From the sequence record MW584195.1: a stretch of 51,838 nt of DNA; one strand, written 5' to 3'. This stretch comes from Mycobacterium phage prophiGD51-2. Each line of letters begins with the position of its first letter. Positions within the stretch are counted from its first letter, which is position 1. The notes beneath the pieces are model-generated. The model was not told the DNA's origin. It ran no database searches and saw only the letters and a program-made list of their open reading frames with translations. The position numbers and the translations under genes were made by a program. Shown here piece after piece: positions 1 through 51,838 of the stretch.

Positions 1-43
1 CTGGGGGTCAAGTGGTCGCAGGTTCAAATCCTGTCAGCCCGAC
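1..43 (+). tRNA. 3' end of a tRNA gene (T-arm GCAGG-TTCAAAT-CCTGT plus acceptor 3' strand); attL core. The tRNA 5' part lies upstream of the window and its identity is unresolved.
   Basis: It has a canonical T-stem/T-loop (GGTTCAAATCC) followed by a 7-nt acceptor strand. The exact sequence is repeated at 51796..51838. Confidence 0.7.
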
Positions 44-48
44 ACAGA

Positions 49-80
49 GAACCGCCTCTTCGGAGGCGGTTTTCTTGTTT
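49..80 (+). terminator. Rho-independent terminator directly after the tRNA 3' end (phage-derived P' side)
   Basis: GAACCGCCTC-TTCG-GAGGCGGTT hairpin followed by TTTCTTGTTT. Confidence 0.75.
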
Positions 81-113
81 GCTAGGCCGTCTGCGTGGTG
101 CAGAATCGGGGGC

Positions 114-137
114 TCTGACCCCAATTCTGACCCCAAT
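114..137 (+). repeat. Two tandem 12-mers 'TCTGACCCCAAT'; candidate integrase arm-type sites (P' arm)
   Basis: There are exact tandem copies at 114..125 and 126..137. The same motif occurs twice at 51667..51690 near the integrase/attR. Confidence 0.6.
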
Positions 138-140
138 ACG

Positions 141-180
141 AAAGAACCCCGCCGAGGCATCCTCGGCGGGGTTCTTCGTC
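141..180. terminator. GC-rich hairpin with flanking T/A runs; likely terminator for the leftward operon ending at 209
   Basis: AACCCCGCCGAGG-CATC-CTCGGCGGGGTT, with CTTCGTCGTCGT on the + side and a TTCTTTCG-equivalent run on the minus side. Confidence 0.6.
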
Positions 181-208
181 GTCGTGGGACCGGCCCCTCG
201 TCGTTCCG

Positions 209-964
209 CTACCAGCGGGTCGGCGGCGTACCCGCGCACTGCGCCGTGGCCTGCGGGGTCACGGTCGGGGTGCTGGCTCCGAACGCGTCGCCCTTGCGGG
301 GCGGCTGCAGCGCCACGGTGTAGCCGGTGCAGTAGCCGGTGTCGAGGCGCAGGACGCGCCATCCCTCCGGGGTGGTGTCGATGTATGCGTACGCCCCGCC
401 CCGGTACATCGCGGTGCGCCACCGGAGCGCGCGCTCGGTCTGCTTCTCCACCTCGTCGCTGTAGGTGCGGGCGCTCGCCCCGACCATCTGGCCGACCTCG
501 CCCACATGCTCACCGGCCGTGAGCACCACGCCGTCAGGGAGGCGCACCGCGGTGCCGCTGTACTCCGCGGGGTAGGCGTACGCCTGCCGGCGGTCGGCGG
601 CGAGCTTCGCCGCGGCGCGGTCCACGCCGTCGGGCAGCTGGTCGATCGCCACCACCCCGCGCTCGCGGTCCGCCTTCTTCTTGAGGGCGTCATCGGCGGC
701 GGTCTTCGCTTCGGCGGCGATGCGATTCACCTCGCGCTGATCCACCGCGTGCTGAGCCTCGACGCCGGCCAGGTAGCCCGCGCTCCAGTGATCCTTGCGG
801 CCGTCGTTGTGGCCGTCGACCCACGCGAGGCCGCTGGCGGTCAGCATGCCCACGGCCGCGATGGTGGCGATGCCGTACGGGGTCGACGCCGCTCGGTTGG
901 TGGCACGGCCGACCTTGCTGAGGCCGGCACCGGCACGGTTCACGGTGTCCTTGATCTTGCTCAT
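209..964 (-). CDS. Membrane-anchored hypothetical protein (N-terminal cytoplasmic segment, one TM helix, then a ~190-aa extracytoplasmic domain with Cys residues)
   Basis: ATG at 964 is preceded by AGGAGAAC. The TM segment is 'IATIAAVGMLTASGLAWV'. The in-frame upstream ORF extension is Arg-rich junk. Confidence 0.6.
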   Translation of the reverse strand: MSKIKDTVNRAGAGLSKVGRATNRAASTPYGIATIAAVGMLTASGLAWVDGHNDGRKDHWSAGYLAGVEAQHAVDQREVNRIAAEAKTAADDALKKKADRERGVVAIDQLPDGVDRAAAKLAADRRQAYAYPAEYSGTAVRLPDGVVLTAGEHVGEVGQMVGASARTYSDEVEKQTERALRWRTAMYRGGAYAYIDTTPEGWRVLRLDTGYCTGYTVALQPPRKGDAFGASTPTVTPQATAQCAGTPPTRW

Positions 965-1092
965 GGTGTTCTCCTGGTGTTCTCGGGGCGGTGTGCCCCG
1001 GGTGCTGATTCCTGATCTACGGCTGTCCCGGTCGGTGGTTGTGCCTGTGCCCCGGGCGGCGTTATCGGCCTCTACTGCGGTCTCGGCGTGCG

Positions 1093-1569
1093 TTACGGGC
1101 CACCTCCGGTCACGTTTCCGCTGGTCGTGCCGTAAACGGCCTCGTCCACGGCCGCTGCGACGTCTACCGACGACACGGGCACGGTTTCCGGTGCCGGCCA
1201 CCAACCGTCTCGGCGGCTCGCGTCACGGACCAGCGGCTTCCCGCGCTGCGCGCCCCACCCGCCCGCGGCCCACTTACGGGCGGTCTGCGGCTTGATGGCG
1301 AGGCGGTCGGCGATGTGCGTGAGGCTCTCGCCGCCGAGGTGACAGACCTCCAGCAGCTCGCGCTTGAGCTGGGCGATCTGGGCCTCGTGACGGCTGATCT
1401 CGGCGACGGCGGCGAGGGCGTCGGCGGTCGTGGCGGCGGGCTTCGCGGCCAACTCCGCGAGCTGCCGGGCGGCGGCGACCCACTCATCGAGCAGGCGCTT
1501 CGCGTGCGCCGGCACCATCTCCGCGGCGGCGAGCTTGTTCAGGTCGGTGGCGTTCTGGTGTCGTCCCAT
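1093..1569 (-). CDS. HTH DNA-binding protein (HTH 'ESLTHIADRLAIKPQTARKW'), encoded immediately downstream of the FtsK-like ATPase
   Basis: ATG at 1569 is preceded by AGGAGAAG. It lies 12 nt after the stop of the upstream gene. Confidence 0.6.
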   Translation of the reverse strand: MGRHQNATDLNKLAAAEMVPAHAKRLLDEWVAAARQLAELAAKPAATTADALAAVAEISRHEAQIAQLKRELLEVCHLGGESLTHIADRLAIKPQTARKWAAGGWGAQRGKPLVRDASRRDGWWPAPETVPVSSVDVAAAVDEAVYGTTSGNVTGGGP

Positions 1570-1581
1570 GTCGGTCTTCTC

Positions 1582-3540
1582 CTAGCTCAGGTGGCGTTCG
1601 GGGGCCGGCTCGGCGCCGGGGTCGTAGTCGGGGCTGGTGGGGTCATCGCGGACCCGGTCCGGGTAGGGGCGGAGGTTCTCGTCGTCGAGCCACACCGCCT
1701 GCAGGTCGTCGCTGCTCGGCTCGCTCAGCGGGTGCCACTGCACCCAGGTGCCGTCACCCCCGGCCTCGGCCCCGCGGGGCAGCTGGTACGCCCACCGGCG
1801 GTGTCGCGGTGCCTGCCTGAGCGCCGCGTCGAAACGCTCGGCGTCGGGGGTGCCGGGCGCGTTGAAGAAGCCCCTGAACAGGACCGGTCGCCGGGTGTGC
1901 GGGTCCATGACCACGCCGACACCGCGGTCGTCCGGCGTGATGGTGCCCGCGAGCTCCATCGCGGCCTTCTCCTTGCCCACGAACAACGCGTTGATGTTCA
2001 CGGCCTCGGGCTCTCCGAGCTGGATCAGGGTCCGCGTGTTCGCCCGGATCGACCCCGGGTAACCCTCCACATATGCCGTCTGACCTGCGACGATGAAGAA
2101 AATGCGCAGCTCGCGCGCCTGCGATCCCATGTAATCGAGGCGGGCCTCGGTGAGCTTCGCGGCCTTGGCGGAGTCGCCACCCATCTGCTTCATGTCGCGG
2201 ATAAATGCAGGCAGCTCGTCCATGACGACGAGCAAGGGGCGCGGCCGGTACTTGATGCCGCGGTGAGCCAGCCGCTTCGCGATGCGCTTGCGCCGGTCGA
2301 ACTCATCTCGCATGAACAGGACTGCCCGATGCAGCGGCGCGGGCTTCGAGGTGTCGCCGACCGCGTAGTGCACGATGCCCGGAATAGTGGGGTCGGTGGC
2401 GAGTTCCCGCAGGTCAGAGCCCTCCTTGGCGTCCCAGAGGATGATGTCCGCGCAACCCTGAATCGCTGCTGCACGAACGCAAATCGCCAGCCACACGGTC
2501 TTTCCCGAACCGGTCGGGCCGAAGACAGCCCCGTGCGGGGTGACGTCCAGGTTCGCCGTGAGCAGCACCATGCGTCCGGTCTCCGGATCCGTGCGAACGC
2601 CGATCGGCAACGTGAAGTCCTTCGCAGCTGCGTACTGTTCGGCCTCCGTGCGGGCGCGGGTGAACATCGACGGGTCGAGCGCCGCGGACTTCGGCAGCTC
2701 GGTGCGCAGCGGGGCCGTGTTCAGGTGGAGAACAGGGTCGACCGTTCCGGGGGCAGCGTCCACGACGAGGTCCGGTGCGCGCAGCGCCTGCGCAAGCTTG
2801 CCGGTCGCCGCGACCACCTGGGCGATGGTCATGCCGGGCGGCAGCGACAGGCGCGCGGTGCCTCCGCGGGCGTCCTCCGACCACTCGGTGACCGCCGGCC
2901 ACCGGCGGGCCTTGGTGCGCTGATTCGTCTGGAACAGGCCCGCGGTGTTGAAGACCTTGCGCTGCCCATCACGGTCGAGGAACAGCCGAGCGGCGGTGCC
3001 GTGCGCCTTCCACGCGAGGTGTGCGCCGGTGACATTCTCTCGGTCTAGGTAGATCGTCACGCCGTCCTCGGCGTACTTCGCGGTGAACGTTCCGAGGTTG
3101 CCCCGGCCGTGCAGCTCGTTCAGCGCGAGGGCGGCCATCTCGCGGCGGTCGGTGCCCGGCGGGCAGGTGATCGCTGCGCTGATCGCGTGGCCGTTCACCG
3201 CGACGTCCACGGTGAACGGGCTGTCGTCGGGCACGGGCAGCGCACGGCGGACACCGTCCACCAGCCACTCGACACCGGACAGCGGGGCTTCCGGCGTCCA
3301 CTCTGCGGCGAGCGGCTGCGCGGCGGCGATGGCCGGCAGCATCGCGGCGTAACGGTCACACTCGGCGATCAGCCGCTCTTCCTCCGTCGCCTTGCGCTTC
3401 TCATCCCGCAGGGTGTCGGCACTGTCTTCGCGCTTCGGGCCGGGACTGGCGGGCTCGTCCTGACCTGCAGGAACGGGTTCCTGCGTCGGGGGCTCCGGCT
3501 TCTTCGCCGCGGTGGTGAGCAGGTCGTCGAGCGGGTTCAT
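1582..3540 (-). CDS. FtsK/SpoIIIE-family P-loop ATPase (TraB/TraSA-like), no predicted TM segment
   Basis: Walker A is 'GPTGSGKT' and Walker B is 'LLVVMDE'. The ATG at 3540 overlaps the upstream gene's TGA stop (TGATG coupling). The listed ORF's upstream 229 codons are Arg-rich out-of-frame-type junk. Confidence 0.75.
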   Translation of the reverse strand: MNPLDDLLTTAAKKPEPPTQEPVPAGQDEPASPGPKREDSADTLRDEKRKATEEERLIAECDRYAAMLPAIAAAQPLAAEWTPEAPLSGVEWLVDGVRRALPVPDDSPFTVDVAVNGHAISAAITCPPGTDRREMAALALNELHGRGNLGTFTAKYAEDGVTIYLDRENVTGAHLAWKAHGTAARLFLDRDGQRKVFNTAGLFQTNQRTKARRWPAVTEWSEDARGGTARLSLPPGMTIAQVVAATGKLAQALRAPDLVVDAAPGTVDPVLHLNTAPLRTELPKSAALDPSMFTRARTEAEQYAAAKDFTLPIGVRTDPETGRMVLLTANLDVTPHGAVFGPTGSGKTVWLAICVRAAAIQGCADIILWDAKEGSDLRELATDPTIPGIVHYAVGDTSKPAPLHRAVLFMRDEFDRRKRIAKRLAHRGIKYRPRPLLVVMDELPAFIRDMKQMGGDSAKAAKLTEARLDYMGSQARELRIFFIVAGQTAYVEGYPGSIRANTRTLIQLGEPEAVNINALFVGKEKAAMELAGTITPDDRGVGVVMDPHTRRPVLFRGFFNAPGTPDAERFDAALRQAPRHRRWAYQLPRGAEAGGDGTWVQWHPLSEPSSDDLQAVWLDDENLRPYPDRVRDDPTSPDYDPGAEPAPERHLS

Positions 3541-4712
3541 CACGACCACACGTCCTCGTCGGGCTGTGCGGTCTGCGCCTGCGGCTCCTCGCGGGTGTTC
3601 GTCACGGTGAGCGTCCAGGTGCCGGCCAGGTGATCGCGCGTCCACTCGCCGACCGCTCGGCGGATGTGAGCGGCGGCCAGGAACGGGGCGGTCAGCTGCG
3701 CGAGCTGCCGATCGCCGAAGTCCACCGTGGACGGCTCGACGTTCAGCTGCACATCGCCGTTCGGCGAGACGTTCACCCCGATCAGCGTCGCGGCGGGCAC
3801 GAACGTCGCGCGGCCCTTGCTGTCCACCGCGTGCTGACCGTGGCCGATCGACTCGCAGGCGGTCGACCAGGCGGCGGTTGCCGGGGTGAACGCTCCGAGT
3901 TCGGTAACGAGCGCCTCCGCGGCCGAGCCGGCCGGGCGCTGGATGCCGCCGGACACGGCGTGCACGTACGCATCGCGACCGGTGACGGTGGGCTCCGGAA
4001 CGTGCACGGGCTGCGGTCGGGAGATGACCACGTCGGGGTGGAGCGGGTCGTAGACGGTCGGAGCGTTCGCCGCCGCGTGCTGTGCCTCGGCGAGCGCCTG
4101 CTGATACTCGCGCTCCTTGGCCTGGAACCCCTTCTCGCGGGCCTCGGCGCTCTGGTAGATCTTCACGGCGATCGCGGCGGCGATGCCGGCGGGCACAGCG
4201 ACGAGGATCGTCGCGGAGATGCTCCACCCGGACAGGGAGTAGCCGACCGCACCGAGCGCAGCGAGCACGACGCCGGCCGCGCGGTTCTTGGTCAGCCGGG
4301 CGGCGTTGATACCGGCCGCGGGGCCGGTATCGGACCGGCCGGTGAGGTCGAGCGCCTCGTCGCGGTCGAGCTTGCGGAACAGCATGCCGATGCCGGCCAG
4401 GATGAAGAGCACCGCGATCCAGGCGTACCAGTGGTCCAGCGGGGCGATGAACTGCTCAAACGGCGACTGCTCTGGCTTCGCGGCCGGCCTGTCCCACGAG
4501 TCGAGCACGTCCTGCAACGGGTGCTGCGTGGCGGTCTTCGCCCCGGCCGGAGGAGTGCAGTCCGACGGGACGCGCACGACGTTGCCGAGCGCGTCGAGCA
4601 TGCAGGTGTCACTGGGATCAGCCGACGCGCGGCCGGCACCCGTCACGGCGAGCGCAACGTAGGTGGCACCGGCTGCGGCGACCAGGTACGGAGTCCGGAA
4701 GAAGCGGTTCAT
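3540..4712 (-). CDS. Secreted/polytopic membrane protein (signal-peptide-like N-terminus, Cys-containing extracytoplasmic segment, 3-4 TM helices, ~200-aa C-terminal domain)
   Basis: ATG at 4712; an alternative GTG start lies at 4721. The hydrophobic stretches are 'WYAWIAVLFILAGIGMLF' and 'AAGVVLAALGAVGYSLSGWSISATILVAVPAGIAAAIAV'. Confidence 0.55.
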   Translation of the reverse strand: MNRFFRTPYLVAAAGATYVALAVTGAGRASADPSDTCMLDALGNVVRVPSDCTPPAGAKTATQHPLQDVLDSWDRPAAKPEQSPFEQFIAPLDHWYAWIAVLFILAGIGMLFRKLDRDEALDLTGRSDTGPAAGINAARLTKNRAAGVVLAALGAVGYSLSGWSISATILVAVPAGIAAAIAVKIYQSAEAREKGFQAKEREYQQALAEAQHAAANAPTVYDPLHPDVVISRPQPVHVPEPTVTGRDAYVHAVSGGIQRPAGSAAEALVTELGAFTPATAAWSTACESIGHGQHAVDSKGRATFVPAATLIGVNVSPNGDVQLNVEPSTVDFGDRQLAQLTAPFLAAAHIRRAVGEWTRDHLAGTWTLTVTNTREEPQAQTAQPDEDVWS

Positions 4713-4980
4713 GGCACCCACTGTCCGGATACCGGTTGCCGGGGCAGCAGTATCGGGGCCGGTTACGGCGCTGCGGCGCTTGAGGTTTCGGAGCGTCCGA
4801 GTGTCAGCGGGTGCGTCACGATGTCAGCCAGTGCAATGTGTGAAGTACGTCACAGTGGGCGCGGAGCGCCGTTCTCGGTACTGCTGCCGTGTCGAAACAG
4901 GCTGGTAGGACTGCAGTTACGCGACACACGCGACGTACGCGCCACGGGCGCTTGAGCTTTCGACAGAGGGGAACCTAACC

Positions 4981-5184
4981 ATGAAGCACGAGACGGGGTT
5001 CGGCACCGCCGAGGCCGCGCGCCGGAGCGGGAGGAGCCAGCGCACCGTGCAACGGGCCGTCGCCGCAGGCGAACTCGTTGGCTATGTGACGGGCAAGCGC
5101 TCGATCACCATCTTCGAATCGGACCTCGCCGCGTGGATGCACGCGACGGGGCTGCGGCCGGCGACCGCCGAGGAGGTGGAGTGA
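4981..5184 (+). CDS. Small excisionase/MerR-like HTH (HTH_17-type) DNA-binding protein
   Basis: It contains 'AEAARRSGRSQRTVQRAVAAGEL'. The RBS is GAGGGGAACCTAACC-ATG. It is divergent from the leftward accessory operon. Confidence 0.7.
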   Translation: MKHETGFGTAEAARRSGRSQRTVQRAVAAGELVGYVTGKRSITIFESDLAAWMHATGLRPATAEEVE

Positions 5185-6038
5185 TGCAGATCCATCTGGA
5201 CCGGAACACGCGCTGGTACCTGCTCGCTCTGCTCGTGCTGGTGACCGCTGGATCGGTGGCGTGCAACGTGCAGTACGCCGACATGACCTACAACGGAGCC
5301 GTGGACCGCGAGTTCACCCTCGGCAAGGCTGCGGCGTTCCCGATTGTTCTGCCGCTCGCGGTGCACGCTGCGGGGATGCTGGCCGGCGTGGGCGGGCGGC
5401 TGCGCTGGATTCTCGCGGGCCTGGTGATGGCCATCGCGACCGTGTCCTTCGGTATCAGCTTCCACGGGATCTACGGCCTGACCCTGGCCGAGGGGTACCC
5501 GCTGCCCATCGCCATCGCGAGCCCGGTCGTGCTGGATCTGTTCGCCGCGCTGCTCACCGCAGCACTGGTGCTGGACACTCCGGCCGACAAGGCGGAGACG
5601 GTGGACTCCGAGGCCCCCGAGGCGATCGACACCGTGATCGCCGAAGCGGCGAGCACCCCGGACGCTGTGACCGTTCCCGCAGCTGAGAACGTGTGCTCGC
5701 CGGTGGACGTCGACGAGCAGCCGGTGGTCGCCGAGCCGATCACCGTTGACGCTGCCCCCGCCGCTCCGACCGTCACGCCGACCGCTACGCCGGTCACCCC
5801 GCCCGCTCCGACCGTCCCGGTGGACAGCGACGTCCAGGCGCTCGCCGAGCAGATCGCGGCCGAGAACGTGGTGAAGGCGTCCGTCGAGGACATCGTGGCG
5901 GTGATCGCGATGCTCGCGGCGGGTGAGAGTGGACGGGCGGCGTCACGGGCGACCGGTCTCCACACCACCACGGTGGGGCTCATTAAGAAGGCCGTCGAGG
6001 CGCAGGCGAACCGCCCCGCCGAGCTGGTCGCCGCGTAG
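5184..6038 (+). CDS. Polytopic membrane protein (~5 TM) with a Pro/Thr/Ala-rich linker and a C-terminal HTH-like domain (DUF2637-like architecture)
   Basis: ATG at 5184 overlaps the preceding TGA stop (ATGA overlap) and follows a perfect AGGAGG. The TM helices fall in residues ~25-150. The C-terminus contains 'SGRAASRATGLHTTTVGLIKKA'. Confidence 0.6.
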   Translation: MQIHLDRNTRWYLLALLVLVTAGSVACNVQYADMTYNGAVDREFTLGKAAAFPIVLPLAVHAAGMLAGVGGRLRWILAGLVMAIATVSFGISFHGIYGLTLAEGYPLPIAIASPVVLDLFAALLTAALVLDTPADKAETVDSEAPEAIDTVIAEAASTPDAVTVPAAENVCSPVDVDEQPVVAEPITVDAAPAAPTVTPTATPVTPPAPTVPVDSDVQALAEQIAAENVVKASVEDIVAVIAMLAAGESGRAASRATGLHTTTVGLIKKAVEAQANRPAELVAA

Positions 6039-6055
6039 CCGGGTCCGAACATGGC

Positions 6056-6088
6056 GAAACCCCCGGGCAGTGTGCCCGGGGGTTTCTT
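6056..6088 (+). terminator. Rho-independent terminator
   Basis: AAACCCCCGGGCA-GTG-TGCCCGGGGGTTTCTT. Confidence 0.8.
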
Positions 6089-6287
6089 GCGCCGGCACTC
6101 AGAGGCTCTGGCGCGGGGAAGGGAACCACTCCGTCCCATAGTCGGCGATGTGGAGGACCGACACCGTCAGCGTAGCAACCACCGTCGACAGTTCCGCGCA
6201 ATCCGTATCGCAAGCTCCACCAGTATATTTCGGATTGAGTGTGCTACCATAGAGACAGGCTAGCAAACGCTACGGGAGGGAACCACC

Positions 6288-6521
6288 GTGTACATCAGCC
6301 ATAGTCAGACGATCGACCAGGAGGTCGGCCGGCGCCTCGCCGAGGCGCGCACCACCGCCGGTGTCACCGTGCGCGACGCCGCCATCGAGACCACGATCGA
6401 CCGCAGCGTGATCAGTCGGATCGAGGGCGGAACCCGCCCCTGCCGCGTGCATGAGCTGCTCGCGCTCGCGGGGGTCTACGGGCTCACCGGCTCCGCCGTG
6501 ATCGAGGGGGTGCGCTGGTGA
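6288..6521 (+). CDS. XRE/Cro-C1-family HTH transcriptional regulator
   Basis: The HTH is 'VTVRDAAIETTIDRSVISRIEGG'. The GTG start directly follows GGGAGGGAACCACC. Confidence 0.7.
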   Translation: MYISHSQTIDQEVGRRLAEARTTAGVTVRDAAIETTIDRSVISRIEGGTRPCRVHELLALAGVYGLTGSAVIEGVRW

Positions 6522-6862
6522 ACGCTGGCCTGCACCTCGCCACCAACGACTGGGTCGACGCGCACCCGTGGTGGAGCGACCACGAGAGCCGCTCCGCCGT
6601 GCGCCAGCTCGCCGGCTGGTGGGCCTGCGCTCGGAACGACGCCGAGCCGCTCGGTGACCGGTCCGGACCCGCGCTGGAGCGCATGATCACCGCGGTGGAG
6701 AAGGGGAAGGATGACCCGTACTGGACCCTTCTTCACCTGCGGGAAAACGCCGAGCGGATCGGTCCCGAGCTGTTCCTCCTCCTGCAGGACCTGGAGGAGG
6801 ACTGGCCGGAGATCGTTACCGCCGCCTGGTTTTGGGAGGCGGTGATGGCCCCCGAGGCCTAG
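6518..6862 (+). CDS. Hypothetical protein
   Basis: The GTG start overlaps the upstream stop (GTGA overlap). Codon usage is GC3-rich throughout. Confidence 0.5.
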   Translation: MNAGLHLATNDWVDAHPWWSDHESRSAVRQLAGWWACARNDAEPLGDRSGPALERMITAVEKGKDDPYWTLLHLRENAERIGPELFLLLQDLEEDWPEIVTAAWFWEAVMAPEA

Positions 6863-6884
6863 CGCCTACCGGCGCACGCGCACG

Positions 6885-6920
6885 AACCCCGTCACCGTCT
6901 CGGTGGCGGGGTTCTGTCGT
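6885..6920 (+). terminator. Rho-independent terminator (one G·U pair in the stem)
   Basis: AACCCCGTCACCG-TCT-CGGTGGCGGGGTT followed by CTGTCGTG. Confidence 0.6.
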
Positions 6921-7265
6921 GTCCGGGGTCGGTTCTGGGACTCGCGGGCGGATGCGTCTCACATGCTGGGATGAACGGACCGGCAATATCGTGCCGGTTC
7001 CTTCTCTGTTTCCGAGAAACGTTGTCCCGCAACGGGATGTGTAGTGAAGTTTTTGACCTGCGGGTATGCGAGCTGTTTCGGCGTGTCGTGCCGGTTCACT
7101 TGACACAGCTAACCCTCTGAGCGGGGGACGTGACACGCGAAAAATGGCCTCTGCCAGCGGGTTTAACGTTGCTGCCGTCGGTCGGCGTGTGTACGTTCGG
7201 AGGCACAGCAAACGTACGCCTGCGATACATGGAGGCGATACGACACAACACCGAAGGGGAACCAC

Positions 7266-7676
7266 ATGGACGGCTACATCACCACCACCGAGGCTGCTGC
7301 CCGCGAGGGCGTCAGCGTGCAGGCGATCAGGAAGCGGATCGAGCGCGGGAGCATGGCGGGGGTCAAGGTCGGCGGCAGCTGGATGGTGCCGGCCACCGGT
7401 TGGGAGCCGGTCACCGTGACCGTCACCGGACCGTCCGGGTGCGGTAAGACCAGGCTGGCGGGCGCCATCGCCGAGCTGTGGAAGCAGCAGGGCGGCACCG
7501 TGCACCGGACCGAGCGCGGCTCCGGCTACGAGCGGCTGATCCTGAGCGCCGTGGACTACCAGCTGGCGGACCGGGTGCACGTCAGCCCGGTCGAGGTCAT
7601 CGAGGTCTCCGACCTCGCCGAGGGCAAGGGACGGCTGGCCTTCATGAGCTCGGCGTGGGCCGAGACCGCCAACTAG
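7266..7676 (+). CDS. HTH (excisionase/MerR-like N-terminus) fused to a small P-loop (Walker A 'GPSGCGKT') domain
   Basis: The RBS is GAAGGGGAACCAC-ATG. The HTH is 'ITTTEAAAREGVSVQAIRKRIERGSM'. The Walker A motif sits at residues ~55-62. Confidence 0.6.
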   Translation: MDGYITTTEAAAREGVSVQAIRKRIERGSMAGVKVGGSWMVPATGWEPVTVTVTGPSGCGKTRLAGAIAELWKQQGGTVHRTERGSGYERLILSAVDYQLADRVHVSPVEVIEVSDLAEGKGRLAFMSSAWAETAN

Positions 7677-7705
7677 CCCAAGCTCCAACACCGAAGGGAA
7701 TCACA

Positions 7706-8293
7706 GTGAACACGACCGTGAAGCACTACGAGACCGCCACCAAGCGCGACGCCGCCGAGGCCGAGATGCTGGCCTGTGTCGCCAGCTACTTTGAGCAGGG
7801 CCTGCACCTCGTGAAGGTCCGCCCGTTCAGCAAGGTGCCGGTGAGCCGCACCTGGACCACCGATCCCAACCTCACCGTGCGCGAGGCGATCGAGCACCTG
7901 CGCGCCGAAGGCAACATCGCGATGCACCTCGGCAAGAGCGGGCTGATGGTCTACGACGTGGACGCGACCACCGTGGCGAACGCTGAGTTCCTGGGTGCGC
8001 GACCGTTCGCCGACGCTGACGTGCGGACCCCCAACGGCGGGGCGCACTACTGGCAGGCCGATACCCCGGGCGTGGACCGGGACGGGTTGCTGCACGGGAA
8101 TCGGTTCGTGCTGTTGCCGCCGAGCCGCCTCCGGGTCGATGAGGAGCCCGACCTCCCGCGCGGGTTCAGGCGCATCGGCGCGGCGCCGGTGATCGGCACC
8201 GTCCGCAACCGCCACGGGGTCGACTACGACTACAACGTGATGAACACCGGCTTCGTGGGCAGCCCTCCGCGCATCGTGAACCTCGGCGACTGA
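7706..8293 (+). CDS. Small primase-polymerase (PrimPol / bifunctional DNA primase-polymerase N-terminal domain) protein
   Basis: The GTG start follows GAAGGGAATCACA. It carries the PrimPol-like motifs 'HLGKSGLMVYDVD' and 'TPNGGAHYW'. Confidence 0.6.
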   Translation: MNTTVKHYETATKRDAAEAEMLACVASYFEQGLHLVKVRPFSKVPVSRTWTTDPNLTVREAIEHLRAEGNIAMHLGKSGLMVYDVDATTVANAEFLGARPFADADVRTPNGGAHYWQADTPGVDRDGLLHGNRFVLLPPSRLRVDEEPDLPRGFRRIGAAPVIGTVRNRHGVDYDYNVMNTGFVGSPPRIVNLGD

Positions 8294-8378
8294 CTCGAAA
8301 CACCCTCGGAAACAGCGAAGCCGGAGCACCAGGTGCTCCGGCGTTCGCCCCTCAGTCCCTCGGAAGGACACCACCAGT

Positions 8379-11372
8379 ATGGCAAACAACTCCGACGCGC
8401 ACCGCTACGCGCTCGACCGCCCCGCCGCCGAGGCGTGGGCAGATTTCTGGATCGCCCTCGGGGCGCACGTCCTGCCGCTGCGCAAGGACGGCTCGAAGAA
8501 GCCGTTGAACCCCGGCTGGCCCGACGCCCGGGCGATGACCCGCGACGACATTGTCACCTGGTTGATGCAGGGCGGCGGGATCGGCGTGAACCTGGGCAAG
8601 AGCGGCTGGGTCGGCGCTGACGCCGACAACGCCGCCGCCACCGACCTGTTCCGCAGTGCCGGTCTGGTGCGCACCGTGATCACCGCCAACTCGCAGGTGG
8701 AGGAGTCGCCGAAGTTCGGTGGCGGGCAATTTCTCATGTATGCGCCTGACGGCTACGACCCGGACACGCTGCACAGCCGGGCGTTCGAGCTCCCGTGCGG
8801 GGCAAAGGGCGACATGCTCGGCGGGCGCCGCTACATCGTCGTCCCGCCCACGCGTCTCGACGAGGCCGGCGGACGCTCGTACATGCCGGACCCGGAGGGC
8901 ATCTGGGGAGGCACCGGCGCCCCCATGCGGAAGGCCGGTCCCTGGATCGTCGACCCGAATGTGCAGGGCGACTTCGGCCGGCTGACGCCGCTGCTCGGCC
9001 TGCTCGGGCCGCGCAAGCCGCACGAGCGCGAGTATGACCCGGACGGCGAGTGGCGCACCGAGCGGCAGCAGCAGATCGACGAAATCCCCTGGGAGCGGGT
9101 GTTCGACTGCGCGGAGGGCCACAAGTTCACGGCCGACAGCACCGACAGCTGCGGCTGCGCTGTGTACGCCTACGCGGGACAGACCAGCAAGGACGGCCGC
9201 GGCCTCACCGCCCACGATGGCTGCAGCTGGGGCTGGTACGGCGCGACCTGGTCGGGTACGGCGCGGGCGCACTACGACCTGCCGCAGACCACTGATCGCC
9301 TGCGGATCGCGGCCCGGCTGCGCCACCTCGACACCGACGGCGAGGTCGCGCTCGGCCGGTCGTGGCGGGTCGGGTTCGGCGGGTTCCGCGACTTCGCCGA
9401 CACGATGGACGAGGCCGCGGAGAGGTACGAGGACTTCGCCGACGACCCGGAGAAGTGCACCGGTACCGCCCACGTGCTCGACCCGGACGTTCGGCCCACG
9501 GTCACGTCTTTCAATCCGCACGTCGCGGTGACCCGGCCTGACGCGTGGCGCGTGGTGCCCGCCGACCGGCAGCACTGGATCCGGCAGGCCGGGCAGTGCC
9601 GGGCAGTCGCGCGACAACTGCGCAGCGGGAAGCCGGCCGCGCCGCAGGGCAACGGGGAGACCTACCTGAACGGACCGGTCATCGGGGCCGAGGTGCCTCC
9701 GCAGCCGGTGTCGCAGCCGGCCGACCCCGCTGAGCCGATCGACGCCGAGACCGTCGAGCTGCCCGGTCAGGAACCGCCGACCGACACCGCCCCGGCCGTG
9801 GACGACGCGATCGACGCCGAGCTGCTCGACGGCCTGGGCACCGACAGGGCTGCCGAGTGCCGGCGGATCCTCCGCGAGCTGCGGGCAAAGATCATCCCGA
9901 TCGAACAGGAGATGGCGAAGTGCACGCCGGGGCTGCAGCGCCTGTACGACTTCGCGGAGAGCCGCGGGGTCTTCCCGCACGGGCTCGCGGGCGCCGCTAT
10001 CCCTCGCATCCTGGCGTCGGTCCCGCCGAACGTTGTGTTCCCGCCGCCGACGAGGCTGTGCGAGCACAAGGTCGAGGGGCAGGGCGTGAACGGGTACGTC
10101 GTGAACGTCGCCGCCACGTCGGCCGGTAAGGGCCGCACCGACTCCGCGGCGGAGGCGGCGTTCCCGCTCCAGAACGGGGTGGTCACCACCGGCACCGGCA
10201 CCTCGGAGGCGTGGTCGAAGAAGCTGCGCGGTGTGCAGGACGGCAAGCCGTACATCAAGACCACCAGCCTGCTGATCAACGTCGACGAGATGGATTCGCT
10301 CAACGGGTTCCTGAGCCAGCCCGGAAACAAGATGCCCGGATGGCTCGCCTCGACCTTCATGTCGGGGTACGGCGGGCAGGAGACCTCGGACGAGAAGAAC
10401 AGCGCACCGCTGCCGAAGCACGGCTCGAGGATCGGCATCCTGATCAACGCGCAGCCGGTCAAGATGGGCACCCTCGCCGCCCTGGACGGCATCGGGGTCG
10501 GGGCGCGCTTCGGCAAGGGAATGGCTGGCGTGGTCCGCAAGGTCGATCGCGGTCCGCTGTACGGGAAGAGCGTGGCCGCTGTCCTCGCGGACCAGAGTGG
10601 GCAGCCGTGGTACCACACCGGGCACGTCGGAGAGCCCCCGTACCCGCACATGCAGCCGCAGAGCGCCCGCGACGCCGCGACCGCCGCCGGAGCGGCTCCG
10701 CCCATCGTCAACCTCGGGCACAACGAGGACGGTGATCGGGTCGGCGTCACCGGGTTCGACGACGCGCCCCCGCTCTGGATCAAGCTGCCCGAGTGCGCCT
10801 GGGAGGACATCGCGGCGGGTGAGGACGTCGCCGCCGAGCGTGCGGCCGATCTGGAGCTGGCGTTCGACCAGGACGCGGAGGGCATCATCTCCGGCCACCG
10901 GATCCTGGTGGTGATGCACGTCTCGTTCGCGTTCGCGGTCCTCGACGGCAAGCACGAGGTCGAGGAGGCGCACTGGAAGGCCGCGAAGCTGTTCATGCAG
11001 GGGTCGGACCTCGTGGCCGCGATGTGCGGGGCTTGGCTGGAGCTGGCGAGCGAGGCCGAGGTGATCAAGGCCAACCAGCTCAAGGGTGTCGGTAACGCGG
11101 TCGCCCGTGCCGCGGACGCCACGGTCACCAACGGCGGTGTGGCCCGCTCCCGGCACGGCATCATCCGGGTGCTGTCGCAGGCGCCGGGCCTTACCATGAA
11201 GCCTGGCTACCTGAACTCCGGGTTCAAGGTCGGCGACAAAACGGTGGCGCTGTCCAAGGCGCAGAAGCGTCACGCGGCGCAGGCCGCGGAGCAGATGGAG
11301 CGCAGCGGTGAGCTGCGCAAAAACGCGGACGGCTCCTGGACCCTGTTGGAGAGCCTCGCCATCGCAGCGTGA
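8379..11372 (+). CDS. Large DNA primase/polymerase: N-terminal PrimPol domain plus C-terminal DUF3987-like domain with a degenerate P-loop
   Basis: The ATG start follows GGAAGGACACCACC. The N-terminal PrimPol motifs are 'HVLPLRKDGSKKPLNPGW' and 'GVNLGKSGWVGADAD'. The middle/C-terminal region contains 'NVAATSAGKGRT' and 'INVDEMDS'. Confidence 0.7.
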   Translation: MANNSDAHRYALDRPAAEAWADFWIALGAHVLPLRKDGSKKPLNPGWPDARAMTRDDIVTWLMQGGGIGVNLGKSGWVGADADNAAATDLFRSAGLVRTVITANSQVEESPKFGGGQFLMYAPDGYDPDTLHSRAFELPCGAKGDMLGGRRYIVVPPTRLDEAGGRSYMPDPEGIWGGTGAPMRKAGPWIVDPNVQGDFGRLTPLLGLLGPRKPHEREYDPDGEWRTERQQQIDEIPWERVFDCAEGHKFTADSTDSCGCAVYAYAGQTSKDGRGLTAHDGCSWGWYGATWSGTARAHYDLPQTTDRLRIAARLRHLDTDGEVALGRSWRVGFGGFRDFADTMDEAAERYEDFADDPEKCTGTAHVLDPDVRPTVTSFNPHVAVTRPDAWRVVPADRQHWIRQAGQCRAVARQLRSGKPAAPQGNGETYLNGPVIGAEVPPQPVSQPADPAEPIDAETVELPGQEPPTDTAPAVDDAIDAELLDGLGTDRAAECRRILRELRAKIIPIEQEMAKCTPGLQRLYDFAESRGVFPHGLAGAAIPRILASVPPNVVFPPPTRLCEHKVEGQGVNGYVVNVAATSAGKGRTDSAAEAAFPLQNGVVTTGTGTSEAWSKKLRGVQDGKPYIKTTSLLINVDEMDSLNGFLSQPGNKMPGWLASTFMSGYGGQETSDEKNSAPLPKHGSRIGILINAQPVKMGTLAALDGIGVGARFGKGMAGVVRKVDRGPLYGKSVAAVLADQSGQPWYHTGHVGEPPYPHMQPQSARDAATAAGAAPPIVNLGHNEDGDRVGVTGFDDAPPLWIKLPECAWEDIAAGEDVAAERAADLELAFDQDAEGIISGHRILVVMHVSFAFAVLDGKHEVEEAHWKAAKLFMQGSDLVAAMCGAWLELASEAEVIKANQLKGVGNAVARAADATVTNGGVARSRHGIIRVLSQAPGLTMKPGYLNSGFKVGDKTVALSKAQKRHAAQAAEQMERSGELRKNADGSWTLLESLAIAA

Positions 11373-11386
11373 CCCCCTCGACGCGG

Positions 11387-11422
11387 AAGGCCCCGGTTGG
11401 TACTCCGGCCGGGGCCTTCTCG
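11387..11422 (+). terminator. Rho-independent terminator after the primase gene
   Basis: AAGGCCCCGG-loop-CCGGGGCCTT followed by CTCGTGTC. Confidence 0.65.
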
Positions 11423-11454
11423 TGTCTGGGGCCTCCTCAGCGGGTGGAACGGCC

Positions 11455-11758
11455 CGAACAGCCCAAAGAATCTTTTGGGCTGTTTGGCAAAAGTACCCCT
11501 GAACTGGGGTTTTGGGCTGTTTGGGTCGTTTGGGTCGTGGGGCTGGTAGGCACACCCGCAGCCGCTGGAGGTTGGGTTATTGTTAGTTCTTCAGGATTCA
11601 ATTTAATTAACTATAACAAACTAGAACCCTGACTTCCGACCCGCTGAGGGGTGCCGGTGTCGGAACAGCCCAAAACGACCCAACAGCCCAATCCGCAGGT
11701 GAGAGGTGGTTTCGCAGCAGCCCAACGAATTTCCGTTGGGCTGTTTTGGGCTGTTCGG
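11455..11758. repeat. Iteron-like cluster: 8-mer CAGCCCAA/TTGGGCTG (>=8 exact copies in both orientations, plus TTGGGTCG/CGACCCAA variants) flanking a sharply AT-rich ~60-bp island (11575..11635); candidate replication origin
   Basis: Exact 8-mers start at 11459, 11476, 11512, 11666, 11684, 11718, 11736 and 11747. Two form perfect hairpins (11459..11483 and 11718..11743). The AT-rich segment 'ttcaggattcaatttaattaactataacaaactag' stands out in an otherwise very GC-rich genome. Confidence 0.6.
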
Positions 11759-11864
11759 GTAGCCAGAGAGAGTTTAGGTTAGCGAATCTCGCTGGTTAGC
11801 TGGCCTAGGCGCCGAGCGGGTCACCGACCCGACGGAACAGCTTCCGCCGAACACGTGCGGCGTT

Positions 11865-13223
11865 CTAGACCATCACGCCGACTTTCGCGAGTGCAGCCTC
11901 GACGGTCTTCCGGGCTTCCGTAGCCTTCACCGCGGCGTCAGCGAACCCCTGCCACGCTGCACTGACCATCGCTGAATCGACCATGTGCCGCGGTGGGAGG
12001 ACAACGGACGCCAAGTCTTCTGGGTAGAGGGCGTCCACGACCGAACCGCATGCAAGGGCGGCGATCTGTTCCTGGACCGCATCGCTGGCCATCGCCGCCC
12101 AGAGCCATCCGGAATCGTCCTCCGACTTCGGCGTCGCCCGCCCAACGTGGCCGGAGGCGTACCACCCGCTCCGCTCCGCGGTGACCATGCACGGATAGCC
12201 GAGGCTCTCCTCCGCCCGTCCGTCCGCCTGGAAGCAGACGACGCCGCGGCTCAGTTCGTAGCCGGCACCGTCTGGGATGCTTCGCGAGGAGATGTTCTTC
12301 GCACCGATGACATCGGCCTGCAGCAGCTGCCTGCCGGATACGAGCGGGGTTCCGTGCCCCGGGGCGACGTAGTAGGTCTTGTACCTACCTCCCGGCTTGG
12401 TGATGGTGGCGACCTCACCGAGCTCGACACCCCCCGCGGCGAGAACCTTCTCCCTGATCGTGTGGACGTGCGTCGAGTGGTACGCCGCATCCAGCCGTGT
12501 CCCTAGCGCGGCGGCGCTCGTCGTCCACCCCTGTCGAAGCGGTGTGTCCCGTGCGGTGTCGAGCGAGTTGTTCAGTGCTTCAACGGCTCCGTGGAGCGTG
12601 ATCCGCGACTGCTCCCTGGTCTGAGTGGCGTCGCGCATGAGCGCCGCCACCTTGGTGACGATCGAGGCGATGAACGGCACCTGTATCGCCGATACCTGGT
12701 CGACGGTGATGTGGTCGATGACCGACCCGCTGAGGTCGCCCCGCAGTAGTTGCTGCCCTACTGCGGATTGGAGAAACGCGAGCGTGTAGTAACGATCAGA
12801 CTCGTCGGCGATGGTTATCCGGACCATGTCGTGTGACAGCGCGAAGCGGGCTAGGTAATCGTCGGCTATGGTCAACGGCCCGAGGTTGCGGCCGGAGCAC
12901 GTCTGCAGCAGGTCTCCGGAGCTGATGCGGTACGTGTCAAGGTTCTCAGTCCGCGTCACCGACAACCGGTCCGCTTCGGGTGGCAGATACTCGAACACGT
13001 CGTACGGCCGGAGGTAGGAAATGAACGCCTCGCCCGGTGCGGCGTACGTTCGCTTGAATCTGCTGGGAGCCCGGACAGCGCCGAATTCTCCGATGCTCCG
13101 CAGCGGTGTCCTCTTCGCCTTTGAGAGCACCGCGCGCAGGCGAACGGCAGGCGCGGCGTGGAACCGGGCGTCTATCCGGTTGGCTTCTGACAAGGCGATG
13201 GCGCGTGTTGGTGCAATTTTCAT
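11865..13223 (-). CDS. Restriction-modification specificity (HsdS/BcgIB-like, two-TRD) subunit
   Basis: It has HsdS-like conserved spacer motifs, including '...VVLPPRHMV...'. The ATG at 13223 overlaps the stop of the upstream RM gene (ATGA) and follows GAAGG. GC3 is lower than in the phage core genes. Confidence 0.65.
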   Translation of the reverse strand: MKIAPTRAIALSEANRIDARFHAAPAVRLRAVLSKAKRTPLRSIGEFGAVRAPSRFKRTYAAPGEAFISYLRPYDVFEYLPPEADRLSVTRTENLDTYRISSGDLLQTCSGRNLGPLTIADDYLARFALSHDMVRITIADESDRYYTLAFLQSAVGQQLLRGDLSGSVIDHITVDQVSAIQVPFIASIVTKVAALMRDATQTREQSRITLHGAVEALNNSLDTARDTPLRQGWTTSAAALGTRLDAAYHSTHVHTIREKVLAAGGVELGEVATITKPGGRYKTYYVAPGHGTPLVSGRQLLQADVIGAKNISSRSIPDGAGYELSRGVVCFQADGRAEESLGYPCMVTAERSGWYASGHVGRATPKSEDDSGWLWAAMASDAVQEQIAALACGSVVDALYPEDLASVVLPPRHMVDSAMVSAAWQGFADAAVKATEARKTVEAALAKVGVMV

Positions 13224-15208
13224 TTTTGCGCCTTCAGCCACTCGCGGTACGCCTCTGCAACCTCCGCGAGTTCATCATCGATCTGACGTTCGGTAACGGT
13301 GACCTCTCGGAGTACCTCCTTGCCCGTCGTCTCGTCTATGTCCGTCACCATCTCGGTCCTGCTGATAAGCGCATCGTCACCATCCTCGGTGCGCCTGTAG
13401 ATCAGGTTGCCGCGCTTGTCGTGGCCGACTGTCTCCGCGACCGCCATGAACAACGGGTAGTCCAATCCGGTCTTCTGAGCCTTGGCGACCTCCGCGTCGT
13501 CCAGGCGCCGCATCAGCACCATCGAGGTCTGCGTGTCGTTCTTGGGCTGGAATAGATCTCGGTGCATGTCTACGACGGCGAGGATCTGGGCGTGAGTCAG
13601 TAGCCAGTGGCGCACGTAGGCGAGCCCGGGGTTGTTCAGGATCCCGTTCGGAATGACCATCGCCATACGCCCGGTGCCGGGCTTGAGCAGTTGGATGGCG
13701 CGCTCGATGAACAGGATCTCGGGCGGCTGCGACTTCTGGAGAACCGGGTTGCCGTTGCCATCGAGCCGTATTGACCAGTTGCCGTCTTCGTCCTGGTCCC
13801 ACATGGCGGCCAGGTCGTACTGGGACAGGATTTCTTCGTCGTCGATCGGGATGTTCGCTCCGAAAGGAGGATTGGACACGATCACGTCGACGCTGCCCAG
13901 GGGGAGGCTGTCTCTCAACGCTCGGTCCCACTTGTGCGGATTCTCCAGTGTGTTCGCTTGCCGGAGCTGGCCCGATCCGTCGTTGTTCATGACCATGTTC
14001 ATCTTGGCCGCGCGTACCAAGGCGGGGTTCAAGTCGATGCCGAAGACGTACTGGGACAGGTACTCGGTACGCCGGCGGTGAAGCTCGTCGCGCTCGGCGT
14101 CGGTTCCGTTCGTGGGATCGACCCACTGTGCGCGCTCCTCTGACTCGATGTGTTCGAGCGCGCGGTTCATGCCGGTAATCAAAAATCCGCCCGTGCCGCA
14201 CGACGGATCGAGAATGCGCTGGTCTGGCTGGGGATCGAGCATCGTGACCGCCATGCGGCAGGCGTTGCGAGGGGTGAAGAACTCGCCGCGGTCACCGCGA
14301 AGGTTCGAGCCGACGATCTCCTCGTAGGCGACGCCCTTGACGTCCACGGGGGTGTACAGAAGCGAGTAGCTCTGGAGCTGGCTCACGACGTACGCGATCA
14401 CTGCGGGCTTGAGGTCGATCGCGCGGTCGCGCTCCTCGAAGATGGTCGGGTACTTCCTGACCACCTTCTCCTCGAACAGCCCCTGAATGCGCTTCTTAGC
14501 TGCCGACGCTGCGGTGCTGCTGGCCCGCTCGGCGGGGGTGACGTAGAAGTTCAGACGAGAAGATCGCTCATCCTCGATCTTCGTGAAGATGAGCTTGAGG
14601 AGTTCCCAGAACGCCTCGGTCTTCTGCTTTCCCTCGTGCGCTGCGATGAAGTTGTGGCACCGACGGAAGGCGAACAGGAGGTTGTCGGCGGTCGCGACTT
14701 TCAGATCTTTGCGCTTGGGGCGTTGGACATCGTCCTCGGATTGGCCGTATCCGGGGATGTCGATGATCTCCTCGAACTCCCAGCCGCCCTTGCCATTCGA
14801 TCGCTTCGCGTAGCAGAACTTGTCGTCGCCGTTCGTCCAGATGCCGTACTTGGCGTTGAGGCACGCCGCCATGTACGAGTGGAGCTGACCGACGCCCTCA
14901 GTTCGGTGGGTCGGTTTCACGTCGGCGCGCTTCGTCTCGATGAGAACGTGGCCGTTGGGCTGCGTGTGCGGTTGGCCTGCGCCGAACACGACGATGTCCA
15001 CGCGCTTACGGCTAGATCCGACCTTGATCGGAAACTCGGGCTGGCAGTCTTTCGCTGCGAACTTGTACTGGCGCACCAGCGCCTTCTCGATGTTCTGCCG
15101 GACGTACTCCTCGGGGGTGTCGTTGACCAGCTTGCCGGTGAGGAAGTCCGCCACCTTCCCCTCAGGCACCGATCCAGCGGCGCTTACGGTCGGAGTTAGG
15201 TCGGTCAC
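13220..15208 (-). CDS. Type IIB/IIG-like bifunctional restriction endonuclease-methyltransferase (BcgIA-like): N-terminal PD-(D/E)xK (HsdR_N-type) nuclease plus gamma-class N6-adenine methyltransferase
   Basis: The nuclease motifs are 'VDIVVF...LIETKRAD'. MTase motif I is 'ILDPSCGTGGFL' and motif IV is 'VIVSNPPFG'. The GTG at 15208 is preceded by AGAGGA. Confidence 0.7.
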   Translation of the reverse strand: MTDLTPTVSAAGSVPEGKVADFLTGKLVNDTPEEYVRQNIEKALVRQYKFAAKDCQPEFPIKVGSSRKRVDIVVFGAGQPHTQPNGHVLIETKRADVKPTHRTEGVGQLHSYMAACLNAKYGIWTNGDDKFCYAKRSNGKGGWEFEEIIDIPGYGQSEDDVQRPKRKDLKVATADNLLFAFRRCHNFIAAHEGKQKTEAFWELLKLIFTKIEDERSSRLNFYVTPAERASSTAASAAKKRIQGLFEEKVVRKYPTIFEERDRAIDLKPAVIAYVVSQLQSYSLLYTPVDVKGVAYEEIVGSNLRGDRGEFFTPRNACRMAVTMLDPQPDQRILDPSCGTGGFLITGMNRALEHIESEERAQWVDPTNGTDAERDELHRRRTEYLSQYVFGIDLNPALVRAAKMNMVMNNDGSGQLRQANTLENPHKWDRALRDSLPLGSVDVIVSNPPFGANIPIDDEEILSQYDLAAMWDQDEDGNWSIRLDGNGNPVLQKSQPPEILFIERAIQLLKPGTGRMAMVIPNGILNNPGLAYVRHWLLTHAQILAVVDMHRDLFQPKNDTQTSMVLMRRLDDAEVAKAQKTGLDYPLFMAVAETVGHDKRGNLIYRRTEDGDDALISRTEMVTDIDETTGKEVLREVTVTERQIDDELAEVAEAYREWLKAQK

Positions 15209-15324
15209 GTCATACGTCCTCTGTCATCGTCCTCGCCGGGCGGCATGATGGTTAAGCCGCAGCCTATCGACGCCGTACATCGGTCCCCGGCAGACCCGCC
15301 GCCGGTGTCCGATTCCCGGTGCTG

Positions 15325-15531
15325 CTATCGGGGCCTGTCTTCAAGCCACCTCCGGATCGACGCCAGCTCTTGTTCCCACGTCACCGCCCCCGTTCCTCGA
15401 AGCAGCCGGTGCCACTCTCGCTCGGCGGCGAGGTACTGCTCCGCCCACTCCGGCAGCGCCACCGCATCGACCAGGTCTTCCGCGAACTCATCCACATGGA
15501 TTGGACGCACCACCTCACCGCGCGGTTCCAT
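15325..15531 (-). CDS. Small hypothetical protein upstream of the RM genes (possible controller/accessory protein)
   Basis: A 68-aa ORF starts with ATG at 15531. Its codon usage resembles the RM genes, and there is no strong RBS. Confidence 0.3.
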   Translation of the reverse strand: MEPRGEVVRPIHVDEFAEDLVDAVALPEWAEQYLAAEREWHRLLRGTGAVTWEQELASIRRWLEDRPR

Positions 15532-15703
15532 CTCCGCGCAACTTTGCGGGATCGCGCGTAGTTGCGCTGGCCACAGCTACTACCAGAATCGCACCAAGCA
15601 GCGGGTTCTGTTCGATCAGTTACCGAACTGAGCCCCCTGTGTGCTAAGCTGCGCTCGCTAGAGCGCCCGACGTGGACCGGAAAAGGTCCGTCACCCTCTC
15701 ATC

Positions 15704-15740
15704 ACCGCGCCCCGCATCACGCCGGGCGCGGTTCTTGTTT
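15704..15740 (+). terminator. Rho-independent terminator
   Basis: ACCGCGCCCCG-CATCACGC-CGGGCGCGGT followed by TCTTGTTT. It resembles the attL-proximal terminator. Confidence 0.7.
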
Positions 15741-15755
15741 CCGGGGGAGGCCGCT

Positions 15756-15929
15756 GTGCACCTCGACCTGACCGACCTCGGCGACTGCGGTGGCGTGATC
15801 GCCTCGCTTCGGCCAGCCCACGCGCAACCCGTGGCAGTCGACGCCCGACCGGCCCCCGCCTTCACCGGGCTGCGGTGGTTCGGGATCGCCCCCGACACCG
15901 ACGAGCCCGAGGAGTACTTCTGTGACTGA
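15756..15929 (+). CDS. Small hypothetical protein (58 aa)
   Basis: The GTG at 15756 follows GGGGGAGG with 6-nt spacing. The listed ORF 15672..15929 would start upstream of the terminator, which is implausible. Confidence 0.5.
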   Translation: MHLDLTDLGDCGGVIASLRPAHAQPVAVDARPAPAFTGLRWFGIAPDTDEPEEYFCD

Positions 15930-16083
15930 CCAGACCCCCGACGCCACCGACGACGCAGAGCTGACCGAGCCGCTGCCCGTGCCCGAGCAGAAGCCCGCCA
16001 CGAAGCCGGCCAAGCCCGCGGCCAAGACGAAGGCCACGTTCAAGCGCACGACGTACGTCCCGTACGACCACGACGCACAGTGA
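15922..16083 (+). CDS. Small Lys/Ala/Pro-rich basic protein (53 aa), not in the ORF track (<60 aa)
   Basis: The GTG at 15922 overlaps the upstream gene end. The translation is 'VTDQTPDATDDAELTEPLPVPEQKPATKPAKPAAKTKATFKRTTYVPYDHDAQ'. Its stop overlaps the next gene's GTG (GTGA). Confidence 0.4.
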   Translation: MTDQTPDATDDAELTEPLPVPEQKPATKPAKPAAKTKATFKRTTYVPYDHDAQ

Positions 16084-16388
16084 CGTACCGCTACCCGAAC
16101 AGCACGCGTACCACCACCCCCGAGCATCGCGCCCGCAGGCTCCGCGTCTTCAAGCGAGACGGTTACCGATGCCAGATCAGAGGCGCGCGGTGCACCGGTC
16201 ACGCCGACGAGCTCGACCACGTCATCGCGCTCGCTGAACACGGACCCGACACCGACGAGAACAGCCGCGCCGCGTGCCGCGAGTGCCACCGCGAGAAGAG
16301 CCTCGCCGAAGCCGCCCGCGGCCGACGCCGGCAAGCCCGCAGCGCGTGGCACCCCGTCGAGCCGCACCCCGGACTCCGCACCGCCTGA
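16080..16388 (+). CDS. HNH endonuclease (terminase-associated)
   Basis: HNH motif 'GYRCQIRGARCTGHADELDHVIALAEHG...CRECHREK'. It sits immediately upstream of terS/terL. Confidence 0.8.
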   Translation: MTYRYPNSTRTTTPEHRARRLRVFKRDGYRCQIRGARCTGHADELDHVIALAEHGPDTDENSRAACRECHREKSLAEAARGRRRQARSAWHPVEPHPGLRTA

Positions 16389-16518
16389 CCCCACCCGGGT
16401 ACCCCCTCGGACTCCGTCGAGTTCCTCGGGTGGCATAGGCGCTCGGCAAACGTACGGGTCTGGAGATTTTCAACCGACAACGCGCCGCTCGGCGCACCTC
16501 GCCGAGGAGGTGGTTCCG

Positions 16519-16992
16519 ATGGCTGGACGCGGACCCGCCCCGAAGCCGGAAGGCTCCCGCGCGCGGCGCAACGGCTCGGCGGTGTCGATGAAGGTGTACA
16601 CCTCCGAACCGACCACGCAGCCGGAGCTGCCGGAGTTCGACGTGCAGGTCGAGGTCGACGGCGCGATCGTCTCGCAGGCCTTCGTCTGGCCGCCGGCCAC
16701 CCGCCGGTGGTGGGAGACGTGGGGCGCTGAGCCGATGGCTGCGGACTTCACCGCCACCGACTGGGACTTCTTGCTCGACACCGCGCTGCTTCACGCGCGG
16801 GTGTGGGCGGAGGGCGACCTCAAGCTCCTCCCCGAACTGCGGCTGCGCGTCGCGAAGCTCGGCGCGACCGGCGAGGACCGCGCACGTCTGCGGATCACAT
16901 ACGCCGCCGCCGACCAGGCCGACGAGAAGCGGAAGACTCCGCCGCCCGGCGGCGGAAGCCGTTCCCGTCGGGGTCCGCTCAAGGCGGTGTAG
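16519..16992 (+). CDS. Terminase small subunit (P27-family-like)
   Basis: The N-terminus 'MAGRGPAPKP' is typical of the P27 family. The RBS is GAGGAGGTGG, then 5 nt, then ATG. Confidence 0.75.
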   Translation: MAGRGPAPKPEGSRARRNGSAVSMKVYTSEPTTQPELPEFDVQVEVDGAIVSQAFVWPPATRRWWETWGAEPMAADFTATDWDFLLDTALLHARVWAEGDLKLLPELRLRVAKLGATGEDRARLRITYAAADQADEKRKTPPPGGGSRSRRGPLKAV

Positions 16993-16999
16993 CTCCACC

Positions 17000-18661
17000 G
17001 TGCCGTGGAAGCCCTCCGAGGCCGGCGAAGTGCCGACCCTCGGCTGGTACGCGATCGACTGGATGACCGAGCACCTCGCGGCGCCCGGGAAGCTCGACTA
17101 CGAGCCGTTCCGGCCGACGCCGGAGCAGGAGGACTTCATCCTCCGCTGGTACGCGCTCGACCCGCGCACCGGCCGGTTCCTCCACGACCGCGGCCTGCTC
17201 GGCCGGCCTCGCGGTTGGGGCAAGAGCCCGCTCCTCGCCGCCATCGCGTGCTTCGAGGGACTCGGCGACTGCCTGCCCGACGGGTGGGACGCCGACGGTC
17301 AGCCCGTCGGCCGGCCATGGGCGACGGTGCGCACCCCGGTGGTGCACATCGCCGCGGTGACCGAGGACCAGACCCGAAACACGTGGCAGCCACTCCTCGA
17401 GATGCTGCGCGAGGGGCCGGTCCTCGACGCCTACCCCGGCCTGGACCCGATGGACACGTTCGTTTCGCTGCCGTGGTCCGGCGAAGCGCGCATCGAGCAG
17501 ATCACCGCCTCGGCGCGCAGCACCAAGGGCGCCCCGATCGTGTTCGCCACCCTGGACCAGACCGAGGAGTGGGTGCCCGGCAACGGTGGCCCGCGTCTCG
17601 CGCAGGCGATCCGCACCAACGCCGCGAAGAACGGCGGGCGCACGATCGAGAGCCCGAACGCGTTCATCCCCGGCGAAAACAGCGTCGCCGAGGAGTCCGC
17701 CGCGTTCGCCGCGAAGATCGCGGCCGGACAGACTCTCGCGACCGGCCTGCTACTCGATCACCGCGAAGCGCCGGCCGACACCGACATGAGCGACCGCGAG
17801 TCGCTGACCCACGGCCTCCGCGTCGCGTACGGCGACAGCAGCGCGCACCCCGACGGGTGCTTGCTGCACACCCCGCCGTGTCCGCCCGGGTGGGTGGAGC
17901 TGGAACCGCTTATCCAGCGCGCCTGGGATCCGTCGAGCGACCCGCAGGTGATCCGCTCCGACCTGCTCAACCAAATCACGCACGCCTCGGACTCGTGGCT
18001 GTCGAAACCGGCCTGGACCGCAGCGGCGGACGCCGCCAAGGTGATCGCCACCGGCGACACCATCGTCCTCGGCTTCGACGGCTCCCGCGGCCGCAACAAG
18101 GGCAAGGCCGACGCCACCGCGCTGATCGGCTGCCGCGTAGAGGACGGGCACCTGTTCGAGATTCGCGTCTGGGAGCAGGGACCGACCGACGACAAGGACT
18201 GGACCCCGAACGCGATCGAGGTGGACCGCGAGGTTCGCCGGTGCTTCGAGGACTACAACGTGGTCGGCTTCTACGCAGACCCGTCCGGCTGGACAGAGTG
18301 GATCGCGAAGTGGGAGGCCACCTTCGGCCGACGGCTCCGCGTTCGCGGCTCGCAGGATCACCCGATCATGGCCTGGCCGCGCGGCAAGGACTCGCGCATC
18401 GTCGAGTACGTCGAACGGTTCCGGCTCGCGACTGTGAACGGCGAACTGTCGCACGACGGTTCAAGCACCCTCACTCGCCACGTGCTGAACGCGCGCCGCC
18501 GCTCGACCCGGACCGGCTACCTGATCTTCAAGAAGTTCCCGGACTCGCCGGACAAGATCGACGCCGCCTACGCGGCGGTCATGGCATGGAAGGCGCGGAC
18601 CGACGCTCTCGCGAAGGGCGTTGGCGCGCAGCGCAAAACCAAGCGGAAGGCGGTGTTCTGA
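17000..18661 (+). CDS. Terminase large subunit
   Basis: Terminase ATPase Walker A 'GRPRGWGKSPLLAAIA', followed by a C-terminal nuclease region. The GTG start at 17000 is uncertain. Confidence 0.8.
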   Translation: MPWKPSEAGEVPTLGWYAIDWMTEHLAAPGKLDYEPFRPTPEQEDFILRWYALDPRTGRFLHDRGLLGRPRGWGKSPLLAAIACFEGLGDCLPDGWDADGQPVGRPWATVRTPVVHIAAVTEDQTRNTWQPLLEMLREGPVLDAYPGLDPMDTFVSLPWSGEARIEQITASARSTKGAPIVFATLDQTEEWVPGNGGPRLAQAIRTNAAKNGGRTIESPNAFIPGENSVAEESAAFAAKIAAGQTLATGLLLDHREAPADTDMSDRESLTHGLRVAYGDSSAHPDGCLLHTPPCPPGWVELEPLIQRAWDPSSDPQVIRSDLLNQITHASDSWLSKPAWTAAADAAKVIATGDTIVLGFDGSRGRNKGKADATALIGCRVEDGHLFEIRVWEQGPTDDKDWTPNAIEVDREVRRCFEDYNVVGFYADPSGWTEWIAKWEATFGRRLRVRGSQDHPIMAWPRGKDSRIVEYVERFRLATVNGELSHDGSSTLTRHVLNARRRSTRTGYLIFKKFPDSPDKIDAAYAAVMAWKARTDALAKGVGAQRKTKRKAVF

Positions 18662-18663
18662 TC

Positions 18664-20169
18664 GTGACCGTCGACCTCGCCTCGCTCACCTCCACCGCCA
18701 CACCGGAGCTGTCCGCGCACGAGCAGACGCTGCTCGGCAAGCTGCGGACCCAGCTCGACACCGCACGCGTCGCGAACGCGAAGAAGTACCGGTTCTACGA
18801 GGGCGTCCACAAGGCGCAGAACCTCGACATCGCCGTCCCGCCCCACCTCGCGGACCTGGACGTGCACATCGGCATCCCCGGGATCGTCGTGGACGTGCTC
18901 GCCGAGCGCATCGAATGGGACGGCTGGACCTCGACGGCCGACGGCGGCGACCTGTACGGCCTCGACGAGGTCTACCGGGACAACGCGATCGACGTCGAGC
19001 AGGCCCGCAACACGGTCGATTCCCTGATTTGTGGTGTCGGGTTCGTCGCCGTCGGCACCGGCCGACCGGAGAACGGCGAGCCCGCCGTGCTGGTCACCGC
19101 CGAGTCTCCGATGGAAGCCACCACGCTCTGGGATCCGCGCCGTCGCGTGGTGTCCGCCGGACTGGTGCAACGCCGAGACCCGCTGAGCCCCACCACGATC
19201 ACCGCCGAGGTGCTGTACCTGCCGAACTCGACGGTGCAGCTCGCCCGCGGCGAGGACGGCAAGCTCACCGTCACCCGCGACGACCACAACCTCGGCACGG
19301 TGCCGCTCGTGCCGTTCCCGAACCGCGAACGTCCGTCGGACATCCGCGGCCGGTCTGAGATCACCGCACCGATCCGCTACTACACCGAGGCGGTCGGCCG
19401 AACCATGCTCGGCATGGAGATCAACCGCGAGTTCTACACCGCCCCACAGCGTTACGGGCTCGGCGTGGACCCGGAGCAGTTCGGCATCAAGGACGACAGC
19501 GCGCCCGGCGAGGTGCTACGGCAGCAGTGGAAGGTCGCCATGTCGCGGATGAACTTCATCCCCGGCCCGGAGAACCCCGGCGAACCCATGCCGCAGGTCG
19601 GCCAGTTCACACCGGCCCCGCCTACGCCGTACATCGACCAGGTCAAGCACTACATGCAGCACGTGTCCGCGGAGGGCGCGATCCCGTGGAACTACCTCGG
19701 GTTCCAGACCGACAACCCGCCCTCGGCCGACGCCGTGCGCGTCATGGAATCTCGCCTGATCAAGCGCGCCCTGCTGCGGCAGCGCATGTGGACCCGGGCG
19801 TGGCGTCAGGTGGCGCTGCTCGCGCTGCTCCACACGAACCCCGGCTTCGACCGCTCGCTCATCGCGAACATCGAGCCGAACTGGCTGGACCCGACGACGC
19901 CGACCCCCGCCGCGCAGGCTGACGCGACCACGAAGCTCGTCGCCGCGCAGATCCTTCCCGCTGACAGCACCGTGACGCGCCGCCGCGTCGGGCTCTCACA
20001 GTCCGAACAGCGCCAGCTCGACGTCGACCGGCGCGCCGCGACGACCAGCACGCTGGTGGACAAGCTGCTCGCGCAGCCTCCGGCGACCGTGCCGGCCCCG
20101 CCGGCCGGCACCGGCGAGCAGGCCGCGCAGCAGGACCAGGCACCCGCCGATGGTCAGCGGGCTGCCTGA
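18664..20169 (+). CDS. Portal protein
   Basis: It is a ~500-aa protein following terL with portal-like conserved segments. It occupies the second half of listed ORF 17005..20169. The GTG start lies 3 nt after the terL stop. Confidence 0.7.
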   Translation: MTVDLASLTSTATPELSAHEQTLLGKLRTQLDTARVANAKKYRFYEGVHKAQNLDIAVPPHLADLDVHIGIPGIVVDVLAERIEWDGWTSTADGGDLYGLDEVYRDNAIDVEQARNTVDSLICGVGFVAVGTGRPENGEPAVLVTAESPMEATTLWDPRRRVVSAGLVQRRDPLSPTTITAEVLYLPNSTVQLARGEDGKLTVTRDDHNLGTVPLVPFPNRERPSDIRGRSEITAPIRYYTEAVGRTMLGMEINREFYTAPQRYGLGVDPEQFGIKDDSAPGEVLRQQWKVAMSRMNFIPGPENPGEPMPQVGQFTPAPPTPYIDQVKHYMQHVSAEGAIPWNYLGFQTDNPPSADAVRVMESRLIKRALLRQRMWTRAWRQVALLALLHTNPGFDRSLIANIEPNWLDPTTPTPAAQADATTKLVAAQILPADSTVTRRRVGLSQSEQRQLDVDRRAATTSTLVDKLLAQPPATVPAPPAGTGEQAAQQDQAPADGQRAA

Positions 20170-21934
20170 GTTCCAGGGGCTGCTCTCGGAGCTGTCGAAC
20201 CGCCTCGGCGGTGAGGTGGCGAACCTGGTCCCGCGCCTCGACCGTCTCGACGACGGCGAACGCCGCCGGTTCATCACCTCGGCGTACCCGCAGATCGCGA
20301 CGCCCTACCTCGCCGCTGCCGGAGACCTGACCGCCGCGTTCTACGACGCCCAGCCGAGCCTCACCCGTGGGTTCACCGCGCAGCCCGCTGCGCTGGCACC
20401 CGTCGAGCAGCTCGCGGCGTCGGGGCGGTGGGGGATCGCGCAGCGTGACCCGATCATCGCCCTGCAGGGCTCCGCCACGCGCAGCGTGTTCGACAGTAGC
20501 CGAAGCACGGTGCTGCACAACGTGACCCGTGAGACCGGCGCACAGTGGGCGCGATACGCCTCGGCCAACGCGTGCGGCTTCTGCCGGATGCTCGCCACCC
20601 GCTCGATCGGCAGCGGCTCGCTGTACAGCAGTGAGCGCGCCGCCACTCGGGTCGTCGGGCGCGGCAAGGACATGTCCCCGATGGAGCGCCGTATCCGTGC
20701 CGCCGGAGGGGAACGCATCGGCGGGCGGTTCATCGCCGCCGGCCGCAGCCCGCGCGGGAATCAGAAGATCGGCGACCGGTACCACGATCACTGCCGCTGC
20801 ACCGCGGTGGCGATCCGCCCCGGCGACACCTACGAGCCGCCCGACTACGTGTACCAGTGGGAGCGCGACTACGTCGAGGCGACCCGCGCACTCGGCCGCA
20901 GCGGTGAGCCGCTCACAGCAACCAACGTGGTCCGCCACATGGAGACCACCGCGGCGGAACGCACCGCGAAGGTGCAGGCCGCCCGTACAGCACAGGCCGC
21001 CGACGAGGCGTTCGCGCAGCAGGTCCGCAACGAGCACTGGCAGGCCACGCTCGACTGGCTTGACGCCGAGGACGCACAGATCGCGCGGAACCGGTACTTC
21101 CAGCAGATCGACGACGCGGCGGAAGCCGAACGGCGGCAGCGGATCCTGTCCTGGCTCGACGCCGAGGACGAGCACCGCGCCGCGGTCGCGTACTGGCACC
21201 GCGTCGACGACGAGCTGCGCGCTGTTCCCGCAGTCGAGCACGGCGCGGCACAGACGGCGGTGTCCGCCGACGTCTCCGCCACCGTCGCCGAGTCGGAACT
21301 CGACCGCGCGGTCGCGAAGCTGGAAGCCGCCCTGGCGTCCGGTGCCGACGACGCCACGATCCTCCGCCTGTCGGAGGCAGCCGAAGCGATCGAGCGCAAG
21401 GTCTCCGCAGAGGACGCGGCCACCGCTCTCCGGACTCGCCGACGCGAGCAGGCCGCAGCCCGCCGCGAAGCTGCGGACCGGGACAAGTGGGACCGGATCA
21501 TCGCCCTCATCGAGGACGAGGGCTACGACCCCGCCGAGGCCGAGTCCAAGGTCACCGGCGTCGACATCGTCAAGATCTGGAAGCGCGACTTCATGGCGCA
21601 GGCGCGCCGCGACGGTCACTACGGGGACAGCTTCGAGGAGCTGCTCGGTTCCGTGCACAAACAGCGCGTCGCCGAGCTGTACCTCGAAGCTGAGAACGCA
21701 ACGCGCGGAGCGCTGTTCAAGCGGTCGAGCATCAAGGCGGACGGCACGTTCCCGTTCGATCCGATCCTGTTCTGGTCCATGCCGGCGGAACGGGTGCGCA
21801 AGCACGCGAGCCCTGAGCTGGCCGAATGGTTCGACCAGAACGGCCGGCTGACCCGTACCATGATGCGCAACGCCATCCTGTCCGGCCGAGGCTGGAAGGA
21901 ACACGGCGGAGACAGAGAGGACTTCCTGCAGTGA
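20150..21934 (+). CDS. MuF-like head morphogenesis/minor capsid protein with a long Ala/Glu/Arg-rich C-terminal region containing internal 'WLDAED...' repeats
   Basis: It follows the portal gene and has the Cys-containing segment 'NACGFCRMLATRS...DHCRCTAV'. The tandem protein repeats are 'WLDAEDAQIARNRYFQQIDD' and 'WLDAEDEHRAAVAYWHRVDD'. Confidence 0.55.
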   Translation: MVSGLPEFQGLLSELSNRLGGEVANLVPRLDRLDDGERRRFITSAYPQIATPYLAAAGDLTAAFYDAQPSLTRGFTAQPAALAPVEQLAASGRWGIAQRDPIIALQGSATRSVFDSSRSTVLHNVTRETGAQWARYASANACGFCRMLATRSIGSGSLYSSERAATRVVGRGKDMSPMERRIRAAGGERIGGRFIAAGRSPRGNQKIGDRYHDHCRCTAVAIRPGDTYEPPDYVYQWERDYVEATRALGRSGEPLTATNVVRHMETTAAERTAKVQAARTAQAADEAFAQQVRNEHWQATLDWLDAEDAQIARNRYFQQIDDAAEAERRQRILSWLDAEDEHRAAVAYWHRVDDELRAVPAVEHGAAQTAVSADVSATVAESELDRAVAKLEAALASGADDATILRLSEAAEAIERKVSAEDAATALRTRRREQAAARREAADRDKWDRIIALIEDEGYDPAEAESKVTGVDIVKIWKRDFMAQARRDGHYGDSFEELLGSVHKQRVAELYLEAENATRGALFKRSSIKADGTFPFDPILFWSMPAERVRKHASPELAEWFDQNGRLTRTMMRNAILSGRGWKEHGGDREDFLQ

Positions 21935-22122
21935 GCACGTACACGGTCGCCGACCTGGTGCGCGCGCGTGCGGAAGGCCTCACTGCCGAGGTGGGCGCCG
22001 AGAACCCGTACGCCGGAGCGTCTCTCGTGCTCGCACAGGTCTGGCGCCGCGCGTACATGACCCGCCTCGCGGTCCGGTTGGAACGTTCACCCGGACGGCA
22101 GAGCATCACCGCCGAGCAGTAG
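21931..22122 (+). CDS. Small hypothetical protein (63 aa)
   Basis: The GTG start overlaps the MuF-like stop (GTGA). It lies in frame within listed ORF 21826..22122. Confidence 0.45.
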   Translation: MSTYTVADLVRARAEGLTAEVGAENPYAGASLVLAQVWRRAYMTRLAVRLERSPGRQSITAEQ

Positions 22123-22141
22123 CCGGCACCTCACCCGACTA

Positions 22142-22174
22142 GAAGCCCCGCAACCGATTCCGGTGCGGGGCTTC
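22142..22174 (+). terminator. GC-rich stem-loop (possible attenuator/terminator) between head genes
   Basis: GAAGCCCCGCA-loop-TGCGGGGCTTC with a weak T tract. Confidence 0.4.
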
Positions 22175-22266
22175 GTCATATCCAGACTCCCGCCATCTGA
22201 GGCGGCAGACGCGGACGGCCAGCGCATCGAATCGGCCGGGATGCTGACGAGCTCACGGAGAAGTAC

Positions 22267-22875
22267 ATGCACCGCAACAAGTTCCCCTTCCTGTTCACCA
22301 TCGAGGGCACCGAATCCGGCGCCGGAGGTGGCGGCACCGACAACAACGGCGGCACGCCCGCGGGCGGAACCCCGTCCAACGACGACGCCGGGAAGAAGTT
22401 CACGCAGGCCGACCTCGACCGCATCGTCGGCGAGCGCCTCGCCCGCGCGAACACCACGATCCTGCAGACCCTCGGCGTCGACTCGCTCGACGACGCGAAG
22501 GCCAGCCTCGCGGACCTCAAGACCCGCAAGGACTCCGAGAAGGACGCGGCGCAACTCGCCGCCGACCAGCTCGCCGAGGCCAACGACCGAGCCGCGAAGG
22601 CTGAGGCACGCGCCGCCGCAGCCGAACGCACCCAGACCGGTATCGACGCCGGACTGCCTCTGGCACTGGCGAAGCGCCTCACCTCCGACGACCCGGCCGC
22701 ACTCGCGGCCGAGATCGAGGAACTGAAGCCGTTCGCCGGTGCGGCGGCTGGAACCGGGGCACGTACCCCGGCCCCCACTGACCACCAGGGGCGCCACGAG
22801 GGCGGCGGCAGCACGACGTTGTCGACCGTCAACGAGGGCGCGGAGCTCTACAAGAAGCTCCACCCCGCCAAGTAA
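22267..22875 (+). CDS. Capsid scaffolding protein
   Basis: It is Ala/Glu-rich and coiled-coil-like, with a Gly-rich N-terminus. It is located just before the capsid genes, and its RBS is GGAGAAG. Confidence 0.7.
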   Translation: MHRNKFPFLFTIEGTESGAGGGGTDNNGGTPAGGTPSNDDAGKKFTQADLDRIVGERLARANTTILQTLGVDSLDDAKASLADLKTRKDSEKDAAQLAADQLAEANDRAAKAEARAAAAERTQTGIDAGLPLALAKRLTSDDPAALAAEIEELKPFAGAAAGTGARTPAPTDHQGRHEGGGSTTLSTVNEGAELYKKLHPAK

Positions 22876-22930
22876 CCCCGCAGCCCGGGACCACTGAGCT
22901 GCAACAGATTCCACCAACCAAGGAGGAAAC

Positions 22931-23305
22931 GTGGACCTCACTGTGACCACGGAGCGGTTCAGCTCGGGCAACCTGTCCTGGCTCGGCTCCAAGCACGGCA
23001 CCGACGCAGCGCGCACGGTGACCATCTCGCGCGCGGCACTGACCGCCGCGACGCACTACCCGGACGGCTACCTCAAGAGCGGCACCCCGCTGGCGATCGT
23101 GGCCGGTAAGGCCGTGCCGTTCAACGCATCCGGCTCGGACGGCTCCGAGGTGCTCGCCGGGTTCCTGTTCACCGACCAGCGGGTCAAGGCCGGCGGAGGC
23201 GACATCGTCGCGCCGCTGCTCGACCACGGCCGGATCGTCCTGTCCAAGCTGCCGAGCCCGGTGACCGCTGACGCGGCCACCACCGGCCAGTTCATCTTCG
23301 TCTGA
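22931..23305 (+). CDS. Head decoration-like protein
   Basis: It is a 124-aa protein directly upstream of the major capsid gene. The GTG start follows AAGGAGGAAAC. Confidence 0.5.
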   Translation: MDLTVTTERFSSGNLSWLGSKHGTDAARTVTISRAALTAATHYPDGYLKSGTPLAIVAGKAVPFNASGSDGSEVLAGFLFTDQRVKAGGGDIVAPLLDHGRIVLSKLPSPVTADAATTGQFIFV

Positions 23306-23321
23306 GAGGAGTGACGCAACC

Positions 23322-24359
23322 ATGACCCTGTGGACTGACGTCATCACCCCGGCAGCGCTCACCGGGTACGCCCGGCAGGCCCTCGCCGACCGCGAGCGCG
23401 CCAAGGGCTCCCTCGCGGCGTACCTGCCCAACCGCACCGTCGACGACATCGTCGCCCGGTTCGTGGCCGGAGCCAACGGCCTGCTCGACGCTGCCGAGTA
23501 CCGCAGCTACGACGCCGAGGTGTCCATCGGCGAGCCCGAGGACGCCAAGCGCATCACCCTGGAGCTGCCGCCCCTCGGCCGAAAGTTCCGCGTGAGCGAG
23601 TACGAGCAGCTGCGGCTGCGCGGCAACGTCGACCCCGACACCATGCTCGGCCACGTCACCCGCTACGCCGCCCGCGCCGCGTACGCGGTGAGCGACCGGC
23701 TGGAGATCGCACGCGGCAAGGTGCTCGACACCGGCGTCGCGGCGATCAACGAGAACGGGTTCGTGGCCTCGGCCGACTTCGGCCGGCGCGCCGACTTCAC
23801 CACCACCGCGGCCACCCTGTGGTCCGCCGCCGGTGCGAAGCCGCTGTCGGACCTGCGCACGTGGCGCGACGCGTTCGTCGACGAGAACGGCGAGGCTCCC
23901 GGCTCGATCCTCACCAGCCAGAAGGTGCTGAACGCGCTGATGGCCTCCGCGGAGTTCAAGGGGCTGGCCACCAACTCGGCCACCGCCCCGAGCGTGGTCA
24001 CGCAGGAGTACGTGAACAGCGTGCTCGTGTCCTACGGCCTGCCGACGATCACCGTCTACGACCGCCGCGCTCGCGTGGCCGGCACCGCGGTGCGCGTCCT
24101 GCCCGACGACAAGCTCTACCTGCTGCCCGCAGCGGTGGACGCCTACAACGCTGAGGGCACCGACCTGGGCGGCACCTGGTGGGGCACCACGCTGGAGGCG
24201 TCGGAGCCCGACTACGGCATCGCCGGACCCGACCGGCCCGGCATCGTCGTCGGCACCTTCAAGACCCACGACCCGATCGGGGTGTGGGTGCACTCGGCCG
24301 CTATCGGCCTGCCGGTGCTCGCGAACGCGAACCTGTCGTTCGCAGCGAAGGTGCTGTGA
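23322..24359 (+). CDS. Major capsid protein (HK97-fold, lambda gpE-like)
   Basis: It is 345 aa and sits after the scaffold/decoration genes. It has a strong RBS GAGAGGAGTGA, and its sequence is typical of actinophage major capsid proteins. Confidence 0.8.
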   Translation: MTLWTDVITPAALTGYARQALADRERAKGSLAAYLPNRTVDDIVARFVAGANGLLDAAEYRSYDAEVSIGEPEDAKRITLELPPLGRKFRVSEYEQLRLRGNVDPDTMLGHVTRYAARAAYAVSDRLEIARGKVLDTGVAAINENGFVASADFGRRADFTTTAATLWSAAGAKPLSDLRTWRDAFVDENGEAPGSILTSQKVLNALMASAEFKGLATNSATAPSVVTQEYVNSVLVSYGLPTITVYDRRARVAGTAVRVLPDDKLYLLPAAVDAYNAEGTDLGGTWWGTTLEASEPDYGIAGPDRPGIVVGTFKTHDPIGVWVHSAAIGLPVLANANLSFAAKVL

Positions 24360-24361
24360 CC

Positions 24362-24559
24362 ATGGCGCGCATCCGCGACGACCTGGTTGGCTCGGTGTTC
24401 CTCGGCGACGGCGTCGTGCTGTTCGCCGGGGACACCGTGCCCCGTGGCGCCACCGTCGGCGAGCACCTGCTCGCCGAGGAGAAGCCGGCACGCAAGGCGA
24501 AGGCTCCGGCCAAGACGACCGAGACGGCTGACGGTGACGGCGACGCTGCTGGCGAGTAG
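24362..24559 (+). CDS. Small hypothetical head-associated protein (65 aa)
   Basis: ATG lies 2 nt after the capsid stop. It has a Lys/Ala-rich C-terminus. Confidence 0.45.
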   Translation: MARIRDDLVGSVFLGDGVVLFAGDTVPRGATVGEHLLAEEKPARKAKAPAKTTETADGDGDAAGE

Positions 24560-24923
24560 CGCCGACGTCGAGGCACGCCTCCGGCGCGACCTCACCGACG
24601 ACGAGGAGCGCTGGATCGACGGCGTCCTCGAGGAGGCCTCGGCACTGGTCGCCGCGTACTGCGGCGGCCAGGTGCCGGACCCCGTCCCCGACGCGGTGCG
24701 CATCGTCACCTCGCGCGTGGCAGCCCGTGCGCTGTCGGGGCGCGATGACGGCGCCGCGTCGGTCGCCGAGCAGGCTGACATTTTCCAGCGCACCGTCACG
24801 CTCAACGCTGACGCCGCGAACGGCGGTGTGTACCTCACCAAGGCCGACCGCATGCAGCTACGCCGGTGGTCCGCTCGCGGAAGCGTGTTCTCCGTGGACA
24901 TCTCGGGCACGGGGCGCGGCTGA
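24534..24923 (+). CDS. Head-tail connector/adaptor (gp6-like)
   Basis: The N-terminus 'VTATLLASSADVEARLRRDLTDDEERWIDGVLEEASALVAAYCG' is typical of gp6-like connector proteins. The GTG start is uncertain. Confidence 0.6.
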   Translation: MTATLLASSADVEARLRRDLTDDEERWIDGVLEEASALVAAYCGGQVPDPVPDAVRIVTSRVAARALSGRDDGAASVAEQADIFQRTVTLNADAANGGVYLTKADRMQLRRWSARGSVFSVDISGTGRG

Positions 24924-24924
24924 C

Positions 24925-25290
24925 ATGGTCTCGCCACTCTTCCCGACGCCACACAGCGTCGGGCACATCACCCCCGCCGCGGTGTCGAACAACGCACTGG
25001 GGCAGCCGATCCCGGCCGCCGGTGCGGCCACGGTGCGCAAGGTCTACGGGTGGCGCGTCAAGGCGACCGCCGAGGGTGCCACGGCCCCGTACGCCGGCCG
25101 AACCGTCACCGAGCTGTACCTGCTCACGCCCGACGGGGACTACGCCCCGGCCGACCTCGTGCAGGTGCCCGCGGAGACCGGACCGCTGTTCGAGGTGATC
25201 GGCGACGGCGAGGACTTCAACAACGGACCGTTCGGCTTCACGCCCGGCTACCGGTTCACGCTGAGGAGGGTCGCTGATGGGGCAGCTTGA
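24925..25290 (+). CDS. Head-tail joining (head closure-like) protein
   Basis: ATG lies 1 nt after the upstream stop. It is 121 aa and its position is conserved. Confidence 0.5.
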   Translation: MVSPLFPTPHSVGHITPAAVSNNALGQPIPAAGAATVRKVYGWRVKATAEGATAPYAGRTVTELYLLTPDGDYAPADLVQVPAETGPLFEVIGDGEDFNNGPFGFTPGYRFTLRRVADGAA

Positions 25291-25543
25291 CATTTCCGAC
25301 GCCGACCACGCCGCGATCCGCACCAGTTCGCACGTGCAGAAGCACCTCGCCGAGGTGGCGGCACAGATCGCAGCCACGGCCAGTTCGGCTGCCGGTGACC
25401 CCGGCGGCTACGAGACCGACCTCGTTGTCGGCACCGACCGCGCCCGTGCACACGTACGGCCGAAGTCGCCCGCCGCGTACCGCGCCGAGGCGAAGTTCTC
25501 GCCGCTCATGCAGGCGGTCGCATCGAACGGACCGCGCCTATGA
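25277..25543 (+). CDS. Neck/tail completion-like protein
   Basis: It is an 88-aa ORF overlapping its neighbours, in the conserved head-tail gene position. Confidence 0.45.
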   Translation: MGQLDISDADHAAIRTSSHVQKHLAEVAAQIAATASSAAGDPGGYETDLVVGTDRARAHVRPKSPAAYRAEAKFSPLMQAVASNGPRL

Positions 25544-25968
25544 CGGTCCCAGCTCTCGCGGTCCCGGTAGGACCGACGGTCGCCGCTCGCGCGTACCTGC
25601 TCGACGAGCTCACCGTGCGCGGCAACACGCTGCCGGTCGGAGCAACACCCCCGACCGGGACGCCGACCAGTTACGCACTACTGAGCCGTTCCGGCAGCCA
25701 CAACCGCTCCCGCTTCACCGTCGACTTCATGATCCGCACAAGGGTTTTCGACGCCGACGCCGTGCAGTGCGAGCGCAACGCGGACCTGCTCTGGTCGCTC
25801 ATGGGCGCGGCCACTCACCGCAAGGTGTCCACGCCGCTCGGCGACGTGTGGATCTCCGCCGCGCAGCCGGCGGAGGACGGACCCTCTGAACTCGCCGACC
25901 CCGACGTGCCGCAGCTGTTCGGCCTCCAGTTCGGCACCTTCTGGACCATCGCGCTGAAACTGCTGTAG
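25540..25968 (+). CDS. Tail terminator-like protein
   Basis: ATGA overlap with the upstream gene. It is 142 aa and immediately precedes the major tail gene. Confidence 0.5.
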   Translation: MTVPALAVPVGPTVAARAYLLDELTVRGNTLPVGATPPTGTPTSYALLSRSGSHNRSRFTVDFMIRTRVFDADAVQCERNADLLWSLMGAATHRKVSTPLGDVWISAAQPAEDGPSELADPDVPQLFGLQFGTFWTIALKLL

Positions 25969-26000
25969 CGCAGCGCATTCCAAACACCAGACCGCAAGCA

Positions 26001-26030
26001 CCCCGGACCCGCTTTGGGCCGGGGTTTTCC
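26001..26030 (+). terminator. Stem-loop with a T tract upstream of the major tail gene (attenuator candidate)
   Basis: CCCCGGACCC-GCTTT-GGGCCGGGG followed by TTTTCC. Confidence 0.4.
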
Positions 26031-26061
26031 GTTGCCCGCCCGGGCAGTGAAGGAGACACAC

Positions 26062-26670
26062 ATGACCACGCCCGCACCGTCCGCACTGGGCAACATCGAC
26101 GAGCTGTTCGCCGCGTCGCCCTCGGACCTCACCACGGCCGGCGGCCTCTGGTACGCCCCGTTCGGCACCGCGCTCCCGACCGACGTCGACGAGCCGCTCA
26201 ACCCCGCGTTCAAGAACTTCGGCTTCGTGTCCAACAAGGGCGTGAAGGTGAAGATCGACGGCAAGACGAACCCCATCGAGGTGTGGGGCGGAGACGAGAT
26301 CGGCAGCCTCCGTGACAAGTTCGCGGTCGAGTACAGCATGGCCCTGTTCCAGGTGCTGTCGCCCGTCGTGAACGCCGCGATCTTCGGACCGGCCAACGTG
26401 TCCACCGCCGCGGCCACCGCAGAGCACGGCAAGCGCCTCAAGGTCGCGATCACGAACAAGCTGCCGAAGCGCTGCAGCCTCGTGCTCGACGCCGTGTACG
26501 AGGACAAGATCATCCGCCAGGTCGCGCAGATGGCGCAGCTCTCGGACCTCGCCGACATCACCCTCGTGCACAACGAGCCGATGGCGCTGGAGCCCACGTT
26601 CCGCGTCCTCAAGGGCACCGACGGCGTGCACGTCCACCAGTACAGCGACGACGGCGTCCTCGCCGTCTGA
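26062..26670 (+). CDS. Major tail protein
   Basis: ATG follows GAAGGAGACACAC. It is a 202-aa protein with the typical major tail protein position and composition. Confidence 0.75.
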   Translation: MTTPAPSALGNIDELFAASPSDLTTAGGLWYAPFGTALPTDVDEPLNPAFKNFGFVSNKGVKVKIDGKTNPIEVWGGDEIGSLRDKFAVEYSMALFQVLSPVVNAAIFGPANVSTAAATAEHGKRLKVAITNKLPKRCSLVLDAVYEDKIIRQVAQMAQLSDLADITLVHNEPMALEPTFRVLKGTDGVHVHQYSDDGVLAV

Positions 26671-26762
26671 GTCGCTCAGAGACACCGTCCCGCACGCCAT
26701 TTCCTGGTGGTGGTGTGCGGGGCGGTACCCCTCTGTCCACACCAGGGCACCAGGAGGAAACC

Positions 26763-27245
26763 ATGAGCAAGGAAAACACCCCCGACACCGAGGACGTCAA
26801 GGTCGCCGATCAGGCAGCCGATGACGTGCCCGCGGTGGAGCACACCGCCGCCCCCGACATCGACGACGCCGCGGACATCGCCGCCGACTGGGCCGACGCC
26901 TACCCGCCCGGCTCCGAGCTGTTCGTCGGCGAGTTCGGCCCCGAGGACTTCGAGACCGGTGAGTACGCCGAGGGCGAATACCCCGACGGCGCAACGGTCG
27001 CCGTCAAGCGGTGCATCAAGAAGCCGCCGCCCGGCTGGATCCGCAAGCACGCCGGAATGGGCGACCTGGAGCGGACTTTCGCGCTGCTCGAACTGCACGC
27101 CTGCCCCGAGGCGCTCGACGTGCTCGACGCGCTGACCGCAGACGCCTGGAACGAATACGTCGAACGATGGGGCGAGGACGGTGGACTCGTCTCGGGAAAC
27201 TCGCGACGTGCCTCGCGGCGTGCCGCGAGGCGGAAGACGCGGTAA
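26763..27245 (+). CDS. Tail assembly chaperone (G-like)
   Basis: ATG follows AGGAGGAAACC. It has an acidic N-terminus. It is followed by an overlapping -1 frame ORF. Confidence 0.7.
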   Translation: MSKENTPDTEDVKVADQAADDVPAVEHTAAPDIDDAADIAADWADAYPPGSELFVGEFGPEDFETGEYAEGEYPDGATVAVKRCIKKPPPGWIRKHAGMGDLERTFALLELHACPEALDVLDALTADAWNEYVERWGEDGGLVSGNSRRASRRAARRKTR

Positions 27246-27643
27246 GGCGCGACCTGCTCGCCCTCGGGCGAGAGTTCGACGACGGAACGCTGACCTGGGC
27301 CGACCTCTGCGCGGTCACCAACGCCGCGCTTCCCGGCTCCGCCGTCCACTACCACCGCACCCGCGGATGGACCACCACCGACTACCTGCTCGCCGACCTC
27401 ATCGACGTCGAGCAGCTCGCGCTGTGGCAGCGCGGCGGTGACGACAGCGTCCCGAAGCCCGAACCGGTGAAGCGTCCCGGCGACCTGGAGCGCGAAGCCG
27501 CAGAGGCGAAGACCGTGCCGATGGGCATGGGCGTATCCGCGACACCGACCACCGTCTCCGAGTTCCTCGCGATGCGCGAGGAGCGAGCCCGTCGCTGGCG
27601 CAAGCGCCACGGCGTCCCCGAACCCGCAGCGGAAGGAGCGTGA
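26763..27643 (+). CDS. Tail assembly chaperone G-T fusion produced by -1 programmed frameshift at GGGAAAC (27194..27200)
   Basis: The slippery heptamer G_GGA_AAC lies near the end of the G frame. The -1 frame stays open to 27643 and ends just before the tape measure start. Confidence 0.65.
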
Positions 27644-27646
27644 CCC

Positions 27647-30600
27647 GTGGCCGGAACCTACTACGTCACTGTCCTTCCCGAGACCTCGAAGTTCGAGGCC
27701 GGCATTCGCCAGGCGGGACAGCGCGCCGAGCGTGGCATGCGGCTGCGGCCGGAGTTCGACACTTCCGGAGCGCAGCAGGCCGGCCAGCGTGCAGGTCGCG
27801 ATGTGCAGTCCGGCATGGATACCGCCGCCCGCTCCGGCGGCGGTATCCGCGGGTTCTTCCGTGCCGACGGCGCTCGCGCGGCGGGTGAGCAGGCCGGCCG
27901 CGAGGTCAACTCCGGCCTGCAGTCCGCGAACGTGGGATCCGGTCTTGGGTCGCAGGTTCGGGCGAACCTCGGCGACGGCGAGACCGTCGGCCGATCGTTC
28001 GGTGCACGCCTCGCAGGTGGCTTGAAGGCCGCCGCTGCTATCGGCGGAGCGACCGCGGTCGCCGGCATCGGCTACGCGATGACGAAGGGGTTCTCGCGGC
28101 TGGTCGAGATCGACACCGCGAAGTTCAAGCTCCAAGCTCTCGGCAACAGCGCGCAGGACGTCCAGAACATCATGGACAACGCCACCGCCGCGGTGAAGGG
28201 CACGGCGTTCTCCCTGAACGAGGCCGCGACCACCTCGGCGTCCGCCGTCGCCGCTGGCATCAAGCCTGGCAAGGAGCTGACGCAGTACCTCGGCACGACC
28301 GCCGACGCCGCCGCGGTCGCCGGTACCTCGCTCGCTGAAATGGGCTCGATCTTCAACAAGATCAGCACGGCGAACAAGGCCTACACCGGCGACCTGCAGA
28401 TGCTCTCGGACCGCGGCATCCCGATCTTCCAGTGGATCGCCAAGGAGGCCGGAGTCACCGCCGACGAGGTCGGCGAGATGGCGAAGAAGGGCCAGATCGA
28501 CTCCGCGATGTTCCGCACCGCGATCGAGAAGAACATCGGCGGCGCAGCCAAGGGCATGGGCGGCTCGTTCATGGGCGCCCTCGCCAACCTCAAGGCCTCC
28601 ATCGCCCGGTTCGGTGCCGGTCTCGCCGGTCCCGTGGTCGAGGGGCTGCGGCCGATGCTCAACGCGGGCATGACCGTGTTCGACGGCATCACCAAGGCGA
28701 TGGGGCCGAGCATGAAGAGCCTCACCGCCATGACGGGCGCCTGGTCGGCCGACATGGCCGCGAAGGTCACCGCGTGGGCTGAGAACGGTGGCGTCGAACG
28801 TGCTGCCGCCCGCATCTCCTCGGCAGTCAACTCGGCGCTCGGCTGGCTCCGGCAGGCCGGCACGTGGATCAGCGACGTCTGGAAGCAGATCCAGAACCCC
28901 GACGCCGGAGGCGCGGACGCGGGCGCCACCTTGAAGAGCGTCGGCGACGCAGCCAAGGGCATCGGCGACGCCGCACAGTCCGCCGGCCCCGCGCTGCGCA
29001 CCATCGGCGAGTCGCTGGTCGCTATCGGTCCCGAGACTCTGCGCAGCGTGCTCGTGCCCGGGCTGCAGCTGCTCGGCGACGCGCTGAAGTTCGCCGCCGA
29101 CAACGCATCCTGGCTGCTGCCCGTGGCCGCTGGGTTCCTCGCAATCCGCGCCGCGACGAGCGCCGCAGTTCCGTTCGTGCAGGCCTACGCCGCCACCATG
29201 AACGTGATCCGCACGCCGGTCATCATGGCGCAGGCGCTCGCGCAGCGGACCCTCGCCGCCGCCATGCGTGAGCACACCGCAGCGCTCGCGGCCAACACGG
29301 GCGCGCAGATCGGCAACGACACCGCGACGAACGCCGGTGTCCTCGCGAAGACCCGCGCCGCTGCCGCCGCCATCGCGTCGACCGTCGCGGAGAAGGCACG
29401 CGCAGCCGCCACCAAGATCGGCACCGCCATCCAGCTCGCCTTCAACGCCGTCATGGCGATGAACCCGCTCGTGCTCATCATCGCCGCGGTCGTCGCCGCT
29501 GGCGTCGCCATCTGGGCGTTCTTCACCAAGACCGAGACCGGCCGCAAGCTCTGGGACAAAATCTGGAACGGCATCAAGGCCGTCACGAATGCGGTCGTCG
29601 GCTGGATCATGAACACGGCCGTGCCGTGGCTCAAGCAGGCCTGGGATCGCGTGTCGCAGGACGCGATGTGGCTGTGGCACAACGTCATCGAGCCCGTCTT
29701 CAACGGCGTCAAGGGCGTTATCGAGGCGGTCGTCGGCTGGATCATGAACACGGCCGTCCCGTGGGCGCAGCAGGCGTGGCAAAACTTCACTACAGGTCTG
29801 CGCGTCATCATCGACACCGCGACCTCGGTGCTAAACGGTGTGCGCGAGAAGTTCACGGCCGTCGTCGATTTCGTCCGCGGCCTGCCCGACAAGATCAAGT
29901 CCGCGGCGTCGGGCATGTGGGACGGCATCGGCAACGCGTTCAAGTCCGTGGTCAACGGCATGATCCGCGTCTGGAACGGCTTCGCGTCGAAGTTGTCCTT
30001 CACCACCCCCGATTGGGTGCCGGGACTCGGTGGCAAGTCGTTCTCCATCCCGACGATCGCGGAGTTCGCCGAAGGCGGCTGGACCGGCCCCGGTAGCAAG
30101 TACCAGGCCGCTGGCATCGTGCACGCCGACGAGTTCGTGCTCAGCAAGGCCGCACGCGCAGCGATCGAGGGGCGTCACCCCGGCCTGCTCGACTTCATGA
30201 ACCGCACCGGCGAGCTGCCCGCACTTCGCGGCTACGCAGAGGGCGGACAGGTGTCGGCCGCGTCCCTGGTCAACTTCGCGAAGGGCGTCGAGGGCCAGCC
30301 CTACAAGTGGGGCGGCGTGAACTGGGGCGATTGCTCCGGCGCTGTCTCGGCCATCGCCAACTACGCCACCGGCCGTGACCCGTTCGGCTCCCGCTTCGCC
30401 ACGGGCAGCGAGAAGAGCGAGCTCGCAGCGCGCGGCTTCAAGCCCGGTCTGGGACCGTCCGGCTCGCTGAACATCGGTTGGTTCAACGGCGGGCCGTACG
30501 GCGGTCACACCGCTGCGACGCTGCCCGACGGCACCAACTTCGAGATGGGCGGCGGCCGAGGCAACGGCCAGTTCGGCGGCAAGGCCGCAGGCGCCAACGA

Positions 30601-31684
30601 CTCGCAGTTCACCGACCACGCGCACTTGCCGCCGGAGTTCTTCACCGGCCTGGACGCCGGTTCTCCCACCACCGGTGGCGCGGGTGTCGGCGCTGCCACC
30701 GGTAGCGGCGGAAGCGGCGGTTCCGGCAGTAGCTCCGTGGGTAGCTCGACCAGCGGCGGCGGTGCCAGCTACCGCGCGGCCACCTCGGCCGAGCTGTCGT
30801 CCGCATCGGAGAAGACCAGCAACGCCGCGACCGCGAAGAAGAACGCGGACCAGTCCGTCTCCGATCGCGAGTACGCGCTGGAGAAGGCGAAGCGGCAGCG
30901 CGACGAGCTCGCGGCGAAGAAGCACACCGACGCGCAGATGCAGGACGCCAACCGCCGCGTCGAGGTCGCGGAGCGGGAGCTCGCCGACGCCAAGGAGCGT
31001 CAGACCAAGGCCGCCGACAAGCTGACTCAGGCGCAGCAGGAAGAGAGCGACCTGAAGACCAAGGGCAAGGAAGTCAAGGCCAAGGGCGGCAAGGACTCCG
31101 ACGGCAAGAGCAACGGGCTCAACGGCTCCGACTTCGGCAAGACGTTCGTGTCCGGTGTCCTCGAAAGCATCGGCCTCGACGGCTCGGTGTTCAGCAACCC
31201 GCTGGAGTGGCCGACCGTCAAGAGCGCGATGGCCGGCGTGAACTGGCTCGGCGGTCTGCTCAAGGGCGGAGACAGCGAGAGCGGCAGCTCCGCCGGAGCA
31301 GCCACCAGCGCGGGTGCCGGAGGTTTCGCGACCGGCGCGGCCGACGCGGTCGGGCTAGGCGGGTTCCTCAAGAACCTGCCCGGCAACCCGGTCGGCGAGG
31401 CCACCAGCCAGAGCGGCGCGGACTGGACCCCGCAGAGCGGCAGCCCGAAGCTCGCACAGGGCCAGTGGAACCCGGCGCAGCCCGGCGGCAACACGGTCGC
31501 CGGAACCGCGGCGAACACGCTGTCGGCGTTCGTGCCGAACGTCGCCCCGCAGCCGTCGACGACCGGCGGGCCGGTCGACAACTCGATCAACATCAACGGC
31601 CCGGTCGGCATGAACCCGACCGACGTCCAGAACAAGGTCCACAGCGAGCAGAACGCGCGGACCCGGACCACGGTCGTGCGCTAG
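27647..31684 (+). CDS. Tape measure protein with an embedded NlpC/P60-like peptidase motif
   Basis: It is a 1345-aa Ala/Gly-rich protein after the G/GT genes. The GTG start follows GGAAGGAGCG. The internal motif is 'QPYKWGGVNWGDCSGAVSAIANYATG'. Confidence 0.85.
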   Translation: MAGTYYVTVLPETSKFEAGIRQAGQRAERGMRLRPEFDTSGAQQAGQRAGRDVQSGMDTAARSGGGIRGFFRADGARAAGEQAGREVNSGLQSANVGSGLGSQVRANLGDGETVGRSFGARLAGGLKAAAAIGGATAVAGIGYAMTKGFSRLVEIDTAKFKLQALGNSAQDVQNIMDNATAAVKGTAFSLNEAATTSASAVAAGIKPGKELTQYLGTTADAAAVAGTSLAEMGSIFNKISTANKAYTGDLQMLSDRGIPIFQWIAKEAGVTADEVGEMAKKGQIDSAMFRTAIEKNIGGAAKGMGGSFMGALANLKASIARFGAGLAGPVVEGLRPMLNAGMTVFDGITKAMGPSMKSLTAMTGAWSADMAAKVTAWAENGGVERAAARISSAVNSALGWLRQAGTWISDVWKQIQNPDAGGADAGATLKSVGDAAKGIGDAAQSAGPALRTIGESLVAIGPETLRSVLVPGLQLLGDALKFAADNASWLLPVAAGFLAIRAATSAAVPFVQAYAATMNVIRTPVIMAQALAQRTLAAAMREHTAALAANTGAQIGNDTATNAGVLAKTRAAAAAIASTVAEKARAAATKIGTAIQLAFNAVMAMNPLVLIIAAVVAAGVAIWAFFTKTETGRKLWDKIWNGIKAVTNAVVGWIMNTAVPWLKQAWDRVSQDAMWLWHNVIEPVFNGVKGVIEAVVGWIMNTAVPWAQQAWQNFTTGLRVIIDTATSVLNGVREKFTAVVDFVRGLPDKIKSAASGMWDGIGNAFKSVVNGMIRVWNGFASKLSFTTPDWVPGLGGKSFSIPTIAEFAEGGWTGPGSKYQAAGIVHADEFVLSKAARAAIEGRHPGLLDFMNRTGELPALRGYAEGGQVSAASLVNFAKGVEGQPYKWGGVNWGDCSGAVSAIANYATGRDPFGSRFATGSEKSELAARGFKPGLGPSGSLNIGWFNGGPYGGHTAATLPDGTNFEMGGGRGNGQFGGKAAGANDSQFTDHAHLPPEFFTGLDAGSPTTGGAGVGAATGSGGSGGSGSSSVGSSTSGGGASYRAATSAELSSASEKTSNAATAKKNADQSVSDREYALEKAKRQRDELAAKKHTDAQMQDANRRVEVAERELADAKERQTKAADKLTQAQQEESDLKTKGKEVKAKGGKDSDGKSNGLNGSDFGKTFVSGVLESIGLDGSVFSNPLEWPTVKSAMAGVNWLGGLLKGGDSESGSSAGAATSAGAGGFATGAADAVGLGGFLKNLPGNPVGEATSQSGADWTPQSGSPKLAQGQWNPAQPGGNTVAGTAANTLSAFVPNVAPQPSTTGGPVDNSININGPVGMNPTDVQNKVHSEQNARTRTTVVR

Positions 31685-31691
31685 GAGAGCT

Positions 31692-32828
31692 GTGCTGTAC
31701 CACGACGACTTCTACACCGGACCACCGGCCTACCCGGATGACGCTGCGGGACAACCGATGTACCCGCCTCTGGACCCGCAGCACCCCGCCCGGCAGCGGA
31801 TGGCTGTGTGGCGGGACATGGGGGCCAACGGTCACCGACTCCGCAGCATGGAGACGAAGTGGGTGTACATGCACCCGAACACCGGCTACAAGCCGTGGCA
31901 CCTCGCCGGACCGCTGCGCGGCCGTGAGGGTGTGGTGCTGGCGCGAGAGCTGGAAGGCGTCCTGCAGCCGGACTTCGAGATCCGTTACAGCTCCGGACCG
32001 TACATGATCGGCGAGACCGCCGAGCGGGTGGACTACAAGAAGCGCGTCATGAACTTCGGGTCGGTCATCAACCCGAACGGCAACGCGGAGCGTCCGGAGG
32101 AACCGGACTTCTGGAACTTCCACAGCATCATGCAGCAGTGGACCGCCTCGTGGTCTGAGACCGTGCCCGGGTTCCTCGGCTGCTTCACCCGGATGGGCGG
32201 CTGGCGGTTCCTGCCCGTCATCTCCGGCGAGGCCACGAAGACCACGTTGTCGATCGACCCTGCGGCGCACGGAAACAACGGCCTGACGCTGAACCAGGTC
32301 GCGCACGCGCCCTGGCCGCTGTACGCGAAGAAGGCACTGACCCGCTCGTGGAAGGCGTCACCGGATCAGGTCGGCGAGGACGGAATCGCGCGCGGCACAA
32401 TCCCGATCGCGAACCGCGGCACCTTCCGCAGCTATCCGAAGTACCTCGTGCGGGGCACGGGCACCGCGACCGTGCAGGACGGAATCGGCGGCCGGCAGAT
32501 CACCCTGCCCCGACTGTACGAGGACGACGGCGCGTACATGCTCGTCGACACCGACCCGACCAAGCGGACCATCACCACGGAGAAGGAACCGGTCGACTCC
32601 GAGCTGTACCGGTACATGCGCAACGCGCAGCTTCTCCAGGTGCTGCTCCCGGACGTCTACGGCGTGGCTCACTCCAAGCTGCCCGCGCAGCGGCGCATCC
32701 CCGGCGGTATCGGCTTCGACAACGCGATCCCGCCGAAGTCGGTCGCACACCTCAACGTCTCGCACACCAACCCCAACGGGTCCATCACGTGCGTTCTGCC
32801 GCAGCCATACCGGATGCCTTGGGCGTAA
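31692..32828 (+). CDS. Minor tail protein (distal tail-like)
   Basis: The GTG start follows AGGAGAGC. It is the first gene after the tape measure. Confidence 0.65.
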   Translation: MLYHDDFYTGPPAYPDDAAGQPMYPPLDPQHPARQRMAVWRDMGANGHRLRSMETKWVYMHPNTGYKPWHLAGPLRGREGVVLARELEGVLQPDFEIRYSSGPYMIGETAERVDYKKRVMNFGSVINPNGNAERPEEPDFWNFHSIMQQWTASWSETVPGFLGCFTRMGGWRFLPVISGEATKTTLSIDPAAHGNNGLTLNQVAHAPWPLYAKKALTRSWKASPDQVGEDGIARGTIPIANRGTFRSYPKYLVRGTGTATVQDGIGGRQITLPRLYEDDGAYMLVDTDPTKRTITTEKEPVDSELYRYMRNAQLLQVLLPDVYGVAHSKLPAQRRIPGGIGFDNAIPPKSVAHLNVSHTNPNGSITCVLPQPYRMPWA

Positions 32829-32841
32829 AGGAGGTGAGTTC

Positions 32842-34593
32842 GTGCGCACCTCTCTGCTGACTCGGCCGGTCGGCACCGACGGTCCTCCGGACCCGGTCCT
32901 CGACCCGCATAGCGCGTACGCCTATCTCGACGCGAAGCGCGACGTCCTCGACGAGGAGGCGCGTGCTCGGCCGCTGATCCGGTTGCACGACAAGGACCAC
33001 AACTACATCGGCACTGTCGCGGGGGAGAAGAGCCTCGACGCCGAGGAGATGCTCCACGACACCGGCGCCGCGGAGATTCCGATCCGTGCCGATGACTGGC
33101 TGATGGAGTTCCTCCGCACCGACGTGCGCCGCGAGGAAGACCTGCATATCACGATCGACCCGTACCCGCACTGGCGCAACTGGCGCTGGCGGTGGGGCGG
33201 CAAGGTCACAAACGTTCAGGTCAAGAAGAACGAAGACGGCACGCACACAGCGCTTTTCCAGTGCAGCCACAACCGCGAGCACTGGAAGCACCTGCTCCTC
33301 GGAGCCACGCCGTTCATGCCGCCGGAGGTCCAGCCGCTCAAGGCCTGGCTCATGCTGGCGAACACTCGGACCGCCGTCGCCACAACGGGTTCCATCAACC
33401 TCGCGCGCAACTACTCGCCGATGCTCGCGCTCACGTCGAACATTCTGAACCCGGGCGCGTGGATCGGCGAGGCGTCGAACCTCGCGAACCTGTCGCCGCT
33501 CAACTGGCCGGTCCAGATGCAGTTCGTGAACCCGATCGTCGACCAGAGCCGTCTCACGGTCCTGATGTCGCGGTGGAACTACGCGCACGACGTGTGCGAC
33601 GCCCTGTTGAAGAACGCCGGGTGTCACGTGCGGGCCTACACGTGGCTGCCCGAGGACGAGGACAGCCCGCACCCCGAGCTCGCCGCGATCGTGGGCGAGG
33701 AGCTCGCGCGGCCGTCCCGTGCGTGTGTGGTGCTCGCGGTGGAGGACAAGAGCGGCGTCACCGGTCCCACGGGCACCGCGTTCGACGGCGTGCTGAATCT
33801 GCTTGCGGTGTCTGCGGACAACGCAGTCGGCACCGTCCTGCACAACGTGGACGCCGACGGCGACGGCGAGATGGACCCGTGGATCCGGTCGCTGCTCAAG
33901 GTCGCGCCTGCCGTGCCGAACGTCCGCTTCCGAGACGGCGACCTGAGCCCGATCATCTCGTCGGAACACTCGACGTTCCGCGCGAAGGCGCTCTCGATCA
34001 TGACTGGCGGCAAGAGCCCCGGCTGGGTCAACCAGGTCCAGACGTTCCTGATCAAATACGCCATCGCGCAGCTGTCCAACATGATCAGCTACGGACCCGC
34101 CGCAGCGGAGAACCCGGGCACACCCGGCCTCGAAGAGGTCTACCAGGGGCAGTTCGACGACATGCTCCTCGCGTACATCCGATTCACGGATCCGGTGCGC
34201 GCGTTCAACTCTGGGCCGTACGCCTACCTCGAACATTTCGAGCAAGGCAGCGGCTCCGCGTACACCGTCAGCTCGGTGCTCACGCTGGAGCAGGGTCACT
34301 TCAAGACCCGGCCGTACCCCGCGTTCAAGGTCGCGATCCGAAACAGCAGCGCCAACATGCTGTTCCGCGACTTCGACCTCGGCGACCGCACCCTGTTCGA
34401 GATCGACGGGATTCTCTACACCGACCAGGTTTCGGCTTGGAAGATCAGCTACGACGAGACGAACCCGAAGCGGTTCGACATCTCGATCGGCGACGACCGC
34501 GAGACGGAATCGCCTCTCGCACAGCTCACTCACTCGGTCTCGAACCTCTGGAACGGCGTCGGCATGCTCTTCGGCTCCGGCGACCTGTTCTAG
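32842..34593 (+). CDS. Minor tail protein (baseplate/Tal-like)
   Basis: The GTG start follows AAGGAGGTGA. It is 583 aa. Confidence 0.65.
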   Translation: MRTSLLTRPVGTDGPPDPVLDPHSAYAYLDAKRDVLDEEARARPLIRLHDKDHNYIGTVAGEKSLDAEEMLHDTGAAEIPIRADDWLMEFLRTDVRREEDLHITIDPYPHWRNWRWRWGGKVTNVQVKKNEDGTHTALFQCSHNREHWKHLLLGATPFMPPEVQPLKAWLMLANTRTAVATTGSINLARNYSPMLALTSNILNPGAWIGEASNLANLSPLNWPVQMQFVNPIVDQSRLTVLMSRWNYAHDVCDALLKNAGCHVRAYTWLPEDEDSPHPELAAIVGEELARPSRACVVLAVEDKSGVTGPTGTAFDGVLNLLAVSADNAVGTVLHNVDADGDGEMDPWIRSLLKVAPAVPNVRFRDGDLSPIISSEHSTFRAKALSIMTGGKSPGWVNQVQTFLIKYAIAQLSNMISYGPAAAENPGTPGLEEVYQGQFDDMLLAYIRFTDPVRAFNSGPYAYLEHFEQGSGSAYTVSSVLTLEQGHFKTRPYPAFKVAIRNSSANMLFRDFDLGDRTLFEIDGILYTDQVSAWKISYDETNPKRFDISIGDDRETESPLAQLTHSVSNLWNGVGMLFGSGDLF

Positions 34594-34624
34594 GCCTCGC
34601 ACGCACACCACACCAGGAGAAGAC

Positions 34625-35140
34625 GTGGACGAACCGCGCCCGAAAGACGCCGCGCAAGATCACATCCCGGTCGACACCAGCACCGGAATGCCCGTGCTGG
34701 AAGAGATCCCGCCGGCCTACCGCACACAGCTGCAGTCCGCCATGTACGCCATCGCCGAGGCGCTGGAGTTCCCGGTCGACCGCAAGGGCCGCGTGTACGA
34801 CGTCCGCTACTTCATCCCCGTGCTGGCGTTCCACCTCGCGCGCGCCGGTATCGGCCCCGTCGAGGGCCAGGCCGTGATCAAGCCCCGCCGCGTACAGCAC
34901 GGCCCGCAGGTGCTCGACGGTGCAGTCGAGTGGGTGCCCCTCGACGCTGCGGACTCCATCGAGGACGAGCTCGACTCCATCACCTCCGCCGAGGACTTGC
35001 AGAAGCTCTCGCCCGCCGCCCGCGCGGTCGCGATCCAGGAGCTGCTCGGCGGCAGCTCGGACGCAGCACAGCGCGCCGCCTCCGCGATCCCGCCGAAGCC
35101 CGAGCAGTGGCACACGCAGACCAGCATCCAGTTCGACTAG
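34625..35140 (+). CDS. Minor tail/hypothetical protein
   Basis: The GTG start follows CAGGAGAAGAC. Confidence 0.5.
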   Translation: MDEPRPKDAAQDHIPVDTSTGMPVLEEIPPAYRTQLQSAMYAIAEALEFPVDRKGRVYDVRYFIPVLAFHLARAGIGPVEGQAVIKPRRVQHGPQVLDGAVEWVPLDAADSIEDELDSITSAEDLQKLSPAARAVAIQELLGGSSDAAQRAASAIPPKPEQWHTQTSIQFD

Positions 35141-35156
35141 CGCACAAGAGGTTCCC

Positions 35157-36242
35157 GTGAGCAACGAATACGCCTACGCCACCAGCAATGACCCGGTGGC
35201 GATCATGCAGAGCTACATCCACGCGACGTGGTACGGCATCCCGGTCGACAAGGACATGCCGCCCGCTGTCGGCGTGACCATGGAGATGATCGACGGGCAG
35301 GCCGTCATCACCTCCGCCGTGCTCAAGGGCGACAAGGGCGATCCCGGCGACAACGCACCGCTGCTGAACATGCAGTGGCCGCCGAAGGCCACCGCTGCGG
35401 AGCTCCCGGACGACCTCACCGAGGCCGACGCGCTCACCAGCTTCTGGGTCGGCAGCCCGACGCCCTCGCTCATCTACTGCTGGACCGGCACCTACTGGCA
35501 GCCGCTGCAGGCCGGTCCTCCCGGACCTCCCGGACCGCGCCCGGTGATCACGCCGAAGGTGGAAGTGATCCCGATGTCCGAACGCACCCCGGGCATGACA
35601 TCTGAGGTGATCGTGACGGGATCGGAAGCGTTCCCGCAGTATCTGTTCCGGCTGCTCGCTCCGCAGGGTCCGGTCGGACCTACCGCCACCATCTCCACCG
35701 CAGCGGACTACAACGCCGGCAAGGCCAAGCAGCCCGGCCAGGTGCTCACCGTCAACAGCGACGGCACCAAGTGGGAGCCGTCCGACTTCGCCGCGAAGCA
35801 CCCTCGTCTGTACTCGATTCCGGAGCAGGCATTCACGCCGTTCTCCGGTCTGGCGCAACGGAAGACGATCCTGAGCTACACCATCCCGGCGCAGGACTAC
35901 GACTGGACGCCGTACGTGACCGGGCACTTCCGGGCCTACGGAATCGAGATCGACAGCGACCCGCTCACCATCGGTTCCGAGGTCCGACTCGGCGACGCCA
36001 CATCGGGCACGCTCATCGCCCGCGGCTTCGGCAACAACAGCACCTGGACCACGGTTGTGCCGCACTGGTCGACCCCGAGTTCGCCCACGGCGGCGGTCGC
36101 TCCGGACAACGGCGTCGCTCTCGTTCCCGCAGGTCAGACGGCGCAGATCAACGTCAACCTCTACAACGACGGCCTGATCGGCGCCTACATCTTCGGCCGC
36201 GACGGCGCACAGCTGGCCGTGCTCACGATCCCGCAGGGCTAA
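35157..36242 (+). CDS. Minor tail protein with collagen-like Gly-X-Y repeats (tail fibre candidate)
   Basis: Contains 'GDKGDPGD' and 'GPPGPPGPRP'. The GTG at 35157 lies in frame within listed ORF 34920..36242. Confidence 0.65.
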   Translation: MSNEYAYATSNDPVAIMQSYIHATWYGIPVDKDMPPAVGVTMEMIDGQAVITSAVLKGDKGDPGDNAPLLNMQWPPKATAAELPDDLTEADALTSFWVGSPTPSLIYCWTGTYWQPLQAGPPGPPGPRPVITPKVEVIPMSERTPGMTSEVIVTGSEAFPQYLFRLLAPQGPVGPTATISTAADYNAGKAKQPGQVLTVNSDGTKWEPSDFAAKHPRLYSIPEQAFTPFSGLAQRKTILSYTIPAQDYDWTPYVTGHFRAYGIEIDSDPLTIGSEVRLGDATSGTLIARGFGNNSTWTTVVPHWSTPSSPTAAVAPDNGVALVPAGQTAQINVNLYNDGLIGAYIFGRDGAQLAVLTIPQG

Positions 36243-36255
36243 GGGGGAGAACACC

Positions 36256-36576
36256 ATGGCGTACACCAGGACGTACACCACCACCGTTCCGGTCGAGGCC
36301 GACGAGGACTTCGACCAGCTGCGTTGGCTGATGCGCGAGTCCTTCGAGCGGAAGGCCTCCGCCGACTGCCTCCGCGTCGTCGAGTACGCGGAGAAGCAGC
36401 TCGACGCTACCGACCTGCCGCCGAAGGGCGTGCAGCAGTGGGGCGGCGGCGAAACGACGCAGTGGTGGCAGTTCACCGCAACCGCGACTGTTGACACCGC
36501 AGCGGTCGAGGCGATCGAGTCGGACATGCAGGCGGCGGAAGCCGCTGCGGCAGAGGCGGACTCCGTTGCCCCGTAA
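36256..36576 (+). CDS. Hypothetical tail-associated protein
   Basis: ATG follows AAGGGGGAGAACACC. Confidence 0.5.
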   Translation: MAYTRTYTTTVPVEADEDFDQLRWLMRESFERKASADCLRVVEYAEKQLDATDLPPKGVQQWGGGETTQWWQFTATATVDTAAVEAIESDMQAAEAAAAEADSVAP

Positions 36577-38551
36577 GTACGACCGCCGGCCGATCCCGCT
36601 GGATCGGAACCCGCTCGATCAGCTCGACACCGGCCTCGGCAAGCTGCCGAAGCTGAACCCGTTCGACTTCGTCGAGTCGGTGGTGCAGATCGTCATCGAC
36701 AACCTGCACCGGATCCCGTTCGTGGGAACGGTTCTCAGCAAGCTCGCCGAGCTGCTCGGCCTCGGCTCGGCCGGTGCCAACGGTGTGATCGCGTTCCTGC
36801 AGGGGCTCGCCGGTCCGATCGACCCGTCGCGTATCCCGCTGCTGTCGCTCGGTCACATCGGCCTGTTCGACACCGGGCAGGAACCGAACCTGCTCGACAA
36901 CCCGGACTACCTCGGCGAGATCAGTGTCGACAGCGGCGACGGCTGGGCGTGGGACGACACCGTCGGTCGCACCGCTGCTGGCTCGGCCCGGGTCACCGCG
37001 GACGGCACACGCAAGGTCCGGACCTCCAACGCGATCCCGGTCACGGTGGGGCAGAAGTTCGGCGAGCTGTCGGGCTATGCGAGGTGGGCCGGCGTCACGA
37101 CGTCGAGCAGCGGCGCAGCGTTCACGATCGAGCTGCTGACCTACGCCAACGGCTCGCTCGTCTCCACGGTCAACGTCGGCGCGATCAGCTCGCCGTCGGC
37201 GTCCGGCGGCTGGCAGAAGATCCCCGGCCCGTCCACGTGGACCGTCCCGGCCGGCATCGACACCGTGCGGGTGCGCATCGCAGTCGAGGCCCGTGTCACC
37301 GCCGGTGACGTGTGGTGGGACGACCTGGTCGCGCGCAAGCGGCAGCTGCTGCCGATGGAGTGGGTGCTCGGCTTGCTGCCGAAGTTCCAGGAAACGTTCA
37401 ACACGATCGCGGACGGTCTGGACTTCGACCACGACGGCGACGTCGACCTCGACGACGTAGCGGCTGCGCTCAAGGCCATCCCGGTCGCGAACGTCGCCGG
37501 CCTCGGCGGCATCCTCGGCGGGCTGCTCCCGAAGCTCGACTTCAACGGGTTCCTGAACGGCCTGAAGGCCGCGGGCAACAGTGGCACCCCCGGCGGCACC
37601 GGCATCTCGATCATCGACGACGCGCTCAACGCGATCGTCGGGGTGCGCGGCAAGGCGACCGCAGCGCAGCAGGGCGTCGCGGAGGTTCGCGCTACCTCGG
37701 TCACGACCACCGCGGTGGCCGGCGGAACCGTCACCCGCATCTCGGTGCCTGGGCTCGGCAGCAACCCGATCACGCTCCCGAACGCCGACCCCGGCAAGGT
37801 CATCACCAAGATCGTCGTGCAGAGCTTCGGTCCCGGCCAGGGCGGGGCTCGCGGACGGGTGCAGGACGCCGCCGAGGCCGCGCCCGGAGGACTGCACGGC
37901 GGAGTGGTCCTGCAGGAGTTCCTGCCCGACCAGCTGCCGAAGAACCTCGTGGTGTTCAACGGCTCCGGCGGCGCGGGGCAGTCCGGCACCGGATACGGCA
38001 GCTACGGCACGCCGACCTCTGTGAAGAGCGCCGACGGGGCCACCACGTATGTGGAGACGGTTCCTGGCGTCGCGGTCTCCTACACGCTCACCGGCGTTTT
38101 CCGGAACGGCGCCGCAGCCGGAAACGGTGGAGCAGGCGGCGCGCGGGTCGTGTCCGGCGTCGCGAGCAACGGCAACGCGGAGTTCGCGAACTACAACGGC
38201 TCCCGCGGTGAGGCCAGCCCCGCTGGTCTCGGCGGTGAGGGCGGAACCACCGCCACCGGCTGGTTTGGCTTCTCAAGCAACACAGCACCGGCCGACGGTC
38301 TGAATGCCCCGACCACCGACCCGTTCAAGCAGGTCGGTGGCACAGGCGGCGGTGGTGGATATGCGCGCGGCAGCGGCCTCGGGGTGACGCAGTCCGCCGG
38401 GGCGAACGGCGGCGCACCCGGAGCGGGTGGCGGCGGAGCCGGAGCCATCAACGCAACCGGTGGCTTCACCGGCACGACCGCTGCGCCCGCCGGAAACGGT
38501 GGCCCCGGCCGCACCGACTTCTGGATCTATCAGCAGGAGATCGCAGCATGA
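36566..38551 (+). CDS. Minor tail protein with Gly-rich C-terminal region
   Basis: The start is uncertain: a TTG at 36566 is preceded by AGAGGCGGA, and the alternative is a GTG near 36683. The long Gly-rich tail is typical of actinophage minor tail proteins. Confidence 0.55.
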   Translation: MPRKYDRRPIPLDRNPLDQLDTGLGKLPKLNPFDFVESVVQIVIDNLHRIPFVGTVLSKLAELLGLGSAGANGVIAFLQGLAGPIDPSRIPLLSLGHIGLFDTGQEPNLLDNPDYLGEISVDSGDGWAWDDTVGRTAAGSARVTADGTRKVRTSNAIPVTVGQKFGELSGYARWAGVTTSSSGAAFTIELLTYANGSLVSTVNVGAISSPSASGGWQKIPGPSTWTVPAGIDTVRVRIAVEARVTAGDVWWDDLVARKRQLLPMEWVLGLLPKFQETFNTIADGLDFDHDGDVDLDDVAAALKAIPVANVAGLGGILGGLLPKLDFNGFLNGLKAAGNSGTPGGTGISIIDDALNAIVGVRGKATAAQQGVAEVRATSVTTTAVAGGTVTRISVPGLGSNPITLPNADPGKVITKIVVQSFGPGQGGARGRVQDAAEAAPGGLHGGVVLQEFLPDQLPKNLVVFNGSGGAGQSGTGYGSYGTPTSVKSADGATTYVETVPGVAVSYTLTGVFRNGAAAGNGGAGGARVVSGVASNGNAEFANYNGSRGEASPAGLGGEGGTTATGWFGFSSNTAPADGLNAPTTDPFKQVGGTGGGGGYARGSGLGVTQSAGANGGAPGAGGGGAGAINATGGFTGTTAAPAGNGGPGRTDFWIYQQEIAA

Positions 38552-39105
38552 CCGACGTCTACGCGTTCACCCCTCCCGGCAGCCAGCCCGACGACGTGTC
38601 GCGGTTCTACTGGCTCGCCGAGGTGGACACCGCCGAGCCGATCACCAGCTACTCCGCCGAGACCGGCCAGCTGGAGCACGGCGAACCGATCGAGTTCCAG
38701 GCCGTGCGCATCGACTGCTGGCCGGCGCAGGAGAACGTCACGTACATCCCGGCCACCACGGTCACGCCCGTCGACAAGGCCGGGGGACCGATCGGCCCGG
38801 GTCTGTCGGTGCTGTCTGCGCAAGAACATCTCACGCACGCCGAGGTGCTCGACCGTCTCGGCTACGCCCTGATCGACGAACCCGCACCAATCCCGGTCGA
38901 CCCCACGCTGCACCTGATCGACATCGTCGACGCCGCCGAGGACGTCCCCGATGAGGGGCCGGACCCGTTGGCGTGCTTCGGTGTTCGATCCACGACCGAG
39001 CTCTGGGGATGGGTGCCCGATGACAGCGGCGCGCTCGGCTGGCAGCAGCGGCCGTGGGACGACGGCGTCACGGCGTTCTTCGGCCAAGGCCTCGGCGGGG
39101 CTTAG
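38548..39105 (+). CDS. Hypothetical minor tail protein
   Basis: ATGA overlap with the upstream gene. The RBS is CAGGAGA. Confidence 0.5.
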   Translation: MTDVYAFTPPGSQPDDVSRFYWLAEVDTAEPITSYSAETGQLEHGEPIEFQAVRIDCWPAQENVTYIPATTVTPVDKAGGPIGPGLSVLSAQEHLTHAEVLDRLGYALIDEPAPIPVDPTLHLIDIVDAAEDVPDEGPDPLACFGVRSTTELWGWVPDDSGALGWQQRPWDDGVTAFFGQGLGGA

Positions 39106-39112
39106 CGCGTCC

Positions 39113-40162
39113 ATGTCGTGGATGTTCGGCTGGACCCCCGACGGTCCGCCGCCACCGCCGCGTGTCCCGAAGCGGGGCTGGTTCGCCACGTTGGCGCAGA
39201 TCGCGCAGACGACCGGTGAAGGCGACACGTTCGCCGCTGTGCTCGCGCACTTGCGAGGTACCGCAACCGGATTCGGTGACATGCGGGCGGAAGTCCTTGC
39301 GCACCTGTCCGGTCAGACGACCGGCAGCGGAGACACCCGGACCGCGCTGCTCGCGCACCTGACCGGCCGGACCACCGGCACAGGCGACACCACCGCATCG
39401 TGGCTACTGCACTTCTCCCGGATCGCGCAGACCACCGGCATAGGAGACACAACCGCTGCGCTGCTCGCGCATCTTCGCGGTACCGCAACGGGTCTCGGCG
39501 ATACGGCGACCGCAGTGCTCGCGCACCTCACTGGCACGGCATCGGGCGGCGGTTCCACCTCGGCCGGCGCAGCGTTCACCGCACACGCGCTGCAGGACGA
39601 CAGCTGGGCAGCGGCGACCACGGTCACCTACCAGATTCCCGGCTGGTCGATCTACCTCGACCTGACCGGCGTCGGTGCCGGAGGTGGAGGGCGTGAGGGC
39701 GACGGTGCCGCCGCCACGGTAGGCAACGGAGGCAAGGCCGGCCAGTGGGGCGGTCGCACCCTGCAACGCGGCGTCGACATTCCATGGTCCGCCTCGACGA
39801 TCACCGTCACGATCGGGCAGGCCGGACCGGCCGGCGCTCGCGGAGCGGGTGACGTTGTGGCATCGAGCCGCGGCGGCGCAACCGTCTTCGACTGGGGCAC
39901 CGACACTTTGACATGCCCCGGTGGTGACGGTGGCTCCGGAGTCTCGCCCTTCCCGTCCGCCGGACAGTCGCCGGGCAACTACTCGTTCGCCGGCCGCACC
40001 TTCACCGGCGGAGGCGAAGCGGCCTCCGGCAAGAACCCCGCCACACCCGGCAAGCCGCCCGGTGGTGGTGGGGGTGGCGGCCAGGGCGGCTTCTTCAGCA
40101 CGCAGAAGGCCGGCGCTGCCGGCGCACCGGGCGCGGGGTGGATTCGCGCGCGCCAAACCTGA
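39113..40162 (+). CDS. Minor tail protein with ~7 tandem 19-aa repeats '(T/A)xxLLAHLxGxTTGxGDT' and a Gly-rich C-terminus
   Basis: Protein repeats span residues ~25-150 and correspond to imperfect 57-bp DNA tandem repeats at ~39190..39560. Confidence 0.6.
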   Translation: MSWMFGWTPDGPPPPPRVPKRGWFATLAQIAQTTGEGDTFAAVLAHLRGTATGFGDMRAEVLAHLSGQTTGSGDTRTALLAHLTGRTTGTGDTTASWLLHFSRIAQTTGIGDTTAALLAHLRGTATGLGDTATAVLAHLTGTASGGGSTSAGAAFTAHALQDDSWAAATTVTYQIPGWSIYLDLTGVGAGGGGREGDGAAATVGNGGKAGQWGGRTLQRGVDIPWSASTITVTIGQAGPAGARGAGDVVASSRGGATVFDWGTDTLTCPGGDGGSGVSPFPSAGQSPGNYSFAGRTFTGGGEAASGKNPATPGKPPGGGGGGGQGGFFSTQKAGAAGAPGAGWIRARQT

Positions 40163-40183
40163 CCCGACACAAGGAGATAACGC

Positions 40184-40546
40184 ATGCCCGCAACCGACGC
40201 GCACAACATCGACCTTTGCAGCTACAAGTGCTCCAAGGGCGCGAAGATCACGCTCCACGAGACTGACCCCGGCACCACCGGCGCAGGCCTGATCGCGACC
40301 ACCCCGGCCAGCGCGACCACCGCATGGGGAGCGGTCGCAATGGGTTCCGGCGGCGACGCCGGATACGCGGTCTCGCTCGGCAGCCTGTGCAACTTCACCA
40401 TCCCGCCGGGCAAGACCGCGGGGTGGTTCGGCGTGTGGAACGGCTCGACGTTCCTCCGCGGCTCCGCGCTCGACGCGTCTCTGACTACCAACGCGCAGGC
40501 CGTGAACGTCGACATCACGCCGAAGACGCGCCACAAGGAGAACTGA
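40184..40546 (+). CDS. Hypothetical protein (tail/lysis junction)
   Basis: The RBS is CAAGGAGATAACGC-ATG. Confidence 0.5.
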   Translation: MPATDAHNIDLCSYKCSKGAKITLHETDPGTTGAGLIATTPASATTAWGAVAMGSGGDAGYAVSLGSLCNFTIPPGKTAGWFGVWNGSTFLRGSALDASLTTNAQAVNVDITPKTRHKEN

Positions 40547-40547
40547 C

Positions 40548-41324
40548 GTGGACGCGCAGACCCTCGCCGCGGCGATGGGGAACCGCCTCGGAGGCGCGGC
40601 CGAGTACGCCCGCTTCGTCGACGGGATGAACGCCGCGATGATCGCGGCCGACATCAACTCCCCGCTGCGCGCTGCTCACTGGTGCGCGCAGATCGGGCAC
40701 GAGTCGGCCGGCCTCCGGTACATGGAGGAGATCGCGAGCGGCGACGCCTACGAGTGGCGCGGCGACCTCGGCAACACGCAGCCGGGCGACGGCCGGAAGT
40801 TCAAGGGCTCCGGGCCGATCCAGCTGACCGGCCGCGCGAACTTCACCCGGTTCTCTCAGTGGGCGTGGGAGCACAACCACATCGAGACACCCGACCTGCT
40901 GGTGCATCAGCCGCAGCTCGTGCGTGAGGATCCGCGCCTCGGGTTCCTCGCCGCGTCCTGGTACTGGACCGTCGCACGGCCGCAGTTGAACTCGCTGTGT
41001 GACCGCGACGACCTCGTCGGCGTCACTCGCGCGATCAACGGCGGCACCAACGGAATCGACGACCGCCGTGCGCGTCTCGCGCAGTGCAAGGCGCTCGGCG
41101 TGGCACTGCTCCCGACCCCCACGGCCTCGACCGCATACCTGCAACCCGACGAGATTCTCGCGCAGCTCGGCCCCGGCCACCCGTCGTGGAAGCCGCTCGG
41201 CCGCAACGACAACGGCGACCCTCTCACGCTGCGCGACGCGATCGGCGTCATCGGCCGCGAGAAGGCCGAGACCGGACGACTGCTGCGGGCTATCGCCCGC
41301 CCCACCACAGGAGGTACCCCGTGA
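40548..41324 (+). CDS. Endolysin (lysin A), glycoside hydrolase family 19-like catalytic domain plus C-terminal ~50-aa domain shared with the next lysin
   Basis: The GH19-like segment is 'HWCAQIGHESAGLRYMEEI...GSGPIQLTGRANF'. The GTG start follows AAGGAGAACTGAC and overlaps the upstream stop. Confidence 0.75.
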   Translation: MDAQTLAAAMGNRLGGAAEYARFVDGMNAAMIAADINSPLRAAHWCAQIGHESAGLRYMEEIASGDAYEWRGDLGNTQPGDGRKFKGSGPIQLTGRANFTRFSQWAWEHNHIETPDLLVHQPQLVREDPRLGFLAASWYWTVARPQLNSLCDRDDLVGVTRAINGGTNGIDDRRARLAQCKALGVALLPTPTASTAYLQPDEILAQLGPGHPSWKPLGRNDNGDPLTLRDAIGVIGREKAETGRLLRAIARPTTGGTP

Positions 41325-42052
41325 CGTTCACCGTGACCCGACAGCGCGCGCAGGAGGTCCACGACCTCGCCCGTGCTCGCGCAGGCCTGCCCTACGCCTA
41401 CGGCGGTGCCTTCACACTCGACCCGAAGCGCTCGACGGACTGCTCCGGACTCGTGCTGCAGACCGCCGCCTGGTACGGCGGGCGCACCGACTGGCCGGGC
41501 AACCGCTACGGCAGCACCGAGAGTTTCCGCCTCGACCACAAGATCGTCTACGACCTCGGCTTCAAGCGCCTCCCGGCCGGCGGCGTCGCGGCGCTGCCGT
41601 TCAAGCCGGTCATGCTCGTCGGGCTCCAGCACGGCGGCGGCGGGGTGTACTCGCACACCGCCTGCACGCTCATGACGATGGACATCCCCGGCGGGCCGGT
41701 GAAGATGTCCGACCGAGGCGTCGACTGGGAATCGCAGGGCGACGGCGTGTTCCTGTACGACGGTGCCCGCGCCTGGAACGATCCGCTGTTCCACGACTTC
41801 TGGTACCTCGACGCGCGCCTCGACGACGCCGCGCCGGCCCCCGTGCCCTCCGCGCCGAAGCTGACGACCGAGCAGGCGTTGAACGAGATCCTCGCGCAGC
41901 TCGGCCCTGGTGACCCGTCGTGGAAGCCGCTCGGCCTCGACGAGAACGGCCTGCCGCTGACGCTGCGCGACGCCATCCGCATCATCGGCGCCGAGACCGC
42001 AGAGCAAGGGCGGCTGGTCCGTGCCATCGCATCGCAGCGGGGTATCCAGTGA
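41321..42052 (+). CDS. Endolysin (lysin A), NlpC/P60-family peptidase domain plus the same C-terminal domain
   Basis: It has 'DCSGLVLQTAAWYGG' with the catalytic Cys. The GTG start follows CAGGAGGTACCCC and overlaps the upstream stop (GTGA). Its C-terminus 'ILAQLGPGDPSWKPLGLDENGLPLTLRDAIRIIG' parallels the 40548 gene's 'ILAQLGPGHPSWKPLGRNDNGDPLTLRDAIGVIG'. Confidence 0.75.
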   Translation: MTFTVTRQRAQEVHDLARARAGLPYAYGGAFTLDPKRSTDCSGLVLQTAAWYGGRTDWPGNRYGSTESFRLDHKIVYDLGFKRLPAGGVAALPFKPVMLVGLQHGGGGVYSHTACTLMTMDIPGGPVKMSDRGVDWESQGDGVFLYDGARAWNDPLFHDFWYLDARLDDAAPAPVPSAPKLTTEQALNEILAQLGPGDPSWKPLGLDENGLPLTLRDAIRIIGAETAEQGRLVRAIASQRGIQ

Positions 42053-43293
42053 CGGCACCGCATCTCAGCACCGACGCCGTCCAGCTGTGGCACGGCGACT
42101 GCCGCGATGTGCTCGCGCAGCTGCCCGACGCGTCCGTCGACAGCGTCGTGACCGATCCGCCCTACGAGCTCGGCTTCGGCGGGAAGTCCTGGGACAGTAC
42201 CGGTATCGCGTTCGACCTGGAGCTGTGGGCGGAGTGTCTGCGGGTGCTCAAGCCCGGAGGTCACCTGCTCGCGTTCGGAGCGTCGCGAACGTGGCACCGG
42301 CTAGCGGTCGCCGTCGAGGACGCCGGTTTCGAGCTGCGCGACTCGATCGCGTGGCTGCGCGGCAACGGGATGCCCAAGTCGGTCGACCTGACCGGCGCGA
42401 TGGAACGGCACCTCGCGGGCGAGCGGTTCGACGACACGGGGCCGAGCCCGGACCTATACGCCGTGACCGCCTACCTGAGACAAGCTCGTGACGCCGCTGG
42501 GTGGAGCAACCGCCAGATCGACGGGCTGTTCGGAACCCACGGGATGGCAGGGCACTGGACCACGAAGGCGAGTCAGCCCGCGTGCCCGTCGCTGCGGCAG
42601 TGGGAGGAACTCAAGAGCGCGCTCGCGCCGCACCTCGGCGACGACGTGGACGAGCTCGTGCATCGCCTCTGCTCGACCGAGCGACCCGACGACTGGGGCA
42701 CCCGCACCGAAGCGGACGGCGGCAGGTTCCTCGGCTCGCTCGCGAGCGGTGGCGCTCTCGGCGGCGGTGGCGCGTTCGGGACCGGCATGAAGCCGGCCTT
42801 CGAGCCGATCGTGGTGGGGCGGAAGCCGCTCACCGGGAGCGCGAAGCAGAACGTGCTCGCGCACGGCACCGGCGCCCTGCACATCGGAGCGTGTCGCATC
42901 GGCGAGGAACGCCGCTGGCCGCCGAACGTGATCCTCGACGACGAGGCCTCCGCCGAGGTCGAGGACCAGTTCACCGGCGCCGCGCGGTTCTTCCCGACGT
43001 TCCGGTACGCCCCGAAGGCTCCGCCGCGTGAGCGGCCGACCGCCGACGGTATCGCACACCAGACCGTGAAGCCGCTGGAGCTGATGAGGTTCCTCGTGCG
43101 CCTCGTGACGCCGCCGGGCGGCACGGTGCTCGACCCGTTCGCCGGTAGCGGCACCACCGCGGAAGCCGCGCTGCTCGAAGGCTTCTCGGTCATCACCTCC
43201 GAGCGCGAGACCGACTATCTGCCGCTGATCGAGCAGCGGATCAACCGGGCGACGGCGAACGTCGCCGACGACGAAGAGGAGATGGCGGCATGA
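42049..43293 (+). CDS. Orphan DNA methyltransferase, beta-class N6-adenine/N4-cytosine type (motif IV DPPY before motif I)
   Basis: Motif IV is 'SVVTDPPYE' and motif I is 'VLDPFAGSGTT'. The GTG start overlaps the lysin stop (GTGA). Confidence 0.75.
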   Translation: MTAPHLSTDAVQLWHGDCRDVLAQLPDASVDSVVTDPPYELGFGGKSWDSTGIAFDLELWAECLRVLKPGGHLLAFGASRTWHRLAVAVEDAGFELRDSIAWLRGNGMPKSVDLTGAMERHLAGERFDDTGPSPDLYAVTAYLRQARDAAGWSNRQIDGLFGTHGMAGHWTTKASQPACPSLRQWEELKSALAPHLGDDVDELVHRLCSTERPDDWGTRTEADGGRFLGSLASGGALGGGGAFGTGMKPAFEPIVVGRKPLTGSAKQNVLAHGTGALHIGACRIGEERRWPPNVILDDEASAEVEDQFTGAARFFPTFRYAPKAPPRERPTADGIAHQTVKPLELMRFLVRLVTPPGGTVLDPFAGSGTTAEAALLEGFSVITSERETDYLPLIEQRINRATANVADDEEEMAA

Positions 43294-43775
43294 ACGCCAC
43301 GACACAGAAGGCAGTGACCGAAGCCGCGACGAACGCCGTTATCGACGTGCTCGCCGCGCAGCCCTGGTGGCGGCGGTACGCAAACACGGTGACCACCGCA
43401 GCGGGTGGACTCGTGACGCTCGGCACCTGGGCGCTGACGACGGAGCTCGCTTTGCCGCGACCGGTGCAGATCGTCCTCGGCGTCCTGGTGCTCGTCGCCT
43501 CGGTCGTCGCGTCTCGGGCGACTCGTAACGGTGTGACGCCGCGCGGCAACACCGACGTCCTCGGAGCGGTGATCCCCGCGGTGACAGCGGCGGTGCAGCC
43601 GGGCGAGGGAAGCCTGGACCGGCTCGTGCAGGACAAGGCGACCGAGGCCGCGAACGCGGTCACGGAGCAGGTCACGCAGGCCGCGACCTACGTCATCACC
43701 GGCGCTCCTGACGCTGCGGCCAAGGTCGCCGACGTGGTCAGCGAGGCCGAGCGCGCGTTCCTCGGGCGGAGCTGA
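43290..43775 (+). CDS. Holin-like membrane protein (2 TM)
   Basis: ATGA overlap with the MTase stop. The RBS is GAAGAGGAG. The hydrophobic helices are 'LVTLGTWALTTELAL' and 'IVLGVLVLVASVVAS'. Confidence 0.55.
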   Translation: MNATTQKAVTEAATNAVIDVLAAQPWWRRYANTVTTAAGGLVTLGTWALTTELALPRPVQIVLGVLVLVASVVASRATRNGVTPRGNTDVLGAVIPAVTAAVQPGEGSLDRLVQDKATEAANAVTEQVTQAATYVITGAPDAAAKVADVVSEAERAFLGRS

Positions 43776-43777
43776 CC

Positions 43778-44200
43778 TTGCGGTGGCTGCCGCGGCGCGG
43801 CCGATGGGTGCCACTGCTGCCGCCCACGTCGCGGAATGTAGTCGTCGGTCTCGTGCCGGTCGAGCCGATCATCCGCGGCGCGGACTACGCGCTCCCCGGC
43901 GGTGACACAGCGCCGCAGCTGAACATCATCGAGCAGGCCGCTCCGATCCAGATGTGGGGCGCGCTGTGCCTGCTCGCCGGTGTCGTCGCGCTCGTCGGGT
44001 TCCTCGGCCGGTGGCGCTTGGTGTGCATCGCTGGTCTGTGGCTCGGCGCGTGCACCTACGCCGCGCTCGCGGTCGGCCAGTGGGCGGAAGTCGTCGGCCA
44101 CCCGTGGCTCGACGGTGTTCGCGGACCGGCGATCGTCACGGTATTCGCCGCTGCGCAGGCCGGCCTCGCGCTCGGCTACGCGCGGCAGGGTGACGCGTGA
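43778..44200 (+). CDS. Membrane protein, lysis-associated (start uncertain)
   Basis: A TTG start lies 2 nt after the upstream stop, with GGGCGGAG upstream. There are multiple TM segments. Confidence 0.45.
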   Translation: MRWLPRRGRWVPLLPPTSRNVVVGLVPVEPIIRGADYALPGGDTAPQLNIIEQAAPIQMWGALCLLAGVVALVGFLGRWRLVCIAGLWLGACTYAALAVGQWAEVVGHPWLDGVRGPAIVTVFAAAQAGLALGYARQGDA

Positions 44201-44592
44201 GCTGGGAGGCACCCGCTGGGGTGCACTGGCTGGTGTGGTTGATCATCGTTCTCCTTTTCGGCCCGCCGGCCCTCGGGTCTAAGGCGGCGGCGCGGATTCC
44301 GGGTGTGCTCGGCGTGGCCGGCCGATGGTGGCAGAAGCGGAAGCGAGAGCAGGTCGACCTGGACGAACTCGGGCGGCTCCGAGCAGGGCTGGAGTCGCTG
44401 CGCAAGGACTACGACCGCGACGTTCCGGCCCTGCAGACCCGCATCGACGCACTGGAGGAGCAGCTCACCGCCGCGACGCGCAAGCTGTGGGCGGCAGTGG
44501 ATCACATCCGCATGCTGACCGGGATGCTGCGCCGGCACGCTCCCGGTGTGCCGGTGCCCGACCCTCCCGACGAACTCGAAGACGTGATGTAG
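44197..44592 (+). CDS. N-terminal TM plus coiled-coil protein (spanin/lysis-accessory-like)
   Basis: GTGA overlap with the upstream gene. The TM is 'VHWLVWLIIVLLFGPPALG', followed by the coiled-coil 'LGRLRAGLESLRKDYDRDVPALQTRIDALEEQL'. Confidence 0.55.
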   Translation: MSWEAPAGVHWLVWLIIVLLFGPPALGSKAAARIPGVLGVAGRWWQKRKREQVDLDELGRLRAGLESLRKDYDRDVPALQTRIDALEEQLTAATRKLWAAVDHIRMLTGMLRRHAPGVPVPDPPDELEDVM

Positions 44593-44612
44593 CCCGAACC
44601 TCCCCATGTGAA

Positions 44613-44655
44613 TAGCCCCCGTTCCAGTTCAGGAACGGGGGCTATTCGTCGTCGT
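44613..44655. terminator. Bidirectional terminator between the convergent late (+) and early (-) operons
   Basis: TAGCCCCCGTTCC-AGTTCAG-GAACGGGGGCTA followed by TTCGTCGTCGT. Confidence 0.7.
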
Positions 44656-44659
44656 GTGG

Positions 44660-44944
44660 TCAGGCGCTGCGCTGCACCGGAATCTCGCAGCGGTCGGTGC
44701 CCATCTCGCGCGTGATCCAGTCGGCGACGTCGGCGACCACCTCGGCGGCGGTGCCGACACGGTTGCGGCGGTCGAGGGACGCGTAGCCGGAGCAGAAGCC
44801 GCTCCACCTGTAGAGCCCGCCGTGCGGCGCGATCACAGCGGAGCGCTCACCCCGGCGGACCACCGCGCCACCGTGACCGTCAGCAGCGGCGCGGGTGTCC
44901 GGTACCTGCGCGACGATCCGCATCGCGAGGTGCTGCGTGCTCAC
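44660..44944 (-). CDS. Small hypothetical protein, paralog of the adjacent upstream gene
   Basis: The GTG at 44944 overlaps the upstream stop (GTGA). It shares 'GGAVVRRGERSAVIAPHGGLYRWSGFCSGY' with 'RGAVVRLEDRSAHVLRFGHAGWCWNGYLRG' in the neighbour. Confidence 0.5.
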   Translation of the reverse strand: MSTQHLAMRIVAQVPDTRAAADGHGGAVVRRGERSAVIAPHGGLYRWSGFCSGYASLDRRNRVGTAAEVVADVADWITREMGTDRCEIPVQRSA

Positions 44945-45231
44945 GCGGCTGCCACCTCCTCCCACGTAGCGGCGACGGGTGCCTCGTCGCCGCCGCTGAT
45001 CCACTCGCGCACGTCGCTCACGGTCACCGCGTGGTCGTTGGCGAGCCGGTTCTGGTGGTCCGGGTCGGGGCGACCGCGGAGGTATCCGTTCCAGCACCAG
45101 CCCGCGTGACCGAAGCGCAGCACGTGCGCGGAACGATCCTCGAGCCGGACCACCGCGCCGCGGTAGCCGACCGCAGCGGTAGCACCCGGGGCGAAGCTCG
45201 CCACCTCGCGCGCCAAGTCGATCGGCTTCAC
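44941..45231 (-). CDS. Small hypothetical protein (paralog pair member)
   Basis: The GTG at 45231 follows GGAGGTGA and overlaps the upstream stop. Confidence 0.5.
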   Translation of the reverse strand: MKPIDLAREVASFAPGATAAVGYRGAVVRLEDRSAHVLRFGHAGWCWNGYLRGRPDPDHQNRLANDHAVTVSDVREWISGGDEAPVAATWEEVAAA

Positions 45232-45722
45232 TCGACGTCACCTCCGCTGCGGTTGCGGGCGATGTACGCCTCCGCGTCCGTGACCGTGATCCGCCACGGC
45301 CGGCCGATCCGGGTCGCCGACAGCTCACCCGACGCGATCAGGTCGCGCACGACCTGCTCGGAGACCTGCCAGGCCTCGGCGACCTCGGCGACGGTGAGCA
45401 TGCGCGCGAGCTGATCGCGACTCATGTAGCTGTCGGACGCCGCGCGGTCCTCGATCTGCGGCCACAGCTCCTCGACCAGTTCGCGCAGCTTGACGTAGCG
45501 GTCGCCGTCGATCGCCGAGACTGCCATCGCGGTGACAGGGTCGCGGCGCTCAGCGGTCTCGGCATCGACCGCGCTCTGCCCCTGCACCTGCGAGCGGTAC
45601 CGCATCCGGGCCAGGGTGCGGGCGACCACCGCGTCGGTGACGGTGAAGTCGACGACCTCGGCGCGGAGCGCCCTAGCGGCAGCGTTACCGACCTCGATCA
45701 GGCCGTAGCTCGGCGCGGTCAT
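45228..45722 (-). CDS. Protein with C-terminal excisionase/MerR-like HTH (Xis/regulator candidate)
   Basis: The C-terminus is 'LTVAEVAEAWQVSEQVVRDLIASGELSATRIGRPWRI'. ATGA overlap with the upstream gene. Confidence 0.6.
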   Translation of the reverse strand: MTAPSYGLIEVGNAAARALRAEVVDFTVTDAVVARTLARMRYRSQVQGQSAVDAETAERRDPVTAMAVSAIDGDRYVKLRELVEELWPQIEDRAASDSYMSRDQLARMLTVAEVAEAWQVSEQVVRDLIASGELSATRIGRPWRITVTDAEAYIARNRSGGDVE

Positions 45723-46084
45723 GCGGCCACCACCGGAGCCTCGGCGCGGGCCAGCTCACCGGCGCGCAGCGTGACCTCGTCCCACCGCAGGGAGACCGCC
45801 TCACGGAGGTAGCCGGCGGTGAACAGGTAGCTGTCGCCGTCGCACTCGGCGGCGGAGAGCTCCCGCAGCGCGAAGCGCAGGACAGGGTCGGCGCGGAGCT
45901 GGTCGACCTCGCGCTGCAGGCCCGCGGCAGTGAGGTAGCGCACCTTGGCCTCGTGGGCGACGACCACGGCCTCGGCGGCGGTCAGCTGGCAGCGCTGGCA
46001 GCAGTTGCGGTCATCAAGCAGCTCGATCGCGGCGGCGGCGCAGCGACGGGCGTGGGCGCGGAAGTGCTTGTTCTTGACGGACAT
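45719..46084 (-). CDS. Hypothetical Cys-containing protein
   Basis: ATG follows the purine-rich GAGAGAAAAGAGAACCC. Contains 'RRCAAAA...NCCQRCQ'. Confidence 0.5.
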   Translation of the reverse strand: MSVKNKHFRAHARRCAAAAIELLDDRNCCQRCQLTAAEAVVVAHEAKVRYLTAAGLQREVDQLRADPVLRFALRELSAAECDGDSYLFTAGYLREAVSLRWDEVTLRAGELARAEAPVVAA

Positions 46085-46099
46085 GGGTTCTCTTTTCTC

Positions 46100-46501
46100 T
46101 CAGTGGGTCTGGGGGACGGGGACGGGGAGACAGGGGCGCGCGGCCCGCTCAGCGAGACGGTCGAGCTCGGCGCGGACCAGCGGCCACTTCTTCTGCAGGG
46201 TGAAGAGCAGCAGCCACCCGGAGATCGTCGGGGTCTCACTGGCCGCGGCGGTGAGCCCCATGTGGCCATGGCCGTATCCGTAGGCGAAGTCGTGGAACGC
46301 GTCGGCGGTCGGGCGGTTCAGGCCGAGCTGGTCGGCACGGTCGAGGTCGTCCGCGTACGCGGTGACCAGCACCTGCGCGGCCTCGGGGATCGGGTACGCG
46401 CCTGGGACCGAGACGGCCTCGACGGCGAGCTGGGCGCGGACCGAGCCGGTGTCGATGATCACCTGGCGGGGGTCACGGAAGCGGTTGGCGTGGGTGGTCA
46501 C
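46100..46501 (-). CDS. Hypothetical protein
   Basis: A GTG at 46501 directly follows GAGAGGAACCACC, the same motif and spacing as the next gene. The listed ORF's ATG at 46516 lies inside that motif. Confidence 0.5.
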   Translation of the reverse strand: MTTHANRFRDPRQVIIDTGSVRAQLAVEAVSVPGAYPIPEAAQVLVTAYADDLDRADQLGLNRPTADAFHDFAYGYGHGHMGLTAAASETPTISGWLLLFTLQKKWPLVRAELDRLAERAARPCLPVPVPQTH

Positions 46502-46584
46502 GGTGGTTCCTCTCATGTGGGCCGGGTTGATCCGGCCGACGCGGCGGGTGGCCTCCGGGGAGACCAGCCACCGTGCCGGCCGGA

Positions 46585-47025
46585 TCAGGCGGCAGCGGTC
46601 TCGGCGGGGGCGAGGGTCAGGCGCGCATCCTTGAGCAGATACTCGACGAGGACGTCCTGCGTGACGGTGGGCGGGAGGGTGACGTTGAGCTGCGACGCCC
46701 GACCGTTGTGCTGCACCGTCCGCTCCACACCGACGAGCGCCCAGTCACGCGACCGACGGATCAGGGTGACCTCGGTGGCCTTCACCGACCGCCCGCCGTT
46801 GTAGGACTTAGCCCAGGGGCCGGCGGGGAGGTACGTGACGACGGTGCCGGTCCAGAGCGCCTTCGGCAGCGGAGCGAGCCGCTTCTCGGCACGCTCCGCG
46901 ATGTCGGCGAGATCCTCGGGTGCGACGCAGAACGCCGTCGCGCGCCCCTCAGCGGCGTAGACCGCCTCGCGGAGTCGGTCCAGGTTCTCCTGGGTGACGG
47001 GGATGGGCTTGAAGGTGGTGGTCAT
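46585..47025 (-). CDS. Hypothetical protein
   Basis: The ATG at 47025 directly follows GAGAGGAACCACC. Confidence 0.55.
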   Translation of the reverse strand: MTTTFKPIPVTQENLDRLREAVYAAEGRATAFCVAPEDLADIAERAEKRLAPLPKALWTGTVVTYLPAGPWAKSYNGGRSVKATEVTLIRRSRDWALVGVERTVQHNGRASQLNVTLPPTVTQDVLVEYLLKDARLTLAPAETAAA

Positions 47026-47181
47026 GGTGGTTCCTCTCGTTGAACGGGTACTGCTTGTTTGCTGTGATTCCACACTATCGTGGGCGAACCACGTCTAGCC
47101 AGGTCTAACGCGAATGTTTAAGGTGATTCTAAGTTTGCTGGGCGGTATGTCCGATTCGATCCCACGGTGTGGGACGAATGG

Positions 47182-47922
47182 CTACCCGGCGAGCGCCGCG
47201 AGCATCTCGCCGGCATTCCAGAGCGGTCGCCCGCGGGCATCCACCGAGCGGAACGGGATGCGCCTGCCCAGGTTCCGCACCCGCTTCGCCGAGCACGTGA
47301 CCCCGAGGCGGGCCTCAGCGATCACGGCGAGCTCGGCCGCGGTGAGCAGCTGATCCGCGAGGATCGTGTCGAGGCGCCCGTCCCTGTCCTCGCGGCGGAT
47401 CACCGCCGAGCAGACCGAGCACGCCACCTCGTCCTCGTCGGCGAACGCCCACAGCTCGGTGGCGCAGACCCCGCAGCTGCCGAAGAACGACCGGAACCGG
47501 GGCCGGTCCACCGCCTTCACCGCGCGGTCCACCGCGTCGACGAGCTCGTCGTACGCCTCCTCGGCGTCGGCGAGCATCGCCAAGGCGATGATCTGCGCAG
47601 GCTCGCCGAGCCACCGGGCGACACCCGCGACGTCACGTGACGGAACCGGAGGCTCCCCTCGGCGGGGGCGGATCTCCGCCGCCCACACCCGCAGTGCGAG
47701 CCGCAGGTCGTCGCGGACCTCGGCGGCGTGCGCGGCATACGGCAGCGGGGTCTCCTCCGTTGCCTTGCGGCGATGACCGCCACCGTCGCTGCGGGGAGCC
47801 GCCGCGGTCTGCCTGGTGATCGTCTCCTCCAGCGACTCGGCGAGCCAGTCGGCAACGGTGCGGAGCCGCGAGGCCAACAGCTTCTGCTGCGGGCGGTCGA
47901 TGTTGAACTGGTCCTCGGTCAC
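47182..47922 (-). CDS. Hypothetical protein with CxxC...CxxC zinc-ribbon and a C-terminal HTH-like segment
   Basis: The GTG at 47922 overlaps the upstream stop (GTGA). Contains 'SCGVCATELWAFADEDEVACSVCSAV'. The listed ORF's N-terminal 73 codons are junk. Confidence 0.5.
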   Translation of the reverse strand: MTEDQFNIDRPQQKLLASRLRTVADWLAESLEETITRQTAAAPRSDGGGHRRKATEETPLPYAAHAAEVRDDLRLALRVWAAEIRPRRGEPPVPSRDVAGVARWLGEPAQIIALAMLADAEEAYDELVDAVDRAVKAVDRPRFRSFFGSCGVCATELWAFADEDEVACSVCSAVIRREDRDGRLDTILADQLLTAAELAVIAEARLGVTCSAKRVRNLGRRIPFRSVDARGRPLWNAGEMLAALAG

Positions 47923-48176
47923 GCGCGCACCGCCACGAGGTTTCGGCGGTCGCCGCCGGTGCGCTCGCCGGGATCCTCGCTGATCGCGATCAGCAGGGCA
48001 CGCCAGCCGACGTCGATCCGGGCCTCCCGTTCCTCGTCGCTCAACTCGACCGGCGGTGCGGGCAGCCATCCGCGCTGTCGAGCCGTGTCGTAGCACGGCC
48101 TGCAGAGGCCGTGCCCCTTGCGCGGCTGGTGCTGCCTGCACCGGAGGCAGGCGGGGTGAAGGTTGGTGACGGTCAT
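47919..48176 (-). CDS. Small Cys4 zinc-ribbon protein (paralogous to the N-terminus of 49149..49517)
   Basis: 'CLRCRQHQPRKGHGLCRPCY' parallels 'CVRCSRSRSIYGRGLCRPCY' in the other gene. The ATG overlaps the rusA stop (ATGA). Confidence 0.6.
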   Translation of the reverse strand: MTVTNLHPACLRCRQHQPRKGHGLCRPCYDTARQRGWLPAPPVELSDEEREARIDVGWRALLIAISEDPGERTGGDRRNLVAVRA

Positions 48177-48580
48177 GCTGCTGCGGCCTCCTCGGCGTTG
48201 GGTTCGGGATCGGCGAGGGGGATCACCCAGACCTCGCTGCGGGGGTTCGGGTCGCCGCGGTGCACCTCGGCGGCGATCTTCTCGACCTGCGCGTCGTCGA
48301 CGTACGCGACGCCGTTCAGTGCGTCGCTCACGAGCTTGAGCAAGTTGTCGAGATCCTTCCGGCGGCGCGTCTCGCAGTAGAACCGCGCGAGCAGCATCAC
48401 CGGCACGTCGAGCGGCGGACCCGGCACCGCGGCCTTGCGGTACGCGGCGGCGACCGCCTTCTCGGCAGCGACCATCTTCGGGTCGGAGTACGTCACGATC
48501 CGACCGTTGCGCCGGCCGACGCGGTGGCGCGCCTTGCTTACGGGCTCGCCGGGGACGACAAACTTCTGCATCACGATCAT
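48173..48580 (-). CDS. rusA: RusA-family Holliday junction resolvase
   Basis: Contains 'VSKARHR...KDLDNLLKLVSDALNGVAYVDDAQV'. ATGA overlap with the upstream gene. The listed ORF 48173..49189 is a junk N-terminal extension. Confidence 0.75.
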   Translation of the reverse strand: MIVMQKFVVPGEPVSKARHRVGRRNGRIVTYSDPKMVAAEKAVAAAYRKAAVPGPPLDVPVMLLARFYCETRRRKDLDNLLKLVSDALNGVAYVDDAQVEKIAAEVHRGDPNPRSEVWVIPLADPEPNAEEAAAA

Positions 48581-48819
48581 CGGTTCACCGCCTCGGTGTG
48601 CGCCTTCTCGTACTCGTCGTCGCCGAGGTACGCGAGCCTGCAGCCACGCCCGCGGTTCGGGTCGTGGAAGTCGACGCCGTGCACCACGGTCCCGATGCCC
48701 GGCTCGAAGGTGAACGTCATCCCTGTCGTCTTCGGGGCGCCCGCGTCGTCGAGGCGGTCGGCGAGGTACCGCAGGCGCTTCGCCACCGCGCGGCGGAGGT
48801 GTGTAGTGAGGTTCTGCAT
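48577..48819 (-). CDS. Hypothetical protein (80 aa)
   Basis: The ATG at 48819 lies 13 nt after GAAGG. Confidence 0.45.
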   Translation of the reverse strand: MQNLTTHLRRAVAKRLRYLADRLDDAGAPKTTGMTFTFEPGIGTVVHGVDFHDPNRGRGCRLAYLGDDEYEKAHTEAVNR

Positions 48820-48903
48820 CGTGTCGTGACCTTCGGCTCGTCGTGACGGGGGTTGGTGCCGGCCCGCGGCGGGGGCGATCACCGCCGCGGACCGGGGATC
48901 GGG

Positions 48904-49152
48904 TTACGCGGCGGGGTCGCTCAGGGTCTCGGCGTAGGCGCGGATCCGCTCGATTCGGAACCCGCCCCACAACTCGCCGGTCGGCGTCTCGACCACGGGA
49001 GCGGTCGCGTAGCCGAGCTCCCGGAGCCGTTCCCGAGCGTGGCCGGCGACGTCGAGGCGCACCTCGCGGTACGGGATCTGATGCGCCACGAGCTGCTTCT
49101 TGGTCATCTGGCACTGCGCGCACGCGGGGAGGGTGTAGACGGTGACGGTCAC
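48904..49152 (-). CDS. nrdH: NrdH-like glutaredoxin (CxxC redoxin)
   Basis: Contains 'VYTLPACAQCQMTKKQLVAHQIPYREV...WGGFRIERI'. The GTG at 49152 overlaps the upstream stop (GTGA). Confidence 0.7.
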   Translation of the reverse strand: MTVTVYTLPACAQCQMTKKQLVAHQIPYREVRLDVAGHARERLRELGYATAPVVETPTGELWGGFRIERIRAYAETLSDPAA

Positions 49153-49517
49153 GCCGCCACCGCCTCGGTGCGCGAGTCGAGCTGCGCAAGGTACCGGCGC
49201 ATGAGACGGCTGCCGTTCGCGCGGAGCACCTCCTCGACCCGGGCCATGTCGATCAGGCCGTCGCGGTGGAGCTCCAGCACCCCGGCCACGTCGTCCGGGT
49301 GAGTGATCCTCTCGGTGATCCGGTGGCCCCACCGCACGTGGTCGAGGACGACCCAGTCAGCCTCGGCGGGGTTACCGATCATCGGCGCGGCGTGGGGGCG
49401 CCGGTAGGCGTGGAGCGTTCCTGCCGCGTAGCAGGTGGAGTAACAGGGGCGGCACAGGCCGCGCCCATAGATGGAGCGCGACCGAGAGCAGCGGACGCAG
49501 GTGCGGGTGGTTCCCAT
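49149..49517 (-). CDS. Zinc-ribbon protein (Cys4 N-terminus paralogous to 47919..48176)
   Basis: The ATG follows GAGAGGAACCACACC. The N-terminus is 'CVRCSRSRSIYGRGLCRPCYSTCY'. Confidence 0.6.
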   Translation of the reverse strand: MGTTRTCVRCSRSRSIYGRGLCRPCYSTCYAAGTLHAYRRPHAAPMIGNPAEADWVVLDHVRWGHRITERITHPDDVAGVLELHRDGLIDMARVEEVLRANGSRLMRRYLAQLDSRTEAVAA

Positions 49518-49544
49518 GGTGTGGTTCCTCTCGGAGGCCGCGGG

Positions 49545-49796
49545 TCAGGCGGCAGTGGGCTTGCTGGTGTACCGACGGTCGAGCCACGCCGCGAGGTCGC
49601 TCTCTCGCACGAGGCGCTTGCGGCCGATCCGGACAGTGGGGATCGGATCCTCGGTCTGGTCGGCGTCGGTCAGCGTGTAGACGGTTCGGATGCTCTGATG
49701 GATCGCGCCGGCCACCTCGTCGAAGGCGAAGAGCCGGTCGGCGAGCGCGAGCACCGGGGGCGAGTTCGTGTTGCGCGGGGCAGGTGTCGTATGCAT
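49545..49796 (-). CDS. Cro/Xis-like small HTH protein, first gene of the leftward early operon, divergent from the repressor
   Basis: Contains 'VRIGRKRLVRESDLAAWLD' (HTH_17/AlpA-like). The ATG at 49796 has no SD and may be leaderless. It overlaps an inverted repeat. Confidence 0.6.
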   Translation of the reverse strand: MHTTPAPRNTNSPPVLALADRLFAFDEVAGAIHQSIRTVYTLTDADQTEDPIPTVRIGRKRLVRESDLAAWLDRRYTSKPTAA

Positions 49797-49842
49797 GACG
49801 CATACGCTACCGGACGTAATGCGGATGCGCAATGCATCCGCA
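49789..49842. promoter_or_regulatory. Two inverted repeats with shared core ATGC-N5-GCAT (operator candidates) in the repressor/cro-like divergent region
   Basis: IR2 is GTATGC-ATGAC-GCATAC (49789..49805). IR1 is TGCGGATGC-GCAAT-GCATCCGCA (49820..49842). Confidence 0.6.
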
Positions 49843-49890
49843 CACAGCGAGGTGCAGCGCATTGCGGCGATGTGCAGTATGCTGCCGGTT

Positions 49891-50421
49891 ATGACTAGAC
49901 CAGTTACAGCCCACGGACCCGGATCCGTCGCCGTTGCCTACAACGTCCGCCGCCGTCGCAATGAGCTGGACATGAGCGGCACCGAACTGCGAGACCGACT
50001 GTCCGCCTTCGGATTAAACGTTCACCGCAGCTGGGTGTCAGAGGTGGAGAACCGCAAGCGAACCGTCGACGTCGACGAGCTTCTCGTGCTCGCGGCGGCG
50101 CTTACCGTCAGCCCGTCCACATTGCTGATGCCCCGGGCGGTCACGCCGGAGGACGTCGTGCCGACGGTGAGCGGCCCGCGCGACGCGCGGGACGTCTGGG
50201 ATTGGATAGCGGCCGAGCGCTCGCTCGGGAGCAGTTGGCTTGACGCCGACGACGAGGCGGAACGGCGCCGGTACCGCGCGGTGGCGCGCCCACCGTGGGT
50301 GGCATTCGCCGAGTCAGCGGTTGAGCACGGCGCCGCCGTGCAGGTCTCCCGCGACGTCCCCACGGATGAAGAGGTACCCGCCGAGGTACTGGAAGAAGAT
50401 CGCGCGGAGGCCAAACGATGA
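49891..50421 (+). CDS. Prophage repressor (XRE-family HTH)
   Basis: The HTH is 'MSGTELRDRLSAFGLNVHRSWVSEVENRKR'. The ATG at 49891 has no SD, which suggests a leaderless transcript. The gene ends in ATGA overlap with the integrase start. Confidence 0.65.
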   Translation: MTRPVTAHGPGSVAVAYNVRRRRNELDMSGTELRDRLSAFGLNVHRSWVSEVENRKRTVDVDELLVLAAALTVSPSTLLMPRAVTPEDVVPTVSGPRDARDVWDWIAAERSLGSSWLDADDEAERRRYRAVARPPWVAFAESAVEHGAAVQVSRDVPTDEEVPAEVLEEDRAEAKR

Positions 50422-51623
50422 CCGAGCAGAAGCGCACGCGGCGCAGCAACGGGGAAGCCAGCTACCGGAAGCGCTCCGACGGCCGGTGGGAGGGCCGGAT
50501 CCGGATCGTTGATGATCGCGGCGAGGTGCACCGGCCGAGCGCCTACGGCAAGACCAAGGCTCTGGCTAAGGCCGCGTTGGAGGAGAAGATCAGCCGCATC
50601 CGTGAGGGCGTCGCCGTCGTCGACTCCCGCAGCACAGTGGCCGAGGTCGCGCGCCGCTGGTGTGAGGTGACGCTGCAGGCGAGCCCGCGGAAGCGGGCCA
50701 CGAAGGAGCTGTACGACGCGCGCAGCCGTCTGCACATCGAGACCGGGCACCTCGCTGCGATCCCGCTGAACCGGCTCACGGCCGTGCACGTCGAGGAATG
50801 GATTCTGGCGGAGCGCGCGGGCGGTACCGCGCCGAGCAGCCAGCGCACGGACTACGCGGTGCTGCGCGCCGTCCTCGACGGCGCGGTCCGGGACAAGTTG
50901 GTCGCGCGGAACGTCTGCGAGACGGTCAAGCGCCCGCATGTGCCGAAGCGCGAGGCCGTTCACCTCGACCCGGCGCAGGTTGCTGCATTGCTCGCCGCGA
51001 CCGCCGGAAGCAGCCACGCGCTACCCATCCGCCTCTACGCACGGACCGGTGCACGCCGCGGCGAGGTGTTGGCGCTGCGGTGGAAGGATGTCGACCTCGT
51101 GAACGGCACCGTCACCGTCGCCGGGACCATGTCCGGGAGCGGGAAGAAGTTGCGCCGGGAGCCCGAGGCGAAGAGCAGCTCGGCGCACCGGCCGCTGCCG
51201 ATCGGGGCCGACCTTGTGGAGGAGCTGCGGACGTGGCGGAAGCGTCAGCAGCAGCACCGCGCCGCCGCGATGCAGCTGTGGGAGGACGTCGAGGGCTTGG
51301 TCTTCACGACTGAGTTCGGCCGGCCGCTCGATCCTCGGAACGTCCTCCGCACGGTGCAGACCGCCGCGCAGAGGTTGGGGCTCCCGAAGGAAACCGGGGT
51401 GCACACGCTCCGGCACAGCGCGGCCACCGCGCTGCTCGAAGGCGGGGCGCACCTGAAGCTCGTCTCGTCGATCCTCGGCCACTCGGACACGAGCATTACC
51501 GCCAACATCTACGGGCACGCGACGGACTCGGCGGCGCGTGCCGCCCTCGACGCGCTCGCTGTCACGCAGGCCGCGAAGCCGGCGGAGCCGGAGGACGGTC
51601 GGCACCTGCGCGCGGTTCCGTGA
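50418..51623 (+). CDS. int: Tyrosine integrase
   Basis: The catalytic residues are in conserved context: R in 'ARRGEVLAL', H-x-x-R in 'HTLRHSAAT', H in 'ILGHSD', and Y in 'ANIYGH'. It lies adjacent to attR. Confidence 0.9.
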   Translation: MTEQKRTRRSNGEASYRKRSDGRWEGRIRIVDDRGEVHRPSAYGKTKALAKAALEEKISRIREGVAVVDSRSTVAEVARRWCEVTLQASPRKRATKELYDARSRLHIETGHLAAIPLNRLTAVHVEEWILAERAGGTAPSSQRTDYAVLRAVLDGAVRDKLVARNVCETVKRPHVPKREAVHLDPAQVAALLAATAGSSHALPIRLYARTGARRGEVLALRWKDVDLVNGTVTVAGTMSGSGKKLRREPEAKSSSAHRPLPIGADLVEELRTWRKRQQQHRAAAMQLWEDVEGLVFTTEFGRPLDPRNVLRTVQTAAQRLGLPKETGVHTLRHSAATALLEGGAHLKLVSSILGHSDTSITANIYGHATDSAARAALDALAVTQAAKPAEPEDGRHLRAVP

Positions 51624-51666
51624 ACCGGTGCGGGGGACCGGAACCCCGCGGAGTGGGGTCACGGAA

Positions 51667-51690
51667 TCTGACCCCATTTCTGACCCCAAT
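51667..51690 (+). repeat. Two tandem copies of TCTGACCCCA(A)T between int and attR (arm-type sites, P arm)
   Basis: The copies are at 51667..51677 and 51679..51690. A third partial TCTGACCAG sits at ~51711. The same motif occurs at 114..137. Confidence 0.6.
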
Positions 51691-51795
51691 TGGACTCGGA
51701 AACGGTAGGTCTCTGACCAGCTGCGTCATGCATACGCGCAGGTCAGTTGCGGTGAGGTGCACCCGCTGGCAGTGGGGTGCACCTGGTGCCCATTG

Positions 51796-51838
51796 CTGGG
51801 GGTCAAGTGGTCGCAGGTTCAAATCCTGTCAGCCCGAC
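51796..51838 (+). repeat. attR core: exact 43-nt repeat of window positions 1..43 (tRNA 3' fragment)
   Basis: It is identical to the window start. Identity may extend beyond the window edges. Confidence 0.85.

What the first reader, a model, noticed from the sequence alone, without database searches (positions are those of the whole stretch)
209..4712. Leftward accessory operon with a TM-less FtsK/SpoIIIE-family ATPase, an HTH protein and two membrane/secreted proteins next to attL
Four minus-strand genes lie between attL and the phage early region, a place where prophages carry morons. They are a signal-peptide/polytopic membrane protein (3540..4712), an FtsK/SpoIIIE-like ATPase lacking any TM anchor (1582..3540, Walker A GPTGSGKT, Walker B LLVVMDE), an HTH protein (1093..1569) and a single-pass membrane protein with a Cys-containing exodomain (209..964). 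The membrane protein and the ATPase are translationally coupled (TGATG overlap), and a hairpin at 141..180 closes the operon. The architecture resembles the TraB/TraSA + Spd dsDNA-transfer modules of actinomycete integrative/conjugative elements more than any canonical phage function. It could be a captured intercellular DNA-spread module or a DNA-pump-based exclusion/defence system. The 8-mer repeat cluster at 11455..11758 is a candidate recognition locus, because FtsK-family translocases read 8-mers.
Basis: partly seen in the sequence, partly recalled or inferred. Interest (0 to 1): 0.8.

Follow-up and report, generated by a model that had tools for sequence, protein, structure and literature searches.

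The report
Conjugation-type DNA pump cassette inside prophage
A complete Mycobacteroides abscessus prophage carries, next to its attachment site, a three-gene DNA-pump cassette (membrane anchor, FtsK-like motor, small DNA-binding protein) that is otherwise found on plasmids and integrative islands of related bacteria, not in sequenced phages, so this virus may have a second, virion-independent way of handling or moving DNA.

Summary
Four intact minus-strand genes lie at 209-4712, between the att core (1-42) and the replication region, and a strong terminator closes them.

The 652-aa protein is an FtsK/SpoIIIE-type motor. It has no TM segment and no gamma-like winged helix.

- The membrane protein, the ATPase and the small HTH protein form a conserved cassette restricted to mobile elements of Mycobacteriales.
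- I found it on two Tsukamurella plasmids and on tRNA-integrated islands that carry Tyr-integrase, HTH_17, Prim-Pol and DUF2637 genes.
- It gave no hit in 50,697 phage records or in IMG/VR.
- The prophage's left arm (209-11,800) matches those AICE-like islands gene for gene. The window therefore looks like a siphovirus fused to an AICE-like backbone.
- The fourth gene (209-964) is lineage-specific and evolves fast.

One proposal is not supported. The 8-mer cluster at 11455-11758 has the layout of the Prim-Pol replication origin: iterons around a 22%-GC core, as in the islands. It is unlikely to be a translocase recognition locus.

Whether the cassette transfers DNA between cells, excludes incoming DNA or serves the phage cycle is untested. 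I rate it a new variant of a known kind, of moderately high interest.

The parts
1..42 (+). att core, left copy (3' end of a tRNA gene). It is identical to 51797-51838.
   Evidence: Sequence read directly. The first 48 nt match the Giles-cluster phage att region.
115..135 (+). Two arm-type-like repeats (CTGACCCCA) on the P' side of the core.
   Evidence: 5 matches in the window against 0.4 expected. Four of them flank the att core.
142..178 (-). Intrinsic terminator hairpin that closes the leftward operon.
   Evidence: 16-bp stem, U-rich tail, z = -5.2. Partly detected.
209..964 (-). 251-aa protein: short N-terminal cytoplasmic tail, one TM (31-49), about 200-aa exodomain with Cys212/Cys243. 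It is lineage-specific and fast-evolving, and is not part of the conserved cassette.
   Evidence: Homologues occur only in the two syntenic prophage-type loci. No phage-database, PHROG, Pfam, NCBIfam or PADLOC hit. dN/dS 0.88-0.99 for the window gene against L001 and L006.
1093..1569 (-). 158-aa cytoplasmic protein: long helical hairpin followed by a probable helix-turn-helix (about aa 80-101). Conserved third gene of the cassette.
   Evidence: Homologues lie directly downstream of the ATPase in L001, L003, L006, L007 and L008 by tblastn; a same-position gene in L005, L009 and L012 aligns with them.
1582..3540 (-). 652-aa FtsK/SpoIIIE-type P-loop motor ATPase with no TM segment and no gamma/wHTH domain. 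Layout: long N-terminal helix, two alpha/beta subdomains (about 90-290), RecA-like motor (about 300-560), conserved Pro-rich C-terminal tail.
3540..4712 (-). 390-aa membrane partner: signal peptide, small ecto-loop with a Cys pair, TM segments, and an about 200-aa C-terminal domain (cytoplasmic if there are three TM segments). It is translationally coupled to the ATPase.
   Evidence: The upstream gene has the same architecture in most of the ten other loci examined; the two plasmid versions are reduced. The C-terminal domain is similar across the loci tested.
4713..4980 (.). Divergent control region between the cassette and the HTH_17/DUF2637 pair. It has 16-nt direct repeats GGCGCTTGAG(G/C)TTTCG at 4775 and 4947 and a 20-nt inverted repeat.
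   Evidence: No sigma-70-like consensus was found.
4981..5184 (+). 67-aa HTH_17 (excisionase-family) protein, translationally coupled (TGATG) to the next gene.
5184..6038 (+). 284-aa DUF2637-type protein: four TM segments, low-complexity linker, C-terminal HTH-like end.
   Evidence: phrog_2342. Its orthologue in L006 is called PF10935 DUF2637. tblastn links it to the island DUF2637 genes. TM segments.
6288..6521 (+). XRE-type (HTH_31) regulator.
7478..11372 (+). Two Prim-Pol proteins (271 aa and 997 aa): the replication module shared with the islands.
   Evidence: tblastn to the Prim-Pol genes of L007, L008, L009, L012 and L014.
11455..11768 (.). Origin-like region: CAGCCCAA/TTGGGCTG iterons in both orientations around a 22%-GC core at 11577-11626.
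   Evidence: The island loci examined have the same layout just downstream of their Prim-Pol gene.
49545..49862 (-). 105-aa HTH_17 protein divergent from the integrase gene. It is the likely excisionase, in the same arrangement as in the islands.
   Evidence: Island arrangement.
50418..51623 (+). Tyrosine integrase.
   Evidence: It is 30-32% identical to the island integrases.
51797..51838 (+). att core, right copy.

Best explanation
Genes 3540-4712, 1582-3540 and 1093-1569 form a conjugation-type DNA-translocation cassette with a split architecture.
- A Sec-exported membrane protein replaces the fused N-terminal membrane domain of FtsK, SpoIIIE or TraB. Its C-terminal domain probably docks the motor.
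- A TM-less FtsK/SpoIIIE-type ATPase is the motor and is presumably hexameric.
- A small HTH protein is the most likely source of DNA recognition in trans, because the motor has no gamma or winged-helix domain.

The cassette belongs to an AICE-like backbone that this prophage shares with plasmids and tRNA-integrated islands of Mycobacteriales: cassette, HTH_17/DUF2637 pair, XRE, Prim-Pol replicase with iteron origin, and Tyr integrase. The element is therefore a siphovirus morphogenesis module joined to an island backbone.

The most likely activity is ATP-driven movement of double-stranded element DNA at the membrane or septum after excision and Prim-Pol replication, that is, contact-dependent spread to a neighbouring cell.

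The fourth gene (209-964) is an added, rapidly diverging surface-exposed protein. It may be an entry- or surface-exclusion factor.

Shown: the gene structures, the family assignment, the conserved synteny, the distribution, and purifying selection on the motor.
Inferred: docking of the motor on the membrane protein, hexamer formation, DNA recognition by the HTH protein, the substrate, and the direction of transport.
For: Motor identity:
- The AF2 model (pLDDT 79) is closest to the FtsK motor (6t8o, 2ius; E about 4e-15, about 400-430 aligned columns). Next come TcpA of pCW3, then EssC/EccC, then HerA.
- PF01580 is hit by 23 of 23 family members and TrwB_AAD_bind by 13 of 23.
- The Walker A, Walker B and AGQ motifs are invariant across the close family.

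Cassette conservation:
- Membrane partner, ATPase and small protein stand in the same order, with tight or overlapping junctions, in L001, L003, L005-L009, L012 and L018; L004 and L014 keep the partner-ATPase pair but a different next gene.
- Most partners share a signal peptide, a Cys pair, a TM segment and a C-terminal domain; the two plasmid versions are reduced.

Context:
- Two Tsukamurella plasmids carry it.
- So do islands with Int, HTH_17, Prim-Pol or another replicase, and DUF2637.
- About 29 kb next to the integrase of two islands gave no virion-gene hit among the ORFs tested.
- The window's Prim-Pol, HTH_17, DUF2637, partner, HTH protein and integrase all have homologues in those islands.

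Absence from phages.

Selection: dN/dS of the ATPase is 0.37-0.47 across three diverged prophage copies.

Nearest outgroups: Rhodococcus, Gordonia and Tsukamurella proteins that NCBI names FtsK/SpoIIIE-domain or type IV conjugative DNA transfer proteins.

Precedent: TraB plus Spd proteins form a membrane DNA-translocation complex, and SpdB2 homologues occur on actinophages (PMC4447253).
Against: - No transfer function has been shown for any member of this family.
- M. abscessus is not mycelial, and TraB-type dsDNA transfer is established only in mycelial actinomycetes.
- No clt-like 8-mer array lies near the cassette in the window.
- Four of seven non-prophage relatives carry a significant 8-mer array inside their DUF2637 gene (0 of 500 synonymous-codon shuffles reach the observed count). 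The three prophage copies do not. If that array is the cis site for transfer, the prophage has lost it.
- The window protein itself scores below Pfam's PF01580 cut-off (17.3 against 24 bits).
- No Streptomyces plasmid was hit by tblastn at 1e-5.
- The island boundaries were never closed, so virion genes further away cannot be ruled out.
- An operon that reads towards att beside the core is also the classic position of lysogen-expressed defence genes.
Confidence: 0.5

Rival explanations
1. Lysogen-expressed exclusion or defence. The membrane-anchored motor, recruited by the HTH protein, expels or blocks incoming foreign DNA from superinfecting phages or conjugative elements. The variable exported protein (209-964) acts as a surface or entry-exclusion factor.
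For: - The operon lies beside the att core and is transcribed towards it, behind its own terminator. This is where prophage defence morons usually sit.
- The fourth gene evolves at dN/dS of about 0.9-1.0 and is only 37-48% identical between otherwise similar prophages, as expected for a protein in an arms race.
- There is a weak PADLOC hit to mad8 (E 1.1e-9, P-loop region only).
- Defence cargo lies nearby: a type IIG-like methyltransferase at 13220-15208, and TIR/HIT or SLOG/PRTase genes at the equivalent place in the islands.
Against: - The three-gene cassette is part of the backbone of plasmids and islands, next to replication and DUF2637 genes. It is not in their variable cargo slots.
- No known defence family is matched beyond the generic ATPase core.
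- The fast-evolving gene is the only part specific to the prophages.
Confidence: 0.2
2. Intracellular role in the phage or island life cycle. The motor acts like FtsK at the septum, clearing, segregating or helping to resolve the excised Prim-Pol-replicated circles so that they are inherited or made ready for packaging. No DNA moves between cells.
For: - It is FtsK-like in fold.
- It is linked to the replication module and origin in every element.
- Cluster J mycobacteriophages also carry a TM-less FtsK-like protein, presumed to translocate along phage DNA (PMC3706429).
Against: - It is absent from the sequenced phages searched, including relatives with similar structural genes, so it is not needed for this type of virion production.
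- FtsK-type dimer resolution needs a gamma domain and a Xer/dif partner. Neither was seen.
- A Sec-exported partner with a disulfide ecto-loop suggests envelope-spanning work rather than purely cytoplasmic work.
Confidence: 0.15
3. Relaxase-dependent coupling protein (T4CP-like, as TcpA or VirD4). It would deliver a nucleoprotein ssDNA substrate to a host or co-resident secretion system.
For: - TcpA is among the best structural matches.
- 13 of 23 family members hit TrwB_AAD_bind.
- The nearest outgroups are named T4SS conjugative transfer proteins.
- pTpau01 is typed as carrying a MOBF relaxase.
Against: - No relaxase or VirB4-like Pfam family is recorded or found in the window's left or right arm, or in the islands.
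- T4CPs carry their own N-terminal TM segments.
Confidence: 0.1
4. Type VII-like protein export ATPase (EccC/EssC-like), or an inactive relic of a captured island.
For: - Profile hits to EccC5 (E 5e-8) and a weak NCBIfam EccCa hit lie around the P-loop.
- M. abscessus prophages are known to carry ESX-dependent toxin cassettes (PMC8092301).
Against: - There is a single ATPase domain and no WXG100-like substrate gene in the operon.
- The EccCa score is 16.6 bits against a cut-off of 509.
- All ORFs are intact, the catalytic motifs are invariant and dN/dS is below 0.5 in three diverged copies, which argues against a relic.
Confidence: 0.05

Closest known systems
[quoted passage not shown]
   Same: - Both have an FtsK/SpoIIIE-type motor.
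- Both are encoded with membrane proteins in translationally coupled operons.
- Both sit on tRNA-integrating elements with a Tyr integrase, an excisionase-type HTH and a Prim-Pol-type replicase (PMC3218068, PMC2440964, PMC4447253).
- By those operational criteria the window itself contains Int + Prim-Pol + an FtsK-domain protein.
   Different: - Here the motor has no membrane-association region and no C-terminal clt-binding domain. These roles are presumably moved to two separate proteins.
- No clt-like 8-bp array lies near the cassette.
- No Streptomyces plasmid was hit at E <= 1e-5.
- The host is non-mycelial.
- The element also encodes a full virion.
TcpA of Clostridium perfringens pCW3 (FtsK-like conjugation coupling protein)
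   Same: It is one of the top structural matches, at E about 4e-14. Both have a single FtsK-like ATPase domain used in Gram-positive conjugation.
   Different: TcpA has its own N-terminal TM segments and works with a relaxase and the Tcp apparatus. None of these was found here.
Chromosomal FtsK/SpoIIIE
   Same: The motor alpha/beta domains give the best match among solved structures. Walker A, Walker B and the downstream AGQ motif are conserved.
   Different: There is no N-terminal polytopic domain, no long linker and no gamma winged helix. Identity is only 16-20% in the structural alignments.
FtsK-like proteins of Cluster J mycobacteriophages (Omega gp203)
   Same: Both are TM-less FtsK-like ATPases encoded by a mycobacterial siphovirus (PMC3706429).
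   Different: The Cluster J proteins are about 60% identical to host FtsK motors and keep a gamma domain. The window protein has no tblastn match in any phage record, lacks a gamma domain, and comes with a membrane partner and an HTH protein.
SpdB2 homologues on actinophages phiC31 and VWB
   Same: These are the precedent for conjugative 'spread' genes on temperate actinophages, proposed to help phage DNA spread (PMC4447253). SpdB2 is a four-TM DNA-binding membrane protein, which makes it analogous to the DUF2637 protein at 5184-6038.
   Different: Homology between DUF2637 and SpdB2 was not tested here. tblastn with the window's DUF2637-type protein found no phage hit. Those phages are not reported to carry the translocase itself.

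Membership tests
FtsK/HerA superfamily, FtsK/SpoIIIE-type motor | P-loop with Walker A GxxGxGKT/S and a Walker B hhhhDE | tested here: met
   GPTGSGKT at 340-348 and LLVVMDE at 436-442. Both are invariant in the 13-sequence alignment.
FtsK/HerA superfamily, FtsK/SpoIIIE-type motor | Match to Pfam PF01580 above the gathering score | tested here: inconclusive
   The window protein scores 17.3 bits against a cut-off of 24. All 23 family members hit PF01580 at E <= 0.01, the best at 2.9e-14. PHROG 1358 'FtsK/SpoIIIE-like' is hit at 2.4e-16.
FtsK/HerA superfamily, FtsK/SpoIIIE-type motor | Fold of the FtsK alpha/beta motor domains | tested here: met
   Foldseek of the AF2 model (pLDDT 79): 6t8o and 2ius at E 4e-15 to 1e-14 over about 400-430 columns, probability 1.00.
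Chromosomal FtsK/SpoIIIE | N-terminal polytopic membrane domain in the same polypeptide | tested here: not met
   There is no TM segment. The only hydrophobic window is the helix after the P-loop.
Chromosomal FtsK/SpoIIIE | C-terminal gamma winged-helix domain that reads 8-mers | tested here: not met
   Residues 560-652 are Pro-rich, with two short helices and isolated strands. They do not form a three-helix winged fold.
Streptomyces/AICE TraB-type conjugative translocase | C-terminal domain that binds 8-bp repeats of a clt locus on the same element | tested here: not met
   There is no such domain. No 8-mer array lies in 1-7000. The only array in the window is the origin-like one at 11459-11746.
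Streptomyces/AICE TraB-type conjugative translocase | Detectable sequence relationship to characterised TraB/Tra proteins | tested here: inconclusive
   tblastn against 72,556 plasmids at E <= 1e-5 hit only Mycobacteriales, Arthrobacter and Ligilactobacillus records, none from Streptomyces. No TraB sequence was available for a profile comparison (SCP2 is not in the collection).
Streptomyces/AICE TraB-type conjugative translocase | Sufficient for dsDNA conjugative transfer | not testable with these tools
   This needs mating assays.
AICE (operational definition of Ghinet et al. 2011) | Integrase + Rep (RepSA, RepAM or Prim-Pol) + FtsK/SpoIIIE-domain Tra on one att-bounded element, with int next to an att site | tested here: met
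   Tyr integrase at 50418-51623 beside the att core, Prim-Pol at 7478-11372 and the FtsK-type ATPase at 1582-3540, all between the 42-bp repeats. The criteria come from PMC3218068. The element also has a full virion module, so it is a prophage and not a canonical AICE.
Type IV coupling protein (VirD4/TrwB/TcpA) | Works with a relaxase and oriT, and carries its own N-terminal TM anchor | tested here: not met
   No relaxase family was found in the window proteins scanned or recorded for the islands. There is no TM segment. TrwB_AAD_bind is hit by 13 of 23 relatives but not by the window protein.
EccC/EssC type VII secretion ATPase | Several tandem FtsK-like ATPase domains, N-terminal TM segments, WXG100-type substrates | tested here: not met
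   There is a single ATPase domain. TIGR03924 scores 16.6 bits against a cut-off of 509. No WXG-like gene lies in the operon.
Cluster J mycobacteriophage FtsK-like protein | Close similarity to host FtsK motor plus a gamma domain | tested here: not met
   There is no tblastn match in any phage record at E <= 1e-5. There is no gamma domain.

The most novel reading that the evidence does not exclude
The element is a dual-mode mobile element: a functional temperate siphovirus whose genome can also spread as dsDNA by cell contact, without virions. It would do so with a previously undescribed split TraB-like machine made of a membrane anchor, a TM-less FtsK-type motor and an HTH adaptor, which it shares with a family of Mycobacteriales islands and plasmids. 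That would point to a TraB-type conjugation route in non-mycelial, clinically important mycobacteria, and to phage/AICE chimeras as a class.
Probability: 0.2. Interest if true: 0.85.

Novelty: new variant of a known kind. Interest (0 to 1): 0.62.

Why it matters
M. abscessus diversity and phage susceptibility are strongly shaped by its prophages and plasmids. Two of the main surveys of M. abscessus prophages that I checked do not mention an FtsK-type translocase.

If the cassette moves DNA between cells:
- A prophage could spread, or mobilise neighbouring DNA, without making particles and without needing a phage receptor on the recipient. That bears on the spread of defence and virulence cargo and on phage therapy.
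- The split architecture would give a simple genetic system for asking how FtsK-like pumps are anchored and targeted.

If it is instead an exclusion device, it would be a new kind of prophage defence built from a conjugation motor.

Either way, the window shows that a phage morphogenesis module and an AICE-like backbone can be joined in one element.

Tried and rejected
- Routine phage gene: rejected. tblastn of the ATPase against 50,697 phage records gave nothing. A pattern scan of IMG/VR gave nothing. The DUF2637-type protein and the fourth gene also have no phage-record hits.
- Known defence system: PADLOC gave only a partial mad8/SspH/HerA P-loop match.
- The 11455-11758 repeats as a KOPS- or clt-like locus: rejected in favour of an origin.
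- Scan of GTDB representative genomes with the family alignment: no confirmed relative.
- Closing island boundaries: no att repeat was found within the fetched loci. Two extensions gave about 29 kb without virion genes but still no second boundary; they revealed a CRISPR mini-array and a second Prim-Pol instead.
- Direct comparison with a Streptomyces TraB: SCP2 is not in the plasmid collection.
- The afdb50 fold library was unavailable.
The single-sequence model is of low confidence (pLDDT 58), so I did not run a fold search on it.
- The right arm (44941-49862) as part of the shared backbone: rejected. Only the HTH_17 domain matches.
- Search for a relaxase or T4SS component in the right arm: none found.

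Full report
WHAT THE WINDOW IS

The 51,838-bp window is one integrated prophage, cut from att to att.
- Bases 1-42 and 51797-51838 are an identical direct repeat with the sequence of a tRNA 3' end.
- The first 48 nt match the att region of Giles-cluster mycobacteriophages.
- Two CTGACCCCA repeats lie on each side of the core, at 115-135 and 51668-51688. There are 5 matches in the window against 0.4 expected.
- A tyrosine integrase is encoded at 50418-51623. Portal, protease, major capsid and tape-measure genes occupy about 17-32 kb.
- The structural region resembles M. smegmatis siphoviruses at 70-76% nucleotide identity over parts.
- The host is Mycobacteroides abscessus, because the ATPase is 100% identical to an NCBI protein of that species.

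CHECK OF THE OBSERVATION

All four minus-strand genes are present and intact at the stated coordinates.
- 390-aa protein (3540-4712): a signal-peptide-like N-terminus, Cys37/Cys52, and hydrophobic segments at 97-115 and 165-183, with a weaker one between them.
- 652-aa protein (1582-3540): GPTGSGKT and LLVVMDE motifs and no TM segment.
- Coupling: the stop of the first gene and the start of the second overlap in TGATG. The third gene starts 12 nt after the ATPase stop. The fourth follows a 128-nt gap.
- 251-aa protein (209-964): one TM segment at 31-49 and two Cys residues in the exodomain.
- Terminator: the hairpin at 142-178 has a 16-bp perfect stem and a U-rich tail (z = -5.2).

The HTH label of the 158-aa protein is only probable.

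THE ATPASE

- Pfam places the window protein just below threshold for FtsK_SpoIIIE and DUF87. PHROG 1358 'FtsK/SpoIIIE-like' is hit at 2.4e-16.
- An AlphaFold model built on 13 homologues reached pLDDT 79.
- Its best solved-structure matches are the FtsK motor domain (E 4e-15, about 400-430 aligned columns) and the FtsK-like coupling protein TcpA of pCW3. EssC/EccC, HerA and VirB4 follow.
- The C-terminal 90 residues are conserved but Pro-rich and largely coil. There is no gamma-like winged helix.
- The family is small. There were 13 clusters at 90% identity in a 5.8-billion-protein search.
- An exhaustive profile search of 1.84 billion cluster representatives gave 29 representatives at E <= 1e-30. 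About 20 of them align over the full length.
- Named members come only from Mycobacteroides, Mycobacterium aquaticum, Tsukamurella and Gordonia.
- The next-closest proteins are plasmid or island proteins of Rhodococcus, Gordonia and Tsukamurella. NCBI names them FtsK/SpoIIIE-domain or type IV conjugative DNA transfer proteins.
- All 23 aligned members hit PF01580 and 13 hit TrwB_AAD_bind.

A CONSERVED THREE-GENE CASSETTE

In every locus I could fetch, the ATPase is preceded by an abutting or overlapping gene. In most loci that gene encodes a signal peptide, a short ecto-loop with a Cys pair (C-x10-14-C), one or more TM segments and a roughly 200-aa C-terminal domain; the two plasmid versions are reduced. 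The C-terminal domain is the part similar to the window protein.

In most loci the ATPase is followed by a small protein. It has a long helical N-terminus and a conserved LGG...T.A...GV.PQTL..W...RG motif, the likely helix-turn-helix.

The fourth gene of the finding has homologues only in the two syntenic prophage-type loci, L001 and L006. They are 37-48% identical to it by global alignment (29-41% in the local tblastn alignments). It has no hit in any library or in phage records.

WHERE THE CASSETTE LIVES

- No phage record contains it, and a scan of IMG/VR contigs found no relative.
- It occurs on Tsukamurella plasmid pTpau01 and on a 402-kb T. tyrosinosolvens plasmid.
- It also occurs on elements integrated next to tRNA genes:
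  - M. abscessus, at tRNA-Ser (L003);
  - a second type, at tRNA-Val (L007);
  - L009/L015;
  - T. tyrosinosolvens (L008);
  - T. paurometabola (L012);
  - the closed chromosome of Gordonia amarae, at tRNA-Phe (L014/L017);
  - a metagenomic contig (L018).
  These are documented.
- Several of these elements (L003, L007, L009, L014) also encode a Tyr integrase next to the tRNA, and L007, L009 and L014 have an HTH_17 gene beside it. L008, L009, L012 and L014 have a Prim-Pol replicase; L007 has a DUF3987-type and L018 an AAA_25-type replicase. All except the short L018 stretch carry a DUF2637 membrane protein.
- Some carry defence-type cargo: ThsB-TIR + HIT, SLOG/DprA-like + PRTase, or type III restriction-modification genes.
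- For two of them I extended the sequence to about 29 kb from the integrase. The PHROG scans of the larger unannotated ORFs gave no virion-gene hit, and no virion Pfam family is recorded for the called genes. The window's portal, protease and capsid genes, by contrast, hit PHROGs at 1e-59 to 1e-151.
- I could not close the far boundary of any island. 'Non-phage' is therefore well supported but not proven for them. It is secure for the plasmids.

THE WHOLE LEFT ARM IS ISLAND-LIKE

tblastn shows that the cassette is not the only shared part. The following window genes also have homologues in the islands:
- the HTH_17 protein (4981-5184);
- the DUF2637-type protein coupled to it (5184-6038; Pfam-called DUF2637 in L006);
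- both Prim-Pol proteins (7478-11372);
- the integrase.

The right arm (44941-49862) is not shared.

Between prophage copies the module is mosaic. For window against L001, dS is 0.13 for the HTH gene but 0.72 for the ATPase. The window ATPase is closer to the Tsukamurella island copy (65% identity) than to the L006 prophage copy (57%). So the cassette is exchanged between elements and across genera.

dN/dS is 0.37-0.47 for the ATPase. For the fourth gene it is 0.88-0.99 in the two comparisons involving the window copy, and 0.54 between L001 and L006.

THE REPEATS

CAGCCCAA/TTGGGCTG occurs 8 times in 11459-11746, in both orientations. It is the only 8-mer cluster of that strength in the window.
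- It lies in the intergenic region right after the large Prim-Pol gene.
- It surrounds the most AT-rich 50 nt of the window (22% GC at 11577-11626).
- L007, L008, L009, L012 and L014 show the same layout: element-specific 8-mers around the locus's AT-richest stretch, just downstream of their replicase.

This is the architecture of an iteron origin. I therefore read the cluster as the Prim-Pol origin of replication and not as a translocase recognition site.

A second kind of array exists in relatives. Inside the linker-coding part of the DUF2637 gene of L003, L014, L008 and L005, one 8-mer recurs 9-15 times:
- CGCGACGC in L003 and L014;
- CCGGTGCA, overlapping the palindrome GGTGCACC, in L008;
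- GGTGATCA in L005.

In L003, L014 and L005 the copies fall in more than one reading frame and on both strands; in L008 five of the six GGTGCACC sites share one frame. In all four the count exceeds that of any of 500 synonymous-codon shuffles. That is a candidate cis-acting site of the clt type, or a second origin. The three prophage copies of the gene show no such enrichment.

HOW IT MOST LIKELY WORKS

Shown:
- an FtsK-type motor without its own anchor or DNA-reading domain;
- obligate linkage to a Sec-exported membrane protein and to a small HTH protein;
- residence on conjugation-prone element backbones;
- purifying selection on the motor.

Inferred:
- The membrane protein's C-terminal domain recruits the motor, presumably a hexamer, to the membrane.
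- The HTH protein supplies DNA recognition in trans.
- The complex pumps double-stranded element DNA after excision and Prim-Pol replication.
- The four-TM DUF2637 protein plays a role analogous to SpdB2, which forms pores, binds DNA and has homologues on phiC31 and VWB (PMC4447253).

I give about 0.5 to the claim that the cassette is a DNA-translocation machine used for intercellular spread. The homology and ancestry statement on its own is much more secure.

The main rivals are:
- a lysogen-expressed exclusion or defence function (0.2), favoured by the position beside att and by the fast-evolving exported fourth protein;
- an intracellular segregation or resolution role (0.15);
- a relaxase-dependent coupling protein (0.1);
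- protein export or a relic (0.05).

The strongest points against the transfer reading are these. The prophage lacks any clt-like array. The host is non-mycelial. No member of the family has been studied.

COMPARISON WITH WHAT IS KNOWN, AND NOVELTY

The cassette works like TraB plus Spd proteins, but it fails two defining features of TraB and of FtsK: a membrane association region and a C-terminal DNA-reading domain in the same polypeptide. It cannot be filed as either. It is a split variant.

It is unrelated at the sequence level to the host-FtsK-derived, gamma-bearing proteins of Cluster J mycobacteriophages (PMC3706429).

Two of the main M. abscessus prophage surveys do not mention such a gene.

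I rate it a new variant of a known kind: an AICE-type backbone with a split FtsK-like translocation cassette, fused to a complete siphovirus.

LIMITS

- Island boundaries were not closed.
- No bona fide TraB sequence was available for a profile comparison.
- The HTH model is of low confidence.
- Expression and function are untested.

Noticed in passing
L015:14362-15144 (Logan ERR363327_63, the same element as L009): A mini CRISPR array sits on a tRNA-integrated island that carries the FtsK-like cassette. It has 5 copies of GTGTTCCCCGCGCAAGCGGGGATGACCC (a type I-E-like repeat) with spacers of about 33 nt. No cas genes were seen in the 29.4-kb contig.
   Followed up: no
L003:13659-14088; L014:14682-15168; L008:13687-14119; L005:6824-7250: Element-specific 8-mers recur 9-15 times inside the linker-coding part of DUF2637 genes: CGCGACGC (L003, L014), CCGGTGCA overlapping the palindrome GGTGCACC (L008) and GGTGATCA (L005). 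In L003, L014 and L005 they fall in several frames and on both strands. The counts exceed all 500 synonymous-codon shuffles. This is a candidate clt-like or origin-like cis site. It is absent from the three prophage copies, including window 5184-6038.
   Followed up: partly
window 11865-15208 (minus strand): A 662-aa HSDR_N_2 + N6_Mtase + Eco57I protein (type IIG-like restriction-modification or methylase) is followed by an overlapping 458-aa gene with no family hit. The region has lower GC (62-65%), so it is likely defence cargo. The islands carry other defence genes at the equivalent position beyond their Prim-Pol gene: ThsB-TIR + HIT and a type III Mod/Res pair in G. amarae, and a SLOG/DprA-like + PRTase pair in L009.
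   Followed up: partly
L017:1-1040 (G. amarae CP045804): A second Prim-Pol gene with its own HTH_17 gene lies about 18 kb from the first, with no integrase between them. This suggests tandem accretion of two related islands, or one composite element. A similar second replicase-like gene (849 aa) ends the L015 contig.
   Followed up: no
window 1582-3540 against its flanks, compared with L001, L006 and L008: Divergence is mosaic. For window against L001, synonymous divergence is 0.13 for the HTH gene and 0.24 for the membrane gene, but 0.72 for the ATPase between them. The window ATPase is closer to a Tsukamurella copy (65%) than to the L006 prophage copy (57%). This implies gene-sized recombinational replacement across genera.
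   Followed up: partly
window 4775-4790 and 4947-4962: 16-nt direct repeats GGCGCTTGAG(G/C)TTTCG lie 172 bp apart in the divergent region between the cassette and the HTH_17/DUF2637 pair. There is also a 20-nt inverted repeat (4743-4762 / 4869-4888). These are candidate operators.
   Followed up: no
window 41920-43293, 45228-45722 and 49545-49862: The right arm holds an N6_N4 DNA methylase (457 aa) and two further HTH_17 proteins. The one at 49545-49862 is divergent from int and is the likelier true excisionase. That leaves the role of the HTH_17 protein at 4981-5184, which is coupled to DUF2637, open.
   Followed up: no
window 46-75: A terminator-like hairpin (13-bp stem, T-rich tail) lies immediately after the att core on the plus strand. 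The phage supplies both the 3' end and the terminator of the tRNA gene it integrates into.
   Followed up: no

What the first reader, a model, noticed from the sequence alone, without database searches (positions are those of the whole stretch)
11455..11758. Cluster of 8-mer iterons (CAGCCCAA / TTGGGCTG) flanking a sharply AT-rich island: candidate origin of replication
Within ~300 bp there are at least eight exact copies of the 8-mer in both orientations, plus three near-copies (TTGGGTCG, CGACCCAA). Two pairs form perfect hairpins (11459..11483; 11718..11743). They bracket a ~60-bp segment (11575..11635) that is strikingly AT-rich for this genome. The element sits directly downstream of the PrimPol/primase genes and its terminator, and it is non-coding. 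Iterons plus a DNA-unwinding element is the classic architecture of a phage or plasmid ori.
Basis: seen in the sequence. Interest (0 to 1): 0.75.

Follow-up and report, generated by a model that had tools for sequence, protein, structure and literature searches.

The report
Prophage replication origin beside its primase-helicase
This non-coding stretch is very probably the replication origin of a Mycobacterium kansasii-type prophage: twelve short protein-binding repeats arranged as a mirror image around an easily melted AT-rich core, placed directly after the gene for the primase-helicase that most likely recognises them. The design is familiar, but it had not been pointed out for this group of phages.

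Summary
CAGCCCAA occurs 10 times in the window, 8 of them in 11459-11753 (0.8 expected). There are also three CGACCCAA copies and one degenerate copy. The 22% GC island at 11577-11626 is by far the most AT-rich spot in a 69% GC prophage.

The 12 sites form a mirror-symmetric array, 6 per arm, centred on the island. The array starts about 75 bp after the stop codon of a 997-aa protein: a PrimPol domain, a DUF3987/MCM-like ATPase and a C-terminal winged helix.

All nine relatives read right across this spacer (Mycobacterium, Mycobacteroides, Tsukamurella) have the same architecture directly after the homologous gene. Two more contigs end inside the left arm. The repeat unit differs by lineage (CGACCTAA, GTGACAC, ACTGTCAC, CACCCCG, GGGTGACCCAG, AGCACGA).

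The initiator genes are mosaics. Repeat type follows the C-terminal ATPase and winged-helix half. It does not follow the PrimPol domain, the upstream HTH gene or the downstream cargo.

The layout matches SaPI-type origins, but the initiator belongs to another helicase family. Verdict: the origin reading is supported by comparative evidence but is not experimentally shown. It is a new member of a known kind, of moderate interest.

The parts
8379..11372 (+). Gene for the 997-aa putative initiator. Residues ~26-168: PrimPol (archaeo-eukaryotic primase) domain. Residues ~515-712: P-loop ATPase, with invariant K584 and T587 in SAGKGRT read as Walker A and invariant D636 and E637 in VDEM read as Walker B. 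Residues ~935-997: winged helix.
11386..11419 (+). GC-rich hairpin (GAAGGCCCCGG / CCGGGGCCTTC) after the initiator gene; probable transcription terminator.
   Evidence: 11-bp perfect inverted repeat. The GCCCCGG...CCGGGGC core is conserved in all aligned relatives. The simple terminator scan does not score it, because no T-run follows.
11450..11482 (.). Left outer site group: CGGCCCGA (11450, +, degenerate), CAGCCCAA (11459, +) and TTGGGCTG (11475, -). The last two form a palindrome with a 6-nt spacer.
11497..11508 (+). Left copy (degenerate here: CCCTGAACTGGG) of a box, consensus CTCTGACCTGCG, that is conserved in all lineages whatever their repeat unit.
   Evidence: Alignment A2. Box search: exact in L005; 1 mismatch in L008, L010, L011 and L012; 3 mismatches in the window.
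11512..11537 (-). Left inner triple: TTGGGCTG, TTGGGTCG, TTGGGTCG, with starts 9 bp apart.
11549..11557 (.). GGCACACCC, an inner conserved motif. Its approximate inverse, GGGGTGCC, lies at 11648-11655, mirror-symmetric about ~11602.
   Evidence: Read from the sequence. The left copy is conserved in the window, L002, L003, L007 and L010. Not tested further.
11577..11626 (.). AT-rich island (22% GC) at the centre of symmetry; proposed DNA-unwinding element. Its core, AATTAACTATAACAAAC, is partly conserved among lineages (consensus about ATTTACTATAAnnAAC).
11666..11691 (+). Right inner triple: CAGCCCAA, CGACCCAA, CAGCCCAA (starts 10 and 8 bp apart), inverted relative to the left triple.
   Evidence: (inverted repeat I3)
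11694..11705 (-). Right copy of the conserved box (CGCAGGTGAGAG; one mismatch from CGCAGGTCAGAG), inverted relative to the left copy.
11718..11753 (.). Right outer site group: CAGCCCAA (11718, +), TTGGGCTG (11736, -) and TTGGGCTG (11746, -). The first two form a palindrome with a 6-nt spacer. This group mirrors the left outer group.
   Evidence: I4: 11453-11467 / 11745-11759, 15 nt, 100% complementary

Best explanation
Window 11447-11759 is most likely the replication origin of this integrated siphovirus-type prophage. Its cognate initiator is most likely the 997-aa PrimPol / DUF3987 (MCM-like) ATPase / winged-helix protein encoded immediately upstream.

Proposed mechanism:
1. The C-terminal winged helix of the protein binds the 8-10 bp sites (consensus AACAGCCCAA).
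2. [quoted passage not shown]
3. The two assemblies face each other, because the arms are mirror images. They melt the 22% GC core at 11577-11626.
4. The ATPase rings then act as helicases and the N-terminal PrimPol domain makes the first primers. Host polymerase does the rest.

Shown here: the sites, their symmetry and their enrichment; conservation of the layout next to the homologous gene; lineage-specific replacement of all sites together; repeat type following the C-terminal half of the protein; and a predicted winged helix at the C-terminus.

Inferred: binding, stoichiometry, melting, priming and any actual initiation at this site.
For: 1. Enrichment and symmetry. Eight of 10 exact copies lie in 300 bp against 0.8 expected in the whole window. 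There are 12 sites in all, in mirror arrangement: + + - [box] - - - / AT island / + + + [box'] + - -. The inner edges lie at -64 and +64 from the island centre. As single-stranded DNA the region folds as one long hairpin, z = -8.45.

2. Lowest GC in the window. The centre is 22% GC; the next lowest unrelated 50-bp window is 42%.

3. Conservation with the gene. Homologues 35-82% identical were traced to contigs from Mycobacterium, Mycobacteroides, Tsukamurella and metagenomes. All nine loci read right across the spacer (L002-L005, L007, L009-L011, L134) have a hairpin, then an array, an AT island and an inverted array directly 3' of the gene. L008 and L012 end inside the left arm. The downstream genes differ: a minus-strand restriction-modification pair here, SocA_Panacea, SLFN/AlbA_2, a PLD-helicase or others elsewhere.

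4. Concerted change of the repeat unit. CAGCCCAA (window, L002, L005); CGACCTAA/CGACCGAA (L003, L004, L007); GTGACAC (L008, L012); ACTGTCAC (L009); CACCCCG (L010); GGGTGACCCAG (L011); AGCACGA/CGCACAA (L134). Geometry is kept throughout.

5. Natural domain swaps. Window residues 1-260 are 93% identical to P0003, whose repeat is different. Residues 261-460 are 96% identical to P0006, which belongs to the other repeat family. Residues 470-997 are 95-97% identical to P0002, which has the same repeat. Across all 11 proteins the C-terminal halves fall into two families that coincide with the two repeat families. N-terminal relationships cut across them: P0005 and P0008 are 95% identical in the N-terminal part and 24% in the C-terminal part, and have different repeats.

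6. The upstream HTH_17 protein does not track repeat type. L004 and L008 are 89% identical there but belong to different repeat families. The window and L005 are 11% identical there but have nearly the same repeat.

8. Precedent. SaPI origins have 6-12 short iterons immediately downstream of rep, split by a central AT-rich region. Rep's C-terminal winged helix binds them, and two hexamers are proposed to load, one per side (PMC9371898). DUF3987 proteins have been predicted to be MCM-related replicative helicases with a C-terminal wHTH, often fused to archaeo-eukaryotic primases (PMC4889955; PMC5862659).
Against: No experiment shows binding or initiation.

The link between repeat type and the C-terminal half is confounded by physical linkage. 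The 3' end of the gene adjoins the array, so recombination would move them together even without functional coupling.

Cumulative GC skew peaks near 15 kb rather than reaching a minimum at 11.6 kb, so skew gives no support.

The full-length structure model is poor (mean pLDDT 58), and its ATPase part matches MCM only weakly (E 0.1-1).

Pfam, NCBIfam and PDB sequence searches do not recognise the C-terminal half directly.

The box conserved in all lineages has no assigned binder, so part of the element is unexplained.

A distant homologue in Gordonia phage Jojo24 has no intergenic spacer after the gene. The arrangement is therefore specific to this sub-family.
Confidence: 0.8

Rival explanations
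1. The array is a regulatory or copy-control element rather than the start site of replication. The sites would bind the primase-helicase or another phage protein for autoregulation, handcuffing or incompatibility. The AT-rich core would hold a promoter, and initiation would occur elsewhere.
For: The AT core contains a partly conserved TATAAT-like stretch (consensus ATTTACTATAAnnAAC). In L003 and L004 the next genes run in the same direction, away from the array. Iteron arrays in plasmids also serve copy control (general knowledge).
Against: In the window and in L002 the array lies between the 3' ends of convergent genes, so a promoter there would only make antisense RNA. The sigma-70-type scan finds no promoter. 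L003 and L004 have about 290 bp of further spacer before the next gene. No second array exists in the window that could be the true origin.
Confidence: 0.08
2. The array is a packaging recognition site (cos or pac region), with repeats bound by the small terminase subunit.
For: Lambda cosB-type regions also combine repeated protein sites in both orientations with bendable AT-rich DNA (general knowledge). If the restriction-modification pair is a later insertion, the array would once have lain closer to the late genes.
Against: The HNH endonuclease (16080-16388), the TerS-like gene (16510-16992) and TerL (17000-18661) lie about 5 kb away. They have their own spacer at 16389-16509. In relatives the array always follows the primase-helicase gene, and in L003, L004 and L010 defence-type cargo comes next rather than packaging genes. 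Repeat type follows the helicase C-terminal half.
Confidence: 0.03
3. The array is a partition centromere (parS-like) or another site array for a protein encoded elsewhere.
For: Clustered short repeats in both orientations also occur in centromere-like sites (general knowledge).
Against: This prophage is integrated, with 43-bp att repeats and a tyrosine integrase. No ParA or ParB gene was seen near the array in any locus. The upstream HTH_17 protein does not track repeat type.
Confidence: 0.03
4. The array is a small non-autonomous mobile element with terminal inverted repeats, or a structured non-coding RNA gene.
For: There are 15-nt perfect terminal inverted repeats (11453-11467 / 11745-11759). 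The region folds strongly (z = -8.45). The hairpin arms change together between lineages.
Against: The same short unit also occurs as tandem direct triples, which neither reading explains. The element is single-copy in the window and always sits at the same place relative to one gene. Rfam gives only sub-threshold chance matches.
Confidence: 0.02

Closest known systems
SaPI / PICI replication origins with Rep or fused Pri-Rep (e.g. PriRep5 of SaPI5)
   Same: Short repeats (6-12) sit immediately downstream of the initiator-helicase gene. An AT-rich region at the centre splits them into two sets, and sites occur in opposite orientations on each side. The initiator is a self-contained helicase with a C-terminal winged helix that reads the repeats, and in some islands it is fused to a primase. 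Specificity is lineage-specific (PMC9371898).
   Different: Here the helicase part is DUF3987/MCM-like (SF6) by distant homology, not the SF3-clade SaPI Rep. The primase is a PrimPol/archaeo-eukaryotic type. The sites are 8-10 bp rather than 5-6 bp. The carrier is a complete 51.8-kb prophage with capsid and tail genes, not a satellite. The host is a high-GC actinobacterium. An extra box conserved in all lineages sits in each arm.
Phage P4 ori / crr with the alpha primase-helicase
   Same: One polypeptide combines a primase, a helicase and a C-terminal origin-binding domain. The origin is built from octamer repeats in both orientations (my recollection of the P4 literature; no paper was retrieved here).
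   Different: P4 needs a second repeat cluster (crr) at a distance. The window has no second cluster. P4's primase and helicase belong to other families.
DUF3987 (MCM-related, SF6) phage helicases fused to archaeo-eukaryotic primases
   Same: The domain order is primase, then ATPase, then C-terminal wHTH. These proteins were predicted in the literature to be replicative helicases of phages, including a mycobacteriophage (PMC4889955; PMC5862659).
   Different: The passages I read in those papers describe the proteins, not their cognate origins. The window protein does not itself reach the Pfam DUF3987 threshold. It is linked only through intermediate homologues.
Classical iteron plasmid origins (pPS10, RK2, F, P1 RepA type)
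   Same: Repeated initiator sites lie next to an AT-rich unwinding element and next to the initiator gene.
   Different: Those iterons are typically 17-22 bp direct repeats on one side of the unwinding element, usually with DnaA boxes, and the initiator is not a helicase (general knowledge). Here the sites are 8-10 bp, lie in both orientations on both sides, and there is no DnaA-box-like site within 2 mismatches between 10540 and 11995.
Polyomavirus / papillomavirus core origins (large T antigen, E1)
   Same: Short sites in mirror symmetry sit beside AT-rich DNA and assemble two head-to-head hexameric initiator-helicases. This is a functional analogy from general knowledge.
   Different: The proteins are unrelated (SF3 helicases with their own origin-binding domains). 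The two site groups are much closer together. The hosts are eukaryotic.

Membership tests
SaPI/PICI-type origin (iterons flanking an AT-rich centre, 3' of rep) | 6-12 short repeats immediately downstream of the initiator ORF | tested here: met
   12 sites in 11450-11753. The gene stops at 11372.
SaPI/PICI-type origin (iterons flanking an AT-rich centre, 3' of rep) | AT-rich region near the centre, with about half of the repeats on each side | tested here: met
   The 22% GC island at 11577-11626 has 6 sites on each side.
SaPI/PICI-type origin (iterons flanking an AT-rich centre, 3' of rep) | [quoted passage not shown] | tested here: met
   The left inner triple is on the - strand and the right inner triple on the + strand. 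There is an outer palindrome on each side.
SaPI/PICI-type origin (iterons flanking an AT-rich centre, 3' of rep) | Initiator carries a C-terminal winged-helix domain | tested here: met
SaPI/PICI-type origin (iterons flanking an AT-rich centre, 3' of rep) | Initiator is homologous to the SaPI Rep helicase (SF3 clade) | tested here: not met
   A profile search of PDB chain sequences returned no match at all. That library includes the deposited SaPI Rep structures if they were deposited, which I did not check. The ATPase part links instead to DUF3987/AAA_lid_2 proteins, with weak MCM-like fold matches.
SaPI/PICI-type origin (iterons flanking an AT-rich centre, 3' of rep) | Carrier is a phage satellite lacking its own virion genes | tested here: not met
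   The window encodes TerL, a head protease/morphogenesis protein, the major capsid protein and the tape measure protein, all between att repeats.
SaPI/PICI-type origin (iterons flanking an AT-rich centre, 3' of rep) | Specific, ATP-independent binding and melting of the origin by the initiator | not testable with these tools
   Needs gel-shift (EMSA) and KMnO4 footprinting.
P4-type origin (ori plus crr) | A second cis-required repeat cluster at a distance | tested here: not met
   Only two isolated extra copies of the 8-mer, at 13542 and 14955, and no second cluster.
Classical plasmid iteron origin | 17-22 bp direct repeats on one side of the unwinding element | tested here: not met
   Units are 8-10 bp, in both orientations, on both sides.
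Classical plasmid iteron origin | DnaA box(es) in the origin | tested here: not met
   No TTSTCCACA-like site within 2 mismatches between 10540 and 11995.
PrimPol-DUF3987-wHTH phage replication proteins | N-terminal archaeo-eukaryotic primase / PrimPol domain | tested here: met
   Pfam PF09250, E 2.9e-10. Fold matches to the pRN1 and NrS-1 PrimPol structures.
PrimPol-DUF3987-wHTH phage replication proteins | DUF3987-type ATPase domain | tested here: inconclusive
   The window protein has no direct Pfam hit. Seven of ten sampled distant homologues (E 1e-10 to 1e-16) have DUF3987 matches at E <= 0.001. Five of these reach Pfam's 27-bit cutoff and two also match AAA_lid_2.
Mycobacteriophage stoperator-type repressor sites | Sites dispersed through the genome in intergenic regions | tested here: not met
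   Sites are confined to one 300-bp cluster.

The most novel reading that the evidence does not exclude
This may be a bacterial-virus example of an MCM-related (DUF3987/SF6) helicase that loads itself as two opposed hexamers, one per six-site arm, with no separate initiator or loader.

The Mycobacteriales prophage family would then carry at least six or seven mutually orthogonal initiator/origin specificities. These would have been generated by swapping the ATPase and winged-helix half together with its array.

The box conserved in all lineages (CTCTGACCTGCG and its inverse) would be a separate signal common to every lineage. It could be the template site where the PrimPol domain starts the first primer on each strand, or a host-factor site.
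Probability: 0.3. Interest if true: 0.6.

Novelty: new member of a known kind. Interest (0 to 1): 0.45.

Why it matters
Replication origins of integrating actinobacteriophages are mostly unmapped. The one mycobacteriophage origin study I read concerns different systems, RepA-dependent and RNA-based (PMC7157519).

A compact, self-contained cassette of about 3.4 kb (initiator gene plus 310-bp origin), with several naturally orthogonal specificities, could give new mutually compatible replicons for mycobacterial genetics.

It would also offer a simple bacterial model for how an MCM-like ring with a winged helix recognises and opens duplex DNA.

For annotation, the layout gives a practical rule for locating origins in related prophages: hairpin, then 3+3 sites, an AT island, and 3+3 inverted sites, directly after a PrimPol-ATPase gene. 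It also marks the slot just beyond the origin as a place where defence genes accumulate.

Tried and rejected
- DNA similarity search of 8001-16000 against phage records found nothing. Against plasmids it matched only the methylase gene.
- The scan of viral contigs with the alignment found no relative.
- A two-site DNA pattern scan of viral contigs gave only chance or unrelated repeat hits. No locus had a comparable array.
- Rfam at a permissive threshold gave only sub-threshold microRNA/sRNA chance matches.
- The promoter/terminator scan found no sigma-70-type promoter and only one weak terminator-like site inside the array.
- A word-indexed homologue search with the C-terminal half alone returned one protein. 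The exhaustive representative search was needed instead.
- Pfam, NCBIfam and PDB sequence searches did not recognise the C-terminal half.
- The full-length AlphaFold model was too poor (pLDDT 58) for the ATPase part. Only the separately modelled C-terminus was usable.
- GC skew gives no origin signal at 11.6 kb.
- attP was rejected as an explanation, because the att repeats are at the window ends.
- The upstream HTH_17 protein was rejected as the site reader.
- The distant Gordonia phage homologue has no spacer after its gene, so it is uninformative.

Full report
**1. What the window is**

The first 43 bases (1-43) are repeated exactly at 51796-51838 and look like the 3' end of a tRNA gene (GGTTCAAATCC). 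A tyrosine integrase gene lies at 50418-51623. Between the repeats are:
- a terminase large subunit gene (17000-18661);
- an HNH endonuclease gene (16080-16388) and a TerS-like gene (16510-16992);
- a head protease/morphogenesis gene (20150-21934);
- the major capsid gene (23322-24359);
- a 1345-aa tape measure gene (27647-31684).

The window is therefore one integrated siphovirus-type prophage of 69% GC. The closest database protein to its primase-helicase (99% identity) is annotated as from Mycobacterium kansasii.

**2.

- CAGCCCAA/TTGGGCTG occurs 10 times in the window, 8 of them in 11459-11753. Shuffles give a mean of 0.82 and at most 5.
- Three CGACCCAA copies (11521, 11530, 11676) and one degenerate CGGCCCGA (11450) bring the total to 12 sites.
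- It is the most clustered 8-mer in the window.
- The segment 11577-11626 is 22% GC. The next lowest unrelated 50-bp window is 42%.
- No ORF across the region has the third-position GC bias of this genome's real genes.

**3. Anatomy**

Reading left to right:
- the stop codon of the 997-aa gene (11372);
- an 11-bp perfect GC hairpin (11386-11419);
- sites + + - (11450, 11459, 11475);
- a box, CCCTGAACTGGG (11497-11508);
- sites - - - with starts 9 bp apart (11512, 11521, 11530);
- GGCACACCC (11549-11557);
- the AT island (11577-11626);
- GGGGTGCC (11648-11655);
- sites + + + (11666, 11676, 11684);
- a box, CGCAGGTGAGAG (11694-11705);
- sites + - - (11718, 11736, 11746).

The right arm is the mirror image of the left. 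The inner sites end and begin 64 bp from the island centre. The outermost 15 nt (11453-11467 and 11745-11759) are perfectly complementary. As single-stranded DNA the region folds into one long hairpin (z = -8.45). That result simply restates the symmetry.

The element lies between the 3' ends of convergent genes. One is the primase-helicase on the + strand. The other is a restriction-modification pair on the - strand (11865-13241 and 13220-15208), which has lower GC (62-65%) and looks like an acquired cargo.

**4. The neighbouring protein**

- The N-terminus is a PrimPol domain (Pfam E 2.9e-10). Its model matches the pRN1 ORF904 and NrS-1 PrimPol structures.
- The middle has a P-loop. K584 and T587 in SAGKGRT, and D636 and E637 in VDEM, are invariant among 11 homologues, and I read them as Walker A and Walker B.
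- Residues 515-712 are related, at E 1e-10 to 1e-16, to hundreds of proteins. Seven of ten sampled carry DUF3987 matches (five reach Pfam's cutoff), and two also match AAA_lid_2.
- The literature describes DUF3987 as an MCM-related (SF6) helicase family of phages. It is often fused to archaeo-eukaryotic primases and ends in a winged HTH (PMC4889955; PMC5862659).
- The protein thus has the parts needed to recognise, open and prime an origin.

**5. Comparative evidence**

Eleven homologues (35-82% identical) were traced to their contigs: L002-L012, and L134 for P0012. In all nine loci read right across the spacer after the gene, the same layout follows the stop codon. The layout is a hairpin, an outer site group, the box, a tandem triple, an AT island (24-36% GC), an inverted triple, the inverted box and an outer group. 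L008 and L012 end inside the left arm and show its beginning. L006 duplicates L005 and was not read separately.

The downstream neighbours differ:
- a restriction-modification pair here and in L002;
- SocA_Panacea in L003 and L004;
- DUF3885, then SLFN/AlbA_2 plus an Eco57I-type methylase, in L009;
- a PLD-helicase further downstream in L010.

The array therefore travels with the primase-helicase gene and not with anything downstream.

The repeat unit is replaced as a whole from lineage to lineage, while the geometry stays:

| Loci | Repeat unit |
|---|---|
| window, L002, L005 | CAGCCCAA |
| L003, L004, L007 | CGACCTAA / CGACCGAA |
| L008, L012 | GTGACAC |
| L009 | ACTGTCAC |
| L010 | CACCCCG |
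| L011 | GGGTGACCCAG |
| L134 | AGCACGA / CGCACAA |

Concerted change of a dozen sites is what a protein-binding array co-evolving with its reader looks like.

**6. Which protein reads the sites**

The initiator genes are mosaics:
- Window residues 1-260 are 93% identical to P0003, whose repeat is CGACCTAA.
- Residues 261-460 are 96% identical to P0006, whose repeat is GTGACAC.
- Residues 470-997 are 95-97% identical to P0002, which has the same repeat as the window.

Over all 11 proteins the C-terminal halves fall into two families:
- One family comprises the window, P0002-P0005, P0007 and P0009. Their repeats are of the AACRNCCNRA type.
- The other comprises P0006, P0008, P0010 and P0011. 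Their repeats have a GTGAC core.

N-terminal relationships cut across this split. P0005 and P0008 are 95% identical in the N-terminal part and 24% in the C-terminal part. P0009 and P0011 are 59% and 21%.

The only other DNA-binding gene always nearby, the upstream HTH_17, does not follow repeat type. L004 and L008 are 89% identical there but belong to different repeat families. The window and L005 are 11% identical there with nearly the same repeat.

One caveat applies. The C-terminal coding region adjoins the array, so linkage alone could produce this pattern.

**7. Rivals**

- attP is excluded by the att repeats at the window ends.
- A packaging site is unlikely. The HNH, TerS and TerL genes and their own spacer lie 5 kb away, and relatives place defence cargo after the array rather than packaging genes.
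- A centromere is unlikely for an integrating phage with no par genes nearby.
- A promoter/operator reading fits poorly with convergent flanking genes and with no promoter match. A conserved TATAAT-like core in the island leaves some room for transcription at the origin.
- A mobile element or an RNA gene does not explain the tandem direct triples or the fixed position.
- GC skew does not support an origin at 11.6 kb, but it is a weak guide in phages.

**8. Comparison with known systems**

The layout is that described for SaPI origins. Those have 6-12 short iterons directly after rep and an AT-rich centre, with sites in opposite orientation on the two sides. A C-terminal winged helix reads them, the primase is fused to Rep in SaPI5, and two hexamers are proposed to load, one per side (PMC9371898).

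This case differs in several ways:
- the helicase family (DUF3987/MCM-like, not the SF3-clade Rep);
- the primase family (PrimPol);
- the site length (8-10 bp);
- the carrier (a full prophage, not a satellite);
- the host phylum;
- a box conserved in all lineages in each arm, whose binder is unknown.

It is not a classical plasmid iteron origin. The units are short and lie in both orientations, and there is no DnaA box. It also lacks the second cluster of the P4 type. The mycobacteriophage origin study I read concerns other systems, RepA-dependent and RNA-based (PMC7157519).

**9. Verdict**

The origin interpretation is supported by strong comparative evidence but is untested experimentally (confidence about 0.8). 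It is a new member of a known kind of origin.

Interest is moderate. The design is familiar, but three features give concrete experiments and possible tools for mycobacterial genetics: the set of naturally orthogonal initiator/origin pairs, the 6+6 symmetric layout with an MCM-like self-contained initiator, and the unexplained conserved box.

Noticed in passing
window 1-43 and 51796-51838; 50418-51623: An exact 43-bp direct repeat sits at the two ends of the window and looks like a tRNA 3' end (GGTTCAAATCC T-loop): attL and attR. A tyrosine integrase gene lies next to the right copy. The window is exactly one prophage.
   Followed up: partly
window 11865-15208 (- strand); L003/L004 8769-10090; L009 6661-10529; L010 10552-13339: The slot just beyond the origin holds different defence-type cargo in each relative. 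Here it is a MADS5-like specificity subunit plus an HSDR_N/N6_Mtase/Eco57I-type enzyme, at 62-65% GC. Elsewhere it is SocA_Panacea, SLFN/AlbA_2 plus a methylase (after a DUF3885 gene), or a PLD-helicase (after two other genes). L004 also has a faint NACHT match about 3 kb downstream. It looks like a variable cargo hot spot 3' of the origin.
   Followed up: partly
window 11497-11508 and 11694-11705; L005 8183 and 8379; L010 8523 and 8730: A 12-bp box (CTCTGACCTGCG and its inverse) sits at the same place in each arm in all lineages, although the repeats around it differ completely. Its binder or role is unknown. It could be a priming signal, a host-factor site or a conserved part of the initiator's target. 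Similar sequences also occur in the divergent promoter region upstream in L004, L007 and L008 (around 3820-4160).
   Followed up: partly
window 8379-11372: The primase-helicase gene is a three-piece mosaic. Residues 1-260 are 93% identical to an M. chelonae-type relative (P0003). Residues 261-460 are 96% identical to a different relative (P0006). Residues 470-997 are 95-97% identical to a third (P0002). Recombination breakpoints fall between domains.
   Followed up: yes
window ~7673-8293 (+): A second, short PrimPol-like ORF lies just upstream of the large one. It is 25% identical to the large protein's N-terminus (E 1e-5; Pfam Prim-Pol E 4e-9). Its true start is uncertain, because the longest ORF (7478-8293) overlaps the well-supported gene 7266-7676 in another frame. 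Its role is unknown.
   Followed up: partly
window 1582-3540 (- strand) and the equivalent genes in L002-L004, L007, L008: A FtsK/SpoIIIE-like ATPase gene, transcribed away from the early genes, is conserved near the att-proximal end in this prophage family. This is more typical of actinomycete conjugative elements than of phages.
   Followed up: no
window 11435-11445 and 11639-11649: A further perfect 11-nt inverted pair (CCTCAGCGGGT / ACCCGCTGAGG) is not symmetric about the main centre of symmetry. The left copy is conserved in L002 and L005. It is unexplained.
   Followed up: no
window 16080-17000: An HNH endonuclease gene lies directly before the TerS-like and TerL genes. This is the usual signature of HNH-assisted cos packaging, so the packaging site is probably in the 16389-16509 spacer.
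   Followed up: no
L133 (Gordonia phage Jojo24, gene 53): A distant homologue (24% identity over the ATPase and C-terminal part) is annotated as DNA primase/polymerase. It has no spacer after the gene, so the origin layout described here is not shared by all relatives.
   Followed up: partly

Follow-up and report, generated by a model that had tools for sequence, protein, structure and literature searches.

Mycobacterium phage prophiGD51-2 (Acc: MW584195.1) carries a pair of overlapping reverse-strand genes which, judging from sequence comparison and structural models, probably form an autonomous two-subunit restriction-modification (R-M) enzyme of type IIB architecture, borne as a moron by this temperate phage. 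The pair is a phage-borne addition to a known kind of enzyme and not a new kind. All positions given here refer to the window, i.e. the whole 51,838-nt stretch that was analysed. The first gene, RM (13220..15208, reverse strand; GTG start at 15208, TGA stop at 13222–13220), encodes a 662-aa fused restriction nuclease-methyltransferase, while the second, S (11865..13223, reverse strand; ATG at 13223), encodes a 452-aa specificity subunit.

RM and S are translationally coupled via an ATGA overlap (13220..13223, reverse strand). Within CAAAAATGAAAATT, the S ATG (13223–13221) overlaps the RM TGA (13222–13220), and a Shine–Dalgarno-like GAAGG motif lies 7 nt upstream of the overlap; the coupling of a 662-aa and a 452-aa gene, as originally predicted, can thus be read directly in the sequence. 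RM is itself preceded by an AGAGGA ribosome-binding site (15217..15222, reverse strand) located 8 nt upstream of its GTG start. If read from its first GTG, the S frame spans 11865..13241 on the reverse strand. An exact 4-nt overlap was present in 20 of the 77 loci that encode both RM and S; 42 more gave values of −22 or −19 with an upstream alternative start, as is likewise the case in prophiGD51-2, and we interpret these as the same 4-nt overlap.

The N-terminus of RM (aa 30–150; 14759..15121, reverse strand) is a PD-(D/E)xK nuclease domain, as indicated by a Pfam HSDR_N_2 match (PF13588; aa 32–152, E value 6.7e-22) and by an AF2 model with an alpha-beta-beta-beta-alpha-beta core (helices 32–46 and 106–115; strands 55–63, 66–75, 86–92 and 121–125; pLDDT 80–94, compared with 82.8 for the whole RM model). 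The catalytic codons (14930..14998, reverse strand) were assigned from alignments to D71 (14996–14998), within the sequence VDIVVF, and to E91 (14936–14938) and K93 (14930–14932), both within IETKRAD. Degeneracy of these residues would have spoken against the original prediction; instead, the triad is intact and invariant among the aligned homologues (39–74 sequences, 50–98 % identity), with no substitutions when 39 or 60 sequences, drawn from many phyla, were aligned and at least 98 % conservation in a 74-sequence set. D71, E91 and K93 align with D90, E105 and K107 of BsaXI, residues found to be essential for cleavage by mutagenesis (PMC11997821), and also with the D/E-C-K residues of HsdRM from Anabaena (Trichormus) variabilis. 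The alignment of the nuclease domain alone to BsaXI is weak (7.8 bits). Mean identity to 38 homologues was 0.58 for the nuclease domain versus 0.64 for the methyltransferase domain. RM would probably cleave DNA.

The nuclease domain is followed by a multi-helical connector in the AF2 model (aa 174–302; 14303..14689, reverse strand), which aligns with the BsaXI connector, defined as residues 193–348 (PMC11997821), from residue 218. A gamma-class N6-adenine methyltransferase domain occupies aa 303–600 (13409..14302, reverse strand; Pfam N6_Mtase match at aa 289–568, E value 3.3e-28). Motif I, DPSCGTGGF (aa 334–342, or 334–343 as DPSCGTGGFL; 14183–14209, reverse strand), is N-terminal to motif IV, NPPF (aa 446–449, or 446–450 as NPPFG; 13862–13873, reverse strand), consistent with the gamma-class order, and both are invariant in the 39- and 60-sequence alignments. 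The four motifs on which the original prediction had relied (VDIVVF, IETKRAD, DPSCGTGGFL and NPPFG) were each located in the translation. The C-terminal tail (aa 601–662; 13223..13408, reverse strand) was modelled as beta-hairpins with a terminal helix at 647–660 and presumably docks on the S coiled coil. A search of RM for the knob and paddle of BsaXI left BsaXI residues 631–739 and those beyond 760 without a counterpart in the alignment. No ATP-dependent translocase, helicase or ATPase domain was detected in RM or S using Pfam, NCBIfam and PADLOC.

S adopts a confidently predicted TRD1-CR1-TRD2-CR2 fold (AF2 pLDDT 90.5, pTM 0.90), with TRD1 at 12666–13106, CR1 at 12564–12659, TRD2 at 11982–12431 and CR2 at 11883–11975, all on the reverse strand. 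Foldseek returned matches to the S subunits of PacII and BsaXI and to HsdS of EcoKI, M. genitalium and M. jannaschii, while PADLOC models of type I specificity subunits also match S. The two halves of the protein are 26 % identical to each other (E value 1e-6), and the presence of two TRDs and two conserved helices implies a bipartite target site. Conservation is higher in the TRDs than in the coiled-coil helices, opposite to the pattern in type I families. Taken with the Pfam domains of RM, the fold of S bears out the anticipated combination of a nuclease-methyltransferase fusion with a two-TRD specificity protein.

The cassette is flanked by a Prim-Pol gene for replication on one side and by the packaging genes HNH/TerS/TerL on the other, in a phage that encodes an integrase at 50418–51623. 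RM and S are the sole reverse-strand genes among the GC3-supported genes at 4981–44592, with the remainder on the forward strand. Their GC3 values (0.84 and 0.80, respectively) are lower than those of five flanking forward-strand genes (0.85–0.93), and their overall GC content (0.62 and 0.65) is about 6–7 points poorer than that of the flanks (~0.70). The moron-like placement that had been proposed, on the reverse strand with low GC at the replication/packaging junction, was therefore seen in full, as was the lower GC3. No true empty-site comparator was found; in the comparison available, with 26 phages encoding related terminases (TerL), the cassette was absent from 26/26. A search of 50,697 GenBank phages likewise revealed no close homologue. 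The cassette accordingly has the features of a moron, being autonomous, opposite in orientation, foreign in composition and missing from relatives with related TerL. The sister phage L002 shares the pair (RM, 92–97 % identity; S, 86–98 %), and substitutions between the two phages at codon positions 1/2/3 number 12/2/93 in RM and 17/10/60 in S, with 15 non-synonymous versus 89 synonymous codon changes in RM.

We compared the neighbourhoods of 83 loci from many phyla. RM was conserved in 81 and S in 78, while the next most frequent gene cluster was present in just 12, and no third conserved gene, helicase or HsdR was found near the 81 RM loci or in the phage flanks. That only RM and S are conserved together suggests an autonomous mobile module rather than MADS. 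Neighbouring genes are heterogeneous and often defence-related or mobile (AbiU/AIPR, CBASS, GajB, Cas1, McrBC, GmrSD, integrases and TraA), with 2/140 neighbour proteins matching PADLOC mad8, and the GC content of the cassette is lower than that of its flanks in 65/67 loci. Both phage proteins are full-length relative to their homologues, whose database labels go no further than ‘N-6 DNA methylase’ and ‘hypothetical protein’; at JGI, many homologues carry the label ‘type I restriction enzyme M protein’.

The nearest solved relative of RM is the type IIB enzyme BsaXI (PDB 8W0P), both by sequence (E value 2e-23 with a single sequence and 3e-47 with a profile, type I HsdM reaching ~1e-22) and by fold (Foldseek E value 1e-25, versus 8e-17), and it outranks every type I M subunit in the profile and fold comparisons. 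The two share the nuclease-connector-methyltransferase order and a separate two-TRD S, and BsaXI assembles as (RM)2S (PMC11997821). However, identity is just about 19–20 %, and the 916-aa BsaXI RM possesses a knob (626–742) and a C-terminal paddle needed for cleavage (PMC11997821), whereas the phage RM has neither and ends in a tail of only ~60 aa. Membership of the BsaXI subfamily was rejected on account of the missing knob insertion and paddle. In BcgI, the type IIB archetype with the composition A2B, the A subunit, at ~637 aa, is comparable in size to the 662-aa RM, while BcgI B, at ~341 aa, is shorter than the 452-aa S. The BcgI-type RM+S group (BveI, Hso63250II and HpyUM) is described as having an R domain, a helical connector, a type I-like methyltransferase, a lone C-terminal helical tail and a separate S (PMC11997821), a layout that matches the AF2 models of the phage RM and S and agrees with the lack of a knob and paddle in RM. 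The BcgI-style, type IIB arrangement given in the original prediction is hence supported at the level of architecture, with BsaXI as the type IIB comparator.

The closest curated families by far, which the original prediction had not considered, are those of MADS. RM residues 15–656 match positions 2–653 of the 654 in MAD2 (NF047738; 617 bits, E value 2.7e-185) and S residues 1–444 match positions 1–459 of the 461 in MAD5 (NF047740; 203 bits, E value 5.6e-60), with both scores below the NCBIfam equivalog cut-offs (720 and 400 bits, respectively); other stand-alone RM homologues score 613–677 bits against MAD2. In the eight-gene MADS, MAD2 is the methyltransferase and MAD5 the S subunit, and together they methylate the bipartite sequence TCAG-N4-TCC (bioRxiv 10.1101/2023.03.30.534895). 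Each of mad3, mad4, mad6, mad7 and mad8 is required for defence in Pseudomonas aeruginosa, and the authors’ model treats mad6, mad7 and mad8 as obligatory (bioRxiv 10.1101/2023.03.30.534895), so MAD2 and MAD5 alone give no restriction in that host; for this reason, restriction by the phage pair is something that we infer. Deletion of the MADS S gene kills the cell, except when mad2 or mad3 is deleted as well, and phages escape MADS through acquired methylation (bioRxiv 10.1101/2023.03.30.534895). The relief of lethality by loss of mad2 or mad3 suggests that MAD2 may be involved in a toxic, possibly nucleolytic, activity. None of mad1, 3, 4, 6, 7 and 8 is found beside the phage pair, which is flanked by the Prim-Pol, HNH and terminase genes. 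To judge from the gene numbers, mad3 and mad4 separate mad2 from mad5 in MADS, whereas no gene comes between the phage RM and S, which overlap. The scores under the cut-offs, the missing mandatory mad6, mad7 and mad8 and the lack of a third conserved gene led us to reject MADS as the identity of the pair.

A further relative on a mobile replicon is the HsdRM+HsdS pair from plasmid D of A. variabilis, which combines HSDR_N_2 and N6_Mtase domains with an adjacent S gene (HsdRM versus RM: 28 % identity over residues 31–575, E value 8e-64, with D...E-x-K aligned). When the hsdRMS genes were expressed from a plasmid, conjugation into two Nostoc strains fell drastically, which is genetic evidence that these genes block incoming DNA (bioRxiv 10.1101/2025.10.21.683720). 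The A. variabilis HsdRM is, at 917 aa, of BsaXI-like length in contrast to the 662-aa RM, and its S has a recognizable Pfam Methylase_S domain, unlike that of the phage. Type I M2S1 enzymes (EcoKI and EcoR124I) have in common with the phage pair the gamma-class HsdM-like methyltransferase fold and the HsdS-like TRD-CR-TRD-CR fold, and in these enzymes, too, the genes for M and S are translationally coupled (PMC3510504). The phage pair differs in that it lacks an HsdR/ATP-dependent translocase and has its nuclease fused to M; a type I (HsdRMS) assignment was rejected as an SF2-translocase HsdR is absent from both the flanks and the conserved neighbourhood. Among mycobacteriophages, gp28 of Panchino reportedly has a restriction role, as described by Dedrick and colleagues (Dedrick et al.) in 2017. 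Both phages are temperate actinobacteriophages with an RM-type gene that could defend the lysogen; however, Panchino gp28 is a single-polypeptide system that matches RM in its methyltransferase region only (residues 268–603, 30 % identity), indicating a different family.

The pair might instead be a methylation-only M+S module that modifies a bipartite motif without cutting alone, with a nuclease-like domain that is DNA-binding, regulatory or partner-dependent. In the phage, such a module would provide epigenetic self-protection, methylating phage DNA in advance and so letting it evade host MADS or R-M enzymes that recognize the same site. This possibility, which we regard as somewhat unlikely, is favoured by the closeness of MAD2 and MAD5, by the role of MAD2 as a methyltransferase in a defence that also needs mad3, 4, 6, 7 and 8, by the methylation-based escape of phages from MADS and by database labels that name a methylase alone. 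Orphan methyltransferases are also common on phages. However, the invariance of the triad and the near-methyltransferase conservation of the nuclease domain would be difficult to account for without catalysis; no partners are co-inherited, given that the pair is on its own in 78/81 loci; it is frequent in defence islands and mobile elements; it is transcribed opposite to the lytic genes, as a lysogen-expressed moron would be, and lies outside the early lytic module; and the lethality of the MADS S deletion hints at a toxic, possibly nucleolytic, role for MAD2. We consider it rather doubtful that the stand-alone pair represents the minimal self-sufficient module on which MADS was built, or a phage counter-defence that pre-methylates DNA against host MADS-type systems. 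Were the pair alone to restrict via its MAD2-type PD-(D/E)xK domain, that domain would become the prime candidate for the MADS executor, while counter-defence, if true, would be a hard-wired form of the epigenetic escape seen experimentally.

We think it very unlikely that the pair is an M2S methyltransferase resembling type I whose restriction depends on a partner, either an HsdR-type translocase-nuclease or MADS effectors, encoded elsewhere in the host chromosome. Type I M and S subunits do have the same methyltransferase and S folds, the JGI labels of homologues agree and mad8 matches occur among the neighbour proteins (2/140), but no helicase or HsdR is conserved near the 81 loci or present in the phage flanks, a cassette mobile on phages, ICEs and plasmids cannot count on a partner in every host, RM already contains its own HsdR-N-type nuclease domain, and BsaXI is a far better match than any HsdM. 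That RM and S are a decaying passenger, inactive and without a present function in the phage, is scarcely credible: the cassette does look foreign in composition and an E. coli-type scan detected no promoter, yet RM and S are full-length with all catalytic motifs intact, substitutions between the sister phages are biased to the third position in both genes and the overlap and ribosome-binding site have been kept.

As a type IIB-like R-M enzyme, the pair would form an (RM)2S complex that binds an asymmetric bipartite site via its two TRDs and methylates one adenine per strand on host and prophage DNA. The cassette would be expressed from the prophage by its own promoter within 15209–15671, and such expression would shield the lysogen, and thus the prophage, against superinfecting phages and against plasmids; most likely, the cassette serves to protect the lysogenic host from other phages. 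Progeny virions would exit already methylated. With nuclease, methylase and specificity in one complex, the cassette could enter a naive genome without killing, which fits its wide horizontal spread.

The putative cassette promoter would lie upstream of RM, in the intergenic region (15209..15671) that separates RM from the divergently transcribed, first rightward phage gene at 15672. This region is just 62–81 % identical to that of L002, with indels, and displays no similarity to any other cassette locus; a scan for E. coli-type promoters found none. A 68-aa open frame in this region (15325..15531, reverse strand) had been proposed as a controller. The frame exists, but nothing supports its status as a gene: it has no HTH and no Pfam, NCBIfam, PADLOC or PHROG match, is present only in an identical contig and the sister phage while missing from 80+ other loci, and shows no codon-position bias in its substitutions between the sister phages (15/18/21). 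We therefore rejected it as the controller (C-protein) gene of an R-M system. Downstream of S, a 22-nt inverted repeat (11663..11756; arms 11663–11684 and 11735–11756, 91 % complementary; RNA fold z = −3.6) could act as a bidirectional terminator where the Prim-Pol and S transcripts converge. This repeat overlaps a cluster of octamer repeats.

Two reverse-strand genes in the window, the fused nuclease-methyltransferase gene RM (13220..15208; 662 aa, GTG start, with the ribosome-binding site AGAGGA 8 nt upstream) and the specificity-subunit gene S (11865..13223; 452 aa, ATG start), are translationally coupled, the ATG of S sharing an ATGA with the RM stop codon as the original prediction had it. 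In a GC3-based gene map, all other supported genes within 4981–44592 lie on the forward strand, confirming the claimed opposite orientation of the pair relative to the flanking phage genes, and the lower GC3 attributed to it was also recovered (0.84 for RM and 0.80 for S vs 0.85–0.93 for neighbouring genes; overall GC 0.62 and 0.65 vs ~0.70). The proposed position between replication and packaging genes is likewise correct: two forward-strand genes with N-terminal Prim-Pol domains lie to the left (7478–8293, E value 4e-9; 8379–11372, 997 aa, E value 3e-10), and a forward-strand HNH endonuclease (16080–16388) and the small (16510–16992) and large (TerL, 17000–18661) terminase genes lie to the right. 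As phage genes flank the cassette and a tyrosine integrase is encoded at 50418–51623, the window is a temperate phage or prophage. It is identical over 21,377 nt (100 % identity) to part of a 105.8-kb Logan contig (SRR21939555_43), and the cassette is also found, at an unchanged position, in a sister phage (L002, 51.7-kb contig).

The RM protein combines an HsdR-N-type PD-(D/E)xK nuclease domain (PF13588, residues 32–152) with an N6_Mtase domain (289–568), and the motifs VDIVVF, IETKRAD, DPSCGTGGFL and NPPFG reported for it were all found in its translation; its catalytic and SAM motifs are intact and invariant. The AlphaFold2 model (mean pLDDT 82.8) comprises a nuclease core of alpha-beta-beta-beta-alpha-beta topology (residues ~30–150), an all-helical connector (174–302), a Rossmann-type methyltransferase (303–600) and a short tail with a terminal helix (647–660). 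Its closest solved relative is the RM protein of the type IIB enzyme BsaXI, both by sequence (phmmer, E value 2e-23) and by fold (Foldseek, E value 1e-25 vs 8e-17 for HsdM); a profile of 39 RM sequences matched BsaXI RM with an E value of 3e-47, compared with ~1e-22 for the best type I HsdM. The profile aligns the N-terminal nuclease domain to BsaXI weakly (7.8 bits), and in this alignment D71, E91 and K93 of RM correspond to BsaXI D90, E105 and K107, nuclease-domain residues at which, as at E73, alanine changes abolish cleavage (PMC11997821). Degeneration of the nuclease residues, which would have counted against the original prediction, was not seen: D71/E91/K93 are intact, show no variation in either of two alignments (39 and 60 homologues, covering Actinomycetota, Pseudomonadota, Chloroflexota, Bacillota and further phyla), and are conserved at ≥98 % across 74 sequences. 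Mean identity is almost as high in the nuclease domain (0.58) as in the methyltransferase domain (0.64). Conservation of RM as a whole is unusually high, at 76–80 % identity in most of the actinobacterial homologues listed (the nearest up to 88 %) and 50–55 % in those from Proteobacteria and Chloroflexota.

No Pfam domain was found in S, which matches the PADLOC type I specificity models and NCBIfam MAD5, the S subunit of the eight-gene Methylation-Associated Defence System (MADS, mad1–mad8). Its confident AlphaFold2 model (pLDDT 90.5, pTM 0.90) bears out the suggested HsdS-like protein with two target-recognition domains, being built of TRD1 (residues 40–186), CR1 (189–220), TRD2 (265–414) and CR2 (417–447), with Foldseek matches to the S subunits of PacII, BsaXI, EcoKI, M. 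genitalium and M. jannaschii. The two halves share 26 % identity (E value 1e-6), which indicates, at the sequence level, an internal duplication with differing TRDs, and an asymmetric bipartite target is predicted on that basis. In the window S and 70 homologous S proteins, conservation is lower in the coiled-coil CR1 and CR2 than in the TRDs (against the S of locus L006: TRD1 0.73, CR1 0.31, TRD2 0.47, CR2 0.26), the opposite of the pattern in classical type I S families. No TRD swapping was seen in pairs with RM identity >75 %, in which the lowest TRD identity was 0.34.

Among curated families, the best NCBIfam models are the MADS methyltransferase MAD2 for RM (E value 2.7e-185, 617 bits, full length) and MAD5 for S (203 bits), yet membership of MADS was rejected on both tests: the proteins fall below the equivalog cut-offs (720 and 400, respectively), and mad3, mad4, mad6, mad7 and mad8, each needed for defence by MADS in Pseudomonas aeruginosa (bioRxiv 10.1101/2023.03.30.534895), are absent. 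Judged by sequence, the cassette is a sister family to MAD2/MAD5 and not MADS. Three homologues that stand alone, one each from Streptosporangium, Xanthomonas and a Sphingomonadaceae MAG, likewise stay under the MAD2 cut-off of 720 (613–677), and plasmid loci in Klebsiella and Streptomyces considered as MADS candidates both proved to be non-MADS. A type I system with an adjacent HsdR was discarded because HsdR is absent from the flanks and from the conserved neighbourhood (81 loci); lacking a translocase, the cassette is not type I. It also lies outside the BsaXI subfamily, since alignments revealed no counterpart in RM of the BsaXI 'knob' (626–742) or 'paddle'. With these elements absent, the RM layout agrees with that published for 'RM + S' enzymes of the BcgI type, in which R is followed by a helical connector, a type I-like methyltransferase and a lone C-terminal helical tail (PMC11997821), and the cassette looks as if it works like an enzyme of this kind. 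The proposed BcgI-like type IIB system is thus supported in its architecture, while cleavage is putative. A further relative is the HsdRM+HsdS pair of Anabaena variabilis plasmid D (28 % identity, E value 8e-64, with the nuclease domain and D/E-x-K aligned); plasmid-borne expression of hsdRMS caused a drastic drop in conjugation in two Nostoc strains (bioRxiv 10.1101/2025.10.21.683720). The cassette is a new, phage-borne example of a kind of enzyme already known. The same preprint places the PD...(D/E)XK motif of the plasmid D protein (Trichormus variabilis, NC_021575.1, 60–2813) at residues 444–452, which fall inside the methyltransferase domain; Pfam places an HSDR_N_2 nuclease domain at 91–200, where AADVIVY and IVECK align with D71 and E91/K93, and the published catalytic assignment probably needs revising.

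This is a very large family whose annotation is poor. RM was matched (E value ≤1e-10) by 7,500 of the 8,000 scored candidates, and a relative is encoded in at least 581 stretches of a species-representative genome set, annotated merely as 'N-6 DNA methylase' (RM) and 'hypothetical protein' (S); we found no characterised member of the exact RM-S family. Close relatives of both genes are present in Mycobacterium, Streptomyces and Microbacterium genomes. When all neighbouring ORFs were clustered across 80 loci from one-genome-per-species contigs plus three earlier loci, only RM (81 loci) and S (78 loci) recurred, the next cluster reaching 12 loci. S follows RM directly on the shared strand, with an exact 4-nt overlap in 20/77 RM-S loci; for 42 more the value is -22 or -19, taken from an alternative start further upstream as in the window, and we read these as the same overlap. 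The closest neighbours are heterogeneous, with roles in defence or mobility common among them: Microbacterium forte has CBASS genes, one locus (L085) an integrase, resolvase and transposase, and Sphingomonadaceae a TraA relaxase, and a sample of 35 loci yielded AbiU/AIPR, GajB, Cas1, McrBC, GmrSD and integrases. Cassette GC is below that of the flanks in 65/67 loci (median difference -7 points). Because RM and S alone recur amid such varied neighbours and differ from them in GC, the pair is an autonomous, horizontally mobile two-gene module. Shared cassette ends, repeats or a transposase were not found, resemblance to the other retrieved loci at the nucleotide level ending with the RM-S genes and not reaching their flanks. 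AbiU/AIPR neighbours occurred in 4/35 sampled loci, and two neighbour proteins matched PADLOC mad8 (E value 1.4e-21).

Within phages, RM and S of the window and L002 are mostly 92–98 % identical at the nucleotide level (a single S window at 86 %), about equal to the structural genes (96 %), and their substitutions are mostly at third codon positions (12/2/93 in RM, 17/10/60 in S), a bias that points to purifying selection on both genes in the phage. No close homologue of the cassette occurs among 50,697 GenBank phage records (best 29–30 % identity), Panchino gp28 matching the methyltransferase part of RM only; PHROGs covered neither the RM nuclease domain nor S, and BFVD held no full-length counterpart. 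In IMG/VR, 27 contigs carry relatives (31–52 % identity), 23 of them with S downstream, and neither gene was present in any of 26 (pro)phages with a TerL 56–70 % identical and ≥6 kb of upstream sequence. Given this absence from TerL-related phages, which also lack the Prim-Pol gene, and the want of a close GenBank phage homologue, the cassette is an accessory acquisition by the phage lineage. A precise empty site or insertion junction was not found, the TerL-related phages showing absence of the cassette only, because the replication modules compared are mosaic. Rhodococcus phage ReT1v-1 is too mosaic beyond its packaging genes, and Prim-Pol as a query returned no IMG/VR match and just 23–27 % identity in GenBank phages.

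We think it fairly probable that the pair is a prophage-expressed defence moron encoding a type IIB-architecture (RM)2S enzyme that both methylates and cuts. Such an enzyme would methylate a bipartite site on the resident DNA and cut incoming unmethylated DNA with its own PD-(D/E)xK domains; we infer its stoichiometry, that it cleaves on both sides, that the lysogen expresses it and that it confers a defence phenotype. Support for the mechanism comes by analogy, from BsaXI biochemistry and structure and from the plasmid D pair. That the pair methylates without restricting is the main rival, less likely but to be taken seriously, MAD2/MAD5 being the closest curated relatives and MADS defence in P. 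aeruginosa requiring the five further mad genes; the restriction mechanism of MADS was given as unknown in a 2026 review. This rival sits poorly with an invariant nuclease triad, with the absence of partner genes inherited alongside the pair, with its setting in defence islands and mobile elements and with its anti-lytic orientation in the phage.

Reliance on a host HsdR or on MADS effectors in trans we regard as improbable; that the cassette is a decaying passenger, in genes with an intact triad and mostly third-position substitutions, seems very improbable indeed. If the preferred methylating and cutting enzyme is active, prophage-borne restriction would affect gene flow in the actinobacterial host and its immunity to superinfection. 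As the nearest relative of MAD2/MAD5, the two-gene version also offers a simple test bed for the role of the MAD2 nuclease domain. Type IIB enzymes are employed in 2b-RAD genotyping, which gives new specificities practical value.

A small controller gene had been suggested upstream of RM (15325–15531, reverse strand, 68 aa), and this candidate was dismissed. The ORF has no match in Pfam, NCBIfam, PADLOC or PHROGs, occurs solely in the identical contig and in L002 (69 % identical), and lies in the most diverged, indel-rich stretch of the region between the two phages; its substitutions (15/18/21 by codon position; 22 non-synonymous vs 14 synonymous codon changes) are not of a coding type. The stretch is most reasonably regarded as regulatory, non-coding sequence separating two divergently transcribed units. 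A scan with an E. coli-type model returned no promoter there, and terminator matches were at chance level.

Of the nine exact GGGCTGTT/AACAGCCC octamers in the window (chance mean 1.2 for the entire window), seven fall within 11440–11770, on the other side of the cassette and directly 3′ of the Prim-Pol gene. They lie, direct and inverted, around a ~60-bp AT-rich stretch (11570–11635) in a genome of 70 % GC, and the region is 81–95 % conserved in L002. The arrangement looks like iterons with a DNA-unwinding element, which makes the region a candidate origin of phage replication; alternatively, it could be a bidirectional terminator.

tRNA and Rfam scans of the window returned no matches. The C-terminal half of the second Prim-Pol protein resembles Gordonia phage primase/polymerases at merely 23–27 % identity. 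Gene calling on the identical Logan contig (L084, 6806–7525) gave a 239-aa reverse ORF (15717–16436), which overlaps the forward-strand HNH gene as well as 53- and 85-aa genes predicted on the sister contig; it is probably an antisense artefact of high GC. Finally, an unexpected ribosome-hibernation-factor homologue lies within the phage structural module: the 63-aa product of a forward-strand gene (21931–22122), flanked by a VG15/MuF-like gene on one side and the scaffold/capsid genes on the other, scores 35 bits against Pfam RMF (ribosome modulation factor; cut-off 27.9) and also matches PHROG 1757 (function unassigned).

What the first reader, a model, noticed from the sequence alone, without database searches (positions are those of the whole stretch)
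42049..43293. Orphan beta-class DNA methyltransferase sitting inside the lysis cassette where LysB would be expected
Between the second endolysin and the holin-like gene, GTGA-coupled upstream and ATGA-coupled downstream, lies a DPPY...FxGxG (motif IV before motif I) N6A/N4C methyltransferase with a large insertion. No mycolylarabinogalactan esterase (LysB) was recognisable in the window. A methylase co-expressed late with lysis genes suggests progeny-genome anti-restriction modification. Separately from its role, the absence of a LysB points to a non-mycolata host.
Basis: partly seen in the sequence, partly recalled or inferred. Interest (0 to 1): 0.6.

Follow-up and report, generated by a model that had tools for sequence, protein, structure and literature searches.

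The report
Phage DNA methylase inside lysis operon
A Mycobacterium abscessus prophage carries an ordinary, already-annotated phage DNA adenine methylase wedged between its cell-wall-cutting enzymes and its holin; the gene order is unusual, but the missing LysB esterase does not mean the host lacks mycolic acids.

Summary
ORF 42049-43293 (+, 414 aa) is a real beta-class N6_N4 DNA methyltransferase: DPPY at residues 36-39 precedes FAGSG at 364-368, and Pfam PF01555 scores E=2e-28. It shares GTGA and ATGA start/stop overlaps with a peptidase endolysin upstream and a holin-like gene downstream.

- **Host.** The window is a complete 51,838-bp Mycobacteroides abscessus prophage with 43-bp att cores at both ends. 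Its length equals published prophiGD51-2 (cluster MabP). The host is therefore a mycolata.
- **LysB.** Every search found LysB absent, but this fits a known pattern: LysB-less mycobacteriophages usually carry a GH19 lysin, as here.
- **Not a LysB replacement.** A related prophage (73% identical methylase) has LysB, LysA, methylase and holin in that order.
- **"Large insertion".** This ~140-160-residue helical block is conserved across the whole family and sits where beta-class enzymes carry their target-recognition region.
- **Orphan status.** No nuclease partner is adjacent. The prophage's other methylation module (MAD2/MAD5-like, 11865-15208) has its own methylase.

Most likely it is a solitary methylase, co-transcribed late, that marks progeny DNA against host restriction. 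The gene is already annotated in GenBank. Only its placement is uncommon: seen in three related prophages, with a holin family matching 2 of 130 neighbours of homologues elsewhere. Interest is low.

The parts
42049..43293 (+). Solitary beta-class DNA methyltransferase, 414 aa, predicted to be N6-adenine specific
   Evidence: PF01555 E=2.4e-28 and phrog_67 6e-79. The AlphaFold model has pLDDT 80.8, and Foldseek's best PDB hits are CcrM 6pbd (6e-15), M.BceJIV and M.RsrI. The exact sequence is AMU55769.1 'DNA methyltransferase [Mycobacteroides abscessus]'. dN/dS is 0.17 against the M. chelonae prophage copy.
42154..42165 (+). Motif IV, DPPY (aa 36-39), the catalytic motif
   Evidence: Read directly from the sequence. 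D36, P37, P38 and Y39 are invariant in 43 homologues.
42379..42798 (+). It lies at the position of the beta-class target-recognition region.
   Evidence: It falls between the two blocks that align to CcrM. The model shows helices at 115-207 with high confidence for 130-210, while 214-241 is disordered. Mean column identity across 16 homologues is 67%. A profile search found no solved relative, best E=0.09.
43138..43152 (+). Motif I, FAGSG (aa 364-368), the AdoMet-binding motif
   Evidence: Read directly from the sequence. F364, G366, S367 and G368 are invariant.
40548..41324 (+). Endolysin 1: GH19 glycoside hydrolase plus a ~65-aa C-terminal domain
   Evidence: PF00182 3.6e-6 and phrog_9506 endolysin 2e-70. 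It is 44% identical to AnnaL29 LysA residues 195-363.
41321..42052 (+). Endolysin 2: N-terminal peptidase domain plus the same ~65-aa C-terminal domain. It overlaps both neighbours by GTGA.
   Evidence: phrog_317 endolysin 1e-50. It is 90.6% identical to AnnaL29 LysA residues 1-171.
43290..43775 (+). Holin-like protein, 161 aa, with one hydrophobic segment
   Evidence: phrog_3428 holin 1.1e-20. The hydrophobic segment spans aa 51-79. It is 61% identical to the corresponding L007 gene.
43853..44200 (+). Small membrane protein, 115 aa (140 aa if it starts at the TTG at 43778)
   Evidence: The gene call is, the hydrophobic segments, and phrog_1298.
44197..44592 (+). Last gene of the rightward late operon, 131 aa, with an N-terminal hydrophobic segment
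44606..44652 (.). Strong hairpin between the late operon and the convergent leftward genes; a likely terminator
   Evidence: The fold has dG -34.7 kcal/mol and z = -7.9, and 0 of 200 shuffles fold as well.

Best explanation
The gene encodes a solitary phage DNA methyltransferase of the beta class, predicted to be N6-adenine specific. It belongs to a temperate Mycobacteroides abscessus phage, cluster MabP, very probably prophiGD51-2.

**What is shown**
- The gene lies inside the rightward late operon, in the order GH19 lysin, peptidase lysin, methylase, holin-like gene and two small membrane-protein genes.
- It is joined to both neighbours by 4-nt start/stop overlaps.
- A strong hairpin follows the last gene of the operon.

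**What is inferred**
- The methylase is made late in lytic growth together with the lysis proteins.
- It methylates replicated phage DNA at a short sequence read by its conserved helical central region, before or during packaging.
- Released genomes are then protected from restriction systems of the next host.

The missing LysB is a separate matter. This phage, like other LysB-less mycobacteriophages with a GH19 lysin, simply lacks the esterase.

The confidence given (0.62) is for the late anti-restriction mechanism. That the gene is a beta-class DNA methyltransferase is near certain.
For: - **Family and fold.** PF01555 and PHROG 67 match. DPPY precedes FAGSG, and both motifs are invariant in homologues. 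Foldseek's best hits are the beta-class N6-adenine enzymes CcrM, M.BceJIV, M.RsrI and M1.HpyAVI.
- **The gene is functional.** dN/dS is 0.17 against the M. chelonae prophage copy, similar to the neighbouring lysis genes at 0.13-0.24. Its GC content (0.707) equals that of its neighbours.
- **Operon context.** The overlaps are GTGA, GTGA and ATGA. No promoter-like or terminator-like site above chance separates the methylase from its neighbours: the only hits are one promoter-like site further downstream at 43902-43929 and one minus-strand terminator-like site inside the methylase gene, both within shuffle expectation. A hairpin follows at 44606-44652.
- **The placement is inherited.**
  - The M. 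chelonae prophage L091 (93% identical methylase) has the same order.
  - L007 (73% identical) has LysB, Amidase_2 LysA, methylase and holin.
  - Homology between the window and L007 runs unbroken from the lysin C-terminal domain through the methylase (73%) and holin (61%) to the integrase (87%), while the tail genes are only 27-37% identical.
- **Solitary.** The flanking genes are a lysin and a holin. The only other restriction-modification-like genes, at 11865-15208, carry their own gamma-class methylase and S subunit.
- **Selective pressure exists.** Restriction in M. abscessus clinical strains blocks phage BPs and is overcome by methylation (PMC11604996).
- **Host and LysB.** One search gives the M. 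abscessus and M. chelonae protein names. One search matches prophiGD51-2 at 51,838 bp. One search shows the 43-bp att cores at both ends. document the LysB-less, GH19-bearing phages.
Against: - No expression, methylome or activity data exist for this gene. Late timing is inferred from gene order only.
- The target sequence is unknown. N4-cytosine specificity is not excluded, because N4C enzymes of the same fold also match at lower rank.
- A host-encoded cognate nuclease cannot be ruled out.
- Homologues at 50-60% identity in other actinobacterial phages and prophages sit in early or replication regions or next to terminase genes. Late expression is therefore not a general property of the family.
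- The related L007 copy is separated from LysA by a ~100-nt gap that could hold its own promoter.
Confidence: 0.62

Rival explanations
1. It is the modification half of an ordinary restriction-modification system whose nuclease lies elsewhere, either in the prophage or in the host chromosome.
For: The prophage does carry another restriction-like module at 11865-15208. It consists of a nuclease-like HSDR_N_2 domain fused to an N6 methylase, plus an S subunit. PADLOC's best models for the 42049 gene are 'Type II methyltransferase'.
Against: The other module has its own gamma-class methylase and lies 27 kb away on the opposite strand, with a different GC content (0.62-0.65). No nuclease gene adjoins the methylase in the window, L091 or L007. 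Homologues in more than 800 isolated phage genomes are annotated as stand-alone methylases.
Confidence: 0.07
2. It is a lysogenic-conversion gene. It would be expressed from the prophage and change the host methylome, for epigenetic regulation or to protect the host chromosome.
For: Prophage-borne orphan methylases that remodel host methylomes are known in other bacteria (established knowledge; for example the E. coli ST131 methylome paper PMC4659465 listed, not read here). L007 has a ~100-nt gap upstream of its copy.
Against: In the window the gene has 4-nt overlaps on both sides inside the lysis operon, and no promoter-like site lies upstream. Lysogenic transcription would probably also express the overlapping holin-like gene downstream, and if it began upstream, the endolysins too. 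According to PMC10654092, lysogenically expressed genes of M. abscessus prophages are typically close to the integration locus, and this gene is not.
Confidence: 0.12
3. The methylase serves the phage's own DNA metabolism, for example by marking DNA for packaging or replication control as P1 Dam does at pac, rather than countering restriction.
For: Among 130 immediate neighbours of homologues in 80 viral contigs, the commonest annotated families are the large and small terminase subunits. The P1 Dam/pac precedent is established knowledge.
Against: In this prophage the terminase genes are 25 kb away (16510-18661). No packaging-site evidence was obtained. Proximity to terminase elsewhere may only reflect the end of the early region.
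Confidence: 0.1
4. It is an inert passenger or decaying gene with no current role.
For: None was found. It is listed only because activity has not been tested.
Against: The reading frame is intact and all catalytic and AdoMet motifs are invariant. dN/dS is 0.17 and 0.32 against the two diverged copies. The position is conserved in three prophage lineages.
Confidence: 0.03

Closest known systems
Actinobacteriophage ~400-450-aa N6_N4 DNA methylases (PHROG 67), e.g. Mycobacterium phage DS6A gp73, Arthrobacter phages LittleTokyo/Galaxy, cluster E phage HufflyPuff gp101
   Same: They are 49-54% identical over 95-98% of the length and include the conserved helical central region. They have the same Pfam family and the same beta-class motif order.
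   Different: In those phages the gene lies in the early or replication region, next to HTH/replication-initiation or ssDNA-binding genes, not in the lysis cassette.
CcrM / M.BceJIV / M.RsrI (solved beta-class N6-adenine DNA methyltransferases)
   Same: They share the same fold and motif order. These are the best Foldseek and phmmer hits.
   Different: Identity is only 16-19%. The window protein has about 160 extra residues between the two conserved halves and lacks CcrM's C-terminal domain. It scores 79 bits against the NCBIfam CcrM equivalog cut-off of 830, so it is not a CcrM orthologue.
LysB-less mycobacteriophages with GH19 lysins (Che12, Packman, Rosebush, Qyrzula, Charlie, Redi)
   Same: They infect a mycolic-acid host, have no LysB gene, and carry a GH19 domain in the endolysin (PMC3314691, PMC6116114).
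   Different: Here the endolysin is split into two genes, GH19 and peptidase, each with its own copy of a ~65-aa C-terminal domain, and a methylase follows them.
Published M. abscessus prophage cluster MabP / HP (prophiGD51-2, MW584195)
   Same: The length is identical at 51,838 bp including two att cores. It integrates at the 3' end of a tRNA gene using a tyrosine integrase, and the host species is the same.
   Different: Sequence identity could not be checked because the accession is not in the searchable collections. The papers do not discuss the methylase or the lysis cassette.

Membership tests
Beta-class N6A/N4C DNA methyltransferase (Pfam PF01555 N6_N4_Mtase) | Score above the Pfam gathering threshold | tested here: met
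   100 bits against a cut-off of 26.7, E=2.4e-28.
Beta-class N6A/N4C DNA methyltransferase (Pfam PF01555 N6_N4_Mtase) | Catalytic motif IV (D/S)PP(Y/F) lies N-terminal to AdoMet motif I FxGxG (the circular permutation of the beta class) | tested here: met
   DPPY at aa 36-39 and FAGSG at aa 364-368. Both are invariant in 43 homologues.
Beta-class N6A/N4C DNA methyltransferase (Pfam PF01555 N6_N4_Mtase) | Methyltransferase fold shared with solved beta-class enzymes | tested here: met
   The model has pLDDT 80.8. Foldseek probability is 1.00 to CcrM, M.BceJIV, M.RsrI, M1.HpyAVI and M.MboIIA.
Beta-class N6A/N4C DNA methyltransferase (Pfam PF01555 N6_N4_Mtase) | Transfers methyl groups to DNA; base (A-N6 or C-N4) and target sequence | not testable with these tools
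   DPPY rather than SPPY/F favours N6-adenine (established knowledge of beta-class motifs). The target is unknown.
Solitary (orphan) methyltransferase | No restriction nuclease gene adjacent or in the same operon | tested here: met
   The neighbours are an endolysin and a holin-like gene in the window, L091 and L007.
Solitary (orphan) methyltransferase | No cognate nuclease anywhere in the host genome | not testable with these tools
   The host chromosome is not available here. The only other restriction-like module in the prophage has its own methylase.
CcrM-type cell-cycle methylase (NCBIfam NF050803) | Score above the equivalog cut-off | tested here: not met
   79 bits against a cut-off of 830.
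Lysin B (mycolylarabinogalactan esterase), presence anywhere in the window | A cutinase-like serine esterase ORF similar to known LysB proteins | tested here: not met
   tblastn with AnnaL29 LysB and L007 LysB gave a best E of 0.99 and 0.045, in non-coding frames. The LysB HMM against six frames gave a best E of 0.73, while the same HMM finds AnnaL29 LysB at 3e-5. No Cutinase or PE-PPE hit appears among the called genes.
MADS defence system (for the separate module 11865-15208) | MAD2 and MAD5 above NCBIfam cut-offs, and the other mad genes present | tested here: not met
   MAD2 scores 617 bits against 720 and MAD5 scores 203 against 400, both full length. No other mad genes were found apart from a weak mad8 hit at 1582-3540.

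The most novel reading that the evidence does not exclude
The methylase-holin linkage would be a functional unit rather than an accident of gene order. Tying methylase synthesis to the lysis operon would delay methylation until just before packaging. That timing could let progeny carry a protective mark while avoiding methylation-dependent (type IV-like) or methylation-sensing defences during replication. Alternatively, it could shield progeny from the MAD2/MAD5-like module that this prophage itself carries. The linkage would be co-inherited across phages of Mycobacteroides and a LysB-bearing relative whose LysB is closest to Tsukamurella proteins.
Probability: 0.08. Interest if true: 0.5.

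Novelty: new member of a known kind. Interest (0 to 1): 0.2.

Why it matters
The practical value is modest. M. abscessus phage therapy is limited by strain-specific restriction (PMC11604996). A phage-borne methylase that pre-modifies progeny DNA could be one determinant of host range and might be useful for engineering therapeutic phages. The finding also corrects a tempting rule of thumb: a missing LysB does not indicate a host without mycolic acids. The gene itself is already annotated in GenBank and belongs to a large, well-known family, so nothing here overturns current understanding.

Tried and rejected
- **First scan of representative genomes.** Scanning with the single protein found no relatives. 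The second scan, with an alignment, gave 80 loci from many phyla. None was from Mycobacteroides, and none had a lysin, holin or LysB homologue within 6 kb by tblastn with my eight lysis queries.
- **Viral-contig loci.** The same tblastn test on 80 IMG/VR loci was also empty. It is limited to relatives of those particular lysis proteins.
- **The window in the phage collection.** No record covers more than 13% of the structural region, and MW584195 is not held. Identity with prophiGD51-2 therefore rests on exact length, att structure and host.
- **Naming the central 'insertion'.** A profile of 16 sequences against all PDB sequences gave only a chance hit at E=0.09. Whole-model Foldseek aligns only the methylase core.
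- **Host of the related prophage L007.** All its proteins are known only from unnamed read-archive assemblies. The Tsukamurella link rests only on the nearest named relatives of its LysB.
- **The left-end cassette (209-4712) as the missing MADS genes.** No support was found.
- **Literature on a methylase inside an actinophage lysis cassette.** None was found, and the M. abscessus prophage papers do not mention the gene.
- **Promoter and terminator consensus scans.** They were at chance level. They are not designed for mycobacterial signals.
Full report
**1. What is in the sequence**

It runs from a GTG at 42049 to a TGA at 43291-43293 and encodes 414 aa.

- The stop of the upstream gene (TGA 42050-42052) overlaps the GTG.
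- The methylase's own stop overlaps the ATG of the downstream gene at 43290.
- DPPY lies at residues 36-39 and FAGSG at 364-368. This motif-IV-before-motif-I order defines beta-class amino-methyltransferases.
- Pfam N6_N4_Mtase matches in two stretches at E=2.4e-28, 100 bits against a cut-off of 26.7.
- PHROG 67 'DNA methyltransferase' matches at 6e-79.
- An AlphaFold model built on 43 homologues has mean pLDDT 80.8. Its best matches among solved structures are the beta-class adenine methylases CcrM, M.BceJIV, M.RsrI, M1.HpyAVI and M.MboIIA.

**2. What the window is**

The first 43 bases and the last 43 bases of the window are identical and look like the 3' end of a tRNA gene. A tyrosine integrase gene lies at 50418-51623.

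The exact methylase, the neighbouring lysin and the integrase are GenBank proteins of Mycobacteroides abscessus. Copies at 90% identity or more occur in M. chelonae. The exact methylase is indexed in 41 blocks of the assembly collection.

Table 1 of Dedrick et al. 2021 (PMC8092301) lists one prophage of exactly 51,838 bp: prophiGD51-2, cluster MabP, attB-6 at a tRNA 3' end, accession MW584195. That table counts both att cores in its lengths. The window is therefore very probably that published prophage. I could not align the two because the accession is not in the searchable collections.

**3. Gene map around the finding**

| Coordinates | Gene |
|---|---|
| 16510 / 17000 | Terminase small and large subunits |
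| 23322 | Capsid (portal and MuF-like genes precede it) |
| 27647-31684 | Tape measure |
| to 40162 | Minor tail genes |
| 40184-40546 | 120-aa gene |
| 40548-41324 | GH19 endolysin |
| 41321-42052 | Peptidase endolysin |
| 42049-43293 | Methylase |
| 43290-43775 | Holin-like gene (phrog_3428) |
| to 44592 | Two small membrane-protein genes |

- The junctions from 40546 to 43293 are a 1-nt spacer followed by GTGA, GTGA and ATGA overlaps.
- Consensus scans find no promoter-like or terminator-like site separating the methylase from its neighbours, only chance-level hits elsewhere in the scanned region.
- A very stable hairpin (dG -34.7 kcal/mol, z = -7.9) follows the last gene, just before the convergent leftward genes.
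- The methylase is therefore an internal gene of the late lysis operon. This is shown by anatomy; its timing is inferred.

**4. LysB and the host**

LysB could not be found by any method.

- tblastn with LysB of phage AnnaL29 and with the LysB of the related prophage L007 found nothing.
- An HMM of 16 LysB proteins against all six reading frames gave a best E of 0.73. The same HMM detects AnnaL29 LysB.
- None of the called genes has a Cutinase or PE-PPE hit.
- Every ORF of 200 aa or more with coding-like GC3 has another assignment or no family match.

The host is M. abscessus, which has mycolic acids.

Payne and Hatfull (PMC3314691) list mycobacteriophages without LysB: Che12, Packman, five B2 phages, Myrna, Charlie and Redi. 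Catalao and Pimentel (PMC6116114) note that all of these except Myrna have a GH19 lysin. This prophage fits that pattern.

**5. The methylase is not a replacement for LysB**

A prophage known only from read-archive assemblies (L007) has a methylase 73% identical to this one. Its gene order is a 280-aa cutinase-like protein, then an Amidase_2 LysA, then the methylase, then a holin-like gene.

The 280-aa protein looks like LysB on four counts:
- It carries a GYSLG motif.
- It matches phrog_102 at 8e-27.
- It has a weak Pfam Cutinase hit.
- Its nearest named relatives are a Tsukamurella 'cutinase family protein' and Tsukamurella phage TIN2 'Lysin B'.

Protein-by-protein comparison shows that homology between the window and L007 begins in the last ~65 residues of the lysin. 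It continues through the methylase (73%), the holin-like gene (61%) and the leftward genes to the integrase (87%). The tail genes are only 27-37% identical and the lysin catalytic domains differ.

The M. chelonae prophage L091 has the same order as the window. The methylase thus belongs to a conserved right-hand module together with the holin, and lysin catalytic domains and LysB are exchanged upstream of it. Its GC content equals that of its neighbours. Its dN/dS is 0.17 against L091 and 0.32 against L007, indicating purifying selection.

**6. The 'large insertion'**

Relative to CcrM, about 160 extra residues lie between the two conserved halves.

- The block is conserved throughout the family, with mean column identity of 67% in 16 homologues and many invariant residues.
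- It is predicted to be mostly helical, with high confidence for residues 130-210 and a disordered glycine-rich stretch at 214-241.
- It has no relative among solved structures by profile search.
- It occupies the position where beta-class enzymes carry their target-recognition region. I infer, without test, that it reads the target sequence.

**7. How unusual is the position?**

- The family is very large. All 8,000 scored candidates reached E <= 1e-20, and 828 phage records hold a match.
- In isolated actinobacteriophages (DS6A, Arthrobacter phages, cluster E) the gene overlaps or abuts HTH/replication-initiation or ssDNA-binding genes.
- In Cryobacterium and Microbacterium prophages (55-59% identity) it lies in the early region.
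- Among 130 immediate neighbours of homologues in 80 viral contigs, the commonest annotated families are terminase subunits, other methylases and HNH nucleases. A holin family is matched by only two neighbours.
- No relative of my eight lysis-protein queries lies within 6 kb of 160 further homologues.

The lysis-cassette position is therefore uncommon. In the data I could reach it is confined to this small prophage lineage. I found no paper describing it.

**8. Is it an orphan?**

No nuclease gene is adjacent in any of the three prophages. The prophage does carry a second methylation-based module on the opposite strand at 11865-15208.

- A 662-aa protein combines an HSDR_N_2 nuclease-like domain with a gamma-class N6 methylase.
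- A 458-aa specificity subunit accompanies it.
- NCBIfam matches both proteins over their full length to MAD2 and MAD5 of the MADS defence system, but below the curated cut-offs. The other mad genes are missing.
- The module has lower GC (0.62-0.65) than the prophage (0.69) and looks like an acquired defence cassette.
- Because it has its own methylase, it does not turn the beta-class enzyme into an ordinary restriction-modification pair.

A host-encoded partner cannot be excluded here.

**9. Most likely mechanism and rivals**

The best-supported reading is a solitary phage methylase made late with the lysis proteins. It would methylate progeny DNA before packaging and so protect it from restriction in the next host. 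I give this mechanism about 0.62; the identity of the gene as a beta-class DNA methyltransferase is near certain.

Restriction does limit phage infection of M. abscessus, and methylation overcomes it (PMC11604996).

| Rival | My weight |
|---|---|
| Lysogenic expression that changes the host methylome | about 0.12 |
| A role in the phage's own packaging or replication | about 0.10 |
| The modification half of a dispersed restriction-modification system | about 0.07 |
| An inert passenger | about 0.03 |

Each can be separated from the others by methylome sequencing of virion versus lysogen DNA, heterologous expression, and transcript timing.

**10. Verdict**

It is wrong on the host inference and on the idea that the gene stands in for LysB.

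The gene is already annotated in GenBank, sits in a published prophage, and belongs to a well-known family. The only new element is a gene-order curiosity shared by three related prophages. Interest is low.

Noticed in passing
window 1-43 and 51796-51838: There is an exact 43-bp direct repeat at the two ends of the window, resembling the 3' end of a tRNA gene (attL/attR cores). The window length of 51,838 bp equals that listed for M. abscessus prophage prophiGD51-2 (cluster MabP, attB-6, MW584195) in PMC8092301.
   Followed up: partly
window 11865-13241 (-) and 13220-15208 (-): This is a two-gene methylation-based defence-like module with lower GC (0.65 and 0.62, against 0.69 for the prophage). 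It lies between the replication genes and the terminase. One gene encodes a 662-aa protein with an HSDR_N_2 nuclease-like domain fused to a gamma-class N6 methylase; the other encodes a 458-aa specificity subunit. Both give full-length but sub-threshold matches to NCBIfam MADS MAD2 (617 bits, cut-off 720) and MAD5 (203 bits, cut-off 400). The other six mad genes were not found.
   Followed up: partly
window about 41115-41297 and 41831-42037; also L007 7679-7885: The endolysin is split into two genes, GH19 and peptidase. Each ends in the same ~65-aa domain (LAQLGPGxPSWKPLG...LTLRDAI...), which has a weak Pfam Rv3766_C hit. The same domain ends the Amidase_2 lysin of the related prophage L007 (63-71% identity). 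It is presumably a cell-wall-binding module.
   Followed up: partly
window 41321-41840: The peptidase domain of the second lysin is 90.6% identical in protein, and about 86% in DNA, to the N-terminal domain of LysA of cluster A M. smegmatis phages such as AnnaL29. The rest of the prophage has no close relative in the phage collection. This suggests a recent domain exchange.
   Followed up: partly
window 44606-44652: A very stable hairpin (dG -34.7 kcal/mol, z = -7.9) lies between the end of the rightward late operon and the convergent leftward genes. It is a likely bidirectional terminator without a T-run, and the consensus terminator scan missed it.
   Followed up: yes
window 209-4712 (-): A leftward four-gene cassette lies at the att-proximal left end. 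It includes a 652-aa FtsK/EccC-like ATPase at 1582-3540 (phrog_1358 2e-16, a weak PADLOC mad8 hit, a weak EccCa hit) and three proteins with no family match. It may be a lysogenically expressed defence or secretion-related cassette.
   Followed up: partly
window 21931-22122 (+): A 63-aa ORF directly after the MuF-like head gene carries a precomputed Pfam hit to RMF (ribosome modulation factor, PF04957).
   Followed up: no
whole window; L007: Prophage GC is 69.2%, several points above the ~64% I recall for M. abscessus (own knowledge, not tested). The closest diverged relative (L007, GC 69.6%) has a LysB whose nearest named relatives are in Tsukamurella. This hints that the lineage moves between mycolata genera.
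   Followed up: partly
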